The position numbers and the translations under genes are program-made. This document shows positions 1-45,672 of a stretch of DNA of 45,672 bases, piece after piece. Every line of letters begins with the position of its first letter. The first letter of the stretch is position 1. Under the pieces are notes generated by a model that saw nothing but the letters and a program-made list of their open reading frames with translations, was not told where the DNA came from and ran no database searches. This DNA comes from a virus. Location of the stretch: positions 1 to 45,672 of IMG/VR virus record IMGVR_UViG_3300001203_000001, one strand, 5' to 3'.

Positions 1-49
1 CTCTAAATCTAGGTTGGCTTGTGCTGTAGGCACATCTGGTACATCAGAT
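1..49. repeat. terminal overlap, identical to 45624..45672 (circular closure / assembly overlap)
   Basis: Direct reading: ctctaaatctaggttggcttgtgctgtaggcacatctggtacatcagat occurs at both window ends. Confidence 0.95.
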
Positions 50-498
50 AGGTTATTAGCTGCTATTAAATCTCCTGAACCACCTCCTGATGCTCCTTGG
101 TCTCCTTTAGATGCTAATAAAACCCAGTAGGTAGAAGACGTAGCTCCCACACCGGCTTCAGACGATGCTGATGCAGTATGTCCTGCCTTACATATATAGG
201 AAGACCCGTTGTTATCAACAGTGTCATTTACTTGATACACTGTACTTGTTGCCCACGCACCTTTATAAACAAGGGGGACAGAAATAAAGGCAGACACATC
301 ACCAGCGACTTTTACTCCGTTGAGGAATAATGACTCCGCTTTGATGCTCTTACCATTAATAATATCGTTGTTATCAAGGTCTAGGTCTTGGTTCGTACTG
401 TGTTTTGTGTCTAGACTATCTTGAATATCTTGGAAATTTTCATTCAGGTCATTAACAGCAGTTTGTTCTGCCCCTGAGATATTTGTGATTGTTTTCAT
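1..498 (-). CDS. tail fibre protein, N-terminal part. The gene is split by the linearisation point and continues at 45623..45051; the joined gene is 1071 nt (356 aa).
   Basis: ATG at 498..496 preceded by an AGGAT RBS. The frame is open to position 1 and joins ORF 45051..45656 in frame through the 49-nt overlap. The N-terminus ([27 protein letters not shown]) is paralogous to the N-terminus of 7036..8349. A W/Y-rich motif (YKGAW..YQVNDTV..GSSYICK..STYW) resembles carbohydrate-binding modules. Confidence 0.8.
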   Translation of the reverse strand, partial: MKTITNISGAEQTAVNDLNENFQDIQDSLDTKHSTNQDLDLDNNDIINGKSIKAESLFLNGVKVAGDVSAFISVPLVYKGAWATSTVYQVNDTVDNNGSSYICKAGHTASASSEAGVGATSSTYWVLLASKGDQGASGGGSGDLIAANNLSDVPDVPTAQANLDLE

Positions 499-520
499 AA
501 GTTATCCTAGTTGTTAATAC

Positions 521-550
521 CTAAAAAGGAAAGGGGGAATTAACCCCCTC
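521..550 (-). terminator. rho-independent terminator after the capsid genes
   Basis: On the minus strand: stem AGGGGG/CCCCCT (532-537 / 544-549), 6-nt loop, then TTTCCTTTTT. It lies directly after the stop of 554..1027. Confidence 0.6.
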
Positions 551-553
551 CAC

Positions 554-1027
554 TTAGATTTTACGTACTACTAGACGTACACGAGCTTTACCCGCTGTGA
601 ATAGTGTACCTGCGACTTTACCAGTCACATATGCAGCTTTTGAATTCAAGACTGTACCAACCAGTGCGCCTGTAGCGACTGTTTGTTTACCGACTGCGTT
701 AACTGCTGATGTAGCCGCTGCTGCGATCACACCGTTGTAGTCAACCTCAGTTGTACGGTCTGCTGCCACGATGCCAATGTCGATGGCTGAGCCACCTGCA
801 CCAACTTCGTCCACTGCTAGTTCTGCTGATTCCAACAAATAGCCAGTAGGCAGTCGTACACCTTCTTCAATAACAGCATTGGTTGCTGTCAAATCCGCTA
901 GGTTTACGAAGATTTCAATAGTCTCAGTAGGACCACCAAAATTATAGGCACCCGACTGTTTCTTTTGGTTTAGACGATCTTTGTCAAATCGAACTGTTAA
1001 ACCGTCTTCATTAATCCATGTAGACAT
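554..1027 (-). CDS. virion structural protein downstream of the major capsid gene (possible head decoration protein)
   Basis: 157-aa ORF with a GGAGG RBS 13 nt after the capsid stop. It is Ala/Gly/Val-rich and followed by a terminator. The function is inferred from position only. Confidence 0.45.
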   Translation of the reverse strand: MSTWINEDGLTVRFDKDRLNQKKQSGAYNFGGPTETIEIFVNLADLTATNAVIEEGVRLPTGYLLESAELAVDEVGAGGSAIDIGIVAADRTTEVDYNGVIAAAATSAVNAVGKQTVATGALVGTVLNSKAAYVTGKVAGTLFTAGKARVRLVVRKI

Positions 1028-1040
1028 AAGTTATTCCTCC

Positions 1041-1994
1041 TTACGCGTATACTTGGTTATCATTAGTGATGACAGAAACAAAAGCCTCTGGACGGTACAT
1101 CTTCATGCCCCATCTAGAAGTTGTCACATACTCTTCACGTTGGAAGTCTTTGTTGTAGTCTGAGTCCACCTTCGGAGCTTGACGTACTGCACCTACGAAA
1201 GGTAGGGCATCATCAGTTGCTGAGAAGAATAGGTTAGCTACACCAGAAGTAGATGATACTGTATCAATAGTCTCATTTACATTCTTTTTCAACCAGTGTG
1301 AAACGTACACATCAAAACCGAATACATTGAATGAGAATTTCATGCCTGTAGACATGTCGTCACGAACAATACCTTCCCACGATTTATTGTAGGATAGATC
1401 AACCAGATTTGGCTGGGTTTTGAACTCATACTCAACAGAAGGGTCAACAACCGCAACGAGGTTAGTCATTGGGACGTTAGCTTTTTGTAGAGCAAACTTC
1501 GCTTTCGCAAAATCCTGTACAGTCATTGTACCATTCGTGCCACTACCAACCATACGGTGTTTACCACCATTAATTGTATTAGAGTCACCAGAGGTCTGAC
1601 CATCAGGGCCGATACGAAGAGCATGTTCTTCCATAGCTTCCATCAAACCGCGTGCTTGTTTAGGAACAAACATACTTTCAATTCGGCTAGCAAGATACGA
1701 GTCTTGACGTTGTTTCTCAGTGATATACGTTGCAGAAGCTTTATATTCAGTGATTGTGAATGTAAAGTTACCTGTGTCCATCGCTGTGTATTGAATTGCT
1801 TGACCCTCTTCGTAGTCATACGTCTCCGCTTGACCAACAGAAGGGATATTGAAGGTGTCACCATCAGGGAAATCTGACAGCATATCGACATACTTCATAG
1901 CAAAAAGTTCTGACTCAAACACCTCTTTGATATCTGAAGACCAGATATTCGCTCGGGTGATATAATCAGTATTGGTGGATGAATGTCCAGCCAT
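1041..1994 (-). CDS. major capsid protein
   Basis: 317-aa ORF immediately after the scaffold-like gene and downstream of portal and TerL, in the canonical T7-like order. No family motif was verified by eye. Confidence 0.7.
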   Translation of the reverse strand: MAGHSSTNTDYITRANIWSSDIKEVFESELFAMKYVDMLSDFPDGDTFNIPSVGQAETYDYEEGQAIQYTAMDTGNFTFTITEYKASATYITEKQRQDSYLASRIESMFVPKQARGLMEAMEEHALRIGPDGQTSGDSNTINGGKHRMVGSGTNGTMTVQDFAKAKFALQKANVPMTNLVAVVDPSVEYEFKTQPNLVDLSYNKSWEGIVRDDMSTGMKFSFNVFGFDVYVSHWLKKNVNETIDTVSSTSGVANLFFSATDDALPFVGAVRQAPKVDSDYNKDFQREEYVTTSRWGMKMYRPEAFVSVITNDNQVYA

Positions 1995-2005
1995 TTACTT
2001 ACTCC

Positions 2006-2734
2006 TTAGTTGTAGAAATTATCGCCTAGAGCAATTGCGTCTTTCAACTTTTGTGCTCTAGTCTCTTTTGAAAAATAAGCAGTCGGGTCTTTGAGTTTCA
2101 ATTCTTGGTAATATTTTTCGTTACGAACATTACCACCAGAATTATCTATACGAACCGTAGAGGTTGGTGTAGTAATTGTCTGGCTTTGAGTTGATTCTCT
2201 CGAAGCGCCTACTAACGTTAAGAATGCATCAGGAGTACGAGAAGCAAGGGACTGCAACTCTTCCAAAGACATACCTAACTCTTGTGAACGTTTTTGAACA
2301 ATCGTAGCTGCATTATCACCAAACTTATCCACTAGGGCTTTATTTGCTGCATCAACATTACGTTGTCCTTCGGCCTGAGAAGCAGTCTTCGCAAACTGAT
2401 CTTGCACCATTTTTTCAATATCTACCGCACTAATTTCTGCTTGTGTGCCTTCATTGGTCTGGGTAGCTTGTTGACTAGCGTCAGGGTTAGGAGACTTTAA
2501 TTTGTCATAAATCTCTTGAACTGTCTCTAGTTTCTTAATTGCTTCTTGGTCTTTAGCAATTTGGTTTCCTGCCTCTTCATTTTCCCCTTTTAGTTTTTCA
2601 ATAAAAGCATCTTTTTCAAGGGCAGCTTTTGCTAGAGACTCAACATCTTTATAGCGTTTGTCTTCGCCAACTAGAGTCTCTAATGCATTATCAGGTATCG
2701 TAGGTTTGGTCTCACCGCTGAATACGTCTGTCAT
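2006..2734 (-). CDS. scaffolding protein
   Basis: 242 aa, highly charged (E/K/Q/A-rich) and predicted helical, located between portal and capsid. Confidence 0.6.
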   Translation of the reverse strand: MTDVFSGETKPTIPDNALETLVGEDKRYKDVESLAKAALEKDAFIEKLKGENEEAGNQIAKDQEAIKKLETVQEIYDKLKSPNPDASQQATQTNEGTQAEISAVDIEKMVQDQFAKTASQAEGQRNVDAANKALVDKFGDNAATIVQKRSQELGMSLEELQSLASRTPDAFLTLVGASRESTQSQTITTPTSTVRIDNSGGNVRNEKYYQELKLKDPTAYFSKETRAQKLKDAIALGDNFYN

Positions 2735-2736
2735 TC

Positions 2737-3000
2737 TTAATCTCCTAAATAGTCAAATAGTCGTTTGACTTTTTGTAAGCTAGATTTCTGTCCATTTAAA
2801 AAGGCTTGTTTATAAGCCCATGAATTTGAGTCATAAGAATTAGGATTAGTTTCCACCTTCTCGATTTCAGACTCTAACTCTTCTAGGATGAACACTAGCC
2901 TAGAGAGTAAAACTGTATTACTTCTTAGTAAGTCTTGGATTTGCTTCTGGTCTTTTTCAGATAATCCAGATAGCCACTTTACTTGTAGTTTATTCTTCAA
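2737..3000 (-). CDS. hypothetical protein
   Basis: 87-aa ORF packed between portal and scaffold. It overlaps the portal 3' end by 11 nt. Confidence 0.55.
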   Translation of the reverse strand: MKNKLQVKWLSGLSEKDQKQIQDLLRSNTVLLSRLVFILEELESEIEKVETNPNSYDSNSWAYKQAFLNGQKSSLQKVKRLFDYLGD

Positions 3001-4792
3001 CTTCTTCCTCCAATGGGATACCGCTAGAATCCTCTGGTGATAACCCCGAAGCTGTTTGAGCCTCCATCATATTCTCTTCCATATGAACATTAGCTTGCTT
3101 TTCAGCTTCCGATTGTTCTGATAATCTAATGAAAGGTTTTACAATGTCATAATCTTGAAGGTCAAGTAAATCCTCAATCATTTCTGCAAGTTTAATACCT
3201 GAGAAGTGTACCTTGACTTGTTCATCATTACCTAGAGGTGATTGACTCCAACTTGTTAAGCTTTGGATACGCTCAGCCCTCTCCACAAAATGTCTAGCCG
3301 CGACTGGCTTAAGTCTCCCGTTTGCAGACAAGTCTTCACTTGTTATATCTTCGAAGGTAACTGTATTAAACTCAGAATCAACAGTACGAACTGTAGCCTC
3401 AGTTAGATATTGTTTTGCTAAAACTAACATACTATTAAGTAAAGGCTCAAGAATCATTTCTTCAAATTGAGCAATTTTATTTTGGAAAATTCGAGAAGCT
3501 GCATTCTCTAATCGTTGTACTTCGTATGCTGTCTTCTCACCGGGGGTTCTAAAGCCCATAGCTTCTTTTGGTGAACCTGCCATCTCCTCCATACGGGATT
3601 CAATACTAGCAATCTCAAGGTTATTTTGTAAGGCATTTACATCAGGAGACTTGATTGAAACATCACCATCAGCATCTGAATAAATCTTAGCTAAAGGTTC
3701 ATAGTCAAAATCTTGAACTTCACCTTTTACCATAATCGGAGGGAATGTAATCAAATCTAGTAAATCAGATTTCATATTCTCGATATGGTCTAATCTATAT
3801 TGTAAACCAACCAGATTTTCTAGTGGCCCCATAGACCATAAGTTATCTTGTCGTACTCTCCACCCAGCATGATAAATAGGTATCTCAGCTAATGGGTAAG
3901 GATGCTCTTTTTTAAGAATGATTTTGTGTCTGTCAACAACCACAATCATATGATTCTTTAATAATTCATCATTCTCAGAGTCATACATATCCCCATAGAA
4001 AGTTAGGACTTCGATGTAACCAGACTCTAAATATTCTCTATATGACCCAAACCCGTCTACTCTTAATGCTTGATCTTTAGTTGTTTCGTCAGTACTCCAT
4101 GAACCGCAAGTACCTCGTACATCCATAATGTACTTCCAAACTGCTTGGGCGATCTCTTCTTCTTCTGGAGTTTTATCCATCCGATTAAGCATTTCTTTTG
4201 CTTCACCGATAGTCATTAAACTCTTAACAATTTTGGGTGTGTGCATGAAGTCCGTAGATAATGGATTAAACACAATATCAGATGGTGATATACGAACTAC
4301 TTGAGGCCCTACATATCCAATCTTAATACCATCTGAGTCAACACGCCTGTCAACCCACTCTGTAGTTCCTAGAGCATTCCCACTATCAATATAATCAAGA
4401 AGAAGTTTCTTTACCTCCGCCTTGAATTGAGGTTGAGACACAGCCCACATCATGTAGTCTTTTATCTTATTTACACGATCTTCTTGTTCATCACTTTCAG
4501 AATCACCCTCCCAATTCAACCAACGTCTTTTAGGAAACATGGTTGCTAAATAGTTAGAGTACAAATTATCCCTGATCTGTGTTAGCTTAGGGATAGTTGT
4601 TGTGTTACTCCAAGGAAGTTTCGCGTTTGTTGTATGACGAGTATCTGTAGCGTACAAATAGTTACGTAGTTCTTCCCAACGACCTAAGGTTTGCCCCCGA
4701 GCTGAGTTCCACTGCATCCATCGATTCGAGATGACACTTGCCATCTGATCTTTAGTTAATACACCGTCTAAGTCTAATGTCTTACCAGCCAA
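2990..4792 (-). CDS. portal (head-tail connector) protein
   Basis: 600 aa, directly downstream of the large terminase, with an acidic C-terminal tail (PLEEEVEE). Size and position match T7 gp8-type portals. Confidence 0.75.
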   Translation of the reverse strand: MAGKTLDLDGVLTKDQMASVISNRWMQWNSARGQTLGRWEELRNYLYATDTRHTTNAKLPWSNTTTIPKLTQIRDNLYSNYLATMFPKRRWLNWEGDSESDEQEDRVNKIKDYMMWAVSQPQFKAEVKKLLLDYIDSGNALGTTEWVDRRVDSDGIKIGYVGPQVVRISPSDIVFNPLSTDFMHTPKIVKSLMTIGEAKEMLNRMDKTPEEEEIAQAVWKYIMDVRGTCGSWSTDETTKDQALRVDGFGSYREYLESGYIEVLTFYGDMYDSENDELLKNHMIVVVDRHKIILKKEHPYPLAEIPIYHAGWRVRQDNLWSMGPLENLVGLQYRLDHIENMKSDLLDLITFPPIMVKGEVQDFDYEPLAKIYSDADGDVSIKSPDVNALQNNLEIASIESRMEEMAGSPKEAMGFRTPGEKTAYEVQRLENAASRIFQNKIAQFEEMILEPLLNSMLVLAKQYLTEATVRTVDSEFNTVTFEDITSEDLSANGRLKPVAARHFVERAERIQSLTSWSQSPLGNDEQVKVHFSGIKLAEMIEDLLDLQDYDIVKPFIRLSEQSEAEKQANVHMEENMMEAQTASGLSPEDSSGIPLEEEVEE

Positions 4793-4802
4793 ATTCTATC
4801 CT

Positions 4803-6353
4803 TTAACCCATACCACCAAAACGGTGATGGGTAATGTCAGCCCAAGGGCGTTTACGTTTGTATACAGTATTCATTGATGGAGCTATTGCGATTTCAATTG
4901 CGGATGCTAAACAATCCTTAATGTCATCATGTGGTGGTTTTTGGAGTACTAGCTCTTCCTCTAATAACTCACAGTTACCACCTTTATAGTGCCACATCTG
5001 TAGGTTTTGGTACTTAGCATTAAGAGCCGCTTCAATACGCTCTTCTTTAGTTCCTAAATGTCTAGAGGGACGAAACTCGTCTATAGATAACGACAACCCA
5101 AATGGTCTAATGTAATTATCTTTTAAATCCCGGACAATAATCTTCTGGGCTGCGTTTACCTCAGCCCTTAACTTTTTGAATCCCCACTTTTGGTATAGCT
5201 TCAAGATTCTATCAAAGTAATCCTTGATCTTCTCTGTCTTAAATCTATCAATATCGAGAACATAGTAATTATTATTAGTGTCAACACCTACCACAACAAT
5301 AGCTGTATAATCTGCTTTTCTAGCTAGTGAAAACGCAAAGTCTACTGCTGCGAAAACATTTAATCTCTGATCTTTATAGTAGACAAAACCATCTTTTCTA
5401 ACGACTGAAGTCTTCTCGTAGTGTTGGAACCAATCCTTATCAATAGGTGGGTTATCAGAATCATTCGGATCATTATAATACTGAGCTCTAAACTGAAGCT
5501 TATTTAGGTATTGAGCCTTCTTTTTCTCAAGGACTTCTCTGTTAAATCCAAACCAATTACCATCATGTCTTTGTTGTCTAGGCCAAAGGAATTGCCCCGA
5601 ACCATCTCCTACATCCTCTACAACCCGTTCAAATAACTCATATAGAGGAGATTCTTTTACTAGTTCCCCCTCAGGGCTATATGACTTAAGATTCATAGAC
5701 ATCATCTCCCCATATAAGTCGTTGGGGTTATATCTTGTACCTACTACGATTTCTTTAGCTTCTGCACCCTCAATAGATGACAAGAAGGAATACTGAGTTT
5801 TTACTTTCTCTCGGCCTGCTTCTTTATCAGCATTATCCCCTGTTACAACATCGTCTAGAACAGCGATGTCACAGTGAAGTCCAACAATACCAGTCGTTAA
5901 CCCAGCAATAAAGATACTAGGATCACGAATAGCCTCGGCCTTACGTTTGGGATGATCTACTGAAATTTCCCACTCTGTCCATTTTTCTCTTTTACCTTCA
6001 TCTGGGTGAGTCATCTCAGGCCAGTATCTACGATATGTAGGGTGGTCTAAAATATCCTTTATAAATTTAAGCTGCTTAGCTGCAAGATTAGATGTTGAGG
6101 AGATATAGAGAATGCGAATTGCTGGATTTTTAGTAAGTTCCCATGCGGCTCTATATCCAGCCATTGCAGATTTTCCGTGATCCCGTGGTAATAAGCAGAG
6201 TTGATGTGATTTAGCATCTTGTCTTGTCCACCAACTAATTAAATCCTTGTGTACTTGACCCAATACGCGTTGGGGGTGTACAAGATTGATAAAAAACTCC
6301 AGATCAGACTCAGCCCTCTGCTTTATCTCTAAAATTTTTTGTTTTTTATCCAC
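4803..6353 (-). CDS. terL: terminase large subunit
   Basis: 516 aa. Walker A-like PRDHGKSA, Walker B-like CDIAVLDDVV, and a C-terminal RNaseH-like nuclease segment (AAVDFAFS..DYTAIVVVG). Located upstream of the portal. Confidence 0.85.
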   Translation of the reverse strand: MDKKQKILEIKQRAESDLEFFINLVHPQRVLGQVHKDLISWWTRQDAKSHQLCLLPRDHGKSAMAGYRAAWELTKNPAIRILYISSTSNLAAKQLKFIKDILDHPTYRRYWPEMTHPDEGKREKWTEWEISVDHPKRKAEAIRDPSIFIAGLTTGIVGLHCDIAVLDDVVTGDNADKEAGREKVKTQYSFLSSIEGAEAKEIVVGTRYNPNDLYGEMMSMNLKSYSPEGELVKESPLYELFERVVEDVGDGSGQFLWPRQQRHDGNWFGFNREVLEKKKAQYLNKLQFRAQYYNDPNDSDNPPIDKDWFQHYEKTSVVRKDGFVYYKDQRLNVFAAVDFAFSLARKADYTAIVVVGVDTNNNYYVLDIDRFKTEKIKDYFDRILKLYQKWGFKKLRAEVNAAQKIIVRDLKDNYIRPFGLSLSIDEFRPSRHLGTKEERIEAALNAKYQNLQMWHYKGGNCELLEEELVLQKPPHDDIKDCLASAIEIAIAPSMNTVYKRKRPWADITHHRFGGMG

Positions 6354-6638
6354 TTATTTACCTTTATAACTAATCCAACCTAATAATCTCACCCAAATCC
6401 AATAGAACCATGCAATGAGTACACATATTAATATCTTTAATACTGGTTTTGATTTGCTGGCATCTCTAAGCATGGCTTGTAAAAATTTCATATCACAAAT
6501 ATACCTAGAAGGATTACCTCTTTTATATCCAATATCGTGTTTTGACCAAGATGCTTCATTAAAAAATCTTAAACTAAATTTAGTTAGTTTATCTCTTACG
6601 GAGGAAGGAAACCAACTAGGACCTACTCCATTAACCAT
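6354..6638 (-). CDS. small protein with an HDxxY motif and a C-terminal transmembrane helix (DUF1353- or phospholipase-A2-like?)
   Basis: The ATG at 6638..6636 overlaps the upstream stop (TGATG). Motifs: NGVGPSWFP ... SKHDIGY ... CD, then hydrophobic ILICVLIAWFYWIWVRLLGW. Confidence 0.45.
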   Translation of the reverse strand: MVNGVGPSWFPSSVRDKLTKFSLRFFNEASWSKHDIGYKRGNPSRYICDMKFLQAMLRDASKSKPVLKILICVLIAWFYWIWVRLLGWISYKGK

Positions 6639-7036
6639 CAATCTAACTCAGATGCAAATAACCACATTTCATCTAACTTATCTTGTGGAATTTGTAAAAT
6701 AGAAGCCAATGCAATCACAGTTGGTTCTGACATACTATAGGTAGTGGCATATTTTAGTTTATTTTCTACCACTGTTTTAGTAGGTTCTGTAAGACTGTTT
6801 ATAGCCCCCTCTAATAAATCTGACATTCCATATATTTCTAATGCGGAATGAAATTGCCATGATTGTATTGTATCTGGTATTTTCTTATAATCTTTATTGA
6901 TTTCATAGGAATAAGGTATGTTATCATCCACACCTTCTCCTATGATATTCAAATGAGAAACAAAACTATCCGGGTCTTGCATATCCGGAACAACACCTAC
7001 TACAATTTCTTTTTTATTTTTTAATAGATATTCCAT
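6638..7036 (-). CDS. hypothetical protein (possible fibre-associated or assembly protein)
   Basis: Start moved to the ATG at 7036..7034, which overlaps the fibre stop (TAATG). The longer ORF-track start would overlap the fibre gene by 55 nt. Confidence 0.55.
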   Translation of the reverse strand: MEYLLKNKKEIVVGVVPDMQDPDSFVSHLNIIGEGVDDNIPYSYEINKDYKKIPDTIQSWQFHSALEIYGMSDLLEGAINSLTEPTKTVVENKLKYATTYSMSEPTVIALASILQIPQDKLDEMWLFASELD

Positions 7037-8349
7037 TACAAATTCCTCATATTGGGGATAACACCTGAATTGGGGTCTACATCCTTCCAACCCTCAGAAT
7101 AGGCAGGTAGTGCCATTAAATATTCAGCGCCTTGAGGGGCATAAAAATAAATGGGGTATGGAGAATACCCATAGAAATACCTAGGGTCTTCCTTAGTTTT
7201 GATAGTTATACTTTTCCAACCATCTGAGGGAGTTAATACAACATCCCCGGGTTGTTCTACACCATCCAGATATATCTTATTACTTCCAAAATCCCCTCTT
7301 ATACACAATGTTTGTGTCAAACACTTAGTATAACAATGAAAAGTAGTCTCTACCGGTCTAACTCCACTCATAAATAGAGATAAATAATGAGTGAGAGAAC
7401 CAGTAGGCTGATACCCCCCGGCTACCCCATTACCTGCTGTAAGTTTAGCCACCCAAAATTCAATACCATACCTACGATATAAACTACTCGCCTTAAGTTT
7501 TACCATCAACTCTGCTACTTCGGGGTCTAATACCCCGGCTGTTCCGCCATAAGTGGTATTATTATGTATAAACTTACCATTACTTTGTGTTGTAACCCCA
7601 TTGTATTTTACAAAATAATTTGGAAAACTAAAACTTTCAGGGGAAGTTACAGATAAATGAGTAGCCCCATTAAATCGTCCACTATCAAATAGATAATTAG
7701 TAAAAAACCCACCTGAGGAAGGTAACCCTATATCAAAATTAGCATCTTGTGCAGTACCTATATTAGTGTAGGTAGGAGGGGAGCTAGGGGATAACATGGT
7801 TATTGAATTAATGGAAAAAGTACCAGAACCGTCCGTTCCCGTATCTCCTTGAATACCCTGAGGACCTTGTATACCTTGAGGTCCTGTAGCTCCTGTATCT
7901 CCTGTATCTCCTTGAGGACCTGTATCTCCTGTATCTCCTTGAATACCCTGAGGACCTTGTATACCTTGAGGTCCTTGTGGACCTGTATCTCCTTGGATAC
8001 CTTGAGGTCCAGTATCACCTGTATCACCCTTCGGGATGGAGAAATCAAAAATCGCGGCTTTTGTAGTTCCTGAGTTTGTAATCGTCGCTGTCGTGCCAGA
8101 GGAGGCCTGTGTGACCGTGCCTAACGACACAGTTGCTTCTAGGTCACTAGCGTCTTGGCCATTGATTTGGCCCACGTTTAAAAGGTCGTTGTTATCTAAG
8201 TCTAGGTCTTCCCCCATAGAGTTGGGAGTAGTACCATCACGAGATAAAGTCTTTTCAAGAGCGTCTTCGACTGCTTGAAAATTTTGATTGATGCGACTGA
8301 TAGCTGTGTTACTAAAGTCTGCAATATCTTCTGTAGTAAGCTTAGTCAT
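7036..8349 (-). CDS. tail fibre protein with a collagen-like Gly-X-Y domain
   Basis: 437 aa. The N-terminus ([26 protein letters not shown]) is shared with the second fibre. There are 23 uninterrupted G-X-Y triplets ([13 protein letters not shown]...). Confidence 0.8.
7822..8028 (-). repeat. coding tandem repeat (9/18-nt periodicity) encoding collagen-like GXY triplets
   Basis: Repeated ggtgatac/ggaccttgtataccttgagg-type units are visible in the DNA. They correspond to fibre residues about 108-176. Confidence 0.85.
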
Positions 8350-8938
8350 CTATAATAAACCTCAATGGGAATGAATTTTCCGTTACTACACCGCCGGGTT
8401 CTACAAACGGACAGTCTTTATATTTAAGACTGACATAGAACTCAGCAAGCCCGGGTTGGGCGGCGGTAGGTACTCGGAAAGAATAATTTAATGTTATATA
8501 CTCGTCTGTGGCGCGGATTAAGTCAAAGTTTTCTACTTGAACTGGATACTCTAGACCGAAGTGGTTTCGGACTTTGTACTGCCCTGACTCTGTAACTGGT
8601 TGAGAGCACAACAATCCTTGGTCAGTTCTCTTTAGTCTATATGTGACTTCACAAGACTCGTTTATTTTACACGGGCCTTTTATATGAGATACGAGTTCAT
8701 CATACTCTACGATGTCGGGGATGGTTCGTAGGCTTTGTACATCTTGTTGGATTCTGGATATCTGTCGTCCATAAGAATCCATAATGTCGCCATATTGGGA
8801 AAGTTGTTCTGGGATACTTGTATATTTATTTATAGTGTCTCCCCAGAAGAATGTAGCACTGGACACAACTGCGGTGCCAACTATTGCTAATGAAGATGTG
8901 ATCTTAGCGAGATCAGCCGCTAGTTCCGTCAGTTTCAT
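8342..8938 (-). CDS. hypothetical membrane-anchored or virion protein
   Basis: 198 aa with an N-terminal hydrophobic helix ([17 protein letters not shown]). It overlaps the fibre start by 8 nt. Confidence 0.55.
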
Positions 8939-9434
8939 TTAATAATCTTTCGTAGTCGTCGTCAAACTTAGAATTCTGTTCTACTAGTTTCTCAGCTTCT
9001 CGTTTGATCTTATCGTTGGAAGGTCTTCCTGCTGATTTATCCCAATTCTTTTCTAGGAGGGTTTTAGCGGCCCCGTAGGCGTTTTTACCTGACATTGCCT
9101 CTTTCTGGATAACTGCTAGTAATTGGGAGCGTTCTCTGACATCTCTTTCTTCTCTCCAAGACTTGATGTGTTCGGAAAAGAAAGATGAAGTAGATAGTTT
9201 CTGCCAGTGCGCCCAACTAAATAAATACTTCATTGCGAATGTATATTCAGTTACATCTGGTTCTTCTAGGAATAATCTTTTTAGGGAAGGGTAGGTTTTA
9301 CCGTCTTTAGTAAAATCTTCATCTTTTAATGTATACTGAGCGGAAGTAGTTTGAAAAGGTGATTCTAGGAAAAGACCTTGTGTTATATATACACCGCCCG
9401 TGTTTTTAAATAGCGATTTATCAGGAGTAAACAT
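8913..9434 (-). CDS. hypothetical protein, first gene of the leftward arm
   Basis: 173-aa ORF directly downstream of the consensus leftward promoter. A C-terminal AGRPS..KIKREAE basic segment faintly recalls small terminases, but this is not supported further. Confidence 0.55.
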   Translation of the reverse strand: MFTPDKSLFKNTGGVYITQGLFLESPFQTTSAQYTLKDEDFTKDGKTYPSLKRLFLEEPDVTEYTFAMKYLFSWAHWQKLSTSSFFSEHIKSWREERDVRERSQLLAVIQKEAMSGKNAYGAAKTLLEKNWDKSAGRPSNDKIKREAEKLVEQNSKFDDDYERLLNETDGTSG

Positions 9435-9510
9435 ATGTTCTCTTTATGAATAACTTAAGTACCTTGAGTCTTATACCATATAACAATGTTATCATATGGT
9501 CTACAAGTAT

Positions 9511-9539
9511 ATTATACCATATTTACGGAAAGATGTCAA
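9511..9539 (-). promoter_or_regulatory. consensus sigma70 promoter for the leftward (structural) arm
   Basis: The minus strand reads TTGACA (9539..9534), a 17-nt spacer, then TATAAT (9516..9511). Confidence 0.75.
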
Positions 9540-9650
9540 CACTAAAATGTAATATTTATGAAATTAAATTAATTCGTGAATCCTGTAGATTTTTTACCCC
9601 TAGAATTTCTGTGAGAAAATATGTTGGTACTATACACTTTATACGTTAGG

Positions 9651-9689
9651 CACCCCCTTCCCCCTTTGTACCCCTTTGCTTTACTTTCC
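9651..9689 (+). repeat. C-rich tract with about 10-bp phased units (cacccccttc / cccctttgta / cccctttgct)
   Basis: Read directly. CCCCTTTG occurs at 9661 and 9671, preceded by CCCCCTTC. This composition is atypical for an AT-rich genome. Confidence 0.7.
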
Positions 9690-9691
9690 GT

Positions 9692-9747
9692 GTCATGGTG
9701 TATTAAACATGATGCCTTGACGTTGTGCTGTCATGTCATGCGTCATG
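9692..9747 (+). repeat. cluster of four GTCATG motifs (iteron-like), plus a duplicated ACGTTGT
   Basis: GTCATG at 9692, 9730, 9735 and 9742. ACGTTGT at about 9720 and about 9753. Confidence 0.6.
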
Positions 9748-9933
9748 GTCTAACGTTGTTGATTGAGTGGTTGAAGTTTGTGGGTGTAATGCAATTCTAT
9801 TCGCATCGAATCACATCTAAGCCTATGAAATCACACCGTTAATTCCAAATTATAGTCATTGTGGATAAACGGAAAGAATAGAATATTATTCCTATATAAC
9901 CATAATAAAGCAAAACTATTCTACTGTATCGGG

Positions 9934-9962
9934 TTGCATACTTTGTATTGATTTGTTATATA
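9934..9962 (+). promoter_or_regulatory. sigma70 promoter for the rightward early arm
   Basis: GGG-TTGCAT (9934..9939), a 17-nt spacer ending in TGT (extended -10), then TATATA (9957..9962). Confidence 0.6.
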
Positions 9963-10148
9963 TCTTACATAGTCTTTTAGACCGATTTGCTACCTTATGG
10001 GGTATTTTGAGACATAAGACTTGTTTTAAGTAGCGCAGTGCGCCAAAGCTAAATAGCTTACCGTCAAGTAAATAACACTATAATTGTGTTTTGATTTGCT
10101 TGATTGTATGCTAGGGATAAACTCTAGTTTAACTTGAAAGGAATTAAC

Positions 10149-10742
10149 ATGAATAATTTTAAACCTCTTGCGGCTAGCTCCACTCAATCAATTGTTAAAC
10201 AAGCTCTAGACTCTCAAAAGTCTACAGTAACAATTGTTGGTCAAGCTATGGCCTTCTCTGTTGCACATGCTTTGTTACATGGTAACTGTAAATTCATTAA
10301 CGAATTATTTGAACAATCCCCACGTTACCAAAAAGACATACGCGAAATGATTGTTTCAATCAATAGCCATGTCATTGGCGACCAAAAGATTGAACCAGAA
10401 GCGGCTAATGTCTTTGGGCGTAGTACGGAAAAAGGTTTCTTTATTAAAGAAAAACGCCTTGACCAACGCCAATATTTTACAGGTGAAACACCAGTAACAA
10501 ACAAAGACGAACAAGCAATCCTCGACCTTGTGTCTCAATTCTGGTTGAAAACTAACGAAAATGCGGCTAAAGAAGAAAAGCCTAAGCCTAGCTCTGCAAA
10601 CTTTATTGTTGGCAAGCTTGAACGTGTAGCGAAAGATATTGCACGTAACTATGATTCAGATGACAAGCTAGCTGCAAGCATGGTGCAAGAATTAACAAAA
10701 ATAGCAGAGACCACAATGAAAGCTGCTGATTATAAAGCTTAA
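10149..10742 (+). CDS. hypothetical early protein
   Basis: ATG at 10149 with an AAAGGA RBS, preferred over the TTG at 10134. 197 aa, first gene of the rightward arm. Confidence 0.7.
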   Translation: MNNFKPLAASSTQSIVKQALDSQKSTVTIVGQAMAFSVAHALLHGNCKFINELFEQSPRYQKDIREMIVSINSHVIGDQKIEPEAANVFGRSTEKGFFIKEKRLDQRQYFTGETPVTNKDEQAILDLVSQFWLKTNENAAKEEKPKPSSANFIVGKLERVAKDIARNYDSDDKLAASMVQELTKIAETTMKAADYKA

Positions 10743-10753
10743 TCAACCAGGTT

Positions 10754-10780
10754 AGGGGATTAATTTCCCCTTCCTATCAT
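10754..10780 (+). terminator. weak hairpin / possible attenuator
   Basis: AGGGGA-ttaatt-TCCCCT followed by a tcctatcatt tail. Same hairpin design as the terminator at 521..550. Confidence 0.3.
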
Positions 10781-10805
10781 TATTCACTCAACTTGGAGAA
10801 ATCTA

Positions 10806-10940
10806 ATGTCAAAACGTTCTGAAAAAATGAAGTCACAACCAACCCATAACTTACCTTTGATTGCAAAATCGGGTAGTTTATCATCAGCGGCGGCTGAATA
10901 TGAGATAAAAAGACGCGAAGCTAAGGCTAAAACTAAATAA
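10806..10940 (+). CDS. small basic hypothetical protein (44 aa)
   Basis: ATG at 10806 preceded by a GGAGA RBS. The ORF is below the 60-aa track cutoff. Confidence 0.45.
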   Translation: MSKRSEKMKSQPTHNLPLIAKSGSLSSAAAEYEIKRREAKAKTK

Positions 10941-10976
10941 TTCCGATCTCAACAACCATTAATATAGGATAAGACA

Positions 10977-11348
10977 ATGGCAAAACGTGGAATGACCCCT
11001 TCAATGTATCAAGGCTTTACAAATGGCTTTAACGCGACTACAAATGGCGCGGGTATTGCTCATAATGCAGATTATTTTGCACCAGCACATACAAAACAAG
11101 CAAATGTAAACCGTATCAGACCTCATTTAATGCGACTAGGTAATGACCTACGCAAAGTAAATAAAAGTATTTATTTATTAAGAGGCAGGTTAAAGGCCGT
11201 TCGTTCTGTTTCTAAAAATAGACGTACATTGTCAGAACAATCTTATATTAACCAACTTGCAACCGAGTTAGAGATGTTACTAACTAGACAAGATAAGTTA
11301 AGAAACTTGCGAGACGATAAAATCGCCAAGCTTCAATACTTTAGTTAA
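10977..11348 (+). CDS. hypothetical early protein
   Basis: 123-aa ORF with a basic, coiled-coil-like C-terminal half, followed by a strong terminator. Confidence 0.65.
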   Translation: MAKRGMTPSMYQGFTNGFNATTNGAGIAHNADYFAPAHTKQANVNRIRPHLMRLGNDLRKVNKSIYLLRGRLKAVRSVSKNRRTLSEQSYINQLATELEMLLTRQDKLRNLRDDKIAKLQYFS

Positions 11349-11369
11349 TCTAAATTTCCTCCAAGAAAG

Positions 11370-11400
11370 CCTGCCAGATTCGTCTGGTGGGTTTTTTCTT
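11370..11400 (+). terminator. rho-independent terminator
   Basis: 9-bp stem CCTGCCAGA / TCTGGTGGG (two G-U pairs), TTCG loop, then TTTTTTCTT. Confidence 0.7.
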
Positions 11401-11474
11401 GTCAAAAAATACTTCCTATCATCAATCGGCTAGGGTGCTGGCCAAATAAAACCTTTACAAATTGGAGAAGAATA

Positions 11475-11672
11475 ATGGAATTTATATATTTGTTTATTTT
11501 TTCAGTAATTGCATGTGCTGGTATTTCCTTATTAATGTATTTAGTTATGAAAGCATGGACATGGATTGACGATAATGTCAAAGATAATAACTTAGTTATT
11601 GCTTTGTCTATGTTTATAGGTCTACTAGCTCATGTCAGTGTTATAGTTAGTATCGCTGTAGTAATAGCATGA
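11475..11672 (+). CDS. small membrane protein (two predicted TM helices)
   Basis: 65 aa, GGAGA RBS, hydrophobic segments at both ends. Confidence 0.6.
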   Translation: MEFIYLFIFSVIACAGISLLMYLVMKAWTWIDDNVKDNNLVIALSMFIGLLAHVSVIVSIAVVIA

Positions 11673-11708
11673 AGTATAATTTCGAAGAACATAAAAAAGG
11701 ATCTTAAA

Positions 11709-11885
11709 ATGAATACAATTGCTATACTTTTATTAGTTTTTTGTTTGATTTGCTTAATTGTTTTTGTGGTATTTGTTTGTAAAGTACTACTAATCTGGGA
11801 GCAAGAAGATCAAGACTATAGGGATGAACTAAAAAACTGGTCTCTTAGGTATGGAGAGAATTATGAAAATTCTGATAATAATTAG
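11709..11885 (+). CDS. small membrane protein (58 aa, one TM helix)
   Basis: ATG at 11709 with an AAGGA RBS. N-terminal IAILLLVFCLICLIVFVVFV, then an acidic tail. Below the track cutoff. Confidence 0.5.
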   Translation: MNTIAILLLVFCLICLIVFVVFVCKVLLIWEQEDQDYRDELKNWSLRYGENYENSDNN

Positions 11886-12297
11886 TTTTATTTTTGCCTT
11901 TTGTTGTATTTATTTAGGTGAAGTACTTGACTTTTACAATTACTACTGGTGGTGGGATATCGTTCTACACTTTTTCGGTGGTTGGATAATTGCAACTGCC
12001 CTCGGCTACTATGTTGTAAGAATTGTTACACTAACTCCTATCATAACATGGGTATTTATTGTGTCTGTATCAGTAAATAAGCTAGTGTTGTGGGAGGTTT
12101 TTGAGTATTATGTTGATACTACATTGAATATGACAATGACAAACTCATTTTCTTTACATGACACTATTAATGATCTGATTATTGGATACTTTGGTGCAAG
12201 TATAGGTAGTATTGCAGCGTTTAGGTATACCTCCGGTTATAGACTGGGGTATTTTTTAGAAGATTTAATCAAATTTAAGGAGATTAACCATGAATAG
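11863..12297 (+). CDS. multi-pass membrane protein
   Basis: The ATG at 11863 has a GGAGAG RBS; the ORF-track start at 11851 is also possible. About 4 hydrophobic helices. Confidence 0.65.
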   Translation: MKILIIISFIFAFCCIYLGEVLDFYNYYWWWDIVLHFFGGWIIATALGYYVVRIVTLTPIITWVFIVSVSVNKLVLWEVFEYYVDTTLNMTMTNSFSLHDTINDLIIGYFGASIGSIAAFRYTSGYRLGYFLEDLIKFKEINHE

Positions 12298-12637
12298 TCT
12301 AAGTATTTTAATTTATCTAGCGGATATACTACCTAATCTTAGCGTACTTTCTGTTATACTAGGGGTTGTACTATTTTTTATAGGGCTTGTGTGTTGTCTA
12401 GCCTTTGCAGATACAGAACCTGGATCAGAGAAAGATAACTATAGTAAGTGGTTGAAAACTAGTCTACTATCTTGGTTGACTTGCCTTCTTATTTTTGTCT
12501 TTACACCAGAAGAAAAAACTATATACCTTATCGCTGCGTCCGAAATCGCAGAAGAAGTAGTCATCAGCCCTCAAGGTCAGAGTGTTTTAAATAAGTTAGA
12601 TACAATTATGAAAGGCTCGCTGAATGATTCGAATTAA
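12290..12637 (+). CDS. membrane protein
   Basis: 115 aa, AAGGAG RBS, 2-3 hydrophobic helices. Confidence 0.65.
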   Translation: MNSLSILIYLADILPNLSVLSVILGVVLFFIGLVCCLAFADTEPGSEKDNYSKWLKTSLLSWLTCLLIFVFTPEEKTIYLIAASEIAEEVVISPQGQSVLNKLDTIMKGSLNDSN

Positions 12638-12779
12638 AAAAATCTTTACCCCTTTTATTATTCTTGGGGTTTGGGTACTAATCGCAGGGATTTACTCCCT
12701 ATCACATTCAAACAAAACAGCCTACGATACTTGTCTTAAACGGTATTCAAATGCTGTTTGTCAAAACACACTAAGGTAA
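12624..12779 (+). CDS. small membrane protein (51 aa)
   Basis: The ATG at 12624 overlaps the upstream 3' end. TM helix FIILGVWVLIAGIY. Below the track cutoff. Confidence 0.45.
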   Translation: MIRIKKIFTPFIILGVWVLIAGIYSLSHSNKTAYDTCLKRYSNAVCQNTLR

Positions 12780-12784
12780 TTAAA

Positions 12785-13249
12785 ATGAAAACAGACTTTA
12801 AAATCACACCACATGGTGGTGGATGCTGTGGGATACTACATATCTCAAACTTCAATGTATTTTCAAATAGTATTTCTTTGGATGAAAAGAAAGAAGCTAT
12901 ACAAAAAGTCATAAATGAAATAGCTGATCTATCAGAGCGTCCTTATTTAGGGAATGGGGATTTTGAATACCCAAGCTTTGAGTATATGTCAGGTGTAGGG
13001 GGGTGTATAGACGCGTTTTATGAGGCTGGTTGCCCTTCCGTATGTAAGGAAGACCACATCCCATCCGATGTTAGAGTCCCACCACTATTAGAAGTAACAC
13101 TGACGTTAGGTCAGTACTATGACTACTGGTGTGATGCCTTGAAAGGTTGTGGATTTAAAGAAGTAAATCGCTTCCGAAATCCTCACTCAGGTAATCATAT
13201 TGTAGTGTTCCATTACATCGATTCTGTATATTGTAACTCACCATCTTAA
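12785..13249 (+). CDS. hypothetical Cys-rich protein
   Basis: The ATG at 12785 is preferred over the TTG at 12758. Contains a GGGCCGILH motif and 8+ Cys. No family recognised. Confidence 0.6.
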   Translation: MKTDFKITPHGGGCCGILHISNFNVFSNSISLDEKKEAIQKVINEIADLSERPYLGNGDFEYPSFEYMSGVGGCIDAFYEAGCPSVCKEDHIPSDVRVPPLLEVTLTLGQYYDYWCDALKGCGFKEVNRFRNPHSGNHIVVFHYIDSVYCNSPS

Positions 13250-13259
13250 GGAGATCATA

Positions 13260-13685
13260 TTGACAAAATTAGTATTCGTGTACGGCACGTTAAAATCAAA
13301 TTTCTCAGGAAAGCATTACTTTAAAACTAATCCTATCATTGGCAAGACAAAAGCTGACTACGTGGTGTTTGGTAAAGGTTTTCCTAAAGCATTGAAGACT
13401 GAAGATTATTTCAACCGAAAAAACCCACTAACAAATCCTCAAATCGGTAAATTACGTGGTGAAATCTACTCTGCTGGTGAGACAACTCTACAGCAATTAG
13501 ATCGATACGAAGGTTATCCATCTTTCTATTCTCGAGAAGAAATTGAAGTGGAAACACCAGACGGTATTGTCAAAGCTTTGATGTACCACGCTAACGAAGC
13601 TGCTGATGTAGATTTAAGTCAACAAACTTATGTTGAAGTCGATGCTGATGGTGACCTTCTGTGGCCTGAACAACTGGCTGGTTAA
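13260..13685 (+). CDS. gamma-glutamyl cyclotransferase-like (AIG2/GGACT family) protein
   Basis: TTG start with an AAGGAG RBS. Hallmark motifs VFVYGTLKS near the N-terminus and LDRYEGYPSFYSREEI. Confidence 0.75.
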   Translation: MTKLVFVYGTLKSNFSGKHYFKTNPIIGKTKADYVVFGKGFPKALKTEDYFNRKNPLTNPQIGKLRGEIYSAGETTLQQLDRYEGYPSFYSREEIEVETPDGIVKALMYHANEAADVDLSQQTYVEVDADGDLLWPEQLAG

Positions 13686-13722
13686 TACCGGTTTAATTTT
13701 ATTTATTATAAGGAGTCCATAT

Positions 13723-15054
13723 ATGTGTGGATTATTTGGAATGGTATCAAATGCCGCTCTATCAGCTAGTGAGCGAGAGGTATTTAGTACTGGATTAATG
13801 CTTAATGTAACTCGTGGGGAAGACTCCACAGGTGTTATACGGGACATGGGGGGTCGTATCGAAGTAGACAAGTCTGCTTGTCCTTCCCCTTATTATGTCT
13901 ATACACAATCTGGGTCAGACTTTATTTCTGGTTCAGATACTATTGATCGTGTAGGTAATGTTGTGTCTAAAGACAAGGGGTACTTCCTTTTAGGTCACAC
14001 ACGTTCGGCTACTATCGGTAGTGTAACTGAAAACAACGCCCACCCGTTTTCGTTTAAGAATGTTGTGGGAATGCATAACGGTACTATTAAAAATAATTTT
14101 ATAGGGTCTAGTAAATTCGGGACAGACTCCGAAGCTTTATATAAATTAATTTCTGATATGGGAGTACATAATGCTCTTAAAGAAGTTACTAATGGTATCG
14201 ATGGGGCAGCTTATGCTTTAACTTTCTTTGACCGAACTGATGGGTCTTTGAAAATTATTCGTAATACAAAAAGACCCTTGTGGTTTGCTTATATGACGAA
14301 CGGAACAACTTTAGTTTGGTCTTCTGAGAAAAAACATCTTTTTGATGCTATTAAAGGGTACAGCAGGAATCCTATCACTGAACTAAAGAAAGAAGATATT
14401 GACTCCGACCACTTTGAGTTTGATGAAACTCTTAATATGTTCTCTCCTAAACCTAACAGATTGATTACTATTAGTAAGGACAGTAACGTCTCTGACTTTA
14501 CCGTAGAACATTTAGTGGGATTACCAGCGGATGGTGGTGAAATATTGGGTTACACAGCCTACGGCTACGGTCATGGGAATACCTATCATCATAAGGCTGC
14601 TTCTACTGCAAAAAAGCAGGTAACGTCAAGCCAGACATCTCTTCCTCAAGGGAGTCTAAAAGATATTCGGGAATTCGAAAGCTACTTGGACTTGACGTAT
14701 AGAAATCTTAAGCAGCTACATAAGAAAAGATTGAACCGACTACCTTGGTTACATGAAGCTAAGGGGGCAGAGGTTGTACCTTTTGTAAAAAAGCCTAGAG
14801 TAGAGGTTATAGAAGAGTCTCAAGTCTCTTTTGTAGGTTCTACAAATATAAAATATCCCGGCCCTAACAACGCTTTAATTGATTACGATGGGATAAAAAA
14901 AGAATTAGCGGATGGTTGTGCTTGTTGTACTAGACAATTATTCGCTGATACAATGAGACCTGATGCCTTGAGTCAAATAAAATGGCTTTCAGGTGGTGGA
15001 TTTGTATGTCAACCGTGTGTTAATGAAAACCCAAGTTTATACTTTATGAATTAG
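13723..15054 (+). CDS. class-II (Ntn) glutamine amidotransferase domain protein with a C-terminal Cys-cluster extension
   Basis: The ATG at 13723 (AAGGAG RBS) gives MCGLFGMVS, with the Cys2 nucleophile. Further motifs: RGEDSTG, GHTRSATIG, NAHPF, MHNGTIKN, GTDSEA. The C-terminus carries CACC..CQPC. Confidence 0.85.
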   Translation: MCGLFGMVSNAALSASEREVFSTGLMLNVTRGEDSTGVIRDMGGRIEVDKSACPSPYYVYTQSGSDFISGSDTIDRVGNVVSKDKGYFLLGHTRSATIGSVTENNAHPFSFKNVVGMHNGTIKNNFIGSSKFGTDSEALYKLISDMGVHNALKEVTNGIDGAAYALTFFDRTDGSLKIIRNTKRPLWFAYMTNGTTLVWSSEKKHLFDAIKGYSRNPITELKKEDIDSDHFEFDETLNMFSPKPNRLITISKDSNVSDFTVEHLVGLPADGGEILGYTAYGYGHGNTYHHKAASTAKKQVTSSQTSLPQGSLKDIREFESYLDLTYRNLKQLHKKRLNRLPWLHEAKGAEVVPFVKKPRVEVIEESQVSFVGSTNIKYPGPNNALIDYDGIKKELADGCACCTRQLFADTMRPDALSQIKWLSGGGFVCQPCVNENPSLYFMN

Positions 15055-15062
15055 GAGATATT

Positions 15063-15893
15063 ATGTCTAATAAAACATTTGATAATTTAAAAGATGCTAT
15101 CGCACATACAAAAGATGTGATGTATCAAACTATGGGAACTCGTAGAAGTTTTGGTGTGGTATGTGAATTAGATGGAGTATTCCAGTCTATGTTTGCTTAC
15201 AATCAACCTTGTTGGGGAGGCATTCGTAAATATGCCTCTGATTCAAATAATTGTACTAGACCGGATGATGAAAAACCTTCCGATTTAGACTATAAATTCC
15301 CTGAGGGAAGCCCTATGTTCTTGTTAGTTGGTAGTACCGACGGTAGTTTACCAGAAGAACACGAGAAATCACAGGAGGTTTTAGACTTATTATTCTCAAA
15401 AGATTCTCCTTGGAAATCTGGGTTTGATCCTGATACAACTGTATATACACGTAAGAATAAACGATTGTTTATTGAGTTTAATAATACAGACATAGACCCA
15501 ACAACCATGATTAATTTTATTAATACAGTTTTCTCTGGGTTGAGTGTTACACACTACAGTTACTATCGAAACCTAGGTTTAACACCTATTAAATCAGTTA
15601 TGTTGACTTGCTACTTAGGCTCTTGTCATTTTGACCTTGAGTATGGTGGAAAACCTTTTAGCTACCAAAATCAATACTATTACGGTAGAACTTTTGGGAT
15701 GAAGGAGTTCTTGGAAGGTAAGCCAACCTCTAAGAAAGAGAGTTTTAAACAAGGGGTTGACTATAATCGAGTAGGTCTTGCTGATATTTTCTCCAAGTCA
15801 GATGGTATTAACCTTGTAAAACACATGAACAAAACCGTTAAACAACCAAGTGATATTGAAACTGAGCTTGACAAAGTATTGAAGGGAATTTAG
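15063..15893 (+). CDS. hypothetical protein (no recognisable family) inside the ligase operon
   Basis: 276 aa, AGGAG RBS. The stop abuts the next start (TAGATG). Confidence 0.7.
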   Translation: MSNKTFDNLKDAIAHTKDVMYQTMGTRRSFGVVCELDGVFQSMFAYNQPCWGGIRKYASDSNNCTRPDDEKPSDLDYKFPEGSPMFLLVGSTDGSLPEEHEKSQEVLDLLFSKDSPWKSGFDPDTTVYTRKNKRLFIEFNNTDIDPTTMINFINTVFSGLSVTHYSYYRNLGLTPIKSVMLTCYLGSCHFDLEYGGKPFSYQNQYYYGRTFGMKEFLEGKPTSKKESFKQGVDYNRVGLADIFSKSDGINLVKHMNKTVKQPSDIETELDKVLKGI

Positions 15894-16772
15894 ATGTTAG
15901 AAGGTATGAAAAGAAAAAATTTAATCGGGGCTGACCCTGAATTATTTGTGAGAAACTCTGGTCATAAATTTGTATCCGCACACGATTTGATTCCGGGTAC
16001 AAAAGCAAAACCTTTTAGAGTCAATGGAGGGGCTATACAGGTAGACGGAGTAGCCGCTGAATTTAACATTGATCCTGCGGATAGAGAAGACGATTTTGTA
16101 GAGAATATGACTTCTGTATTAGAGGAATTGGATAATCACATTAAAAAAGATCACCCTTCCTATCATTTACAAGTATCCCCAGTGGCTTCTTTTCCTAAGA
16201 AATATTTTAACGCTCTTCCAGAAGAAGCTAAGGAATTGGGTTGTGAAGCTGACTTGAACGCTTGGTCAGGAAAAAGAAACCCGACACCATCCACTAAAAA
16301 ACCTATTCGTACTGGTGGTGGACACATTCATATTGGTTGGACTGACGATGAAGATATCACAGACGCTGCTCATGTAAATGATTGTGTCCAAGTCGTTAAA
16401 CAACTTGATTCGATTCTTTATCCTCTGTCTATGCTATGGGACGAAAATAGCGAAAGACGGAGTTTATATGGGATTATGGGGTCTTACCGAGTGAAAGAGT
16501 ATGGAGTCGAGTATCGACCTTTATCAAATGCTTGGGTCGCTGACCCAGACCTGTATAGATGGTTGTTCCGAACTATTCAAGAAGCAATGGAGCACTTGGA
16601 TAATGATCTACGTATCTACCACGACAAAGACACTAAGAATATTCTGGAGTGGTGTCGAGGTAATTCTCATAAGAATTTAAAGAGAAATACAATACTTGCA
16701 CACTATAAATTCTTAGTGAATGAGTTAGAGCTTCCTCTACTCCCTTCTTATTATATTAACCCAAGTCAATAG
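15894..16772 (+). CDS. COOH-NH2 (carboxylate-amine) ligase, phiEco32-like type 2 amidoligase
   Basis: Motifs IGADPELFV, VDGVAAEFNIDPA, GGGHIHIGW and YGVEYRPLSNAWV match my recollection of the phage GCS-superfamily ligase family (Pfam COOH-NH2_lig). Confidence 0.65.
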   Translation: MLEGMKRKNLIGADPELFVRNSGHKFVSAHDLIPGTKAKPFRVNGGAIQVDGVAAEFNIDPADREDDFVENMTSVLEELDNHIKKDHPSYHLQVSPVASFPKKYFNALPEEAKELGCEADLNAWSGKRNPTPSTKKPIRTGGGHIHIGWTDDEDITDAAHVNDCVQVVKQLDSILYPLSMLWDENSERRSLYGIMGSYRVKEYGVEYRPLSNAWVADPDLYRWLFRTIQEAMEHLDNDLRIYHDKDTKNILEWCRGNSHKNLKRNTILAHYKFLVNELELPLLPSYYINPSQ

Positions 16773-16779
16773 GTGAATA

Positions 16780-17418
16780 ATGCTATCTGTAAACACACGT
16801 TACGACCATCCAGATGACGCTATTATGCGATTAAGTAAGACATTCGTTAAGAATGAGGGTAGATTTGGGTATATTAGAGGTCGCAGAGAAGATTTTGATT
16901 TTTTACTACAGTACCCTGGTGGTACAGAAGTCTTAATCGATGTTAACTCTGAAGAAGTTGATATTAGCTCTCCTAAATTGGGTTTTATAAACTCTAATGG
17001 TCGAGCTTATTACCCAACTCTCACCCCAGTCAGAAAACAAAGACAGGGTGTCTGCTTAGATTACTTAATGTTACACGACACGTTAGGTACAAACTGGCAT
17101 TATGAGAAGTTATTCGAGGCAAACTATATTGAAACTGTATGTCTTATGCTTGAAAATACCTATCCTTCTTTAGAACAAGCTCTACAAATAGTATCTAAGA
17201 CTAAAGTAACTAAGATTAGTAGGCATAAATCGTGTGCCTTTTCTAGGAATTTAGCAGTTACTAACATCGGTCCAAACAAGGGGGAGTTCCTTCTCAACTT
17301 TAGAAGCCTACCTTGTGGGATTATACAAGACCAAAAAATTAGTTTGTTTGATAACCTATCTAGGATAACAAAAAACTCCCTGCTAAAACACCTAAACCAA
17401 GGAGGTTTTAATGCCTGA
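16780..17418 (+). CDS. hypothetical protein (no recognisable family) inside the ligase operon
   Basis: 212 aa. It overlaps the next gene by 8 nt. Confidence 0.7.
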   Translation: MLSVNTRYDHPDDAIMRLSKTFVKNEGRFGYIRGRREDFDFLLQYPGGTEVLIDVNSEEVDISSPKLGFINSNGRAYYPTLTPVRKQRQGVCLDYLMLHDTLGTNWHYEKLFEANYIETVCLMLENTYPSLEQALQIVSKTKVTKISRHKSCAFSRNLAVTNIGPNKGEFLLNFRSLPCGIIQDQKISLFDNLSRITKNSLLKHLNQGGFNA

Positions 17419-18469
17419 CATTGACGAATTTGACTTTTTTCAAACTTTACCGACAGAGGTTTCCAACCAACCATTTAACTCTACAACCAATTCTATGAAA
17501 CGTAAACGTCACGATCCATTCCAAGCTTTGACGGAAAACCCTTTACGTACTAAATTAGGTAGTGACCATCAAGGGGATATTGGTATTGAGATAGAGTTGG
17601 AGGTAAACCCACAGTGTGATTTCCCCCAATCCCCTGTCCACTGGTTATTGATTGGGGAAGACTCTTTGAGACATGGATTTGAGATTATAACTAAGGGTAA
17701 TCTACGTATTGGTACCTCTAGGTATAACAATACACTGGCATCTTTGTCAGAATTTTTAGGTAAACACAAAGATATTTTACAAACTAGTATTCGGACATCG
17801 ACGCACTTACATTTTAGTGTGTTAGACTATACTATCCATGAGATTTATAACATTTGTCTACATTACTATCTTATAGAAAATCTTCTTGTAGCCACTAATG
17901 ATAAATGTAGACATGGAAATCTATTTTGTCGTCGTCTTCAAGATGCTAATGGTATCATAAAACATATGAAAGAGTCTATAGCAAACGGTTCAATCCAATA
18001 CTTTGTAAATCAATATAAATACGGAGCATTAAATCTTGCCTCTATTTCTAATTTAGGCTCAGTCGAGTTTAGATTTATGGAGGCTTCTACAGACCCAAGC
18101 TTGACTAAGCTAAATTTAGATATTCAAATTCTACATAGTTTAGTGACTAAATGCCGTAGGTTTAATATCCATAATAGTATTAAACTAATTGAAGACCACG
18201 GTATAAAACCATTCCTATCATCCTTCTTAACTCAGGAGCAGGTGGAGTATCTAACCAATCTTGACATTGAAACATTAAATGAATTCTCGACTTGTAATCT
18301 TGCTGACGTAGAGAGTTTAGGACAATCCCTTGATAATCTAGGTATTAAACTTAAAAAAAGACATTGCCAACCACAGATAGCTGTACAACGGGATTCTGAT
18401 GAAGTTCACAGTCATTTTTTACCTGAGGACTACGACGGAGAGTTTTATACAGACCTGAAAGAGGCGTGA
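17411..18469 (+). CDS. putative amidoligase (glutamine-synthetase/GCS-fold, Amidoligase_2-like)
   Basis: GGAGG RBS. Motifs GIEIELEV, GEDSLRHGFEIIT, STHLHFSV and GSVEFRFMEAS. Confidence 0.7.
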   Translation: MPDIDEFDFFQTLPTEVSNQPFNSTTNSMKRKRHDPFQALTENPLRTKLGSDHQGDIGIEIELEVNPQCDFPQSPVHWLLIGEDSLRHGFEIITKGNLRIGTSRYNNTLASLSEFLGKHKDILQTSIRTSTHLHFSVLDYTIHEIYNICLHYYLIENLLVATNDKCRHGNLFCRRLQDANGIIKHMKESIANGSIQYFVNQYKYGALNLASISNLGSVEFRFMEASTDPSLTKLNLDIQILHSLVTKCRRFNIHNSIKLIEDHGIKPFLSSFLTQEQVEYLTNLDIETLNEFSTCNLADVESLGQSLDNLGIKLKKRHCQPQIAVQRDSDEVHSHFLPEDYDGEFYTDLKEA

Positions 18470-19386
18470 TGGAAGACTATGAAGAAGCAATGAAAAAGCT
18501 CGAAAAATACCAGAAATACCAGGAATTAATGCAACTAAAATATACTTATATATCTGATAAACCCAAAGATGAAGATGAAGGAGACGATATGTCAAAAATT
18601 AAATTTGTAGTATTACCCTACAATAAATATTCTAAGAGCGCTAAGATTTTAAAGGAATCTTTGGGTGGTGTGTTCCCTCGGCGCATGGATTTTAAAAACA
18701 GAATTGTTGTTAACTGGGGTTGCTCAGGAGGTCATAACGGCACTGTTCTAGATCACTTCAAGGAACAAGGTAATTTAGTCTTAAATCCTCACGAGATTAT
18801 CCAAAAGTGTTCTAATAAAAAATCATTCTTTGATCTAATGAAACAACATGGAGTTAGTCATCCAGATTACACAACTGAGGTTGGTGAAGCCTTATCTTGG
18901 GCGGCTGACGGTCTGGTATTTGGTCGAAATAAACATGGTCATTCTGGTAATGATATATCAAAATCAACAGAGTACTTAGAGTTTGGTAATTCAGATTTTT
19001 TAACAAAAGAATTTTGGGTTAAATATATCCCAAAGAAACATGAGTATAGAGTTCACATATTCCAAGGCGATATTATTGATTTTCAAAGAAAAGCTTTAAG
19101 AAAAACAGATTCACACGGTGTTGATATTGATACAGATAACGTTGATTTTACGATTCGAAATCTTAGTAATGGATTTGTGTTTATTCGTCAGGATGTTGAA
19201 TTACCTGATGATGTACGAGATCAATCCCTAAAAGCTTTTAAAGCCACTGGTTTAGATTTTGGTGCTATAGATGTCATCTATCAAGAAAAAACTAAGAAGG
19301 CTTACGTCTTAGAAGTGAATACTGCACCGGGTCTAGAAGGTTCGACTGTAGAAAATTATGTAAATGCAATAAAAAATAAATATTAG
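18469..19386 (+). CDS. ATP-grasp family ligase
   Basis: The ATG overlaps the upstream TGA. The C-terminal motif AYVLEVNTAPGLEG is typical of ATP-grasp enzymes. An alternative start at 18589 has a perfect AAGGAG RBS. Confidence 0.7.
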   Translation: MEDYEEAMKKLEKYQKYQELMQLKYTYISDKPKDEDEGDDMSKIKFVVLPYNKYSKSAKILKESLGGVFPRRMDFKNRIVVNWGCSGGHNGTVLDHFKEQGNLVLNPHEIIQKCSNKKSFFDLMKQHGVSHPDYTTEVGEALSWAADGLVFGRNKHGHSGNDISKSTEYLEFGNSDFLTKEFWVKYIPKKHEYRVHIFQGDIIDFQRKALRKTDSHGVDIDTDNVDFTIRNLSNGFVFIRQDVELPDDVRDQSLKAFKATGLDFGAIDVIYQEKTKKAYVLEVNTAPGLEGSTVENYVNAIKNKY

Positions 19387-19388
19387 GG

Positions 19389-19416
19389 TTGACAAAATAC
19401 CCACATATGTTATAAT
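19389..19416 (+). promoter_or_regulatory. consensus sigma70 promoter with extended -10
   Basis: AGGG-TTGACA (19389..19394), a 16-nt spacer ending in TGT, then TATAAT (19411..19416). Confidence 0.75.
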
Positions 19417-19465
19417 ATACATGAGGTATTAACGGAATTACCTAAATTTCTAGAAAGGAACAAAA

Positions 19466-19609
19466 ATGAATTATGATCTAATGTACTCTGCTGATTTCTA
19501 TAAGGTTTCACATAAGGCACAGTATCCTACTAATGTTACAAAAGTCCACTCAACACTAGTTGCACGTAGTGGCAATTTAAAGAAAGTAGTTGACAATGGA
19601 ACGTTTTAA
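19466..19609 (+). pseudogene. 47-codon fragment homologous to the N-terminus of nicotinamide phosphoribosyltransferase (NAMPT/NadV/Namat family)
   Basis: AAGGA RBS and ATG at 19466. ADFYKVSHKAQYPTNVTKVHSTLVAR aligns by eye with the conserved NAMPT N-terminus [26 protein letters not shown]. A stop follows 47 codons, and no continuation is seen in any frame. Confidence 0.6.
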
Positions 19610-20291
19610 GTATTATAAACGCGGTCAAGGGGAGTTAGATACGTCTAACTTTCCTGCTCTCCTAAGTGGTGTAACAGTTGATAAACTTGATGAAAAAACT
19701 TTTATGAGTTTGTTAGCACTACAATCCTATCATAAAAGTATCTTCAACCAGCATACTAACATAAATCCTTTTAATATTAAAGTAGAGGTATTAGGTTACG
19801 TAGCTCACCTAAGAGCTGATAAAGATTTGTTTAATTCTGCACAATTATATGAAGAATACTTACCTATTATGGATTTTGATATAAAAAATATCCAACACGA
19901 ATCAACATCTAAGATTAAATCCAGCAAAACTTCATGTTTTGAAATTCATATAGATTTAAAACCTGCCGGTAGTACTTTATACATTGGGGCTGATAAGTCT
20001 GTTAGTAAGTTTTGTGATGTAAAAGTTTGTGCAGATAAAATTCGTACTTACGGAAAAGTAACAGCCTTATATCTAGACTTAACTGGGATTGATCTGACAG
20101 AATACAAAAGTATTGTTATTGTTGATGATATTTTAGGTGGTGGGGCTACCATACAAATGGTAATTGATGCCCTACCTCTACCATTAAAGGTAACTAAAAA
20201 CCTCTACCTGTGGACTGCCTACAATGAAGGTATTCATAGACGTGAGTTTTTAGATCAATTTAGAGGGTATAATATTGGAGATTTAATATGA
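19596..20291 (+). CDS. shortened ribose-phosphate pyrophosphokinase (Prs)-like type I phosphoribosyltransferase-fold protein
   Basis: PRPP loop KSIVIVDDILGGGATIQMV. CADKIR aligns with Prs IIDKRR, GADKS with SPDHGG, and LGYVAHLRADKD with PYYGYARQDRK. About 231 aa versus about 315 aa for Prs. The start could be TTG 19590 or ATG 19596. Confidence 0.65.
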   Translation: MERFKYYKRGQGELDTSNFPALLSGVTVDKLDEKTFMSLLALQSYHKSIFNQHTNINPFNIKVEVLGYVAHLRADKDLFNSAQLYEEYLPIMDFDIKNIQHESTSKIKSSKTSCFEIHIDLKPAGSTLYIGADKSVSKFCDVKVCADKIRTYGKVTALYLDLTGIDLTEYKSIVIVDDILGGGATIQMVIDALPLPLKVTKNLYLWTAYNEGIHRREFLDQFRGYNIGDLI

Positions 20292-20476
20292 AATTAGCAT
20301 CACGATGCGAAGTTTGTGATTCAACCCCCAGCCATGATACATTGGCTGCATTAGGTATTAACACCCCTATTGCTTACTGGGTAACTATTAACCCCACAAC
20401 ATCTAGATGTAATAGATGCCACGAAGAAATCAATAATAATTTATCAGAACTAGGAGATAATGATGAACAAACATAG
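20288..20476 (+). CDS. small zinc-ribbon protein
   Basis: 62 aa with CEVC ... CNRC and an acidic tail. The ATGA overlaps the upstream gene. Confidence 0.55.
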   Translation: MKLASRCEVCDSTPSHDTLAALGINTPIAYWVTINPTTSRCNRCHEEINNNLSELGDNDEQT

Positions 20477-21017
20477 AATCGTATTATTTAGAGGTTTAGC
20501 TGGTAATATCTTTTCCAGAGGACTAGATAAATGGATGAAAAATTTTAAATCACGACCTCAAGATGGGATTATGCCTAATACTTGTTCTGTTCACTCTTAT
20601 ACAGAAGTTAAAAAAGTAGCTAATCAATTAGTGTCAGACTATCGTTCAGGTAAGATTAACCGAGTGACACTTATAGGACACTCACTAGGAGCAAGAGCAG
20701 CAATTAAATTACAGTCTGTATTATACCGACACAAGGTGCCAGTTTGTGCTGTAATATCCCTTGATTATGTTAAGAATATTGTAGGCCTTAATGATCTAAA
20801 AGGCCACCCTAAAATTTCAAACTTCCATATCCGGTCTAATGAAAAATCAAGACCTCGTAAATTAAAGAATGCCGTAGAGCGTAAATTCCCTGATCTAAAT
20901 CATATCCAACTTGATGATGATCCGAAAGTACATGATCTGATTACAAAATACGTGTGGTTAAACCAACAACTGGTTTCAGTTAAGGGACGTGGAGTTATCC
21001 ACATTAATAATCTGTGA
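20460..21017 (+). CDS. alpha/beta-hydrolase-like protein (GHSLG nucleophile elbow)
   Basis: 185 aa. LIGHSLGARAA matches the GxSxG lipase/esterase motif, with candidate Asp/His residues downstream. Confidence 0.5.
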   Translation: MMNKHRIVLFRGLAGNIFSRGLDKWMKNFKSRPQDGIMPNTCSVHSYTEVKKVANQLVSDYRSGKINRVTLIGHSLGARAAIKLQSVLYRHKVPVCAVISLDYVKNIVGLNDLKGHPKISNFHIRSNEKSRPRKLKNAVERKFPDLNHIQLDDDPKVHDLITKYVWLNQQLVSVKGRGVIHINNL

Positions 21018-22549
21018 ACGAGTGGGTAGATGTCCACATAGCATGTCCTTGTGGTAAATCTTCTGATGCTTATTGTATAAACGATAAGGGTTGGGGGACA
21101 TGTTTTTCATGTAATAAAAAATTTCCACCTAATGATATGGAGAAAGAAACATTGACAGTACCAGAAGATAGTACCTATGTTTATTATGCACATAGAGAAA
21201 TTTCGAAAACCGCGTTCTCTCACTACGAAGCATCGGTTCGTGTAGAGGATGGGGAACATAAAGAAGTTGGATTTAAGTACCCAAATGGGGCAGTCAAGAT
21301 TCGACTACTTTCTGATAAAAAGTTCTTTTCTCACGGGCCTATGAAAGATGCCCATCTGTATGGACAAGATAAGTTCGATAGAGGGGGGAAAGTTTTAACT
21401 ATTACTGAAGGGGAATATGATGCCCTAGCGGTGTGGGATTTAACTAGGACACCTACTGTATCTGTGAGATCATCTTCATCGGCAAGATCAGACTGTAAAA
21501 AAGAGTGGGATTATATTAATTCCTTCGATAAAATTATTATAGCATTTGACAACGATGAACCCGGGGATAAAGCTTCTAGGGAAGTTGCAGCCCTGTTCGA
21601 TTTTAATAAAGTTCACAAAGTTGTAATGTCCCTCAGCGACCCTAATGAATACTTACTACAAAACAAAGGGGTAGAGTTTGTTGAGCTTTGGAAAAACTGT
21701 AAGAAATACACACCAGATAATATTATTTCCGAGTTCTCAGAAATCCAAGGGAGCCTGTCAGAGCGTAAAGCTACTCGTCTGAGTACTTACCCCATCAAAG
21801 GGCTTCAAGATGCTCTGTATGGCCTTTACACTGGAGAGGTAATAGTATTTAAAGGTGATGAAGGTATTGGTAAGACAGAAATCTTCAGAGCGCTGGAATA
21901 TCACATCCTATCATCAAACCCGGATTCTCGTATGGGCATCATACACCTAGAAGAAAGCCAAGGTGATACAATCCGTGCTCTTGCTACCTACTCCGATAAA
22001 CATCCGTATGTTCACCTCGAAGACAATAGTAGTGAAGAACAAATTATGGAGGCCTACAAAAAAGCCGTTAATAACGATCCAAACCGAGTATATATCTATA
22101 CGAGTTTTGATATTGAAGATGAACAAGGGTTATTAGACAACATGAGGTTCTTAGTGACAGCCTGTGGATGCCAATTTATCTTCCTTGACCACATTACGTG
22201 GCTCGCTACAGGTGGTGAAGGAGATGATGAACGTCGTAAATTAGATCGATTATCACAAAAAATGAAGCTTCTAGCAAAAGAGCTTGACTTTTGTCTTATT
22301 ATGATCTCCCACACTAACGATGATGGTAAAACTCGAGGTAGTCGTAATATTAGTAAAGTAGGTAATACTGTAATTCATATGTCTAGGGACAAAGAAGCAT
22401 TGTCAGATATGGAGAGACGTAAGACCTATTTCACAGTCGAGAAAGGCCGTGGCGGTGGTACTACAACTGGTGAAGCAGGTTATGCTTTGTTTGATCCAGA
22501 GACGTTAACACTACAGTCACCCCCTACTGCAACAACTGATCTACCATAA
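21014..22549 (+). CDS. bifunctional DNA primase/helicase (T7 gp4-like)
   Basis: Zn finger CPCG..CFSC. TOPRIM motifs TEGEYDALA and FDNDEPGDKA. Walker A GDEGIGKTE and Walker B IFLDHI. The GTG start overlaps the upstream TGA. Confidence 0.85.
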   Translation: MNEWVDVHIACPCGKSSDAYCINDKGWGTCFSCNKKFPPNDMEKETLTVPEDSTYVYYAHREISKTAFSHYEASVRVEDGEHKEVGFKYPNGAVKIRLLSDKKFFSHGPMKDAHLYGQDKFDRGGKVLTITEGEYDALAVWDLTRTPTVSVRSSSSARSDCKKEWDYINSFDKIIIAFDNDEPGDKASREVAALFDFNKVHKVVMSLSDPNEYLLQNKGVEFVELWKNCKKYTPDNIISEFSEIQGSLSERKATRLSTYPIKGLQDALYGLYTGEVIVFKGDEGIGKTEIFRALEYHILSSNPDSRMGIIHLEESQGDTIRALATYSDKHPYVHLEDNSSEEQIMEAYKKAVNNDPNRVYIYTSFDIEDEQGLLDNMRFLVTACGCQFIFLDHITWLATGGEGDDERRKLDRLSQKMKLLAKELDFCLIMISHTNDDGKTRGSRNISKVGNTVIHMSRDKEALSDMERRKTYFTVEKGRGGGTTTGEAGYALFDPETLTLQSPPTATTDLP

Positions 22550-22560
22550 GGAAATTAATA

Positions 22561-22818
22561 ATGACAAAAACTATTCGTGAAACAAAATACTATGACTTAT
22601 ATCAAGATAAGAATGGTAAATTTTGGTTATGGAATAAAAAATCAGAGACAAACGCTGCTATAAAAGCTTCAACAGAATTAGAAGCCTACCAAGAAGCAGT
22701 AGACAGTCTTATTTTTTCTGGTGTCATGTATCGAGAAGATCGAGACAAGTATTTAAATAAGTTAGAAGATATACACAGATGTTTCGATAAGAATTTTCCA
22801 GAAAATAATCCATACTAA
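22561..22818 (+). CDS. hypothetical protein
   Basis: 85-aa ORF with an AAGGA RBS. Confidence 0.6.
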   Translation: MTKTIRETKYYDLYQDKNGKFWLWNKKSETNAAIKASTELEAYQEAVDSLIFSGVMYREDRDKYLNKLEDIHRCFDKNFPENNPY

Positions 22819-22821
22819 GGG

Positions 22822-22850
22822 TTGACTTTATTAAAATTACATGGTATGAT
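22822..22850 (+). promoter_or_regulatory. sigma70 promoter upstream of the DNA polymerase gene
   Basis: AAGGG-TTGACT (22822..22827), a 17-nt spacer, then TATGAT (22845..22850). The upstream context matches the promoter at 19389. Confidence 0.65.
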
Positions 22851-22880
22851 ATACTAAGGAGCCAAGAACAGAAGGTATAA

Positions 22881-24731
22881 ATGAAAAAAATAATCTTTGA
22901 CTTAGAAGCAGATAGTCTTACACCGAATTATATCCATTGTGTATCTTATCAATCAGATTTAGAAAACACAATACATACAATTGACTCTCATACTAAGTGG
23001 AAAGAGACAACACAAGAGCCCCACTATCTTATCGGACATAATATTATTCGATATGATATACCAGCTTTAGAAAAAGTTTGGGGTTATAAGCCTGTAGAAG
23101 GTACAGTATTAGTTGACACTCTTGCGTTGTCTTGGTACTTAGAACCACTCAGAGTTAAACATGGACTTGAAGAGTGGGGGGAATTTTTTGGATACCCTAA
23201 AGTCCAAATTGATGATTGGGAAAATCTCCCACAAGAAGAGTATATAAAACGTTGTGAACGTGATGTAGAAATTACAAAAATGCTTTGGGATTATCTTTGG
23301 GGTAAGCTTATAGTACTTTACGAAGACCCTAACCAAGCTTTAAATTTCATAAAGTACACAAGTTTTAAACTTGAGTGTGCTAGGATGGCTGAAGAAAATA
23401 AGTGGCAGTTGGATGTTGAGCTGACTAAAAAGAATTTAGAAATACTCCAACAATTAAAAGACCAAAAACTGCACGTACTAAAACAAGGAATGCCACCCAA
23501 GGATGTAATAAAAAAGTTTAATCGACCTAAAGTTTACTTCAAAGCTGATGGGACTAAGAGTCTAGCTGCCCAAAGATGGGAACACGAGGCAGAGTTCTTA
23601 GGTTTAGAATCCTTAGATGAAGTCAATTGGTTTGATAAAAAAGTAGGTGAAATAGAGGCAAATCCAAGTGCCCCTATGCAAATTAAAGAATGGTTGTTTG
23701 ATCTAGGGTGGAAGCCCTGTACGTTTAAACAGAATAAAAAGAAAGAAGACATCCCACAAATTAACGGGAAAGATGGTGTTACTCCGTCAGTGTTTCATCT
23801 AATAGATAAAAACCCTGCTGTAGAAGCACTAGATTCTTTAGGGAAGTTGACACATCGAATTGGACTATTGAAAGGATTTTTAAGGAATGAGCACAATGGA
23901 TATCTTAAAGCTGAAGTTGCTGGATTTACAAACACACTACGATTCAAACACGCTGGCATCGTTAATCTCCCTTCCGTTGATTTACCTTTCGGTGAGTTTA
24001 TAAGACCTTGTTTAATCGCACCCAAAGGTTATGAATTAGTTGGGTCAGATATGAGTTCTTTGGAAGACCGTACTAAACAACATTACATGTTTAAGTATGA
24101 CCCTGAATATGTAAAAGAGATGAATACAGAAGGTTTTGACCCACACTTAGATATCGCAGTAGAAGCTGGTATGATGTCTGATAAAGACGCTCAAGACTAT
24201 AAAGATGGAGTAAATCATAAAGCCCTCCATCCTATAAGACATGCTGCCAAAACTACTAACTACTCTTGTACATATGGGGCTTACCCCCCTAAGATTGCTA
24301 AGGCAGCTAATCTACCAATCGAAGAGGCAGAAACTCTTTGGGAAGGTTATTGGAAACGTAATTGGTCAATTAATAAGATTGCTGAGGCGTGTACAGTAAA
24401 GAAAATAGGCGATCAAATGTGGTTGCTTAATCCAGTAAATAACTTTTGGTATTCTCTTAGGTCAGAAAAAGATAGATTTTCTACTCTGAACCAAGGAACA
24501 GGAAGTTATTGTTTTGATGTATGGTTGGGTTTTGTAATTCAATCACGACAATTTATAATAGGACAATTCCATGACGAATTCATCGGTATTGTAGAGAAAA
24601 GGGAAGGACAACAGCATGAAGTAGAAAAAGTTTTAAACGAAGCTATAAATGAAACAAACAATTTTTTAAAACTTAATCGTCCGTTAGGGATTGATATTAA
24701 ATTCGGCTCTAATTATGGACAAATTCACTAG
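22881..24731 (+). CDS. family A DNA polymerase with 3'-5' exonuclease domain (T7 gp5-like)
   Basis: ExoI FDLEAD. Motif A GSDMSSLEDR, motif B RHAAKTTNYSCTYG, motif C QFHDEF. Confidence 0.9.
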   Translation: MKKIIFDLEADSLTPNYIHCVSYQSDLENTIHTIDSHTKWKETTQEPHYLIGHNIIRYDIPALEKVWGYKPVEGTVLVDTLALSWYLEPLRVKHGLEEWGEFFGYPKVQIDDWENLPQEEYIKRCERDVEITKMLWDYLWGKLIVLYEDPNQALNFIKYTSFKLECARMAEENKWQLDVELTKKNLEILQQLKDQKLHVLKQGMPPKDVIKKFNRPKVYFKADGTKSLAAQRWEHEAEFLGLESLDEVNWFDKKVGEIEANPSAPMQIKEWLFDLGWKPCTFKQNKKKEDIPQINGKDGVTPSVFHLIDKNPAVEALDSLGKLTHRIGLLKGFLRNEHNGYLKAEVAGFTNTLRFKHAGIVNLPSVDLPFGEFIRPCLIAPKGYELVGSDMSSLEDRTKQHYMFKYDPEYVKEMNTEGFDPHLDIAVEAGMMSDKDAQDYKDGVNHKALHPIRHAAKTTNYSCTYGAYPPKIAKAANLPIEEAETLWEGYWKRNWSINKIAEACTVKKIGDQMWLLNPVNNFWYSLRSEKDRFSTLNQGTGSYCFDVWLGFVIQSRQFIIGQFHDEFIGIVEKREGQQHEVEKVLNEAINETNNFLKLNRPLGIDIKFGSNYGQIH

Positions 24732-24739
24732 GAGAAATA

Positions 24740-24994
24740 ATGCTATTACTACGTAAACTTGAAGCATTCATTGAGTGGTTGATTGAACTACTTGAAGGCG
24801 ATACCGCAACAGCAACATCAGGATTGACTAAGACAATCAAGAAACTTGATCGTGTTGAAAAACGTAAAGCAGCTAAGGCTGAAGGTGCTGCAATTGCATC
24901 CGGTCGTCTAAAAGCTGTAGCAAAGAATGCAGATACAGAAGCAAAACGTGCTGCTGCCGTTAAGAAAAATATCTCAACAATCTTGGAAGGTTAA
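24740..24994 (+). CDS. hypothetical Ala/Lys-rich helical protein
   Basis: 84-aa ORF with an AGGAG RBS. Confidence 0.55.
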   Translation: MLLLRKLEAFIEWLIELLEGDTATATSGLTKTIKKLDRVEKRKAAKAEGAAIASGRLKAVAKNADTEAKRAAAVKKNISTILEG

Positions 24995-24995
24995 T

Positions 24996-25454
24996 ATGAG
25001 AACTGAAACATTTACAGGTGAACTAAAGTGGGCTCAACATTTATTTAAACCCGATACTTATCGTGGTAAAAGTAATTGGAAAGCTACAGTTGTATTGGAT
25101 GAAGAATCCCAAGCTAAGTTTAAGACTATGCAAGGTGAGGGTGTTCGACTTCAAATGAAGGACAATACAGTTGGTTTTAAACGTCCTACTGAAAAGAAGT
25201 TCAGTGGGGAAATGAAACCATTTGAAGCTCCGGCAATCTACAATTCTGATGGTAGCGCATTTGAAGGTATGATTGGTAACGGGACTAAGGCTGAAGTCAC
25301 AGTTCAATTCTACGAATATGAATTCGAAGGTGATAAAGGTTTAGGTTCTCGTCTCGAGTCTGTTAAAGTTCTTGACTTAGTTGTGTATGATCCTGAGGGT
25401 AGAGAAATAACTAAAAATACTTCAACTTCAACCGAGGCTAAACCTTGGGGTTAG
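24996..25454 (+). CDS. single-stranded DNA-binding protein (T7 gp2.5-like)
   Basis: The ATG at 24996 (GGAAGG RBS) is preferred over the overlapping track start at 24927. The N-terminus (TFTGELKWAQHLFKPDTY..KATVVLD) resembles gp2.5/DUF2815-type SSBs, and the gene sits next to the polymerase. Confidence 0.55.
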   Translation: MRTETFTGELKWAQHLFKPDTYRGKSNWKATVVLDEESQAKFKTMQGEGVRLQMKDNTVGFKRPTEKKFSGEMKPFEAPAIYNSDGSAFEGMIGNGTKAEVTVQFYEYEFEGDKGLGSRLESVKVLDLVVYDPEGREITKNTSTSTEAKPWG

Positions 25455-25795
25455 TGCTAGCTTGTGCTATAGGCACATTAGTTATAGCCTTTATTTTAAA
25501 TTTGTAACACAGGTAGAAGCTGTAAGGGCTTCATGTTGGTAAGACAGATTAATTTCCTATGGTTACGGTCATGGTGAAAACATCAATTCTTACAAGTCGG
25601 TTGCAAACGGCGATACCTGAGTAAGTATCAAAAAGGCTCAACAAATTAAAAGAATTCCTTAATCGAAAGAGAAAGACCGCAAAACCCTACTAACTAAGGG
25701 ATTGCACCACCCATACATACCCTCACCCTTATGGGAGATTTCCTTTGCACAGGATGAAAGAGATTGGCATGGGAGCACCTAGAAGTGCTTTAAAT

Positions 25796-25825
25796 TTGTA
25801 GTTAGGATTAAGGTAAATTCATAAT
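25796..25825 (+). promoter_or_regulatory. candidate sigma70 promoter
   Basis: TTGTAG, an 18-nt spacer, then CATAAT, ending 20 nt upstream of the 25846 gene. Confidence 0.3.
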
Positions 25826-25845
25826 GTTAAGGACACAAAACTGGT

Positions 25846-26715
25846 ATGAAAAAAATTGAAACCCTTGTAGAAGACATCTATCAGGTTCTAGAGGGGAAAA
25901 CTCCTCTAGACCTACCAGATCATTTAGCCGAAGCTTTCGGTAAACGTATGGTCGAGATGGTTTCTACCCGAATAGGACGAAAGTCCTCTGAAGCGACTGT
26001 AGAGTTTAAACCAAAACTTCGTATGTCAAATTTAGGTAAGCCATGTGAACGACAGGTTTACTTACAAATACACTACCATAAAGACCCTAGAATGGAAGAC
26101 CTTAGAGGTGAAACCTTCCTTAAGTTTCTATATGGAGATGTTATTGAAGAGCTTATTCTTTTCTTAGCCGAAGCTGCTGGACATACTGTAACAGGTATGC
26201 AAGATCAAATGGAATTAGAAGGTGTTGTAGGGCACAGAGACGCTGTCATTGATGGTGTTCTTGTTGATGTAAAATCTGCTAGTTCGTATTCTTTTATTAA
26301 ATTCCGTGAAGGTAAGTTAGTAGAAAACGATCCGTTTGGTTATATAGGTCAAATTCAAAGTTATTTAGAAGCATCCCAGGATGATGATCTAGTAACAGAT
26401 AAAAACCGATGTGCATTCTTAGTTATGGATAAAACACTCGGACACTTGTGTTTAGATATCCACAACAAAGTGCCATTTGATGTCAGAGAAATTACTCGAC
26501 GTAAAGTAAAAGTTATGGAGAGTGTTGATCTACCCGATAGGGGTTTCCAACCAGAACCTGATGGTATGTCAGGTAATATGAAACTTCCTATGACTTGTTC
26601 TTACTGTAGTGCAAAGAGTATTTGCCACGATAACATCAGGACATTTCTATATTCAAATGGCCCTCGTTACTTAACAACGGTAAAGAAACTTCCTAATGTA
26701 ACGGAGCTTACTTAA
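25846..26715 (+). CDS. PD-(D/E)xK exonuclease, Cas4/RecB-like, with Fe-S-type Cys motif
   Basis: The catalytic region HRDAVIDGVLVDVKS carries D...DxK. One N-terminal Cys (KPCERQ) plus C-terminal CSYCSAKSIC (CxxCx5C). Confidence 0.65.
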   Translation: MKKIETLVEDIYQVLEGKTPLDLPDHLAEAFGKRMVEMVSTRIGRKSSEATVEFKPKLRMSNLGKPCERQVYLQIHYHKDPRMEDLRGETFLKFLYGDVIEELILFLAEAAGHTVTGMQDQMELEGVVGHRDAVIDGVLVDVKSASSYSFIKFREGKLVENDPFGYIGQIQSYLEASQDDDLVTDKNRCAFLVMDKTLGHLCLDIHNKVPFDVREITRRKVKVMESVDLPDRGFQPEPDGMSGNMKLPMTCSYCSAKSICHDNIRTFLYSNGPRYLTTVKKLPNVTELT

Positions 26716-26987
26716 TGAAAAGACTACCTCAACCCACTCTGTGGGAAAAACTAACGATAACTCCAAGGTATGTAAGAAAAATCCAAAAAGATATTTATTG
26801 GCAAGATGAAGACGTTACTGAGTCTATATACTACGAGGTTTACGAGTATCCATCTGGGGGTATCTATATAGATTTTTACACACAAGGCCAACACTTAAGA
26901 GGTTTAGGGGAAACTTACCCTAGGCACTACATGCCTGAAATAGAGAATATAATTCGGTCAGCTCTTGAAAGAATAAAAAATGAGTAG
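26715..26987 (+). CDS. hypothetical protein
   Basis: 90-aa ORF coupled to the upstream gene by TAATG. Confidence 0.6.
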   Translation: MKRLPQPTLWEKLTITPRYVRKIQKDIYWQDEDVTESIYYEVYEYPSGGIYIDFYTQGQHLRGLGETYPRHYMPEIENIIRSALERIKNE

Positions 26988-27306
26988 AGCATATCACTTA
27001 AAGAGAACCTACGGCATCACAGAAGATCAGTATGACAAGATGTTAAAAAAACAAAAACATTGTTGTTTTATCTGTGAAAAGCATGAGTCTGAATTTAAGA
27101 CTCGGCTTGCCGTAGACCATAACCATATAACAGGAGAGATTAGAGGGTTACTATGTAATTATTGCAACCGACGAATTGTAGGCAGAAATAGAGACCCTAA
27201 AATTGCCTATAGATTATACAAATATCTGTCACAAGGCACTGGTTGGATTGTACCACCTAAGCCTAAAAAGAAACGTAAAAAGAAATCTCCTAAGAAAAAA
27301 GGGTAA
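26980..27306 (+). CDS. recombination endonuclease VII (Holliday junction resolvase)
   Basis: CCFICEK..LAVDHNHITGEIRGLLCNYCN matches the T4 endo VII zinc/HNH-like core. Basic C-terminal tail. Confidence 0.8.
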   Translation: MSRAYHLKRTYGITEDQYDKMLKKQKHCCFICEKHESEFKTRLAVDHNHITGEIRGLLCNYCNRRIVGRNRDPKIAYRLYKYLSQGTGWIVPPKPKKKRKKKSPKKKG

Positions 27307-27307
27307 T

Positions 27308-27571
27308 ATGGAAAACGAAACACCAACAGCAGAAATTCTAGGTCTAGATGGGACACCTTTGTCCCAACAGGATTTAGACCAAAAGAAACAACTCGAAGGG
27401 GTTATAGAAGACAATCAATCATTGATTAACGAAATTAAACGGAAGAATCCTATAGCATTTGTATTTGTAGGAATAGCAGAAGATGGTCAAATCATCTTTT
27501 CCGATCACTTAAAAGACCCTAGCAACGCTGCTTATTTCTTGGGGTTAGGTAATAAGGTATTATTTACATGA
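27308..27571 (+). CDS. hypothetical protein
   Basis: The ATG at 27308, just after the upstream stop, is preferred over the overlapping track start at 27203. 87 aa. Confidence 0.55.
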   Translation: MENETPTAEILGLDGTPLSQQDLDQKKQLEGVIEDNQSLINEIKRKNPIAFVFVGIAEDGQIIFSDHLKDPSNAAYFLGLGNKVLFT

Positions 27572-28329
27572 GAACACACTTAGTAATTCCAGACCCTCAT
27601 GCTCACCCAGAGTTTAGCAATGACAGAGCAGATTGGTTGGGGAAATTAATTTTAGACATAAAACCCGAAGTCGTTGTTAATTTAGGGGATATGTGGGACT
27701 TTGCGTCTTTATCAACATATGACAAGAACAAAGCCTCATTCCACGGTAAGACTTATAAACAAGACTTAAATGCAGGTTTAGATTTTGATGAACGTTTGTG
27801 GAACCCTATTAAGAAAGCTCACAGGAAACGTCCTATGCGAGTCTTCCTAGAAGGAAACCATGAATTTCGTCTAAAGCGTGCTCTTGAGTTAAATCCATCT
27901 GAGCTAGAGGGTTTGGTATCATTTAATGACCTAAACCTAAAATCTAATTATGATGAAATCGTGGAGTACGAAGGTAATACCCCCGGAGTGACAAAGATTG
28001 ATGGTGTAAATTACGCACACTTCTTTACCTCAGGAGTTATGGGAAGACCTATAGGTGGAGAACATCCTGCATATAGCTTGATGACAAAGCAATACTCTTC
28101 TTGTACTTGTGGGCATATCCACATTGGAGATTGGGCTACACGTTCTGATCCTCAAGGGCGACGTATAATGGGATTAGTAGCTGGTGTTTACCAAGACTAC
28201 GAGTCACCTTGGGCAGGGGAAATTAATAAGCTTTGGCATAGAGGTGTATGGGTTTGTCACGATGTTGAAGACGGATGTTATGAACCCCAGTTTATTAGTA
28301 TAGAAAGGTTAAAAGCAGTTTATGGATAA
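27568..28329 (+). CDS. calcineurin-like metallophosphoesterase
   Basis: Motifs VIPDPHAH (DxH), LGDMWD (GDxxD) and EGNHE (GNHE). Confidence 0.75.
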   Translation: MRTHLVIPDPHAHPEFSNDRADWLGKLILDIKPEVVVNLGDMWDFASLSTYDKNKASFHGKTYKQDLNAGLDFDERLWNPIKKAHRKRPMRVFLEGNHEFRLKRALELNPSELEGLVSFNDLNLKSNYDEIVEYEGNTPGVTKIDGVNYAHFFTSGVMGRPIGGEHPAYSLMTKQYSSCTCGHIHIGDWATRSDPQGRRIMGLVAGVYQDYESPWAGEINKLWHRGVWVCHDVEDGCYEPQFISIERLKAVYG

Positions 28330-28486
28330 AATTAAACGGGAGAGATTCTTAAACCTTCTTTTAGAAGAAGAAGATTTTACTTCTATTCTAGAACGATTTG
28401 ATTTGACACCAGAAGAAGTTTTTGAATACCTATTTTTAAACGGGTTAATAGACCCAGAGACTTTATCAGAAATGATGGGGTATTAA
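28322..28486 (+). CDS. small acidic hypothetical protein (54 aa)
   Basis: The ATG at 28322 overlaps the upstream 3' end. Below the track cutoff. Confidence 0.4.
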   Translation: MDKIKRERFLNLLLEEEDFTSILERFDLTPEEVFEYLFLNGLIDPETLSEMMGY

Positions 28487-28495
28487 GGAGACAAA

Positions 28496-28972
28496 ATGGA
28501 TTATTTTATACAATCGAAACTAACAGAAACAGACCCGGGTTTTAGCCCTTGGAAAGTAGCAGCGGCGGTTCTTATTCCTGTATTTATGGTTATGGGTTAT
28601 ACATCAGCAGTTCAAGGACAAGAAGTTAATAAAGGTCTTGAAGCCCCCGACAACGGTTTTTGTTATACTTGGGAAAGTACTTTACCTAACTACCCAGAAG
28701 GTGTGGAGTACGGAGAATTCCCACAAGAAGATATTTCTGATCTTATTACAATGATGGATGATGCGTATGATGTCGGGGTAGGTCGTCTTAATGGTATTGC
28801 AGAATCAGTAGTAATCACTAAGATGGAAGGTAATCCTGTACGACAGATCATCTTCTACGATTCTGAGAATTGCCTACTAGAGGATATCAGAGCAGTGAAC
28901 ACTCCTGAGTTCTTCCAATGGTTTGATTCTGTAGTACCTTGGATTAAGATCACAACTGGAGAAGATGTTTAA
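28496..28972 (+). CDS. hypothetical protein with an N-terminal TM/signal-anchor helix
   Basis: AAGGAG RBS. Hydrophobic WKVAAAVLIPVFMVMGYTSAV near the N-terminus. Confidence 0.65.
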   Translation: MDYFIQSKLTETDPGFSPWKVAAAVLIPVFMVMGYTSAVQGQEVNKGLEAPDNGFCYTWESTLPNYPEGVEYGEFPQEDISDLITMMDDAYDVGVGRLNGIAESVVITKMEGNPVRQIIFYDSENCLLEDIRAVNTPEFFQWFDSVVPWIKITTGEDV

Positions 28973-29214
28973 TGGCTAAAAAAGACAGAGATTACGACAA
29001 AGAGTACCGTGATTATCATGGTACTGCTGAACAAAAAAAGAGACGTGCTGAAAGGAATCGAGCACGTCGTAAAGCCCTTAAGAAAGGGACTGTCAAAAAA
29101 GGCGACAACAAAGAAGTCCATCACACAAAAGCCAAGCGTAAAGGTAAGCTAAGTGGCCCGACTAAAGTAGTGTCTAGAAAGACAAACCGTAGTATTCAAC
29201 CAAAGAGAAAATAA
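28972..29214 (+). CDS. highly basic small protein (80 aa)
   Basis: TAATG coupling. The K/R-rich sequence QKKRRAERNRARRKALKK suggests nucleic-acid binding. Confidence 0.55.
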   Translation: MAKKDRDYDKEYRDYHGTAEQKKRRAERNRARRKALKKGTVKKGDNKEVHHTKAKRKGKLSGPTKVVSRKTNRSIQPKRK

Positions 29215-29582
29215 TGGATATAGAACAAGAATTCGTTGGGGGGCAGCAAAAGAAGTTTGATGATTTTATGGATTGTGTCCAAGAAGTTATTAACTGGTTT
29301 GCTGTCCAGTGGCCAGAGAGTACATTACGTCTTAATGTTAATTTAGATAATGGGACTCCGCCAGAACTTCAAGTTAAGTGTCAAGTGCTAACTGGTAAAG
29401 AAATGACATTTGAAAATCAAGGCTTCTTCGAGAATAAATTAGTAATTTCATTACAACAATGGAATGATTTATTTTTCATGGATAACCTAATGTTAGATTT
29501 TGTTAACCAATACCAAGAACAGATTAATAGGGTAATGAATAAACATTACCAAATGGAACAAGAAAGGCTCGGTGTCCATTAA
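29214..29582 (+). CDS. hypothetical protein
   Basis: 122-aa ORF, TAATG-coupled on both sides. Confidence 0.6.
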   Translation: MDIEQEFVGGQQKKFDDFMDCVQEVINWFAVQWPESTLRLNVNLDNGTPPELQVKCQVLTGKEMTFENQGFFENKLVISLQQWNDLFFMDNLMLDFVNQYQEQINRVMNKHYQMEQERLGVH

Positions 29583-31231
29583 TGGAAAAAGTATTTAGAA
29601 CCCAACTGTCTTATGATATATTCAAGATGAAGTACGCCCATGAAAAAGCTGAGACATGGGAAGAGTTGGCAAAGACTCTGGTGTCTCAAGTTTGTGGCCC
29701 CTTCTTAGATAAAGACACAGTAGAAGAGATTACACAAGCTGTAGCCGAAATGAAATTCATGCCCGGTGGTAGGTATCTATACTATGCTGGTCGTGATGTA
29801 AAGTTTTTTAATAACTGCTATCTACTGAAAGCAGAGGAAGATACTAGAGAAGATTGGGCTGACCTTTCATGGAAAGCTGAGTCTTGTCTAATAACAGGGG
29901 GTGGGATTGGTATTGATTACTCAATCTACCGTCCAGAAGGTGCTCCTATTAGGCGTACTGGAGGGACAGCATCTGGCCCTGTACCTAAGATGTTGATGAT
30001 TAATGAAATTGGTAGACGAGTAATGCAAGGCGGCTCTCGCCGTTCAGCATTATACGCCAGTCTTAATTGGCAACACAGTGATATTAACACTTTCTTAAAG
30101 GTTAAGAACTGGCAGGATATGCCGATTGCTGGTACAGACAAAACGCTTGCAGATGTTAAGATGGAAGATTGGAACTTTCCTGCCCCTCTGGATATGACAA
30201 ATATCTCAGTTAATTACGATACACAGTGGTTGTTAAACTACTATAAAACAGGAGACGTAGGGGAAGTTTTCAGAGAAAATGTTGAACAAGCTCTTACCAC
30301 AGGTGAGCCCGGATTTTCATTCAATTTCTTTGATAAAGAGAATGAAACACTTCGTAATGCGTGTACTGAGGTCACTTCTGCTGACGACAGTGATGTCTGT
30401 AATCTTGGTAGTGTTAATATGTCTCGTATTGATAACATCGATGATTTCGCTCGTATTGTGGAGCTTGGCACTATGTTTCTACTGTGTGGCACCCTTATTG
30501 CCGACTTACCATACGACAAGATTGGTGAGACCCGGATCAAAAACCGTAGACTGGGTCTTGGACTTATGGGCATCCATGAGTGGCTACTACAACAGGGTAG
30601 TCAGTACGAAGTAACTCCTGAATTACATAAATACTTGTCAGTGTATAAAGGAGTATCAGATGATGTATCAAAAAGGGAGAGTGAACGTCTTGGGATATCA
30701 GTTCCTGTGGCCAACAGAAGTATTGCTCCTACTGGTACTATTGGTATGGTTGCCGGTACTACAACTGGTATTGAGCCTGTATATGCAGTAGCCTACAAAC
30801 GTCGTTACCTTAAGAATAAAAGATGGCATTATCAATACGCTGTTGACCATTCTGCACAATTGATTATCGACAGTACTGGTATTGATCCTGATAAGATTGA
30901 ATCTGCTATTGATCTCGCAGAAGACTACGAACGTCGTATTAAGTTTCAGGCAGACGTACAAGACTACGTAGATATGGCAATCTCGTCTACGATTAATCTC
31001 CCACCTAAGGACAAACAAAAGTTTACGACTGATGAATTTGTCGAAGTCCTTGCAAAGTACGCTCCCAGACTTCGTGGGTTTACTTGTTACCCAGACGGTA
31101 GTCGAGGTGGTCAACCGTTGACTTCAGTTCCTTATTCTGAGGCTAGTAATAAACTAGGTATCGAGATGGAAGAGCATCAAGAATGGAATGATGTCTGTGA
31201 CATAACTGGGGGTGGATATTGCGGTCTATAG
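29582..31231 (+). CDS. ribonucleotide reductase (compact, probably class II/adenosylcobalamin-dependent)
   Basis: Active-site NACTEV (N-x-C-x-E) and VCNLGSVN, with a C-terminal redox Cys pair CDITGGGYCG. No partner small subunit (NrdB-like) is present in the genome. Confidence 0.75.
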   Translation: MEKVFRTQLSYDIFKMKYAHEKAETWEELAKTLVSQVCGPFLDKDTVEEITQAVAEMKFMPGGRYLYYAGRDVKFFNNCYLLKAEEDTREDWADLSWKAESCLITGGGIGIDYSIYRPEGAPIRRTGGTASGPVPKMLMINEIGRRVMQGGSRRSALYASLNWQHSDINTFLKVKNWQDMPIAGTDKTLADVKMEDWNFPAPLDMTNISVNYDTQWLLNYYKTGDVGEVFRENVEQALTTGEPGFSFNFFDKENETLRNACTEVTSADDSDVCNLGSVNMSRIDNIDDFARIVELGTMFLLCGTLIADLPYDKIGETRIKNRRLGLGLMGIHEWLLQQGSQYEVTPELHKYLSVYKGVSDDVSKRESERLGISVPVANRSIAPTGTIGMVAGTTTGIEPVYAVAYKRRYLKNKRWHYQYAVDHSAQLIIDSTGIDPDKIESAIDLAEDYERRIKFQADVQDYVDMAISSTINLPPKDKQKFTTDEFVEVLAKYAPRLRGFTCYPDGSRGGQPLTSVPYSEASNKLGIEMEEHQEWNDVCDITGGGYCGL

Positions 31232-31302
31232 GTGTTATTTACTCCATCCTACAGGTAAGACAACAACAGAAGGTAAACAAGCAAAAGGTAGAGATTTATA
31301 AA

Positions 31303-31500
31303 ATGATTAATGAAAAAAATATGAACACTAGAGTAGAATCGTTTACAGAGTTTCAAGACGCTTCTAATTGGTTAGAAAAGGCTTTGGGAGAAATCCCGGA
31401 GTCCTTCACTGTCTATAATGCAGGGGTTAATTTTATCAACAACCGATGGAGGGTAGGATTCTCTTCTGGTCCAAAACAAGGAGACTTATATAATGCCTGA
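31303..31500 (+). CDS. hypothetical protein
   Basis: The ATG at 31303 (AAGGTAGAG RBS) is preferred over the track start at 31219, which overlaps the RNR gene. Confidence 0.5.
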   Translation: MINEKNMNTRVESFTEFQDASNWLEKALGEIPESFTVYNAGVNFINNRWRVGFSSGPKQGDLYNA

Positions 31501-31684
31501 TTATAAAGTAGAAGAAAAGAAACGTACTATCTATTTCAAGAGTGGTAATCGAGCCGTATTTAAGAATGTGACTTGGTTTAATCCAGACGGTACATTCTTG
31601 AGGTTTGGATCGGATGAAGGTTATGTCTTAATCAATATGAAAGAAATTGAATATATCATTATAGACGGAGAAAGAGTTAAATAA
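31493..31684 (+). CDS. hypothetical protein
   Basis: 63-aa ORF overlapping its neighbours. Confidence 0.5.
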   Translation: MPDYKVEEKKRTIYFKSGNRAVFKNVTWFNPDGTFLRFGSDEGYVLINMKEIEYIIIDGERVK

Positions 31685-32049
31685 TGGAAATTTATCATAT
31701 ATTAGTCTGTGGGGGTCGTGAGTATTCTAATTGGAATAAATTTCGAGACACCATAACCTCAGTTTTAGAAGATTGTCCATCTAATGCAACCCCTTGTATT
31801 GTACAAGGTGGAGCCAAGGGTGCAGACTTTATGGCTAAAATTTTTGCAATCTCTAGGGGTATCCTATACTTAGAATACCCTGCCAATTGGAAAGAATATG
31901 GTAGGTCAGCAGGCCATATTCGTAATCAAGAAATGCTTGATTCAAACTATATAAACATAGGGATTGTTTTTCCCGGTGGTAGAGGGACTCAAGATATGAA
32001 GAATAAATTAGTAAAAAACAATATTGATATTGTGGAGGTGGAGAAATAA
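31684..32049 (+). CDS. SLOG-fold protein (DUF2493/YspA-like)
   Basis: ILVCGGREY ... VQGGAKGADFMA ... FPGGRGT fits the Rossmann-like SLOG family pattern GGxxGAD. Confidence 0.55.
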   Translation: MEIYHILVCGGREYSNWNKFRDTITSVLEDCPSNATPCIVQGGAKGADFMAKIFAISRGILYLEYPANWKEYGRSAGHIRNQEMLDSNYINIGIVFPGGRGTQDMKNKLVKNNIDIVEVEK

Positions 32050-32228
32050 TGAAGAGACCCCAATACGGAAAAATCCTCGTTTCAGAAATCTTTAACACTC
32101 GAGCGGAAGCAGATGAGTTTGCTAAAGAAATGAAAGAGGATTACAAAGTAGCAGATATTTCAATCAAACATGACATACAAAGGACAACGGATTCCAGATG
32201 GAAAGCAATAATATATCAGAAGATTTAA
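32049..32228 (+). CDS. small hypothetical protein (59 aa)
   Basis: TAATG coupling at 32049. Just below the track cutoff. It overlaps the next gene start by 31 nt. Confidence 0.4.
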   Translation: MKRPQYGKILVSEIFNTRAEADEFAKEMKEDYKVADISIKHDIQRTTDSRWKAIIYQKI

Positions 32229-32536
32229 GTGAGGGTTTAAAGTTTGACAGCGATAAAATTCGCATGGAGCTACTCCCACCAGAGTTACTAACTAACACTG
32301 CTCAAGTATTAACCTTCGGAGCTAATAAGTATGCAGATCGTAATTGGGAACTAGGTATGGATTGGTCTAGGGTCTATGGTGCTTTAATGAGACACCTATG
32401 GGCTTGGTGGAATCCCCTCCAATCGTCTAAGGATGAAGAAACTGGGTTCTCCCACCTCTCTCATGCATCAGCTTGTTTAACATTCCTTATGGCTTACGAA
32501 GAACGTAATGTAGGAAAGGACGACAGACCAAAATGA
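32198..32536 (+). CDS. dATP/dGTP diphosphohydrolase-like domain protein (DUF5664, MazG-related)
   Basis: KFDSDKIRMELLPPELL..VLTFGANKYADRNWE..ALMRHLWAW matches my recollection of the phage DUF5664 family. Confidence 0.55.
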   Translation: MESNNISEDLSEGLKFDSDKIRMELLPPELLTNTAQVLTFGANKYADRNWELGMDWSRVYGALMRHLWAWWNPLQSSKDEETGFSHLSHASACLTFLMAYEERNVGKDDRPK

Positions 32537-32871
32537 GAAAAGTAATTATTGAATCCCCATTTGCGGGGGATGAAGAACGGAACATTGATTATGCTAGGTT
32601 GTGTGTTAGGGATAGTTTGTCTAAGGGTGAAGCACCTATTGCTAGTCACCTACTATACACACAAAAAACAATCCTAGATGACTCAATCCCAGAAGAACGT
32701 CAACAAGGTATTGATGCTGGGTTGGCTTGGCGTGATGTCGCAGATTCTACTGTTGTTTATGTTGATTTAGGTATTTCGAAAGGTATGGAATACGGTATCA
32801 AACGAGCAGAAGAACAGGGTATTAAGATAGAGTATAGAAGTTTAATCGATCAAGAAATGAGGAGTATTTAA
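32533..32871 (+). CDS. nucleoside 2-deoxyribosyltransferase-like protein (DUF4406-type)
   Basis: VIIESPFAGD..NIDYA..EAPIASHLLY is the pattern typical of this family, which is often adjacent to DUF5664 genes in phages. Confidence 0.5.
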   Translation: MRKVIIESPFAGDEERNIDYARLCVRDSLSKGEAPIASHLLYTQKTILDDSIPEERQQGIDAGLAWRDVADSTVVYVDLGISKGMEYGIKRAEEQGIKIEYRSLIDQEMRSI

Positions 32872-32872
32872 T

Positions 32873-32971
32873 ATGAGTGGTATTGAAATAGCAGTTTTTG
32901 GAATCATAATTGTAGTTGCAATCGCTATTGTTTTAGGAATTGAGGCCCTTAGTCAGGTGAAGTGGACTTAA
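32873..32971 (+). CDS. tiny hydrophobic peptide (32 aa)
   Basis: ATG 2 nt after the upstream stop. Single TM helix IAVFGIIIVVAIAIVLGI. Confidence 0.35.
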   Translation: MSGIEIAVFGIIIVVAIAIVLGIEALSQVKWT

Positions 32972-32972
32972 G

Positions 32973-33038
32973 ATGGAAGTTGTTATAGCTGTAATCTTAA
33001 TCGCTATCTTTTTTAGTTTACTAGAGGATTCGAAATGG
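32973..33038 (+). CDS. tiny hydrophobic peptide (21 aa)
   Basis: ATG 2 nt after the previous stop. VVIAVILIAIFFSLL. Confidence 0.3.
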
Positions 33039-33169
33039 TAAAATATATCGTAGTTGAGGCAACAAATAAAGGGTTTATACAACACTCTTTCAGCACAGAA
33101 TTAGAGCGTGATGATTTTATAAGACAAAAAAGAACCCCCAAGGAGAAATCCAAGGGGGTTTTTGTTTAA
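33035..33169 (+). CDS. small hypothetical protein (44 aa)
   Basis: ATGG overlap with the previous ORF. Its 3' end runs through the terminator hairpin. Confidence 0.3.
   Translation: MVKYIVVEATNKGFIQHSFSTELERDDFIRQKRTPKEKSKGVFV
33123..33167. terminator. bidirectional rho-independent terminator at the convergence of the two arms
   Basis: Stem AACCCCC / GGGGGTT (33133-33139 / 33154-33160) with an inner GG/CC pair. It is flanked by an A-run upstream and TTTTTGTTT downstream, so a U-tract follows on both strands. Confidence 0.75.
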
Positions 33170-35634
33170 ACAACAGAGTTTAACTTATCTAAGGAGGCTT
33201 GATTTAGTTCGAGTCCTTCCCATTCTTTTTGGAGGTTCTTAATAAATGCCTCCTTGCTTAAATCTCCTCGGATGTAGTCATCATAACCTCGTCCTCGTAG
33301 GAGTTCAGAGAATAGCCTATCCTGTAACTCAGGGGTAAACTTCTCTTTACCAGTTAGTCCAAGCTTAGACTTGAGGCTTCTTAAGGTTTTACCTACGATC
33401 TGGTATCTACCCATTGGTGTAGCGACTCTACCAACTTCCTTTTTACTAAATTTTCCGTAGTCTCCTTTTGGAGAAGAGAACTCTAAGAGTTCATCGACAG
33501 TCTGCTCAGTAATCTTGGTGCCCGAGAAGGATTTTCCTTCTTTCTGGGAGAATCCTAGTAGGGTATCGTAATCACCTGTACCGCCTGTCTCCCCTATATC
33601 AATAGCTTTGGCCACATCAGATTGGAAAGCAGTTAACACATTCTTCTCTAGTGATGGGGGTAGGAAGTCGATACTTGTATCATCATCCAATGACGCGGCC
33701 TCTGTTCCATCAGTATCCCCTAGTCCAACTAATCCCTTTACTTTATCTCCAATAAAAGAGAACATATCTGGGGTATTATCTTTGTTTAGGTTGGTGCTTA
33801 AGCCATCGAGTAGAAGAGCGATACCTTGCTCAGGAGACAACCCTTGAGTTTCTAGAATAGGAGTCATTTGGGCTAACGCAGAGTTAAGAACTTCTGTTGA
33901 TTCTTTTAATCTCTGTGTAGACCAACCTTCTCGTAAGACTCGGATACTATCTACGGATTGAATCCCACTTGATTCAAATCTACCTTCATCAATTGTTACA
34001 TTTAACCTACCATTAGAAATATTTACATTGGTGAACTTACTAAAGTCTACGTCTTGAGACAACGTGTTAGCAGCAGTACGAAACTCGGGGATAGACATAA
34101 ATCTATCCATAGCGGAGTCGAAGTAAAGTTTCTGCTCCTCCTGTCCCAAACGCTTGACTTGTTCTGTGACTGTAGGGGAAAATAATTTACCAAATAATTG
34201 TTTATACTCAGAGGGTTGAATTTGCTTAAAGATATTACCTTCAGAAGAGTAATCTCCGTGGAAGGAATTAATCAAATTTTTCACTTCCGATTCAGTAGCT
34301 GAACCAGATTCAATAATCCCTATTTGGTCATTAATCAAAACATTAATAGCCTCACCTTTTTCTTCTGCACTATTAGTGGTAGAAGCAATCTCCGAGATTT
34401 GTTTATCAAGTTTGATATTACCCAGAGCAGCGGATGCTGAAATTTCTTTAAGTAATTCTTCACCGGCAATACCATACTCTGTATTAAACAAATACTCACC
34501 AGCAGCAGGGGATACCTCACTGATTGCAAGAACATTCCGTACTGTAGGATTTTGAATAAGGTTATTAACCACAGATTCCTTAGAGATATTATTCTTACGA
34601 AGCATTATTGTAGCAAGACCAAAGTCTTTATTATCAATTAAAGATTGTAGAGAATCAAAAGGTGCCAGTGATTCTTCAATCATCTGGTTAACCTCAGAAG
34701 AACTCTTACCAAGCTTATAGTAGTCACCCTTACGTGCAACTTCCAACAAACGCTGCTTAGTTGCTTGCTTATTCATTGCAATGTTTTGAGATAACTGAAC
34801 AACTTGCTCTGGGTCAAACTCTGTCTTACCTGTAGAGATATCTCTGATTAAAGACATAGTTTTCTTAGAATCAAACCCCATACCGTTATCAATACTAGTG
34901 AGGGCTGCACCAACTTCTTGAGAGAACACAGACGATGCTGTTTCTTTGAATTGTTCTTCCGTTAATGTATTTTGTTTAGACATCAGAGACAGTTGAGTAT
35001 TCTGTGCATCTACACTCTTTTCAGAAAACTCTGCTTGAGCAACTGCCGACCGAACTTTTTCCTCTGAGAAAGAATCTGGGTCAGACCAGAATGCTCCCCC
35101 AAAGGCTTTAGTAATGTAGTACGAATTCTTATCTACATACTTCTGCCAAGATGATGCGCCCTGTACTTGTTGTCTTTCGTGAGCTTTTACTTCACTAAAC
35201 AAAGCATCTCTATAGGCATTAGCAGGACGAGTACCTGTTATGTTCTGGACAATAGAATCAATCTCTTTTTCATATCCGCTGTATTTAGATCGTAGGCCTT
35301 TTAACTGGCTCGCCATACGTCCATAATAATATGTCTCCGAGATTCGTCCTTGAGAGTAAGCCTTAGCCAGTTTTTCCAAACCCTTAGACTTCCTTAACAT
35401 CTCTGGTGGCATAGTATCACTAGATACGTTGAATTCATCATTTAATGATTCAAAACCATATCTGGCATCTTGTTCTATGTTATCCTTTATCTTACTATCC
35501 ACAACACCGAGTACTTGACCAGCAGTGTCAGAGACTCCTGAGATAATATTACCTAGTGTAGAATCAGGCTTGAAGCCCCTAGAAGCTCCAGTCTGATTTA
35601 GGATACCTGTGTCTGTGATATTTTTATTCGCCAT
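33166..35634 (-). CDS. internal virion / ejection protein with a C-terminal lambda-R-like lytic transglycosylase domain
   Basis: 822 aa, last gene of the leftward arm. The C-terminus (DIGETGGTGDYDTLLGFS ... PMGRYQIVGKTL ... FTPELQDRL) resembles the EGT..YD..G / GRYQ motifs of the lambda lysozyme family. Confidence 0.6.
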   Translation of the reverse strand: MANKNITDTGILNQTGASRGFKPDSTLGNIISGVSDTAGQVLGVVDSKIKDNIEQDARYGFESLNDEFNVSSDTMPPEMLRKSKGLEKLAKAYSQGRISETYYYGRMASQLKGLRSKYSGYEKEIDSIVQNITGTRPANAYRDALFSEVKAHERQQVQGASSWQKYVDKNSYYITKAFGGAFWSDPDSFSEEKVRSAVAQAEFSEKSVDAQNTQLSLMSKQNTLTEEQFKETASSVFSQEVGAALTSIDNGMGFDSKKTMSLIRDISTGKTEFDPEQVVQLSQNIAMNKQATKQRLLEVARKGDYYKLGKSSSEVNQMIEESLAPFDSLQSLIDNKDFGLATIMLRKNNISKESVVNNLIQNPTVRNVLAISEVSPAAGEYLFNTEYGIAGEELLKEISASAALGNIKLDKQISEIASTTNSAEEKGEAINVLINDQIGIIESGSATESEVKNLINSFHGDYSSEGNIFKQIQPSEYKQLFGKLFSPTVTEQVKRLGQEEQKLYFDSAMDRFMSIPEFRTAANTLSQDVDFSKFTNVNISNGRLNVTIDEGRFESSGIQSVDSIRVLREGWSTQRLKESTEVLNSALAQMTPILETQGLSPEQGIALLLDGLSTNLNKDNTPDMFSFIGDKVKGLVGLGDTDGTEAASLDDDTSIDFLPPSLEKNVLTAFQSDVAKAIDIGETGGTGDYDTLLGFSQKEGKSFSGTKITEQTVDELLEFSSPKGDYGKFSKKEVGRVATPMGRYQIVGKTLRSLKSKLGLTGKEKFTPELQDRLFSELLRGRGYDDYIRGDLSKEAFIKNLQKEWEGLELNQASLDKLNSVV

Positions 35635-38600
35635 TTAGACTTTCCTGTAGTTTAATTCTCTGTTTAACATCACGTTCATAACGTTGCATGATCGAGTCTG
35701 TTAAGTTTTGGGACTTCATTGCACGTCTAGACATAATTACTAATTCTTTATTAGTAAAGCCCCCACGTACTCCAATAGCCTTGATTTCAGAAAATAGTTT
35801 CTTTCGGATAGAGTAGTCTTCCGATTGGAGAGCCTTCTTATACAAACTAGTCATTTCTTTTTCTAGCTTTTGTCTGTGCTCTTTAATATCTTTCATTGCC
35901 CCTATACGATTAAATGTATCAGAGACTTCTTGAGGAGAAGTACCAGTTAAGAACTTAGTCAATCCTTCCCACTCGTTCATTTCGATAATTTCAGTACCAT
36001 TCTTAGATACCCATTTACCTACATTGGTAGCCTCGTACAAAGCAATAAAGTTGTTTACCGTACTAATATTACGGAATGGTTTCACAATGTCTGACGCAAG
36101 TATAGGGTAAACAGTGCTATCGTCTAGATCAATACTATGTTTGATACCCTTTATGATAGGAGCCAAATCAGAACCAATCTCAGAAATAATACTACCTGAC
36201 GCTCCAAGCATTAATTCAGAAAACTCTGCGTCTCCTCTAAAGTAATCCCACACGTTTTCATAACCAGCAGGGCCAAATGATGATGATACATCAAAGTCAG
36301 TACCAGTGACATACTCCCCTAAACTAGATAACAACCCGTCAGTTAAGACTTCATACCATTCCTCGTCTGGGTCAACTCCAGATTCGATTAACTGCTCTCT
36401 AATCATTTCCCTGAACGGTATCGGTAAAGCCATAGAAGCCCCTACAGGTAAACCGTAAAGAAGGGATACACCAGAAAACAACCTAGCCTTCTCAGAAGGA
36501 GTCAGCTTAGCGGCAGAACCTGATGTCAACATCTGTTCGGATAACCTAAAGTTCCAAGAATAGAACTGTGTTACTAGAGCAGAATAACCTTTTTGCCATT
36601 GGGAGTTAGTGTTACGGGTCATGTTAGCTGTGAGGTCTTGTGCTCTTTGTAGGATTAAAGCCTCAGCTCTTCTATCAAGCTTAGCCCCAGCTTTCATGCC
36701 ACGTAACGTCCCTGATTTAAACTCACTATAAGCAGTAAAGAACCCTACCTGACGAGCAATTTGCTCTCCTGTATTAAAGAATACTGCCCCTTTATTTAAA
36801 GTATTTTTTACTCCAGCCTTTAATCCTGATGTAATATCTGGAGATTTAAACTGGTCCATATAAGCTACATCTTGACCTACCTTGAAAAACCCTGAGTTTT
36901 TAAATAAATCTAAAGCCTCAAAGAATTCATCTTCTTTCCATAAACCACCAGTTGTTTTATTAACTCTTTGGAATACTTGTTTAGCAATCTTAGGGTTGGC
37001 ATTACGAACCACCATAAAAGTCGGAATACTAGCCATTGACTTTAATCCTGCTTTAGGTGATATAGTAGCAGCTAGTAGAACAGCAGAAGCCTGTAGTGGC
37101 AACTGTCGGAAGTTAAGGAAACCCATCTTAGATTGGAAGGCAACTGATCTCATATACTGATCTACATTTGTAATAGATGGCAGTAGTCGTTCCTCGACGA
37201 TAGCACCAGACTTCTTTCCTAAAGTACTAGATACAGAAGCTAAGATACGTTCTTTCTTCTGGGCTAAAATCTTCTCAGGGAGTGTTCTGAAACCATTAAG
37301 GTTCACAACTGCATGACGTACACCCTCAGCTTTTTTAACACGCTCAGGGTCTGCACCTGCTTTATATCTTGCTTCGTATAAGTAAGCAAACGGGTTAAAA
37401 TCAAGTTCATTAGAGTTTTTATAATCTAAGATATCTGCAAACTCCCGTGTAAAGTCCGAAGCACTCTTGATTTGATAATCATTCATAACTCGAGTACGAA
37501 GCATATTAGATGTAGATTGGGATACAGTTGACATAGGGTCTAGGAATTGATCTTCGTCAAGCCTAAATACTGTACCACCTTCCTCAACAAGAGTGTCGAT
37601 AGTTTGAGCATCACGCTCACCCATGAATCTACCTGTTAAGTTGCCTACTAAAGAGTGCTCACTACTTGTAGTGTCAACTAGATTATCGATACCAGAAGTA
37701 TCCATATTGTCTAATGTTTTTTGACCAGCTCGTGTAGCACGAATAGGTATATCAGGGTTAATCGCACCTGATTTAACCTTGTTCATAAATGACTTATAAC
37801 TAATCCAAGGGAGGTTGTCATCAATAAATGACTTCAAGCCCTTGTCTTTGTTTTTAAGCATTATCCGTGCTTGATCGAACAACCCTGCGATTTCCTCGGC
37901 TTCTTTGATTGTACTAGCATTAAATAGAGTAGTATCACCTGTGTACCAGTTAGTACCTTCTCTATTTTTGATCTTAGCTTGTTTACCATAGAAACCATGA
38001 CGGTAGACTCTGTGTCCACCGGGCCTGTAGTTAATATTCTGTAGTCCTACTGGATTACGTTTAAACCCTTTAGTTAAATAGAATGTACTCTCTCTAGAGT
38101 TTTGGATGATTTTGTAGCCTTGAGATAACAACTTATCAATCTCAGCTTGTTTTAGAAACTTAGACGATAGATTTTTAACTCCACCTTTAGGGTCAACTAC
38201 CTTCACTCGGAATGGTGAATGAGACCCAACAGGTAGTTTATCTACTTGTTTACCCTCAATCTCAATTTGATCTTTATCAACCTTGAAAGAGAACTTCTCA
38301 ATACCCATACGAGATTTTTGCTTAAACCAATCAAGGTCTCGAATCATATAATCCAAGTCGTTGATTTGGACATAGGTAAAGTAGGCATCTACCTGATTTT
38401 CTGTAGGTAGTTTACCGAATTTATCAACAAATTCTGTTTCTAGTTCTTCAACATTTTTAAAGAACATACCCGGTGCCTGATCCTTCCCATTGGAAAAGTC
38501 ACGGTTTAATTCCCAGATTTTATTAAGCTCTTGTTTGTCTGACTTACTCAAACCTTTTCTTAGAGGCTCCGTAGCGTCTACAAACATATCAGCTAGGTGT

Positions 38601-40264
38601 TCCTGAGTCTGTACAGCAACAGCACGGGCTCGTGCATTACTTTTAGACACTAAGTAATCTGCACCACGCAAGAAGTTCCTCATAGGAATAATCCCATCAG
38701 GGGTAATACTATCTAAAGGGATTTCTAAATCTCTAGCCTTAGTTTCATCTAAAGGTCTTTTGATTTCCACATAGTGTCCATCCCCATTAGATTTAACTTC
38801 CCAAGTATCAGTCTTAGGCTTTAGTTTTTTAGCCGCAAAGTTTTCTGCACCTTTTTTCGTAGCGAATAATGTACCATCCGTACGACCAAACTGGATTGCT
38901 ACTTGATATGCATTAGCTTTATTTTGACTAGCTTCTTGGACTACATCATCTACACCTGATACATTAATAACAGATGATCTAATATTTGGGAAGATGTCCT
39001 TAACAGCGTCTGCTGTATCATCAATTAATTCTGCTAACTCTTCGTCAGTAAGCCTCTCAACTAAATTTTGGTGATTAAGAATTTTCTCCATAGTCGCTGT
39101 ACGAGTCATGGCAGCAGCCTTGAGTCTCTCAACGGCTTGTCCGTCCATACGCGAAGAACCCTCAAACATCTTACCCGGAGAAAAGATGGAAGGTAGAGAA
39201 ATTTCGATGTCTTTGTTTTTATTTAGTTTAAAGAAAGAGCCATCTTTAATATCTTCCGCAACCTTAATAGAGGAAGACTTAGCGTTCTCTCCTAGTTCAG
39301 CCAAGACTTTACTTGCTTCTTTAGGATTAGTGGCGGCTAACTTAGCCCCTTTAGCAGCACGACTCGCTAATCGGCCAACCATACCAACAGGGATAAATGA
39401 TGCTGCATCTACAACACCAAAAGCATTGTCCATCCACTTATCAGAAGATGAATATTCTGTTACACCCTTCAAAAAGGCCTGTGCATCAAGGATATTTGTG
39501 TCGTAGAGCTTGTCTAGAGCCTCCGTGAGAGTTGTTTTAAACTCCTCTGGGGGTAAGGTAAACAAATAACTATACTGCTCCTCTAGGTTGTCCCCAGGGA
39601 TTATACTTGTTGTCTCAGAAAAGATGTCATGGACATTATATGCAGACTTAAATGGCACCATTTGTTCTAAAAAAGCTTGGCCGTAGGAAAGGAAGCCTTC
39701 TTTCTCAAGACGTGCGTTTGTTTTCTCAGACAGATCGTGAACCACAAGGTTCCTAGCTGTTTGAAATTCTGCAATATCTAAAGCATCATTAAATTTATTA
39801 CTATCTTCTTGTTGTGCATCCTCAACATCATCAAAAGACATAGCTAGATCAGACTGAAATTGCTTAGCATATTCAGTTTCTAAGATCACATCTAACGCTG
39901 GTGATGATAATTGGCTTGAGGTTAAGCCACGAACAATCTCAATAGAATCTTCAGTGACATCACCTTGTGCGATCTCACCAATAAGAGAGACCTTAAGAGA
40001 TTCCTCCTGTATATCCTTTTGTTGTTTTAGTAACTCTCTTTGCCTATTCTCATAACCACTATCGAAGTCAGCTTTAATTGAGTCTGTCCCCGGAGAAACT
40101 TCTCCTAGAGCATCGTGCATCATTAAAGCTTTACGACTTCTATTCTCTTCTGTGTCTACTTCTGTAGGTTTTACATCAGAGAAGATTGGTGGTAAGATAT
40201 TAGTCGGTGATTTTAAATCAATCAAGTAATTAACCTTTATTAAATAATCTAGTTCCTGCTCCAC
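35624..40264 (-). CDS. giant internal virion / ejection protein (T7 gp15/gp16 positional analogue)
   Basis: 1546-aa uninterrupted ORF between a gp14-like gene and the transglycosylase-containing gene. No enzymatic motif recognised. Confidence 0.65.
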   Translation of the reverse strand: MEQELDYLIKVNYLIDLKSPTNILPPIFSDVKPTEVDTEENRSRKALMMHDALGEVSPGTDSIKADFDSGYENRQRELLKQQKDIQEESLKVSLIGEIAQGDVTEDSIEIVRGLTSSQLSSPALDVILETEYAKQFQSDLAMSFDDVEDAQQEDSNKFNDALDIAEFQTARNLVVHDLSEKTNARLEKEGFLSYGQAFLEQMVPFKSAYNVHDIFSETTSIIPGDNLEEQYSYLFTLPPEEFKTTLTEALDKLYDTNILDAQAFLKGVTEYSSSDKWMDNAFGVVDAASFIPVGMVGRLASRAAKGAKLAATNPKEASKVLAELGENAKSSSIKVAEDIKDGSFFKLNKNKDIEISLPSIFSPGKMFEGSSRMDGQAVERLKAAAMTRTATMEKILNHQNLVERLTDEELAELIDDTADAVKDIFPNIRSSVINVSGVDDVVQEASQNKANAYQVAIQFGRTDGTLFATKKGAENFAAKKLKPKTDTWEVKSNGDGHYVEIKRPLDETKARDLEIPLDSITPDGIIPMRNFLRGADYLVSKSNARARAVAVQTQEHLADMFVDATEPLRKGLSKSDKQELNKIWELNRDFSNGKDQAPGMFFKNVEELETEFVDKFGKLPTENQVDAYFTYVQINDLDYMIRDLDWFKQKSRMGIEKFSFKVDKDQIEIEGKQVDKLPVGSHSPFRVKVVDPKGGVKNLSSKFLKQAEIDKLLSQGYKIIQNSRESTFYLTKGFKRNPVGLQNINYRPGGHRVYRHGFYGKQAKIKNREGTNWYTGDTTLFNASTIKEAEEIAGLFDQARIMLKNKDKGLKSFIDDNLPWISYKSFMNKVKSGAINPDIPIRATRAGQKTLDNMDTSGIDNLVDTTSSEHSLVGNLTGRFMGERDAQTIDTLVEEGGTVFRLDEDQFLDPMSTVSQSTSNMLRTRVMNDYQIKSASDFTREFADILDYKNSNELDFNPFAYLYEARYKAGADPERVKKAEGVRHAVVNLNGFRTLPEKILAQKKERILASVSSTLGKKSGAIVEERLLPSITNVDQYMRSVAFQSKMGFLNFRQLPLQASAVLLAATISPKAGLKSMASIPTFMVVRNANPKIAKQVFQRVNKTTGGLWKEDEFFEALDLFKNSGFFKVGQDVAYMDQFKSPDITSGLKAGVKNTLNKGAVFFNTGEQIARQVGFFTAYSEFKSGTLRGMKAGAKLDRRAEALILQRAQDLTANMTRNTNSQWQKGYSALVTQFYSWNFRLSEQMLTSGSAAKLTPSEKARLFSGVSLLYGLPVGASMALPIPFREMIREQLIESGVDPDEEWYEVLTDGLLSSLGEYVTGTDFDVSSSFGPAGYENVWDYFRGDAEFSELMLGASGSIISEIGSDLAPIIKGIKHSIDLDDSTVYPILASDIVKPFRNISTVNNFIALYEATNVGKWVSKNGTEIIEMNEWEGLTKFLTGTSPQEVSDTFNRIGAMKDIKEHRQKLEKEMTSLYKKALQSEDYSIRKKLFSEIKAIGVRGGFTNKELVIMSRRAMKSQNLTDSIMQRYERDVKQRIKLQESLNGE

Positions 40265-40685
40265 CCGGAGAGAAATTGCTAACCCCCATTTGTCCTAGAG
40301 AACTTATCCCTGAACCTAATGCAGACATAGATTGTCCACTTGCAATATCCGAATTAGCTTTAAATATACCAGCACCGATTTCTTGGCCTTGGTTAATTCC
40401 AAGTAGGTTAGAAGACGACTGAGAACTAATATGCCCCATAGTACCTTGGAGACCTGAGCCACCTTGACTACCCTGAGCTGTAGCCCCTGATAATGCCTGA
40501 CTACGAGCGATAACCGCCTGTCTGACGACTTTACGACGCTCTCTGCTCGACTCTAGGTCTGCTTGACGCTTCCGTAGTGCTTCTGATCGACGAGAGGCCT
40601 TAGCAGCGTCTCTTTGACCCTTTACTTGTACCCCAACACCTACTGCTGTAGCTGCAAGTGCTAGTGCTAGAAATGGAAAAGCCAT
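40230..40685 (-). CDS. internal virion protein, membrane-anchored and Gly/Ser-rich (gp14-like position)
   Basis: N-terminal TM helix FPFLALALAATAVGVGV, a basic coiled segment, then a G/S/Q-rich tail. Confidence 0.55.
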   Translation of the reverse strand: MAFPFLALALAATAVGVGVQVKGQRDAAKASRRSEALRKRQADLESSRERRKVVRQAVIARSQALSGATAQGSQGGSGLQGTMGHISSQSSSNLLGINQGQEIGAGIFKANSDIASGQSMSALGSGISSLGQMGVSNFSPGGAGTRLFNKG

Positions 40686-42766
40686 TAAGGAGCTCCTTCT
40701 TCTGAGTTAAAGGTTGCCCAACCGATGATCTCAAATGGTTTACCATCTTGGGAACTAAATTTGAATTGTAGACTATGGCCTGAACCCCGAACCCTTAGAC
40801 GACTTTTTAGATAGTCAAAACCATCCTTACGTCTATAGATTTGCTGTTTTGTTGTCTCTTTAGAAGACGCTGTGCTATTACTATAATTCCAAATACCTTG
40901 TACATAGCACGACGAGTCATATATGTACTTACTATAAACACTTAGATAGTGCGCTTGGAAATCCTTCAGCATCTGACCTTTAATCTTATAACCCGTGGTA
41001 AAGTTACTGTTGAATCCAAACCCATTTAGTTCGTCCTCGAAGTCTTTATACGTTTCGTTGTTGAACTCACAAAATGTTAGTGCTGTAGGAACAGAAGAGG
41101 TTTGTGGAAGTTTGACTATATATTTATAAGAAAAGCTTCCGCCAGAAGAATTATAAGTCGGCACTGTTATTAACCCCAAAATCTTAGGGTATTCAATTTC
41201 ACCATAGGATGGGAATGAAAATGGATAGAAGGCACTACTAAGAGTATTAAATATTAAAGCTTTGTCATAATTAAACACACCGAGTTCTATATTAGAAGAA
41301 GATGTATTTTCTTGGCTATGATACAACCATGTAATAGTTTTATCAAGTCTGTTATACCAACCCTTGGCTACCGTTACTGATGCGTTAGGTATAGTATCAT
41401 AGTATTGTTGTACAGTGGTTTTACTCAGACTTTGAACGATAAGTCCTCCACCCTCAGCAGACTGTACTCTATAGATACCATCATAATTCCAAAAATAGAT
41501 AGGCCCTTCAGTTTCTACGATACTTGTTTTAGAAGAAGTTGGAACCGTTGATATTTTATTAATACTGTAGTCACTAGCCTTAAAGTCACTTCCATCAGAA
41601 GCTCCTGAGACAGACCACACACCATTGGTAGCGAACACAAGAAGGAAGCTACCCACAACTCGTAAATCAATAATCTCGTTTATCTCAGGGATTTGAATTA
41701 CCCCACCATCAGAATCTAATAAATCACTTAAATCTTCTGTGGTAGGATCGTTACTTTGGTAGCAATCACCGTACTGACCCTCCTCTTCGATAATCTGAGA
41801 GAAGTAGATTTTGTGTGAGTATGAGTCTTCCTGAACCCCTGCGTAGAAAACTCTACCTGAGAAAAAGGCAATTGAGGATGGTCTAGAGTCTGTAGCTTGA
41901 GTAGTTATCCCTGCTATACCAGATACAGACGACCTGTCTTGATTAAACGCATCAAGAAGGAAGTGGCCACGAGATGCTTTGGTATTACCAGTTTCAATAC
42001 GACTAAACAAAGAGCTACTTAGTTGGTCGTTAGAATCTTTAAATAAAAACCATACGTCTGAATTACTTGGAAAATCTGATCTATTACTATCCCAATAATC
42101 AACTTTAGTCCCACTAGGGGAACCTTGGCTCCCATGCCACCCTTGGTTATGGATATTATACTCATGTGCACTAGTTAAGGCTGAGGGTCTTTCATCAACA
42201 GGTAGTTGATCGTCAACCCCCTCAAAATCTCTAATCTGTACTGTAATACTTTGGACAGTAATATCATCTAACACGGAATCATATGAAACTGAGATTGGTT
42301 CACAACTACCATGTGATATAAACAACCGTCCAAACCCTGAGGTAAATGATACAGGAGATTTTCGAATTACTGAATCTGGAGTCCCAACAACTTTATAGGT
42401 TCTTAGATCAATTGAAAACGTCTTCTTTAATTGTGACAAACTTGTGATATCGTTTTCTTGAGTTTGATAAAACGTAATTGTTTCCCCAGTTTGTAGAACC
42501 AGAAACTCAGTACTCCCAGACGTAGAGACAGTCTCCCATAGATACTCCCTAGTAAATCCGTCATCAAGTGTTAGAGAAGAGTAAGGGACTTTTTGATAGT
42601 TTGGTTCGTAGGCCAATCCTTGTCGTCTACTAACTTCACCTCGCTCACTAAAAATACAGTTGTCCGCCTCCACCACAGAATTCTCTGGAGAGTTAACACC
42701 TGTTACTTCTGTGACTAAGCCACCAGAGAAATTGTTTTGGACTTCAACACCGTAATTACGTGGCAT
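40685..42766 (-). CDS. tail tubular protein B / nozzle (T7 gp12-like)
   Basis: 693 aa, positioned after the gp11-like gene. Size and order match T7 gp12. No motif verified. Confidence 0.55.
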   Translation of the reverse strand: MPRNYGVEVQNNFSGGLVTEVTGVNSPENSVVEADNCIFSERGEVSRRQGLAYEPNYQKVPYSSLTLDDGFTREYLWETVSTSGSTEFLVLQTGETITFYQTQENDITSLSQLKKTFSIDLRTYKVVGTPDSVIRKSPVSFTSGFGRLFISHGSCEPISVSYDSVLDDITVQSITVQIRDFEGVDDQLPVDERPSALTSAHEYNIHNQGWHGSQGSPSGTKVDYWDSNRSDFPSNSDVWFLFKDSNDQLSSSLFSRIETGNTKASRGHFLLDAFNQDRSSVSGIAGITTQATDSRPSSIAFFSGRVFYAGVQEDSYSHKIYFSQIIEEEGQYGDCYQSNDPTTEDLSDLLDSDGGVIQIPEINEIIDLRVVGSFLLVFATNGVWSVSGASDGSDFKASDYSINKISTVPTSSKTSIVETEGPIYFWNYDGIYRVQSAEGGGLIVQSLSKTTVQQYYDTIPNASVTVAKGWYNRLDKTITWLYHSQENTSSSNIELGVFNYDKALIFNTLSSAFYPFSFPSYGEIEYPKILGLITVPTYNSSGGSFSYKYIVKLPQTSSVPTALTFCEFNNETYKDFEDELNGFGFNSNFTTGYKIKGQMLKDFQAHYLSVYSKYIYDSSCYVQGIWNYSNSTASSKETTKQQIYRRKDGFDYLKSRLRVRGSGHSLQFKFSSQDGKPFEIIGWATFNSEEGAP

Positions 42767-43016
42767 CTTTTACTTTCTTGTATTTAATCGTAGGGCGATC
42801 ATCTTTTTTGGTTTGTTCTTTTTCTTTATCATCAATGTAACTAGTGATAACATAGTAACCATCTTTAGGGCTCACGAAACTACCTCTTAGTGCTTCTGGG
42901 GTTGTCCCCTTTTCTAGTGAAACTTCCCACAAACCATATGGGTCAATACGATTAAGAATGGCTCTAACACCTTTGTATTCCATACGCCTCTGATTTTCTG
43001 TAATAGTATCAAACAT
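42756..43016 (-). CDS. hypothetical protein
   Basis: 86-aa ORF coupled on both sides. Confidence 0.55.
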   Translation of the reverse strand: MFDTITENQRRMEYKGVRAILNRIDPYGLWEVSLEKGTTPEALRGSFVSPKDGYYVITSYIDDKEKEQTKKDDRPTIKYKKVKDAT

Positions 43017-43771
43017 TATCTGCCGTAACCTTTATGTTTTATAATAGCTGCTCTTGGATCAGTTCTATCCTTATTCTTTTCGGATAAAATCCTATGCCTA
43101 CGTTCTTTCTTTTCTGCTTTAGAATTTACTGTTTGTTTGATTTCAACAAAGCATTGAGCTTTAGCTGATTGTAGTAGTAGCTGAAATTGTTGAGCATCAA
43201 GATCAGGAACAAAAGTATCTTCAAACTTAAACTTCGGTATCCGAGACCCAATACATGATACTCTATCTCTAGTTAAAGTATCTTCTTCTCGATTATCGAA
43301 AGCATCAAATAAGACAGTAGAGTCATCTGGGGTCGTCCAAACAGTTGGGTGATGATTGTTATTGTACTTAAACTCAAAACTATCCCCATCGATATCTACG
43401 TACATATTACCAACAGTTTCATTTGTAATATCTAAGGCGTTAGTCATTTGCATAAATTGATGATACGGAATATAGCATACATCTTGGTAGTTTGTATTCT
43501 CTAATGTACCTATATTGTATTGTAGTGTGATAAGTTCTTGGACATTATCAGGTAGATACATTACTGTGGGTTTTAGATCGGACTTAGATGGTTCCAATTT
43601 GAATAAAGTATCATGCTCTTTTAAATTAGCTGATGTAACAATATCGTAGTAACATTCTTCGATTACTGTGGCTACATCCTGTGACTCGACTGTATCTGCA
43701 ATTGTATTGACTTCATCACTACCCATAGAGGAAAGAATCTTCTGAGTCATTTTTAGTAATGTATACTTCAT
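43016..43771 (-). CDS. tail tubular protein A / adaptor (T7 gp11-like)
   Basis: The N-terminus (KILSSMGSDEVNTIADTVESQDVATVIEECY) resembles the gp11 N-terminal pattern I.N.ML..IGE.PLNSLDD. Confidence 0.55.
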   Translation of the reverse strand: MKYTLLKMTQKILSSMGSDEVNTIADTVESQDVATVIEECYYDIVTSANLKEHDTLFKLEPSKSDLKPTVMYLPDNVQELITLQYNIGTLENTNYQDVCYIPYHQFMQMTNALDITNETVGNMYVDIDGDSFEFKYNNNHHPTVWTTPDDSTVLFDAFDNREEDTLTRDRVSCIGSRIPKFKFEDTFVPDLDAQQFQLLLQSAKAQCFVEIKQTVNSKAEKKERRHRILSEKNKDRTDPRAAIIKHKGYGR

Positions 43772-44079
43772 TATAACTCCTTTAGGATTTCTTCAATTTG
43801 TAGATCAATCTTTATCAACTGGGTTCTAAGTTCTGAATTTCTTTCTTTGCAATCAACTAATCTATCGTAGTTTAAATTATAAAATTCTACAATTTCTGCT
43901 TTAGTTAGGATTCTATCTGGTACAGATACTGGGCCTAAACACTCTCTTAGAATACGCTGATCTATTAGTGGCCTGTCAATTGGGGTAATAATTGGTACGG
44001 GGTTAGTCGCGCAAGAACTTACCATCAATGCCAGAGGTGCCATGAGGATCAGGCTCTTTGTAAAATTCTCTAAGAACAT
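43771..44079 (-). CDS. outer-membrane lipoprotein spanin component (o-spanin)
   Basis: Signal peptide with lipobox MVSSC. It overlaps the i-spanin gene by 77 nt in a different frame. C-terminal coiled coil. Confidence 0.6.
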   Translation of the reverse strand: MFLENFTKSLILMAPLALMVSSCATNPVPIITPIDRPLIDQRILRECLGPVSVPDRILTKAEIVEFYNLNYDRLVDCKERNSELRTQLIKIDLQIEEILKEL

Positions 44080-44347
44080 TTTTAGTTTCCTCTTTATCTT
44101 CTTCTAGTTTCTTTTCGAGTTTATTGACATCACTTGTAAATGATTTAATCAGCTCTTTATTCTGGAGTTTTATACTATCTAAAACTTTTTGTTGCTCAAC
44201 CCTAAAATCATTGATGATAGAGTCTGCCTTTTCATCTACTTTATGATTGAAATAAAATAAACTTGCTAAAGCAACTCCTCCGTACAAAATAAATTTACTG
44301 TACGGAATCAAGCTCCGAGCAATCATTATAAGATTGGCTACTGTCAC
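44003..44347 (-). CDS. inner-membrane spanin component (i-spanin)
   Basis: N-terminal TM helix followed by a charged coiled-coil periplasmic domain. Immediately downstream of the holin-like gene. Confidence 0.55.
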   Translation of the reverse strand: MTVANLIMIARSLIPYSKFILYGGVALASLFYFNHKVDEKADSIINDFRVEQQKVLDSIKLQNKELIKSFTSDVNKLEKKLEEDKEETKNVLREFYKEPDPHGTSGIDGKFLRD

Positions 44348-44576
44348 CTTTTAACTCCTTAAATGTATCTAAAACTTTCCTATAATCTAAATGCCCAACC
44401 GTGCTATAACCAGTACAGATAGTAGTGATAAAAGCAAAGCCTGCTATAGCTACATCTGATAATCCTGTGTAGATACTGAATAAAACAGCTACTACACCGA
44501 ATATAGAAAGTAATATAACTAAACGTTTACTAAACTTACGTTTTGATTTCTCTAGTGGATTAGATTCTAATTCCAT
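44295..44576 (-). CDS. holin-like two-TM membrane protein
   Basis: An internal ATG (MELESNPL...) is preferred; the track start at 44606 is possible. Two hydrophobic helices, LVILLSIFGVVAVLFSIY and VAIAGFAFITTIC. Adjacent to the amidase. Confidence 0.5.
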   Translation of the reverse strand: MELESNPLEKSKRKFSKRLVILLSIFGVVAVLFSIYTGLSDVAIAGFAFITTICTGYSTVGHLDYRKVLDTFKELKGDSSQSYNDCSELDSVQ

Positions 44577-45051
44577 TTTTAAATCCTGCGATATTACCCA
44601 GTGCATCAGTCTTTACATTAAACGAAGGGCAAGCCTTAGCGGAAAATTCATTGTGTCCTGCAATCCTTGTTATATCGTAGTTATCAGCTACTAAGATTTT
44701 AGTTAACATAAGCAGGGATTTTTTCTGGGCCGGTGTCCTAGTATCTTTTGGTTTTAAAGCTTTATCTACACCACCTGCATATGAGATACCTATGCTTTTC
44801 TTATTCCAACCTCTTACATGAGCCCCAATAAGTCTAATAGGTCTGCCAACTACAATAGTTCCGTCTAATTCAATAAAGAAGTGATACCCTATTTGGTTCC
44901 AACCTTTATTAGTATGCCATCGGTGAACTGTTTGTGTTTTTATGTCACGATCTTCTGGAGTAGCAGCACAATGAATAACTAATAGATTAGTACTCCTACC
45001 AGCTTTAAATTTCCCCGGAATAAGTTTCTTTAATTTATCAAATCTTTTCAT
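44560..45051 (-). CDS. N-acetylmuramoyl-L-alanine amidase (T7 lysozyme / PGRP fold) endolysin
   Basis: The ATG at 45051..45049 overlaps the fibre stop (TAATG). Motifs VIHCAAT, IGYHFFI, GAHVRGWNKKSIGISYAGG and GHNEFSAKACPSF. Confidence 0.85.
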   Translation of the reverse strand: MKRFDKLKKLIPGKFKAGRSTNLLVIHCAATPEDRDIKTQTVHRWHTNKGWNQIGYHFFIELDGTIVVGRPIRLIGAHVRGWNKKSIGISYAGGVDKALKPKDTRTPAQKKSLLMLTKILVADNYDITRIAGHNEFSAKACPSFNVKTDALGNIAGFKNGIRI

Positions 45052-45672
45052 TACGAAGATAACTCCTCTAGGTAGTAGTAAGTTGAGCTTTGAGTCCAAA
45101 TAGCATTACCGGGTAGACTCTTAAACTTAACACGATAGGTGTGGCTGCCGGTGTCCCCCGGTGTATAATGGAATTTGATAGTTTTTGAGAATGTGGAATT
45201 ACCTCCTGAATACCCCGATTGTGTTTCAACGGTTACACCATCTACTTCCAACTCAGCCCTAAATCCATCTCTATCCCCACTAGCGGAGCCTGCTGTATAG
45301 TCAACAGCTCCCATCACTGAGATTCGACTCGTTGGAGAAACAGTGGCTCTTACAATTGTGTCTAATGAAACGTAAGTACTACCACCAGTTGGTCCGACGG
45401 AATTAGCTAACCTTTTAATGTCAGACTCCCAGAGCTTTATACCGGAAGGACTCCCCCAAGTAGGGTCATTACCCACACCGTTTGTAGTCAATACTTGACC
45501 CAAAACTCCGGGGCTTAGTTTTACAATATCAAAACCATTGTAGTATAGTATATCCCCTTGAGAAAGAGATAACGCAGAAATATCATCTAAGAAATTACTA
45601 TGGGCTTGTACGTCAACACCTACCTCTAAATCTAGGTTGGCTTGTGCTGTAGGCACATCTGGTACATCAGAT
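45051..45672 (-). CDS. tail fibre protein, C-terminal part (continuation of 498..1 across the circular junction)
   Basis: The frame is open from the window end to the stop at 45053..45051. The apparent GTG start at 45656 is internal once the ends are joined. Confidence 0.8.
   Translation of the reverse strand, partial: SDVPDVPTAQANLDLEVGVDVQAHSNFLDDISALSLSQGDILYYNGFDIVKLSPGVLGQVLTTNGVGNDPTWGSPSGIKLWESDIKRLANSVGPTGGSTYVSLDTIVRATVSPTSRISVMGAVDYTAGSASGDRDGFRAELEVDGVTVETQSGYSGGNSTFSKTIKFHYTPGDTGSHTYRVKFKSLPGNAIWTQSSTYYYLEELSS
45624..45672. repeat. terminal overlap identical to 1..49
   Basis: Direct reading of both ends. Confidence 0.95.

Follow-up and report, generated by a model that had tools for sequence, protein, structure and literature searches.

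A phage-specific amidoligase module of the phiEco32/LUZ24/TC6 type, probably for stepwise amide ligation with gamma-glutamyl editing

What chemistry is performed by a phage operon that encodes three ATP-dependent ligases, a glutamine amidotransferase and a gamma-glutamyl cyclotransferase, and on which acceptor? The question is raised by a seven-gene block in IMG/VR record IMGVR_UViG_3300001203_000001. The whole stretch of 45,672 nucleotides that was analysed is called the window here. Our analysis shows that the block is a phage-specific amidoligase module of the phiEco32/LUZ24/TC6 type, which most likely forms amide bonds step by step with ATP and edits gamma-glutamyl groups.

Organization of the locus

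An ORF check of the sequence confirmed the seven co-directional, tightly coupled genes that the initial annotation had described at positions 13260-19386. The gene order is GGCT, GATase, 276-aa protein, COOH-NH2 ligase, 212-aa protein, amidoligase and ATP-grasp, with the following features:

13260..13685, + strand: GGCT/AIG2-like gamma-glutamyl(amine) cyclotransferase (GGCT), 141 aa, TTG start
13723..15054, + strand: class-II (Ntn) glutamine amidotransferase-like protein (GATase), 443 aa, N-terminal Cys nucleophile domain at about residues 1-235
14917..15018, + strand: C4 zinc-ribbon motif in the GATase, CxxC-(26)-CxxC (C399, C402, C429, C432)
15063..15893, + strand: 276-aa conserved protein of the ORF3 family, a distant clade of TC6_056-like proteins, with an invariant Cys50
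15894..16772, + strand: phiEco32-type COOH-NH2 ligase (GCS/GS superfamily), 292 aa
16780..17418, + strand: 212-aa conserved beta-barrel protein of the ORF5 family, phrog_11055 (PHROG 11055, 4e-20)
17411..18469, + strand: GS-like amidoligase (Amidoligase_2-type), 352 aa
18469..19386, + strand: RimK-like ATP-grasp ligase, 305 aa, acidic/Lys-rich N-terminal extension of about 40 aa
19389..19416, + strand: sigma-70-type promoter, TTGACA-16-TATAAT with TG, a perfect 12/12 match

The claimed junctions were also read in the sequence. The TAG of the 276-aa gene (15891-15893) directly abuts the ATG of the COOH-NH2 ligase gene at 15894, the 212-aa and amidoligase genes share a ATGCCTGA overlap at 17411-17418, and the amidoligase and ATP-grasp genes meet in TGATG at 18467-18471. 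An alternative GTG start at 18466 would give an ATP-grasp protein of 306 aa. Shine-Dalgarno-like AGGAG/GGAG lies close 5' of all seven genes. The true GATase start is the ATG at 13723 (MCGLFG) and not the start of the longer ORF at 13630; the JGI gene call also gives 443 aa. The promoter begins 3 nt past the ATP-grasp stop codon and marks the 3' boundary of the operon. As annotated, the block lies in the early/middle arm of a small podovirus-like genome, which is complete at about 45.6 kb, 5' of the primase/helicase and DNA polymerase genes.

Protein families and conserved residues

Motif conservation was judged over 25-88 homologues per family. The proposal of three different ATP-dependent carboxylate-amine ligases in one operon was supported by PHROG/Pfam matches and conserved catalytic residues. 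The COOH-NH2 ligase matched Pfam PF14395 (COOH-NH2_lig, 1.1e-9) and PHROG 3815 (3e-74), is 45% identical to TC6_051, and has conserved E16, E56, H144, H146, E206 and R208. The amidoligase matched PHROG 7469 (2.2e-30) and, by tblastn, UFV-P2 gp23, which is annotated with PF12224; E60, E62, E64, H132, H134, R167, E219 and R221 each show at least 99% conservation. The ATP-grasp protein matched PHROG 2599 (6.6e-59), and its conserved residues are K118, R154, E193, R195, K209, D269, E283 and N285. The best sequence neighbours of this protein are the glutamate-adding RimK, MptN, CofF and LysX families, with which it shares the ATP/Mg site, but the match lies mainly in the C-terminal ATP-binding half and scores 46-48 bits where the cut-offs are 143-350. 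The NCBIfam matches to rimK_fam (4e-12) and MptN (9e-13) are each far below cut-off, and similarity to D-Ala-D-Ala ligase is weak. The GATase, like the ATP-grasp protein, falls far short of the curated cut-off in every family that has been characterised. The Pfam assignments expected from the initial annotation were therefore recovered in part: GGACT, GATase_6 and COOH-NH2_lig were found, whereas the window amidoligase fell below Amidoligase_2 detection (relatives match PF12224) and the ATP-grasp protein missed the RimK cut-off (20.7 bits vs 21). None of the families was shown to lack its catalytic residues, which were conserved across homologues.

The GATase carries the class-II catalytic hallmarks attributed to it. 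It matched GATase_6 (3.9e-13) and PHROG 4736 (3.7e-45), Cys2 is kept in 64 of 65 aligned homologues, and R94, N119-G120 and D135 show at least 97% conservation. By ungapped match, R94 and N119-G120 are equivalent to GlmS R73 and N98-G99, and D135 is the Asp of the TDSE motif. The protein retains the residues that bind free glutamine or a gamma-glutamyl head group. No synthase domain was detected in it by profile searches, and no ammonia-channel partner was identifiable. The zinc ribbon ends its C-terminal region, and each of its four Cys residues is kept by 87-90% of the 86 family members compared; SU10 gp85 likewise has a Cys-rich C-terminus.

The GGCT matched Pfam GGACT (3.9e-14) and PHROG 2520 (1.7e-16), in line with the AIG2/gamma-glutamylcyclotransferase claim, and its catalytic motifs YGTL and LDxxE84 (LDRYE84G) are intact. 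It is an accessory component of the system, present in 23 of 83 related loci. A Peptidase_C26 gamma-glutamyl hydrolase gene is present in 70 of the 83 loci and was not found in the window.

The two proteins initially called orphans each belong to a conserved family. For the 276-aa protein, HMMER gave 247 relatives, 103 of them at E ≤ 1e-10; it is a conserved member of the system, related to the TC6_056-like family with an hhalign probability of 97-98%. Its family has invariant P49, C50, G52, R55, Y57, P72, D74, Y234 and R236, with Cys50 in a QPCxG context. The AF2 model is confident (pLDDT 91.8, pTM 0.91) and gave no fold match in the PDB, including no thymidylate-synthase or methyltransferase fold; its BFVD matches were proteins from cluster-bearing phages. 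In the related loci compared, the COOH-NH2 ligase gene lies directly 3' of the 276-aa gene wherever the latter occurs. The protein looks like an enzyme with a Cys residue. The 212-aa family, with homologues UFV-P2 gp22 and SU10 gp87, occurs in 81 of 83 loci and adjoins the ligase and amidoligase genes. It has only about 8 conserved positions, none typically catalytic, and variable C-termini; the window protein has Leu where 99% of relatives have Arg. Its AF2 model (pLDDT 80.6) consists of beta-barrels with only partial Tudor/KOW/SH3-like fold matches. Because of this model and the few conserved residues, the protein probably has no catalytic role and serves as an adaptor or subunit that sits between the two GS-type ligases.

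Distribution and relation to known phage clusters

The module recurs widely: 319 phage records in GenBank have it, as do more than 521 contigs in IMG/VR. As the proposed neighbourhood check confirmed, the genes occur together far beyond chance, since each of the five core families is present in 80-83 of the 83 independent loci compared (GATase 80, COOH-NH2 ligase 83, 212-aa family 81, amidoligase 83, ATP-grasp 81). The gaps (median -4) are at most 20 nt between the ligase and 212-aa genes in 75 of 79 loci, and between the 212-aa and amidoligase genes in 78 of 81. The set also occurs in Kuravirus SU10, Vicosavirus UFV-P2 and Paundecimvirus TC6; the exact gene order of the window is common only to a few metagenomic relatives (L012, L084, L085). 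A search of 185,579 species genomes gave only 17 loci, all on MAG contigs, and 10 of these contigs measure 44-51 kb, the size of cluster-bearing phage genomes. The module is phage-restricted and essentially absent from cellular genomes.

The clusters of phiEco32, LUZ24, PaP3 and TC6 have the same COOH-NH2 ligase, 212-aa family, amidoligase, GATase-II, ATP-grasp and GGCT, the same ligase/212-aa/amidoligase order, and the same position 5' of the primase/helicase. The window differs from them by protein identities of at most 45%, the absence of DNA similarity, and the missing Peptidase_C26. Since the cluster is annotated in hundreds of sequenced phages, cultured ones included, the window is a further member of a known phage system (phiEco32, LUZ24 and TC6 types) and not a new one. 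PF14395 is the Pfam family 'Phage phiEco32-like COOH.NH2 ligase-type 2', and the cluster is the one that Iyer, Abhiman, Burroughs & Aravind 2009 predicted from genome comparisons. The literature search agreed with the earlier statement that this prediction came with no assigned substrate: it returned annotation-level mentions and restatements of Iyer et al. 2009, and no biochemical study, product, substrate or phenotype for any member. The cluster proteins are made during infection: the early gene products listed by SU10 proteomics include the ATP-grasp, GATase and YtfP-like proteins (PMC4281155).

Proposed chemistry and candidate acceptors

In the proposed scheme, the three ligases would act in sequence, each turning a carboxylate into an acyl-phosphate and then joining an amine. 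The product would be a short amide or pseudopeptide chain in which one or more of the links are glutamyl, probably gamma-glutamyl. The 212-aa protein may act as an adaptor that joins the COOH-NH2 ligase and the amidoligase in a complex. The GATase would deliver glutamine-derived ammonia to an activated carboxylate or hydrolyse a gamma-glutamyl amide, and the GGCT here, or Peptidase_C26 in most relatives, would remove gamma-glutamyl as 5-oxoproline or glutamate. We infer the reaction order and the complex from gene order only. Counted in favour of a gamma-glutamyl theme are the putative GGACT function, Peptidase_C26 in the relatives, and the GlmS-equivalent GATase residues with the TDSE Asp.

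A similar logic is known elsewhere. A gamma-glutamyl amide is added by a ligase and later removed in polyamine catabolism (PuuA/PuuD, PauA/PauD), ergothioneine synthesis (EgtA/EgtC) and butirosin synthesis (BtrJ/BtrG), and the remover types of these systems (C26/class-I GATase-like, class-II GATase-like and GGCT) all occur in the phage system. The likeness is one of logic only: the GATase resembles EgtC weakly, with an E value of 1e-5 and a score far under the cut-off, and the phage system lacks a partner decarboxylase, carrier protein or oxidase.

As acceptor, we tentatively place a host or phage protein or peptide first, closely followed by a small amine metabolite, then a cytoplasmic cell-wall precursor, and last DNA or a nucleotide. 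A macromolecule is favoured because a core component has a Tudor/KOW/SH3-like beta-barrel and the GATase has a zinc ribbon. Pupylation offers a parallel: PafA and Dop are GS/GCS-superfamily, GCS-like ligases that join the Glu gamma-carboxylate to Lys in isopeptide bonds on proteins, with a deamidase/amidase partner. In contrast, a small, disordered Pup-like tag ending in a conserved Gln/Glu is absent, the C-termini of the 212-aa family being variable, and the cluster encodes no protein or tag that is a candidate acceptor. Three ligases with two or three hydrolases also exceed the machinery of known protein modifications, and the Leu at the 99%-Arg position of the 212-aa protein is likewise counted against.

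It is possible, though we hold it to be the less probable course, that the module makes and recycles a small molecule in free form, either a gamma-glutamyl pseudopeptide or an amine that has been gamma-glutamylated (for example a polyamine conjugate or a thiol like glutathione), altering host physiology or supporting the phage. The enzyme classes fit the well-established gamma-glutamyl cycle (GCS-type ligase, ATP-grasp ligase, GGCT, Ntn hydrolase), polyamine/amine catabolism (GS-like ligase with C26/GATase-like hydrolase) and butirosin protecting-group chemistry (ATP-grasp with GGCT). The frequent Peptidase_C26, the faint EgtC resemblance and the lack of an encoded target protein point the same way. 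However, no equivalog-level match to GshA, GshB, PuuA or PauA was obtained, the Ntn enzyme is a class-II GATase and not GGT, and the glutathione system (GshA, GshB, GGT, GGCT/ChaC) has no counterpart to the third ligase or to the two additional conserved proteins. The cluster has no linked transporter, precursor-supply or tailoring enzymes, its conserved non-catalytic beta-barrel and zinc ribbon are hard to fit to a soluble metabolite pathway, and cellular genomes essentially lack the module.

Cell-wall remodelling, in which the ligases and GATase add amino acids to or amidate cytoplasmic peptidoglycan precursors and so block superinfection or control lysis, seems unlikely. Stem peptides do have a gamma-linked D-Glu, enzymes that depend on a GATase (MurT/GatD and AsnB/LtsA, for example) amidate them, and the ATP-grasp protein has its weak D-Ala-D-Ala-ligase similarity; it is nevertheless nearer to RimK-type glutamate ligases than to Ddl. 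The module includes no Mur-ligase, signal peptide, membrane segment or glycan-handling enzyme, and in all lineages examined it adjoins primase/helicase and DNA polymerase, not lysis genes. PMC10580990 quotes a cell-wall proposal for phiEco32 and attributes it to Iyer et al. 2009.

That constant replication-gene neighbourhood, and the resemblance (no closer than that) of the invariant QPCxG Cys to the Cys nucleophile of pyrimidine-C6-attacking enzymes, would suit an amino-acid or amide moiety placed on phage DNA or the nucleotide pool against restriction, which we rate the least probable of these readings. In some viral contigs, amidoligase and amidotransferase genes do co-occur with thymidine-hypermodification genes (PMC8989533). 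Among the window ORFs scanned, however, no dUMP/dCMP hydroxymethylase, 5-HMUDK, aGPT-Pplase, DpdA or glycosylase-like gene was present, as the initial annotation had stated for canonical thymidine hypermodification, and the 276-aa model matched no thymidylate-synthase/methyltransferase fold. To our knowledge, phiEco32-, LUZ24- and PaP3-type DNA has been restriction-mapped with no reports of hypermodification.

If the amidoligase module does remove gamma-glutamyl groups as we propose for stepwise ligation with editing, gamma-glutamyl would be a transient handle or protecting group in these phages, or the product would be turned over.

Operon structure and genome setting

The region 13260-19386 contained seven ORFs, all on the + strand and in one direction: a GGCT (ORF1), a GATase, a 276-aa protein (ORF3), a COOH-NH2 ligase (ORF4), a 212-aa protein (ORF5), an amidoligase (ORF6) and an ATP-grasp ligase (ORF7). 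The operon described in the initial annotation was confirmed, and its account of the junctions was borne out by direct reading. The ORF3 stop abuts the ORF4 start (TAG/ATG at 15893/15894), ORF5 runs 8 nt into ORF6 (ATGCCTGA, 17411-17418), and ORF6 and ORF7 share TGATG (18467-18471), with GTG 18466 as an alternative ORF7 start. An AGGAG/GGAG ribosome-binding site lies upstream of every one of the seven genes. The GATase starts at ATG 13723 (MCGLFG), 37 nt past the GGCT stop, and the longer ORF start at 13630 is not used; an independent JGI gene call also gave a GATase of 443 aa.

The following features were located in and around the operon.

9511-9539, - strand: sigma-70 promoter with extended -10 TG, 12/12 consensus, where the structural and early arms diverge
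19389-19416, + strand: sigma-70 promoter (TTGACA-16-TATAAT, extended -10 TG), 12/12 consensus, three bases past the ATP-grasp stop
19590-20291, + strand: PRTase-like protein of 233 aa with a type-I phosphoribosyltransferase motif (VIVDDILGGGATI)
16501-16680, + strand: alternative-frame ORF of 59 aa inside the COOH-NH2 ligase gene, matching 26 similar ORFs in related loci
7036-8349, - strand: virion protein containing a repeat segment of collagen-like or tail-fibre type (many PHROG tail-fibre families, residues ~100-180)
31684-32871, + strand: trio of small neighbouring genes, matching the YAcAr SLOG family (6.8e-14), PF18909 (2e-30) and DUF7768 (1.3e-34)

Because of the perfect promoter at 19389-19416, the end of the operon was placed at 19386, and the PRTase-like gene that starts at 19590 was taken to be a separate unit. 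A split PurF, in which the class-II GATase and the PRTase-like ORF would together yield ribosylamine, was ruled out, since the latter lies behind a perfect promoter of its own, has no counterpart in any of the 83 related loci compared and resembles retron type III-A PRTases (PADLOC model 1.1e-6; Pfam Pribosyltran weakly). Behind it come a Cys-rich ORF of 62 aa and an ORF with weak likeness to alpha/beta-hydrolases (20460-21017). The 59-aa alternative-frame ORF is most likely a by-product of the conserved ligase coding sequence and not a gene. In the trio at 31684-32871, the PF18909 gene encodes a MazZ-like dATP/dGTP diphosphohydrolase N-terminal domain, and PurZ was not seen with it; handling of a nucleotide pool or nucleotide signal is possible.

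An exact 49-nt overlap joins the termini (1-49 and 45624-45672). Therefore, the sequence represents a complete genome of ~45.6 kb, circularly assembled (or terminally redundant), of which the module occupies ~13%. The same protein as one in the window was also present on JGI 3300001263 contig BBAY83_10000006. The structural arm is podovirus-like, with major head, portal/adaptor, terminase and tail proteins. The replication module comes next after the operon and comprises primase/helicase (starting 1.6 kb downstream), DNA polymerase, SSB, Cas4-like exonuclease and RNR.

Distribution and synteny among phages

No nucleotide-level relatives of the region were found in GenBank phages. At the protein level, the COOH-NH2 ligase matched 319 GenBank phage records and more than 521 IMG/VR contigs. 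The matched phages included LUZ24-like and PA11/TC6-like phages of Pseudomonas, kuraviruses of Escherichia, and phages of Vibrio, Aeromonas, Proteus and Klebsiella; the hosts of module phages comprise these genera and many uncultured marine hosts. The same families are annotated in UFV-P2, TC6, Asterion and SU10, always just upstream of primase/helicase.

Locus counts were obtained by iterated HMM searches with the window proteins against six-frame ORFs of the 83 loci.

Occurrence of the module families among 83 related loci
COOH-NH2 ligase: 83/83
Amidoligase: 83/83
212-aa family: 81/83
ATP-grasp: 81/83
GATase: 80/83
GGCT: 23/83
276-aa family: 9/83

The neighbourhood was therefore conserved in related phages, with GATase, ligase, 212-aa protein, amidoligase and ATP-grasp each in 80-83 loci and most commonly in that order. 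Junctions of at most 20 nt (median -4) linked the ligase to the 212-aa gene in 75 of 79 loci and the 212-aa gene to the amidoligase in 78 of 81. Ligase, ~200-aa protein and amidoligase kept their synteny beside replication genes, and this ligase/adaptor/amidoligase trio is the near-invariant centre of the module. The exact seven-gene order was also found in two Logan contigs (L084 and L085). Duplicated sub-modules were observed in five IMG/VR loci (L004, L006, L011, L018 and L039), as a second COOH-NH2 ligase with a 276-aa-family gene ahead of it and a second GATase with a GGCT behind it.

Among 185,579 prokaryotic species, represented by one genome each, only 17 loci were detected, all on MAG contigs; the module is therefore essentially phage-restricted. 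Ten of these contigs measure 44-51 kb, the size of these phage genomes, and are therefore most likely phage contigs. The window cluster adds a new and divergent member to a phage system already known but uncharacterised, and does not represent a new kind of system.

Catalytic enzymes and the two supposed orphans

Conservation of catalytic residues was judged over 25-88 homologues per family. The COOH-NH2 ligase matched PF14395 (1.1e-9, 38.3 bits against a cut-off of 25) and PHROG 3815 (3e-74), with conserved E16, E56, H144, H146, E206 and R208. The amidoligase had no Pfam match at E<=0.1, PF12224 (Amidoligase_2) included; it matched the PHROG 'amidoligase' (2.2e-30) and, by tblastn, UFV-P2 gp23 (annotated PF12224, 1.6e-13), and its relatives reach PF12224. 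Its E/H/R motifs are kept (E60, E62, E64, H132, H134, R167, E219 and R221). The ATP-grasp protein matched PHROG 2599 (6.6e-59) and retains a conserved site (K118, E193, K209, D269, E283 and N285); its Pfam ATP-grasp matches were sub-threshold, RimK falling 0.3 bit under the cut-off. Among the Pfam families that had been expected, GGACT and COOH-NH2_lig were recovered, ATP-grasp fell below threshold, and Amidoligase_2 was reached by relatives of the window protein; the GATase matched GATase_6.

The nearest ATP-grasp families were the glutamate-adding RimK/MptN/LysX, with scores far under their cut-offs. Because these scores lie below the curated RimK cut-offs (rimK_fam 46 bits vs 143; PRK10446 18 bits vs 331), membership in RimK is not indicated and the database label 'S6 glutaminyl transferase' is unjustified. 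The protein carries an acidic/Lys-rich N-terminal extension of ~40 aa (18469-18588) that is absent in most homologues (median 260 aa); its closest relative, in L084 (349 aa), is likewise of the long form, and an alternative start could be the internal ATG 18589 with the site GAAGGTGA. No extra Pfam domains indicative of Rosetta-stone fusions were detected in long variants of GGCT, amidoligase, ATP-grasp or GATase.

The GATase matched Pfam GATase_6 (3.9e-13, 50 bits against a cut-off of 27) and begins with MCG behind a ribosome-binding site. Cys2 is kept in 64 of 65 homologues, an ungapped PDB match pairs R94 and N119-G120 with GlmS R73 and N98-G99, and D135 lies within the TDSE motif. Matches to GlmS, PurF, AsnB and EgtC were confined to N-terminal domains (residues 1-205 of the GATase); the C-terminal half of the protein had no family match and no recognisable synthase/acceptor domain. 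As an Ntn domain without such a joined domain, the protein does not qualify as a bona fide glutamine-dependent amidotransferase of the GlmS, PurF, AsnB or GltS kind. A C-terminal C4 zinc ribbon (CxxC-26-CxxC) is conserved in the family. In six loci (L036, L045, L059, L069, L071 and L025), the conserved CG(I/L)VG N-terminus sits inside a longer ORF and has Ile, not Met, ahead of it. As the protein needs Cys first after processing, this points to starts that are of the ATT/ATA type or mis-called.

The GGCT matched Pfam GGACT (3.9e-14, 53.7 bits against 22.8) and has both VYGTLK and LDRYE84G, that is, the YGTL motif and the catalytic Glu. The copies in duplicated 'GATase + GGCT' units often have no catalytic Glu, several carrying Gln, Asn or Met. 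A gene for Peptidase_C26 (C26), a class-I GATase-like gamma-glutamyl hydrolase, occurred in 70 of the 83 loci and is absent from the window. The two enzymes are not mutually exclusive alternatives, since both were present in 17 loci. Gamma-glutamyl-removing enzymes of three different kinds recur across the module.

The 276-aa and 212-aa proteins had been called orphans, which did not hold for either. Single-sequence searches of a word-indexed database of 5.8 billion proteins matched both only to themselves; their relatives emerged from an exhaustive HMMER scan and profile searches. No PDB matches were obtained with profiles of the COOH-NH2 ligase, the 276-aa protein or the 212-aa protein. No hhalign signal related the two proteins to each other or to the ligases, as would be expected of divergent copies.

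For the 276-aa protein, the exhaustive scan returned 247 relatives, 103 of them at E<=1e-10, with invariant P49, C50, G52, R55, Y57, P72, D74, Y234 and R236. Profile comparison (hhalign 97-98%) places it as a divergent clade of the TC6_056-like family, Cys alone being common to both clades. Together, the two clades were found in 71 of the 83 loci. Of the 12 loci with neither, one is UFV-P2; in the remaining 11, the fetched sequence extends less than 5.2 kb ahead of the ligase, and the gene may be located farther out. Where a locus has two COOH-NH2 ligases, one of them is immediately preceded by a 276-aa-family gene.

The protein had no Pfam match and no PDB sequence match. Its very confident AlphaFold model (pLDDT 91.8, pTM 0.91) found no neighbour in the PDB (best E 0.18, TM below 0.2). 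In BFVD, it matched uncharacterised proteins of the cluster-bearing phages CVT22, GAP52, LAh_6 and 4_4572, and weakly PaP4; the GAP52, LAh_6 and PaP4 counterparts matched at the fold level only. UFV-P2 gp19/gp20 and SU10 gp89/gp90 were not detectable as homologues by hhalign. A thymidylate-synthase-like identity, raised by a PC...D..PF-like motif, was ruled out by the lack of a fold match.

The 212-aa family occurred in 81 of the 83 loci (phrog_11055, 4e-20), with UFV-P2 gp22 and SU10 gp87 as homologues. The model is mostly beta (pLDDT 80.6), and its structural matches were partial only, to Tudor/KOW/SH3-like domains such as the RapA N-terminal domain and eIF5A. About eight positions are conserved in the family, none of them typically catalytic. 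We read the protein as a non-catalytic adaptor or subunit. A Pup/ubiquitin-like tag was ruled out because family C-termini are not conserved, and no small ORF with the conserved C-terminal Gln/Glu of a pupylation-like tag was present. Residue 81 (17020-17022), which belongs to the few conserved positions, is Leu in the window protein, vs Arg in 99% of 82 family members.

Possible chemistry, acceptor and significance

The module combines ATP-dependent carboxylate-amine ligases of three distinct folds, all with intact active sites, an Ntn amidohydrolase that binds glutamine/gamma-glutamyl, and up to three kinds of gamma-glutamyl-cleaving enzyme. The machinery for amide-chain building and trimming proposed in the initial annotation is supported by the three ligases, the Ntn GATase and the GGCT with intact motifs. 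The ligases would act in sequence, building a glutamyl-containing chain by amide ligation, and the ligase, adaptor and amidoligase may form a complex. The GATase could serve as an ammonia donor or a gamma-glutamyl amidase, and GGCT/C26 would remove a gamma-glutamyl handle or recycle the product. This inventory parallels the gamma-glutamyl cycle and pathways in which gamma-glutamyl serves as a handle (PuuA/PuuD, EgtA/EgtC and BtrJ/BtrG), by analogy and not by membership.

Concerning the acceptor, a protein or peptide is tentatively placed first, and a small amine metabolite is a possible candidate. A peptidoglycan precursor, suggested in 2009 as quoted in PMC10580990, seems unlikely; the content of Iyer et al. 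2009 is given here as relayed by PMC10580990 and PMC11706807. DNA or a nucleotide is more doubtful still. Amidoligases adjoin hypermodification genes elsewhere (PMC8989533). Among 40 window ORFs, a set that takes in only a minority of the ORFs below 100 aa, no dUMP hydroxymethylase or TET/JBP, 5-HMUDK kinase or aGPT-Pplase of the 5-hmdU route was found by Pfam, PHROGs or NCBIfam, in agreement with the earlier view that a canonical thymidine hypermodification pathway is not supported.

Speculatively, the module might install a previously undescribed glutamyl/peptidyl amide on a macromolecule, the Tudor/KOW-like 212-aa protein acting as targeting adaptor and the Cys-bearing 276-aa protein being a transferase of a new kind. 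The target could conceivably be a host protein (e.g., a transcription/translation component) or the phage's own DNA or proteins. If true, phages would widely use a chemistry for host takeover or anti-defence that lacks any characterised precedent. None of the seven operon proteins matched PADLOC anti-phage defence models. In SU10, proteomics placed an ATP-grasp, a GATase and a YtfP-like protein among the early gene products (PMC4281155).

In the literature found, the module figures only in annotations or where the 2009 prediction is repeated, with no biochemical or genetic function. Since cultured phages already carry the module, the window does not open this question, which is real and long-standing; those phages are the better place to attack it. 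The comparison sharpens the parts list in four respects: both supposed orphans are conserved members, one with a confident predicted fold without a solved relative; the GATase has a conserved zinc ribbon; gamma-glutamyl removers of three kinds recur; and the ligase/adaptor/amidoligase trio forms a near-invariant centre. A module that takes up ~13% of the genome and keeps its catalytic residues intact in phages of many hosts must therefore do something important. Identifying the product of the module, itself predicted in 2009, would bring to light either a new metabolite made by the phage or a covalent modification, likewise new, that serves host takeover.

Follow-up and report, generated by a model that had tools for sequence, protein, structure and literature searches.

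The locus studied here raises the question of why a marine phage should carry, behind a perfect sigma-70-type promoter, a 47-codon open reading frame resembling the start of a nicotinamide phosphoribosyltransferase (NAMPT), followed immediately by an unusually short gene of the Prs type. The window, namely the whole 45,672-nucleotide stretch that was analyzed, is a closed 45.6 kb assembly with a 49-nt end repeat, in which the locus adjoins an upstream amide-ligase operon coding for GGACT, GATase-II, COOH-NH2 ligase, amidoligase and ATP-grasp proteins. An earlier sequence-only reading had entertained a deletion-inactivated NAD+-reconstitution locus, an assembly or sequencing deletion, or a Prs-like enzyme now working alone or with the ligase operon. 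The features given below with coordinates all lie on the + strand. The near-perfect sigma-70 promoter and good ribosome-binding site that it had described are indeed present: in the 79-nt gap 3' of the ATP-grasp gene we found a promoter (19389-19416) scoring 12/12, with a -35 element TTGACA at 19389-19394, a 16-nt spacer bearing a TG and a -10 element TATAAT at 19411-19416; such perfect sites occur twice in the genome against 0.076 expected in shuffles (P(≥2) = 0.002). A Shine-Dalgarno-like AAAGGA (19454-19459), read directly from the sequence, precedes by 6 nt the start codon (ATG, 19466) of the 47-aa stub (19466-19609). The next gene, which we term the compact gene (19596-20291; 231 aa), starts at the ATG at 19596 rather than at the TTG at 19590, stops at 20291, and overlaps the end of the stub by 14 nt, in agreement with the overlap originally noted.

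Comparison of the stub with protein families established that its likeness to NAMPT is significant. It matched the Pfam NAMPT_N profile (PF18127) with an E-value of 9.8e-7 and 29.4 bits (curated cut-off 25), the match spanning stub residues 5-44 and only positions 2-42 of the 98 in the profile, and it likewise recovered the NAMPT family PHROG 448 (1.6e-7). In tblastn searches the full-length NAMPTs of related phages aligned with the stub at 59-76% identity (E 2e-11 to 9e-11). Thus, the resemblance to a NAMPT N-terminus proposed earlier stands, but the stub is not the 5' fragment that it was taken for. Codons 1-37 (19466-19576), which include the DFYKVSH motif, correspond to the N-terminus of a Namat-like NAMPT, with 81% identity to residues 2-38 of the NAMPT from the related phage L029, and residues 1-34 share exact words of 4 to 13 residues with NAMPT N-termini. 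Codons 36-47 together with the stop (19571-19609, the final 14 nt inside the compact gene) match the opposite end of the enzyme: residues 36-41, GNLKKV, are residues 435-440 of the 441 in the L029 protein, LKKV forms the C-terminal residues of the NAMPTs from L006 and L007, and in L031 a full-length NAMPT runs 14 nt into its partner gene, just as the stub does, and stops at the equivalent TAA. We considered whether residues 35-47 might simply continue the N-terminal loop of NAMPT, and rejected this because GNLKKV is found exactly at the very C-terminal end of the L029 protein and because of the L031 overlap. Continuation of NAMPT through a frameshift or in another frame was also rejected, as the compact gene occupies the space and tblastn returned nothing there. 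The stub is hence the N-terminus of a NAMPT joined to its C-terminus by an internal in-frame deletion, with the junction within codons 35-37 (S-G-N); given that both ends are fused in it, the in-frame loss amounts to some 390-400 codons. A tblastn search with three full-length relatives as queries, in all frames of the closed genome, matched the stub and no further NAMPT sequence, so that the type II PRTase catalytic domain (PF04095), the catalytic His and the equivalent of Arg306 are all absent from the window; the Namat aromatic-clamp helix (equivalents of F392/Y396) also falls in the deleted region. The stub itself is a case of ordinary gene decay.

The deletion could in principle be an artefact of assembly or sequencing, the true phage possessing a full-length NAMPT, as short repeats around the junction might have misled an assembler. 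We regard this as very improbable. The junction is 100% identical in three contigs, one from a JGI assembly and two from Logan assemblies of separate runs, although the three assembled contigs compared may share one sampling campaign; furthermore, it is in frame and leaves both ends of the NAMPT gene intact. A search of a collection of 5.8 billion proteins with the stub recovered only the stub itself and no sibling with an intact gene, the sensitivity of such a search being limited for a 47-aa query, and a full-length allele may co-exist in the population. A blastn search of positions 18400-21100 against GenBank phages likewise revealed no close relative, the only match being a 92-nt segment of the ATP-grasp gene in Pseudomonas phage UFV-P2, and a scan for related loci with the ATP-grasp protein gave no match. 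The same scan with the primase-helicase identified the related phage L020 at 54% identity. Because no close intact sibling was found, both the ancestral sequence and the microhomology at the junction are reconstructed from relatives with no more than 50-80% identity. We also searched the literature for Namat versions that are truncated or of marine origin, and came upon nothing relevant.

We then examined the compact gene, which the sequence-only reading had described as a truncated-looking Prs homologue. Its product belongs to a family of 57 homologues of 219-257 aa that align end to end, with the exception of a fragment of 149 aa that comes from a contig of 872 bp. The alignment has 34 invariant columns, and the window copy departs from the consensus at just one of the 65 columns conserved in at least 80% of members; accordingly, as judged from this alignment, the window gene is intact, with neither truncation nor decay. 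While the protein is short compared with Prs, it thus represents a conserved compact family rather than a decayed enzyme. All members share an N-terminal motif, FKYYKRGxGELDTSNF, that is unique to the family. The candidate catalytic residues are R73, D75, K76, K148, R150 and D177/D178, and the PP-loop reads LGGGAT as opposed to CDGAAS in the Adps of ICP1.

Sequence-only searches of the PDB, with either the single sequence or a profile, matched just the PRPP-binding loop shared by many PRTases and were uninformative regarding the family. The type I PRTase model PF00156 scored the window protein at 18.3 bits (cut-off 26.3), over the PRPP loop only, and reached E < 0.01 in 17 of 28 family members; Prs models (TIGR01251, NCBIfam Prs and Pfam) had no match to the family at E ≤ 0.1, whereas canonical Adps proteins score 79-98 bits against the Prs model. 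More sensitive comparisons were consistent in pointing to the Prs/Adps enzymes. An AF2 model of the protein (pLDDT 94.2) is predicted to adopt the two-domain PRPP-synthetase fold: in Foldseek it is matched best in the PDB by PRPP synthetases, the alignments spanning about 250 columns (E 3e-4, TMq 0.45-0.50) as against only some 130 columns for single-domain PRTases, and among viral proteins it comes closest to Prs-like proteins of phages, that of Listeria phage A511 among them (E 3e-6 to 2.5e-5); the TM-scores are moderate throughout both sets of matches (TMq 0.45-0.58). An hhalign comparison with the Adps proteins of ICP1, Staphylococcus Kayvirus and Bacillus phage Hakuna gave a probability of 89% (E 2e-6), pairing R73, K148 and D177/D178, all invariant in the family, with R87, K185 and D212/D213 of ICP1 Adps; Arg87, Lys185 and Asp212/Asp213 are catalytic in that enzyme (PMC13586617). 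The invariant H101 (QHES) and D133 (GADxSV) fall 2-3 positions off His121 and Asp161 of ICP1 Adps in the same alignment. Finally, an exhaustive HMM profile search of 1.84 billion proteins recovered distant matches of 242-295 aa, of which all those checked were ribose-phosphate-diphosphokinase-like. Taken by fold, profile comparison and exhaustive search, the nearest relatives of the compact family are the Prs/Adps enzymes. The earlier reading had depended on a significant stub similarity and on the downstream protein not grouping with Apt/Upp-type PRTases; both points were tested and came out in its favor.

Contextual information from relatives links the compact gene to NAMPT. In each of the 13 other lineages with a compact gene, a full-length NAMPT (435-521 aa) adjoins it or lies within about 0.9 kb, and in most the two are directly adjacent, usually in the order NAMPT then compact gene with abutting or overlapping ends. 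As none of these lineages has the compact gene without a nearby full-length NAMPT, we argue that the pair is a functional unit. The only cultured GenBank phage among them is the roseophage DSS3_VP1 (Naomviridae), in which the homologue (gp029, annotated as hypothetical; 44% identity) is paired with an intact NAMPT of 508 aa (gp030). A scan of metagenomes yielded at least three loci, and one of genomes two MAG contigs that are phage-like in appearance.

A Prs-fold enzyme and a NAMPT-family enzyme encoded by two genes are likewise the makeup of the NARP1 system (Adps plus Namat) of SpbetaL1, Bas63, ICP1 and the Staphylococcus Kayvirus phages. The partner NAMPTs of the compact genes are closer to NARP1 Namats (about 42% identity) than to KVP40-type Nampts (about 32%), have the long beta1-beta2 loop, and carry the Namat-type aromatic-clamp helix, [YF]-T-Y-Q-[FLY]-x-T-R-D, which was seen in six aligned partners and read directly in L031; NARP2-type Nampts have G-L-L-Q at this position (PMC12774641). 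Further points of likeness are the alignment of the catalytic Lys, Arg and Asp-Asp of Adps with the compact enzyme and the restriction of the module to phages. The differences are that canonical Adps proteins are 278-302 aa long against about 225 aa for the compact protein, that the gene order is usually reversed, that in most partner NAMPTs the final ~30 residues of canonical Namat are missing, and that Adps and Namat stand side by side in NARP1, whereas the Namat of the window is cut to 47 codons. The pairing of Prs-like and NAMPT-like genes put forward earlier as the mark of a NARP1 locus does recur in the 13 lineages, in most of them in the reverse of the canonical order, and the module is a putative member of NARP1. 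Table S2 of the NARP1 discovery paper leaves the 'Genomic environment' of the DSS3_VP1 NAMPT blank, associating it with neither Adps nor Nmnat. The NARP2 system (Nampt plus Nmnat) of vibriophage KVP40 also employs a NAMPT-family enzyme for NAD+ salvage, but there is no Nmnat in the window or the inspected relatives, and the closest full-length relatives of the stub have Namat-type rather than Nampt-type clamp residues.

Alternatively, the compact enzyme may be a PRPP synthase of the ordinary kind, which together with NAMPT would support a NARP2-like salvage of nicotinamide to NMN, completed by the host Nmnat, or which would alone boost PRPP for nucleotide synthesis; if a lone enzyme just raises PRPP, the loss of NAMPT would cost little. 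PRPP synthetases (Prs/PRPS; TIGR01251) are the closest solved folds and have the same two-domain arrangement, the motifs R-x-D-K/R, K-x-R and DD-x-x-x-G-G-T are common to them and the compact family (R-x-D-K and K-x-R being found in both Prs and Adps), the phage has other nucleotide-supply genes (a class II RNR and a dGTP/dATP diphosphohydrolase-like gene), and Namat keeps some PRPP activity (PMC12774641). We nevertheless judge this account to be rather unlikely, since the partner NAMPTs have the ADPR-PP-specific Namat-type clamp and rank with NARP1 Namats, the window and the inspected relatives have no Nmnat, and the compact family, about 90 residues shorter than Prs and with no significant match to its sequence HMM, lacks the long flexible regulatory loop and C-terminal helices of those enzymes. 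An Adps rather than a Prs function is suggested by the clamp motif of the partner and by synteny.

The position of the pair beside the amide-ligase operon might imply that the Prs-like enzyme works with the ligases, and in DSS3_VP1 a glutathionylspermidine synthase is indeed encoded two genes 3' of the pair. The stub and the compact gene are, however, under their own promoter, the DSS3_VP1 neighbors show no homology to the ligase genes of the window, the pair is located among replication genes in some other relatives, and L020 retains the ligase genes and a zinc-finger gene while the NAMPT/compact-gene pair is wholly absent. This part of the earlier proposal thus found no support, and we consider such a partnership highly improbable.

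Based on these observations we propose that the locus is probably a NARP1-like NAD+-reconstitution module with a compact Adps, from which Namat has been deleted in the window phage; of the accounts originally offered, that of a deletion-inactivated locus is the best supported. Phages use such modules to rebuild NAD+ after bacterial defenses have destroyed it. If the pair acts as NARP1 does, ADP-ribose would be pyrophosphorylated with ATP by the compact enzyme, and Namat would join the product to nicotinamide to form NAD+. The in-frame loss of the Namat codons, which is evident in the sequence, probably took place between short repeats around the Gly-Asn (GGC AAT) site, leaving, behind the promoter and ribosome-binding site, an ORF of 37 N-terminal and about 10 C-terminal codons that still stops 14 nt inside the compact gene. 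Retention of the promoter, ribosome-binding site and overlap would keep the compact gene transcribed and probably also maintain a predicted termination-reinitiation coupling of its translation. As the phage has neither another NAMPT nor an Nmnat, the second step would now be beyond it unaided; the deletion is either a recent one, or the compact enzyme has some use by itself.

The latter prospect can be framed in two ways. The compact enzyme might by itself be a working one-gene module that drains ADP-ribose, feeds ADPR-PP to a host Namat/Nampt or disturbs ADPR-derived signals, with the stub as a leader ORF. The good conservation of the window gene, the exact sparing of the promoter, ribosome-binding site and overlap by the deletion, the prediction that the start codon of the compact gene is partly paired inside the stub ORF, and the occurrence of NARP1 homologues in some bacteria (PMC12774641) are all in keeping with this. 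We still hold it to be decidedly unlikely: the compact gene was never found apart from NAMPT in the 13 other lineages, Namat adjoins 97% of canonical Adps genes, and all available copies of the window locus are identical, so that conservation since the deletion is not measurable. Alternatively, though this too seems unlikely, the enzyme could represent an unrecognized branch of the phage NAD+-reconstitution systems that operates here without Namat, for example by serving as an ADP-ribose sink or by providing a host enzyme with ADPR-PP or PRPP; the NAMPT shell would then be kept for transcription and coupled translation.

The compact Prs/Adps-like family, which accompanies Namat-type NAMPTs in 13 or more lineages of marine phages, the cultured DSS3_VP1 being one of them, is missed by standard Prs models. 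If its members are Adps enzymes, NARP1-type counter-defense would be wider in marine phages than current counts suggest, and an enzyme of 225 aa would be a minimal scaffold for ADP-ribose pyrophosphorylation. On the proposed reading, the window phage is a dated example of the loss of an anti-defense module and a natural knock-out of its Namat half; since the clean in-frame deletion leaves the other half with its expression signals, it offers a ready test of a lone role for Adps-type enzymes. We also observed a predicted 12-bp RNA hairpin (19628-19655) within the coding sequence of the compact gene for the GELDTSNFP motif, which recurs in L001, L010 and L031 with paired synonymous changes.

A sigma-70 promoter (TTGACA and TATAAT separated by 16 nt with a TG; 19389-19416, + strand; score 12/12) and the ribosome-binding site AAAGGA before the ATG at 19466 (+) precede a 47-codon ORF, much as the sequence-only reading had described them. 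This stub (19466-19609, +) is derived from a nicotinamide phosphoribosyltransferase (NAMPT), its suspected N-terminal similarity being significant with both Pfam NAMPT_N (E 9.8e-7; 29.4 bits against a curated cut-off of 25) and PHROG 448 (nicotinamide phosphoribosyltransferase; 1.6e-7). Full-length NAMPTs of related phages align to it by tblastn with 59-76% identity (E 2e-11 to 9e-11) and, across all frames of the genome, find no match outside it. Residues 1-34 share the long exact words ADFYKVSHKAQYP, NVTKVHS and STLVAR with the N-termini of these NAMPTs, in keeping with a NAMPT remnant, but the stub is not merely a 5' fragment. The stub's GNLKKV (residues 36-41) recurs without a change at positions 435-440 of a 441-aa NAMPT, that of the related locus L029, whose C-terminus, ...GRFVGGNLKKVF*, lies immediately before its partner gene, and LKKV also forms the final residues of the L006 and L007 NAMPTs. 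Furthermore, the full-length L031 NAMPT (435 aa, ending ...ELVEVYNGGI*) overlaps its partner gene by 14 nt and stops at a TAA that arises from the F-K codons of the partner, the identical geometry to that of the stub's end, ...NLKKVVDNGTF*. Based on these C-terminal matches and the shared overlap and stop, the stub is an in-frame internal deletion of a NAMPT gene that joined its N-terminus to its C-terminus. About 37 N-terminal and 10 C-terminal codons survive; with the relatives' lengths at 435-446 aa, the loss comes to some 390-400 codons (~1.2 kb). In both parental contexts (N-terminal VARGAN|Y and C-terminal VGGN|L, from L029) a Gly or Ala codon precedes an Asn codon, and the relatives' sequences thus make it plausible that short repeats around GGC AAT recombined to produce the deletion. 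The alternative that the deletion was introduced during assembly or sequencing is highly improbable, given that a JGI contig (3300001263, BBAY83) and two Logan contigs (SRR2835692, SRR2835690), from samples that may share a field source, all match the window at 100% identity over the junction.

The overlapping downstream gene (19596-20291, +), which encodes a compact Prs/Adps-like protein, had been described as truncated-looking; this does not hold. A search of 5.8 billion proteins yielded 57 homologues with 39-51% identity that align end to end and span 219-257 aa, with the exception of one fragment. A 28-sequence alignment of the family contains 34 invariant columns, including those of FKYYKRGxGELDTSNF, GYVxHLRxDKD, QHES, GADxSV, KxRxxGKV, VDDILGGGAT and LWxxYNEGIH, and the window's protein departs from the consensus at only one of the 65 columns conserved at 80% or more. 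The gene is thus intact and of the usual family length; all available copies are identical, and its intact state may reflect either a recent deletion or continuing selection.

The compact protein scores 18.3 bits against PF00156, below the cut-off of 26.3, with sequence HMMs matching the PRPP loop only, and none of the NCBIfam Prs models matches it, whereas canonical Adps reach 79-98 bits on TIGR01251. An exhaustive HMM search (1.84 billion representatives) recovered a small family, with 21 matches at E <= 1e-10, past which there were only proteins of 242-295 aa, all those checked being ribose-phosphate-diphosphokinase-like. An AlphaFold2 model built from the family alignment (pLDDT 94.2, pTM 0.88) found its best PDB matches in the PRPP synthetases of E. 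coli, Thermoplasma volcanium and human over ~250 columns (E 3e-4 and above, TMq 0.45-0.50), against only ~130 columns for single-domain PRTases. In BFVD, the best matches after the orthologue from the cultured roseophage DSS3_VP1 were Prs-like proteins of phages, among them the Listeria phage A511 protein (E 3e-6 to 2.5e-5, TMq 0.49-0.58). Profile-profile comparison with an alignment of three Prs-like proteins adjoining Namat genes (ICP1, Staphylococcus phage CUB-B and Bacillus phage Hakuna) gave a probability of 89% (E 2e-6, 180 columns), pairing R73, K148 and D177/D178 with Arg87, Lys185 and Asp212/213 of ICP1 Adps, residues that are substrate-binding or catalytically essential in solved Adps structures (PMC13586617). 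For His121 and Asp161 the likely counterparts are H101 and D133, where the alignment is 2-3 positions off. Consequently, by fold, profile comparison and HMM search the family is nearest to Prs/Adps, as had been supposed, and does not group with Apt/Upp-type PRTases.

The relatives do retain a full-length gene: in all the other lineages inspected, the compact gene has a NAMPT of 435-521 aa beside it (L001/2/9, DSS3_VP1, L004, L006, L007/8, L010-13, L026/28, L027, L029, L030/33, L031, L032 and L034). The NAMPT gene usually lies directly upstream, the two genes overlapping by 1 nt or 14 nt or being separated by 1-10 nt; L004, L006, L007 and L032 have a short gap or one or two small ORFs between them, and L030 has the canonical order, Adps then Namat. 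These partner NAMPTs share ~42% identity with NARP1-phage Namats as against ~32% with KVP40-type (NARP2) Nampts, have a long beta1-beta2 loop, and in alignment carry the aromatic clamp helix G-x-G-[AS]-[YF]-T-Y-Q-[FLY]-x-T-R-D, a feature defined for Namat (PMC12774641), where the phage nt-1 and BL02 Nampts instead have G-M-G-G-G-L-L-Q. Mainly on account of this Namat-type clamp, we infer that the compact enzyme is analogous to Adps and not simply a PRPP synthase; an ordinary Prs role is unlikely. In L032 a Macro-domain gene (ADP-ribose binding/hydrolase family; 6335-6817) lies ~2 kb downstream of the compact gene.

NARP1 comprises Adps and Namat, with Namat found near 97% of Adps-clade genes (bioRxiv 10.1101/2024.02.11.579819). 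In Table S2 of that work the "Genomic environment" field of the DSS3_VP1 NAMPT is blank, associating it with neither Adps nor Nmnat; its compact partner, gp029, was therefore missed there, and is termed hypothetical in the genome paper (PMC8323127). A non-exhaustive literature search found no prior description of the compact family. The proposal of a deletion-inactivated NARP1-like locus is hence supported with amendments: the module represents a NARP1 variant, not a canonical copy, the compact gene is of normal length and the stub is an N/C fusion. The stub per se is ordinary gene loss; what gives the finding its interest is a natural Namat knock-out together with a compact Adps-like family outside earlier assignments.

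The deletion spared the promoter, the ribosome-binding site and the 14-nt overlap between the two ORFs. Only one other perfect sigma-70 promoter occurs in the genome (TTGACA-17-TATAAT with TG; 9511-9539, - strand), facing a leftward operon that begins at 9434; shuffled sequence contains a mean of 0.076 such sites (P(>=2) = 0.002). The family alignment favours ATG 19596 (M-E-R-F-K-Y-Y) over TTG 19590 as the start of the compact gene, and this start codon is predicted to be partly base-paired in a structure lying within the stub ORF. Given this pairing and the retained signals, it is reasonable to suppose that the compact gene is expressed when ribosomes reinitiate after translating the stub. 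The stub's stop context, UUUUAA (19603-19609), has four U's that would permit a +1 tRNA-Phe slip into the compact-gene frame, giving a fusion protein, but as L031 has AUUUAA instead, the motif probably just follows from the F-K codons. A 12-bp RNA hairpin, GGGGAGTTAGA-TACG-TCTAACTTTCC (19628-19655, +), is predicted within the codons for GELDTSNFP, the enzyme's most conserved motif. Its energy is -13 to -16 kcal/mol in four lineages (the window, L001, L010 and L031), with paired synonymous changes (TTA/TCT versus TTG/TCC) maintaining the stem; it is weaker in L029 and absent from L003, L004, L006, L007 and L030.

The first 49 nt of the window recur exactly at 45624-45672, so that it is a circularly closed assembly of a ~45.6-kb marine phage genome (~45,623 bp; 38% GC). 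Its genes include those for a terminase and portal of T7 type, a primase-helicase, a family A DNA polymerase, endonuclease VII and a class II RNR. Directly 5' of the promoter region, at 19386 (+), ends the ATP-grasp gene of a seven-gene operon (13260-19386, +) encoding a GGACT-like protein, a class II glutamine amidotransferase, a 276-aa protein, a COOH-NH2 ligase, a 212-aa protein (PHROG 11055), an amidoligase and the RimK-like ATP-grasp (PHROG 2599), which looks like a peptide/amide-ligase cassette of the kind found in LUZ24-like and other phages. The earlier suggestion that the compact enzyme serves this operon is very doubtful: the stub and compact gene have a separate promoter, the neighbours are not conserved, and those in DSS3_VP1 showed no homology to the window's ligase genes. 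Downstream of the compact gene, without gaps, lie a zinc-finger ORF, an alpha/beta-hydrolase-like ORF and the primase-helicase. The related phage L020, whose primase-helicase is 54% identical to the window's, has ligase and zinc-finger genes but lacks the NAMPT/compact pair, which is therefore an accessory cassette in the window's lineage. L020 also encodes seven or more short ORFs (79-105 aa; 3132-5990 and 7541-7786) with the common end ...(V)QIDK(Q/K)YE(E/D)LYT*, which appear to be a tandem paralogue family or a repeated 3' cassette.

Nmnat, Nudix, Macro and NadR domains were found neither among the window's larger ORFs nor among Pfam hits for 9596-30291. Because the searches revealed no other NAMPT and no Nmnat, the phage is unable by itself to complete NARP1- or NARP2-type synthesis; that the compact enzyme has a solo function is unlikely, and somewhat less likely than a plain Prs role. 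Elsewhere, three adjoining small genes (31684-32871, +) match YAcAr/SLOG (PF10686, 7e-14), the dATP/dGTP diphosphohydrolase N-terminal domain (PF18909, 2e-30) and DUF7768 (1e-34). As SLOG domains are predicted binders of nucleotide ligands, this trio could be a further counter-defence or DNA-modification cluster centred on nucleotides.
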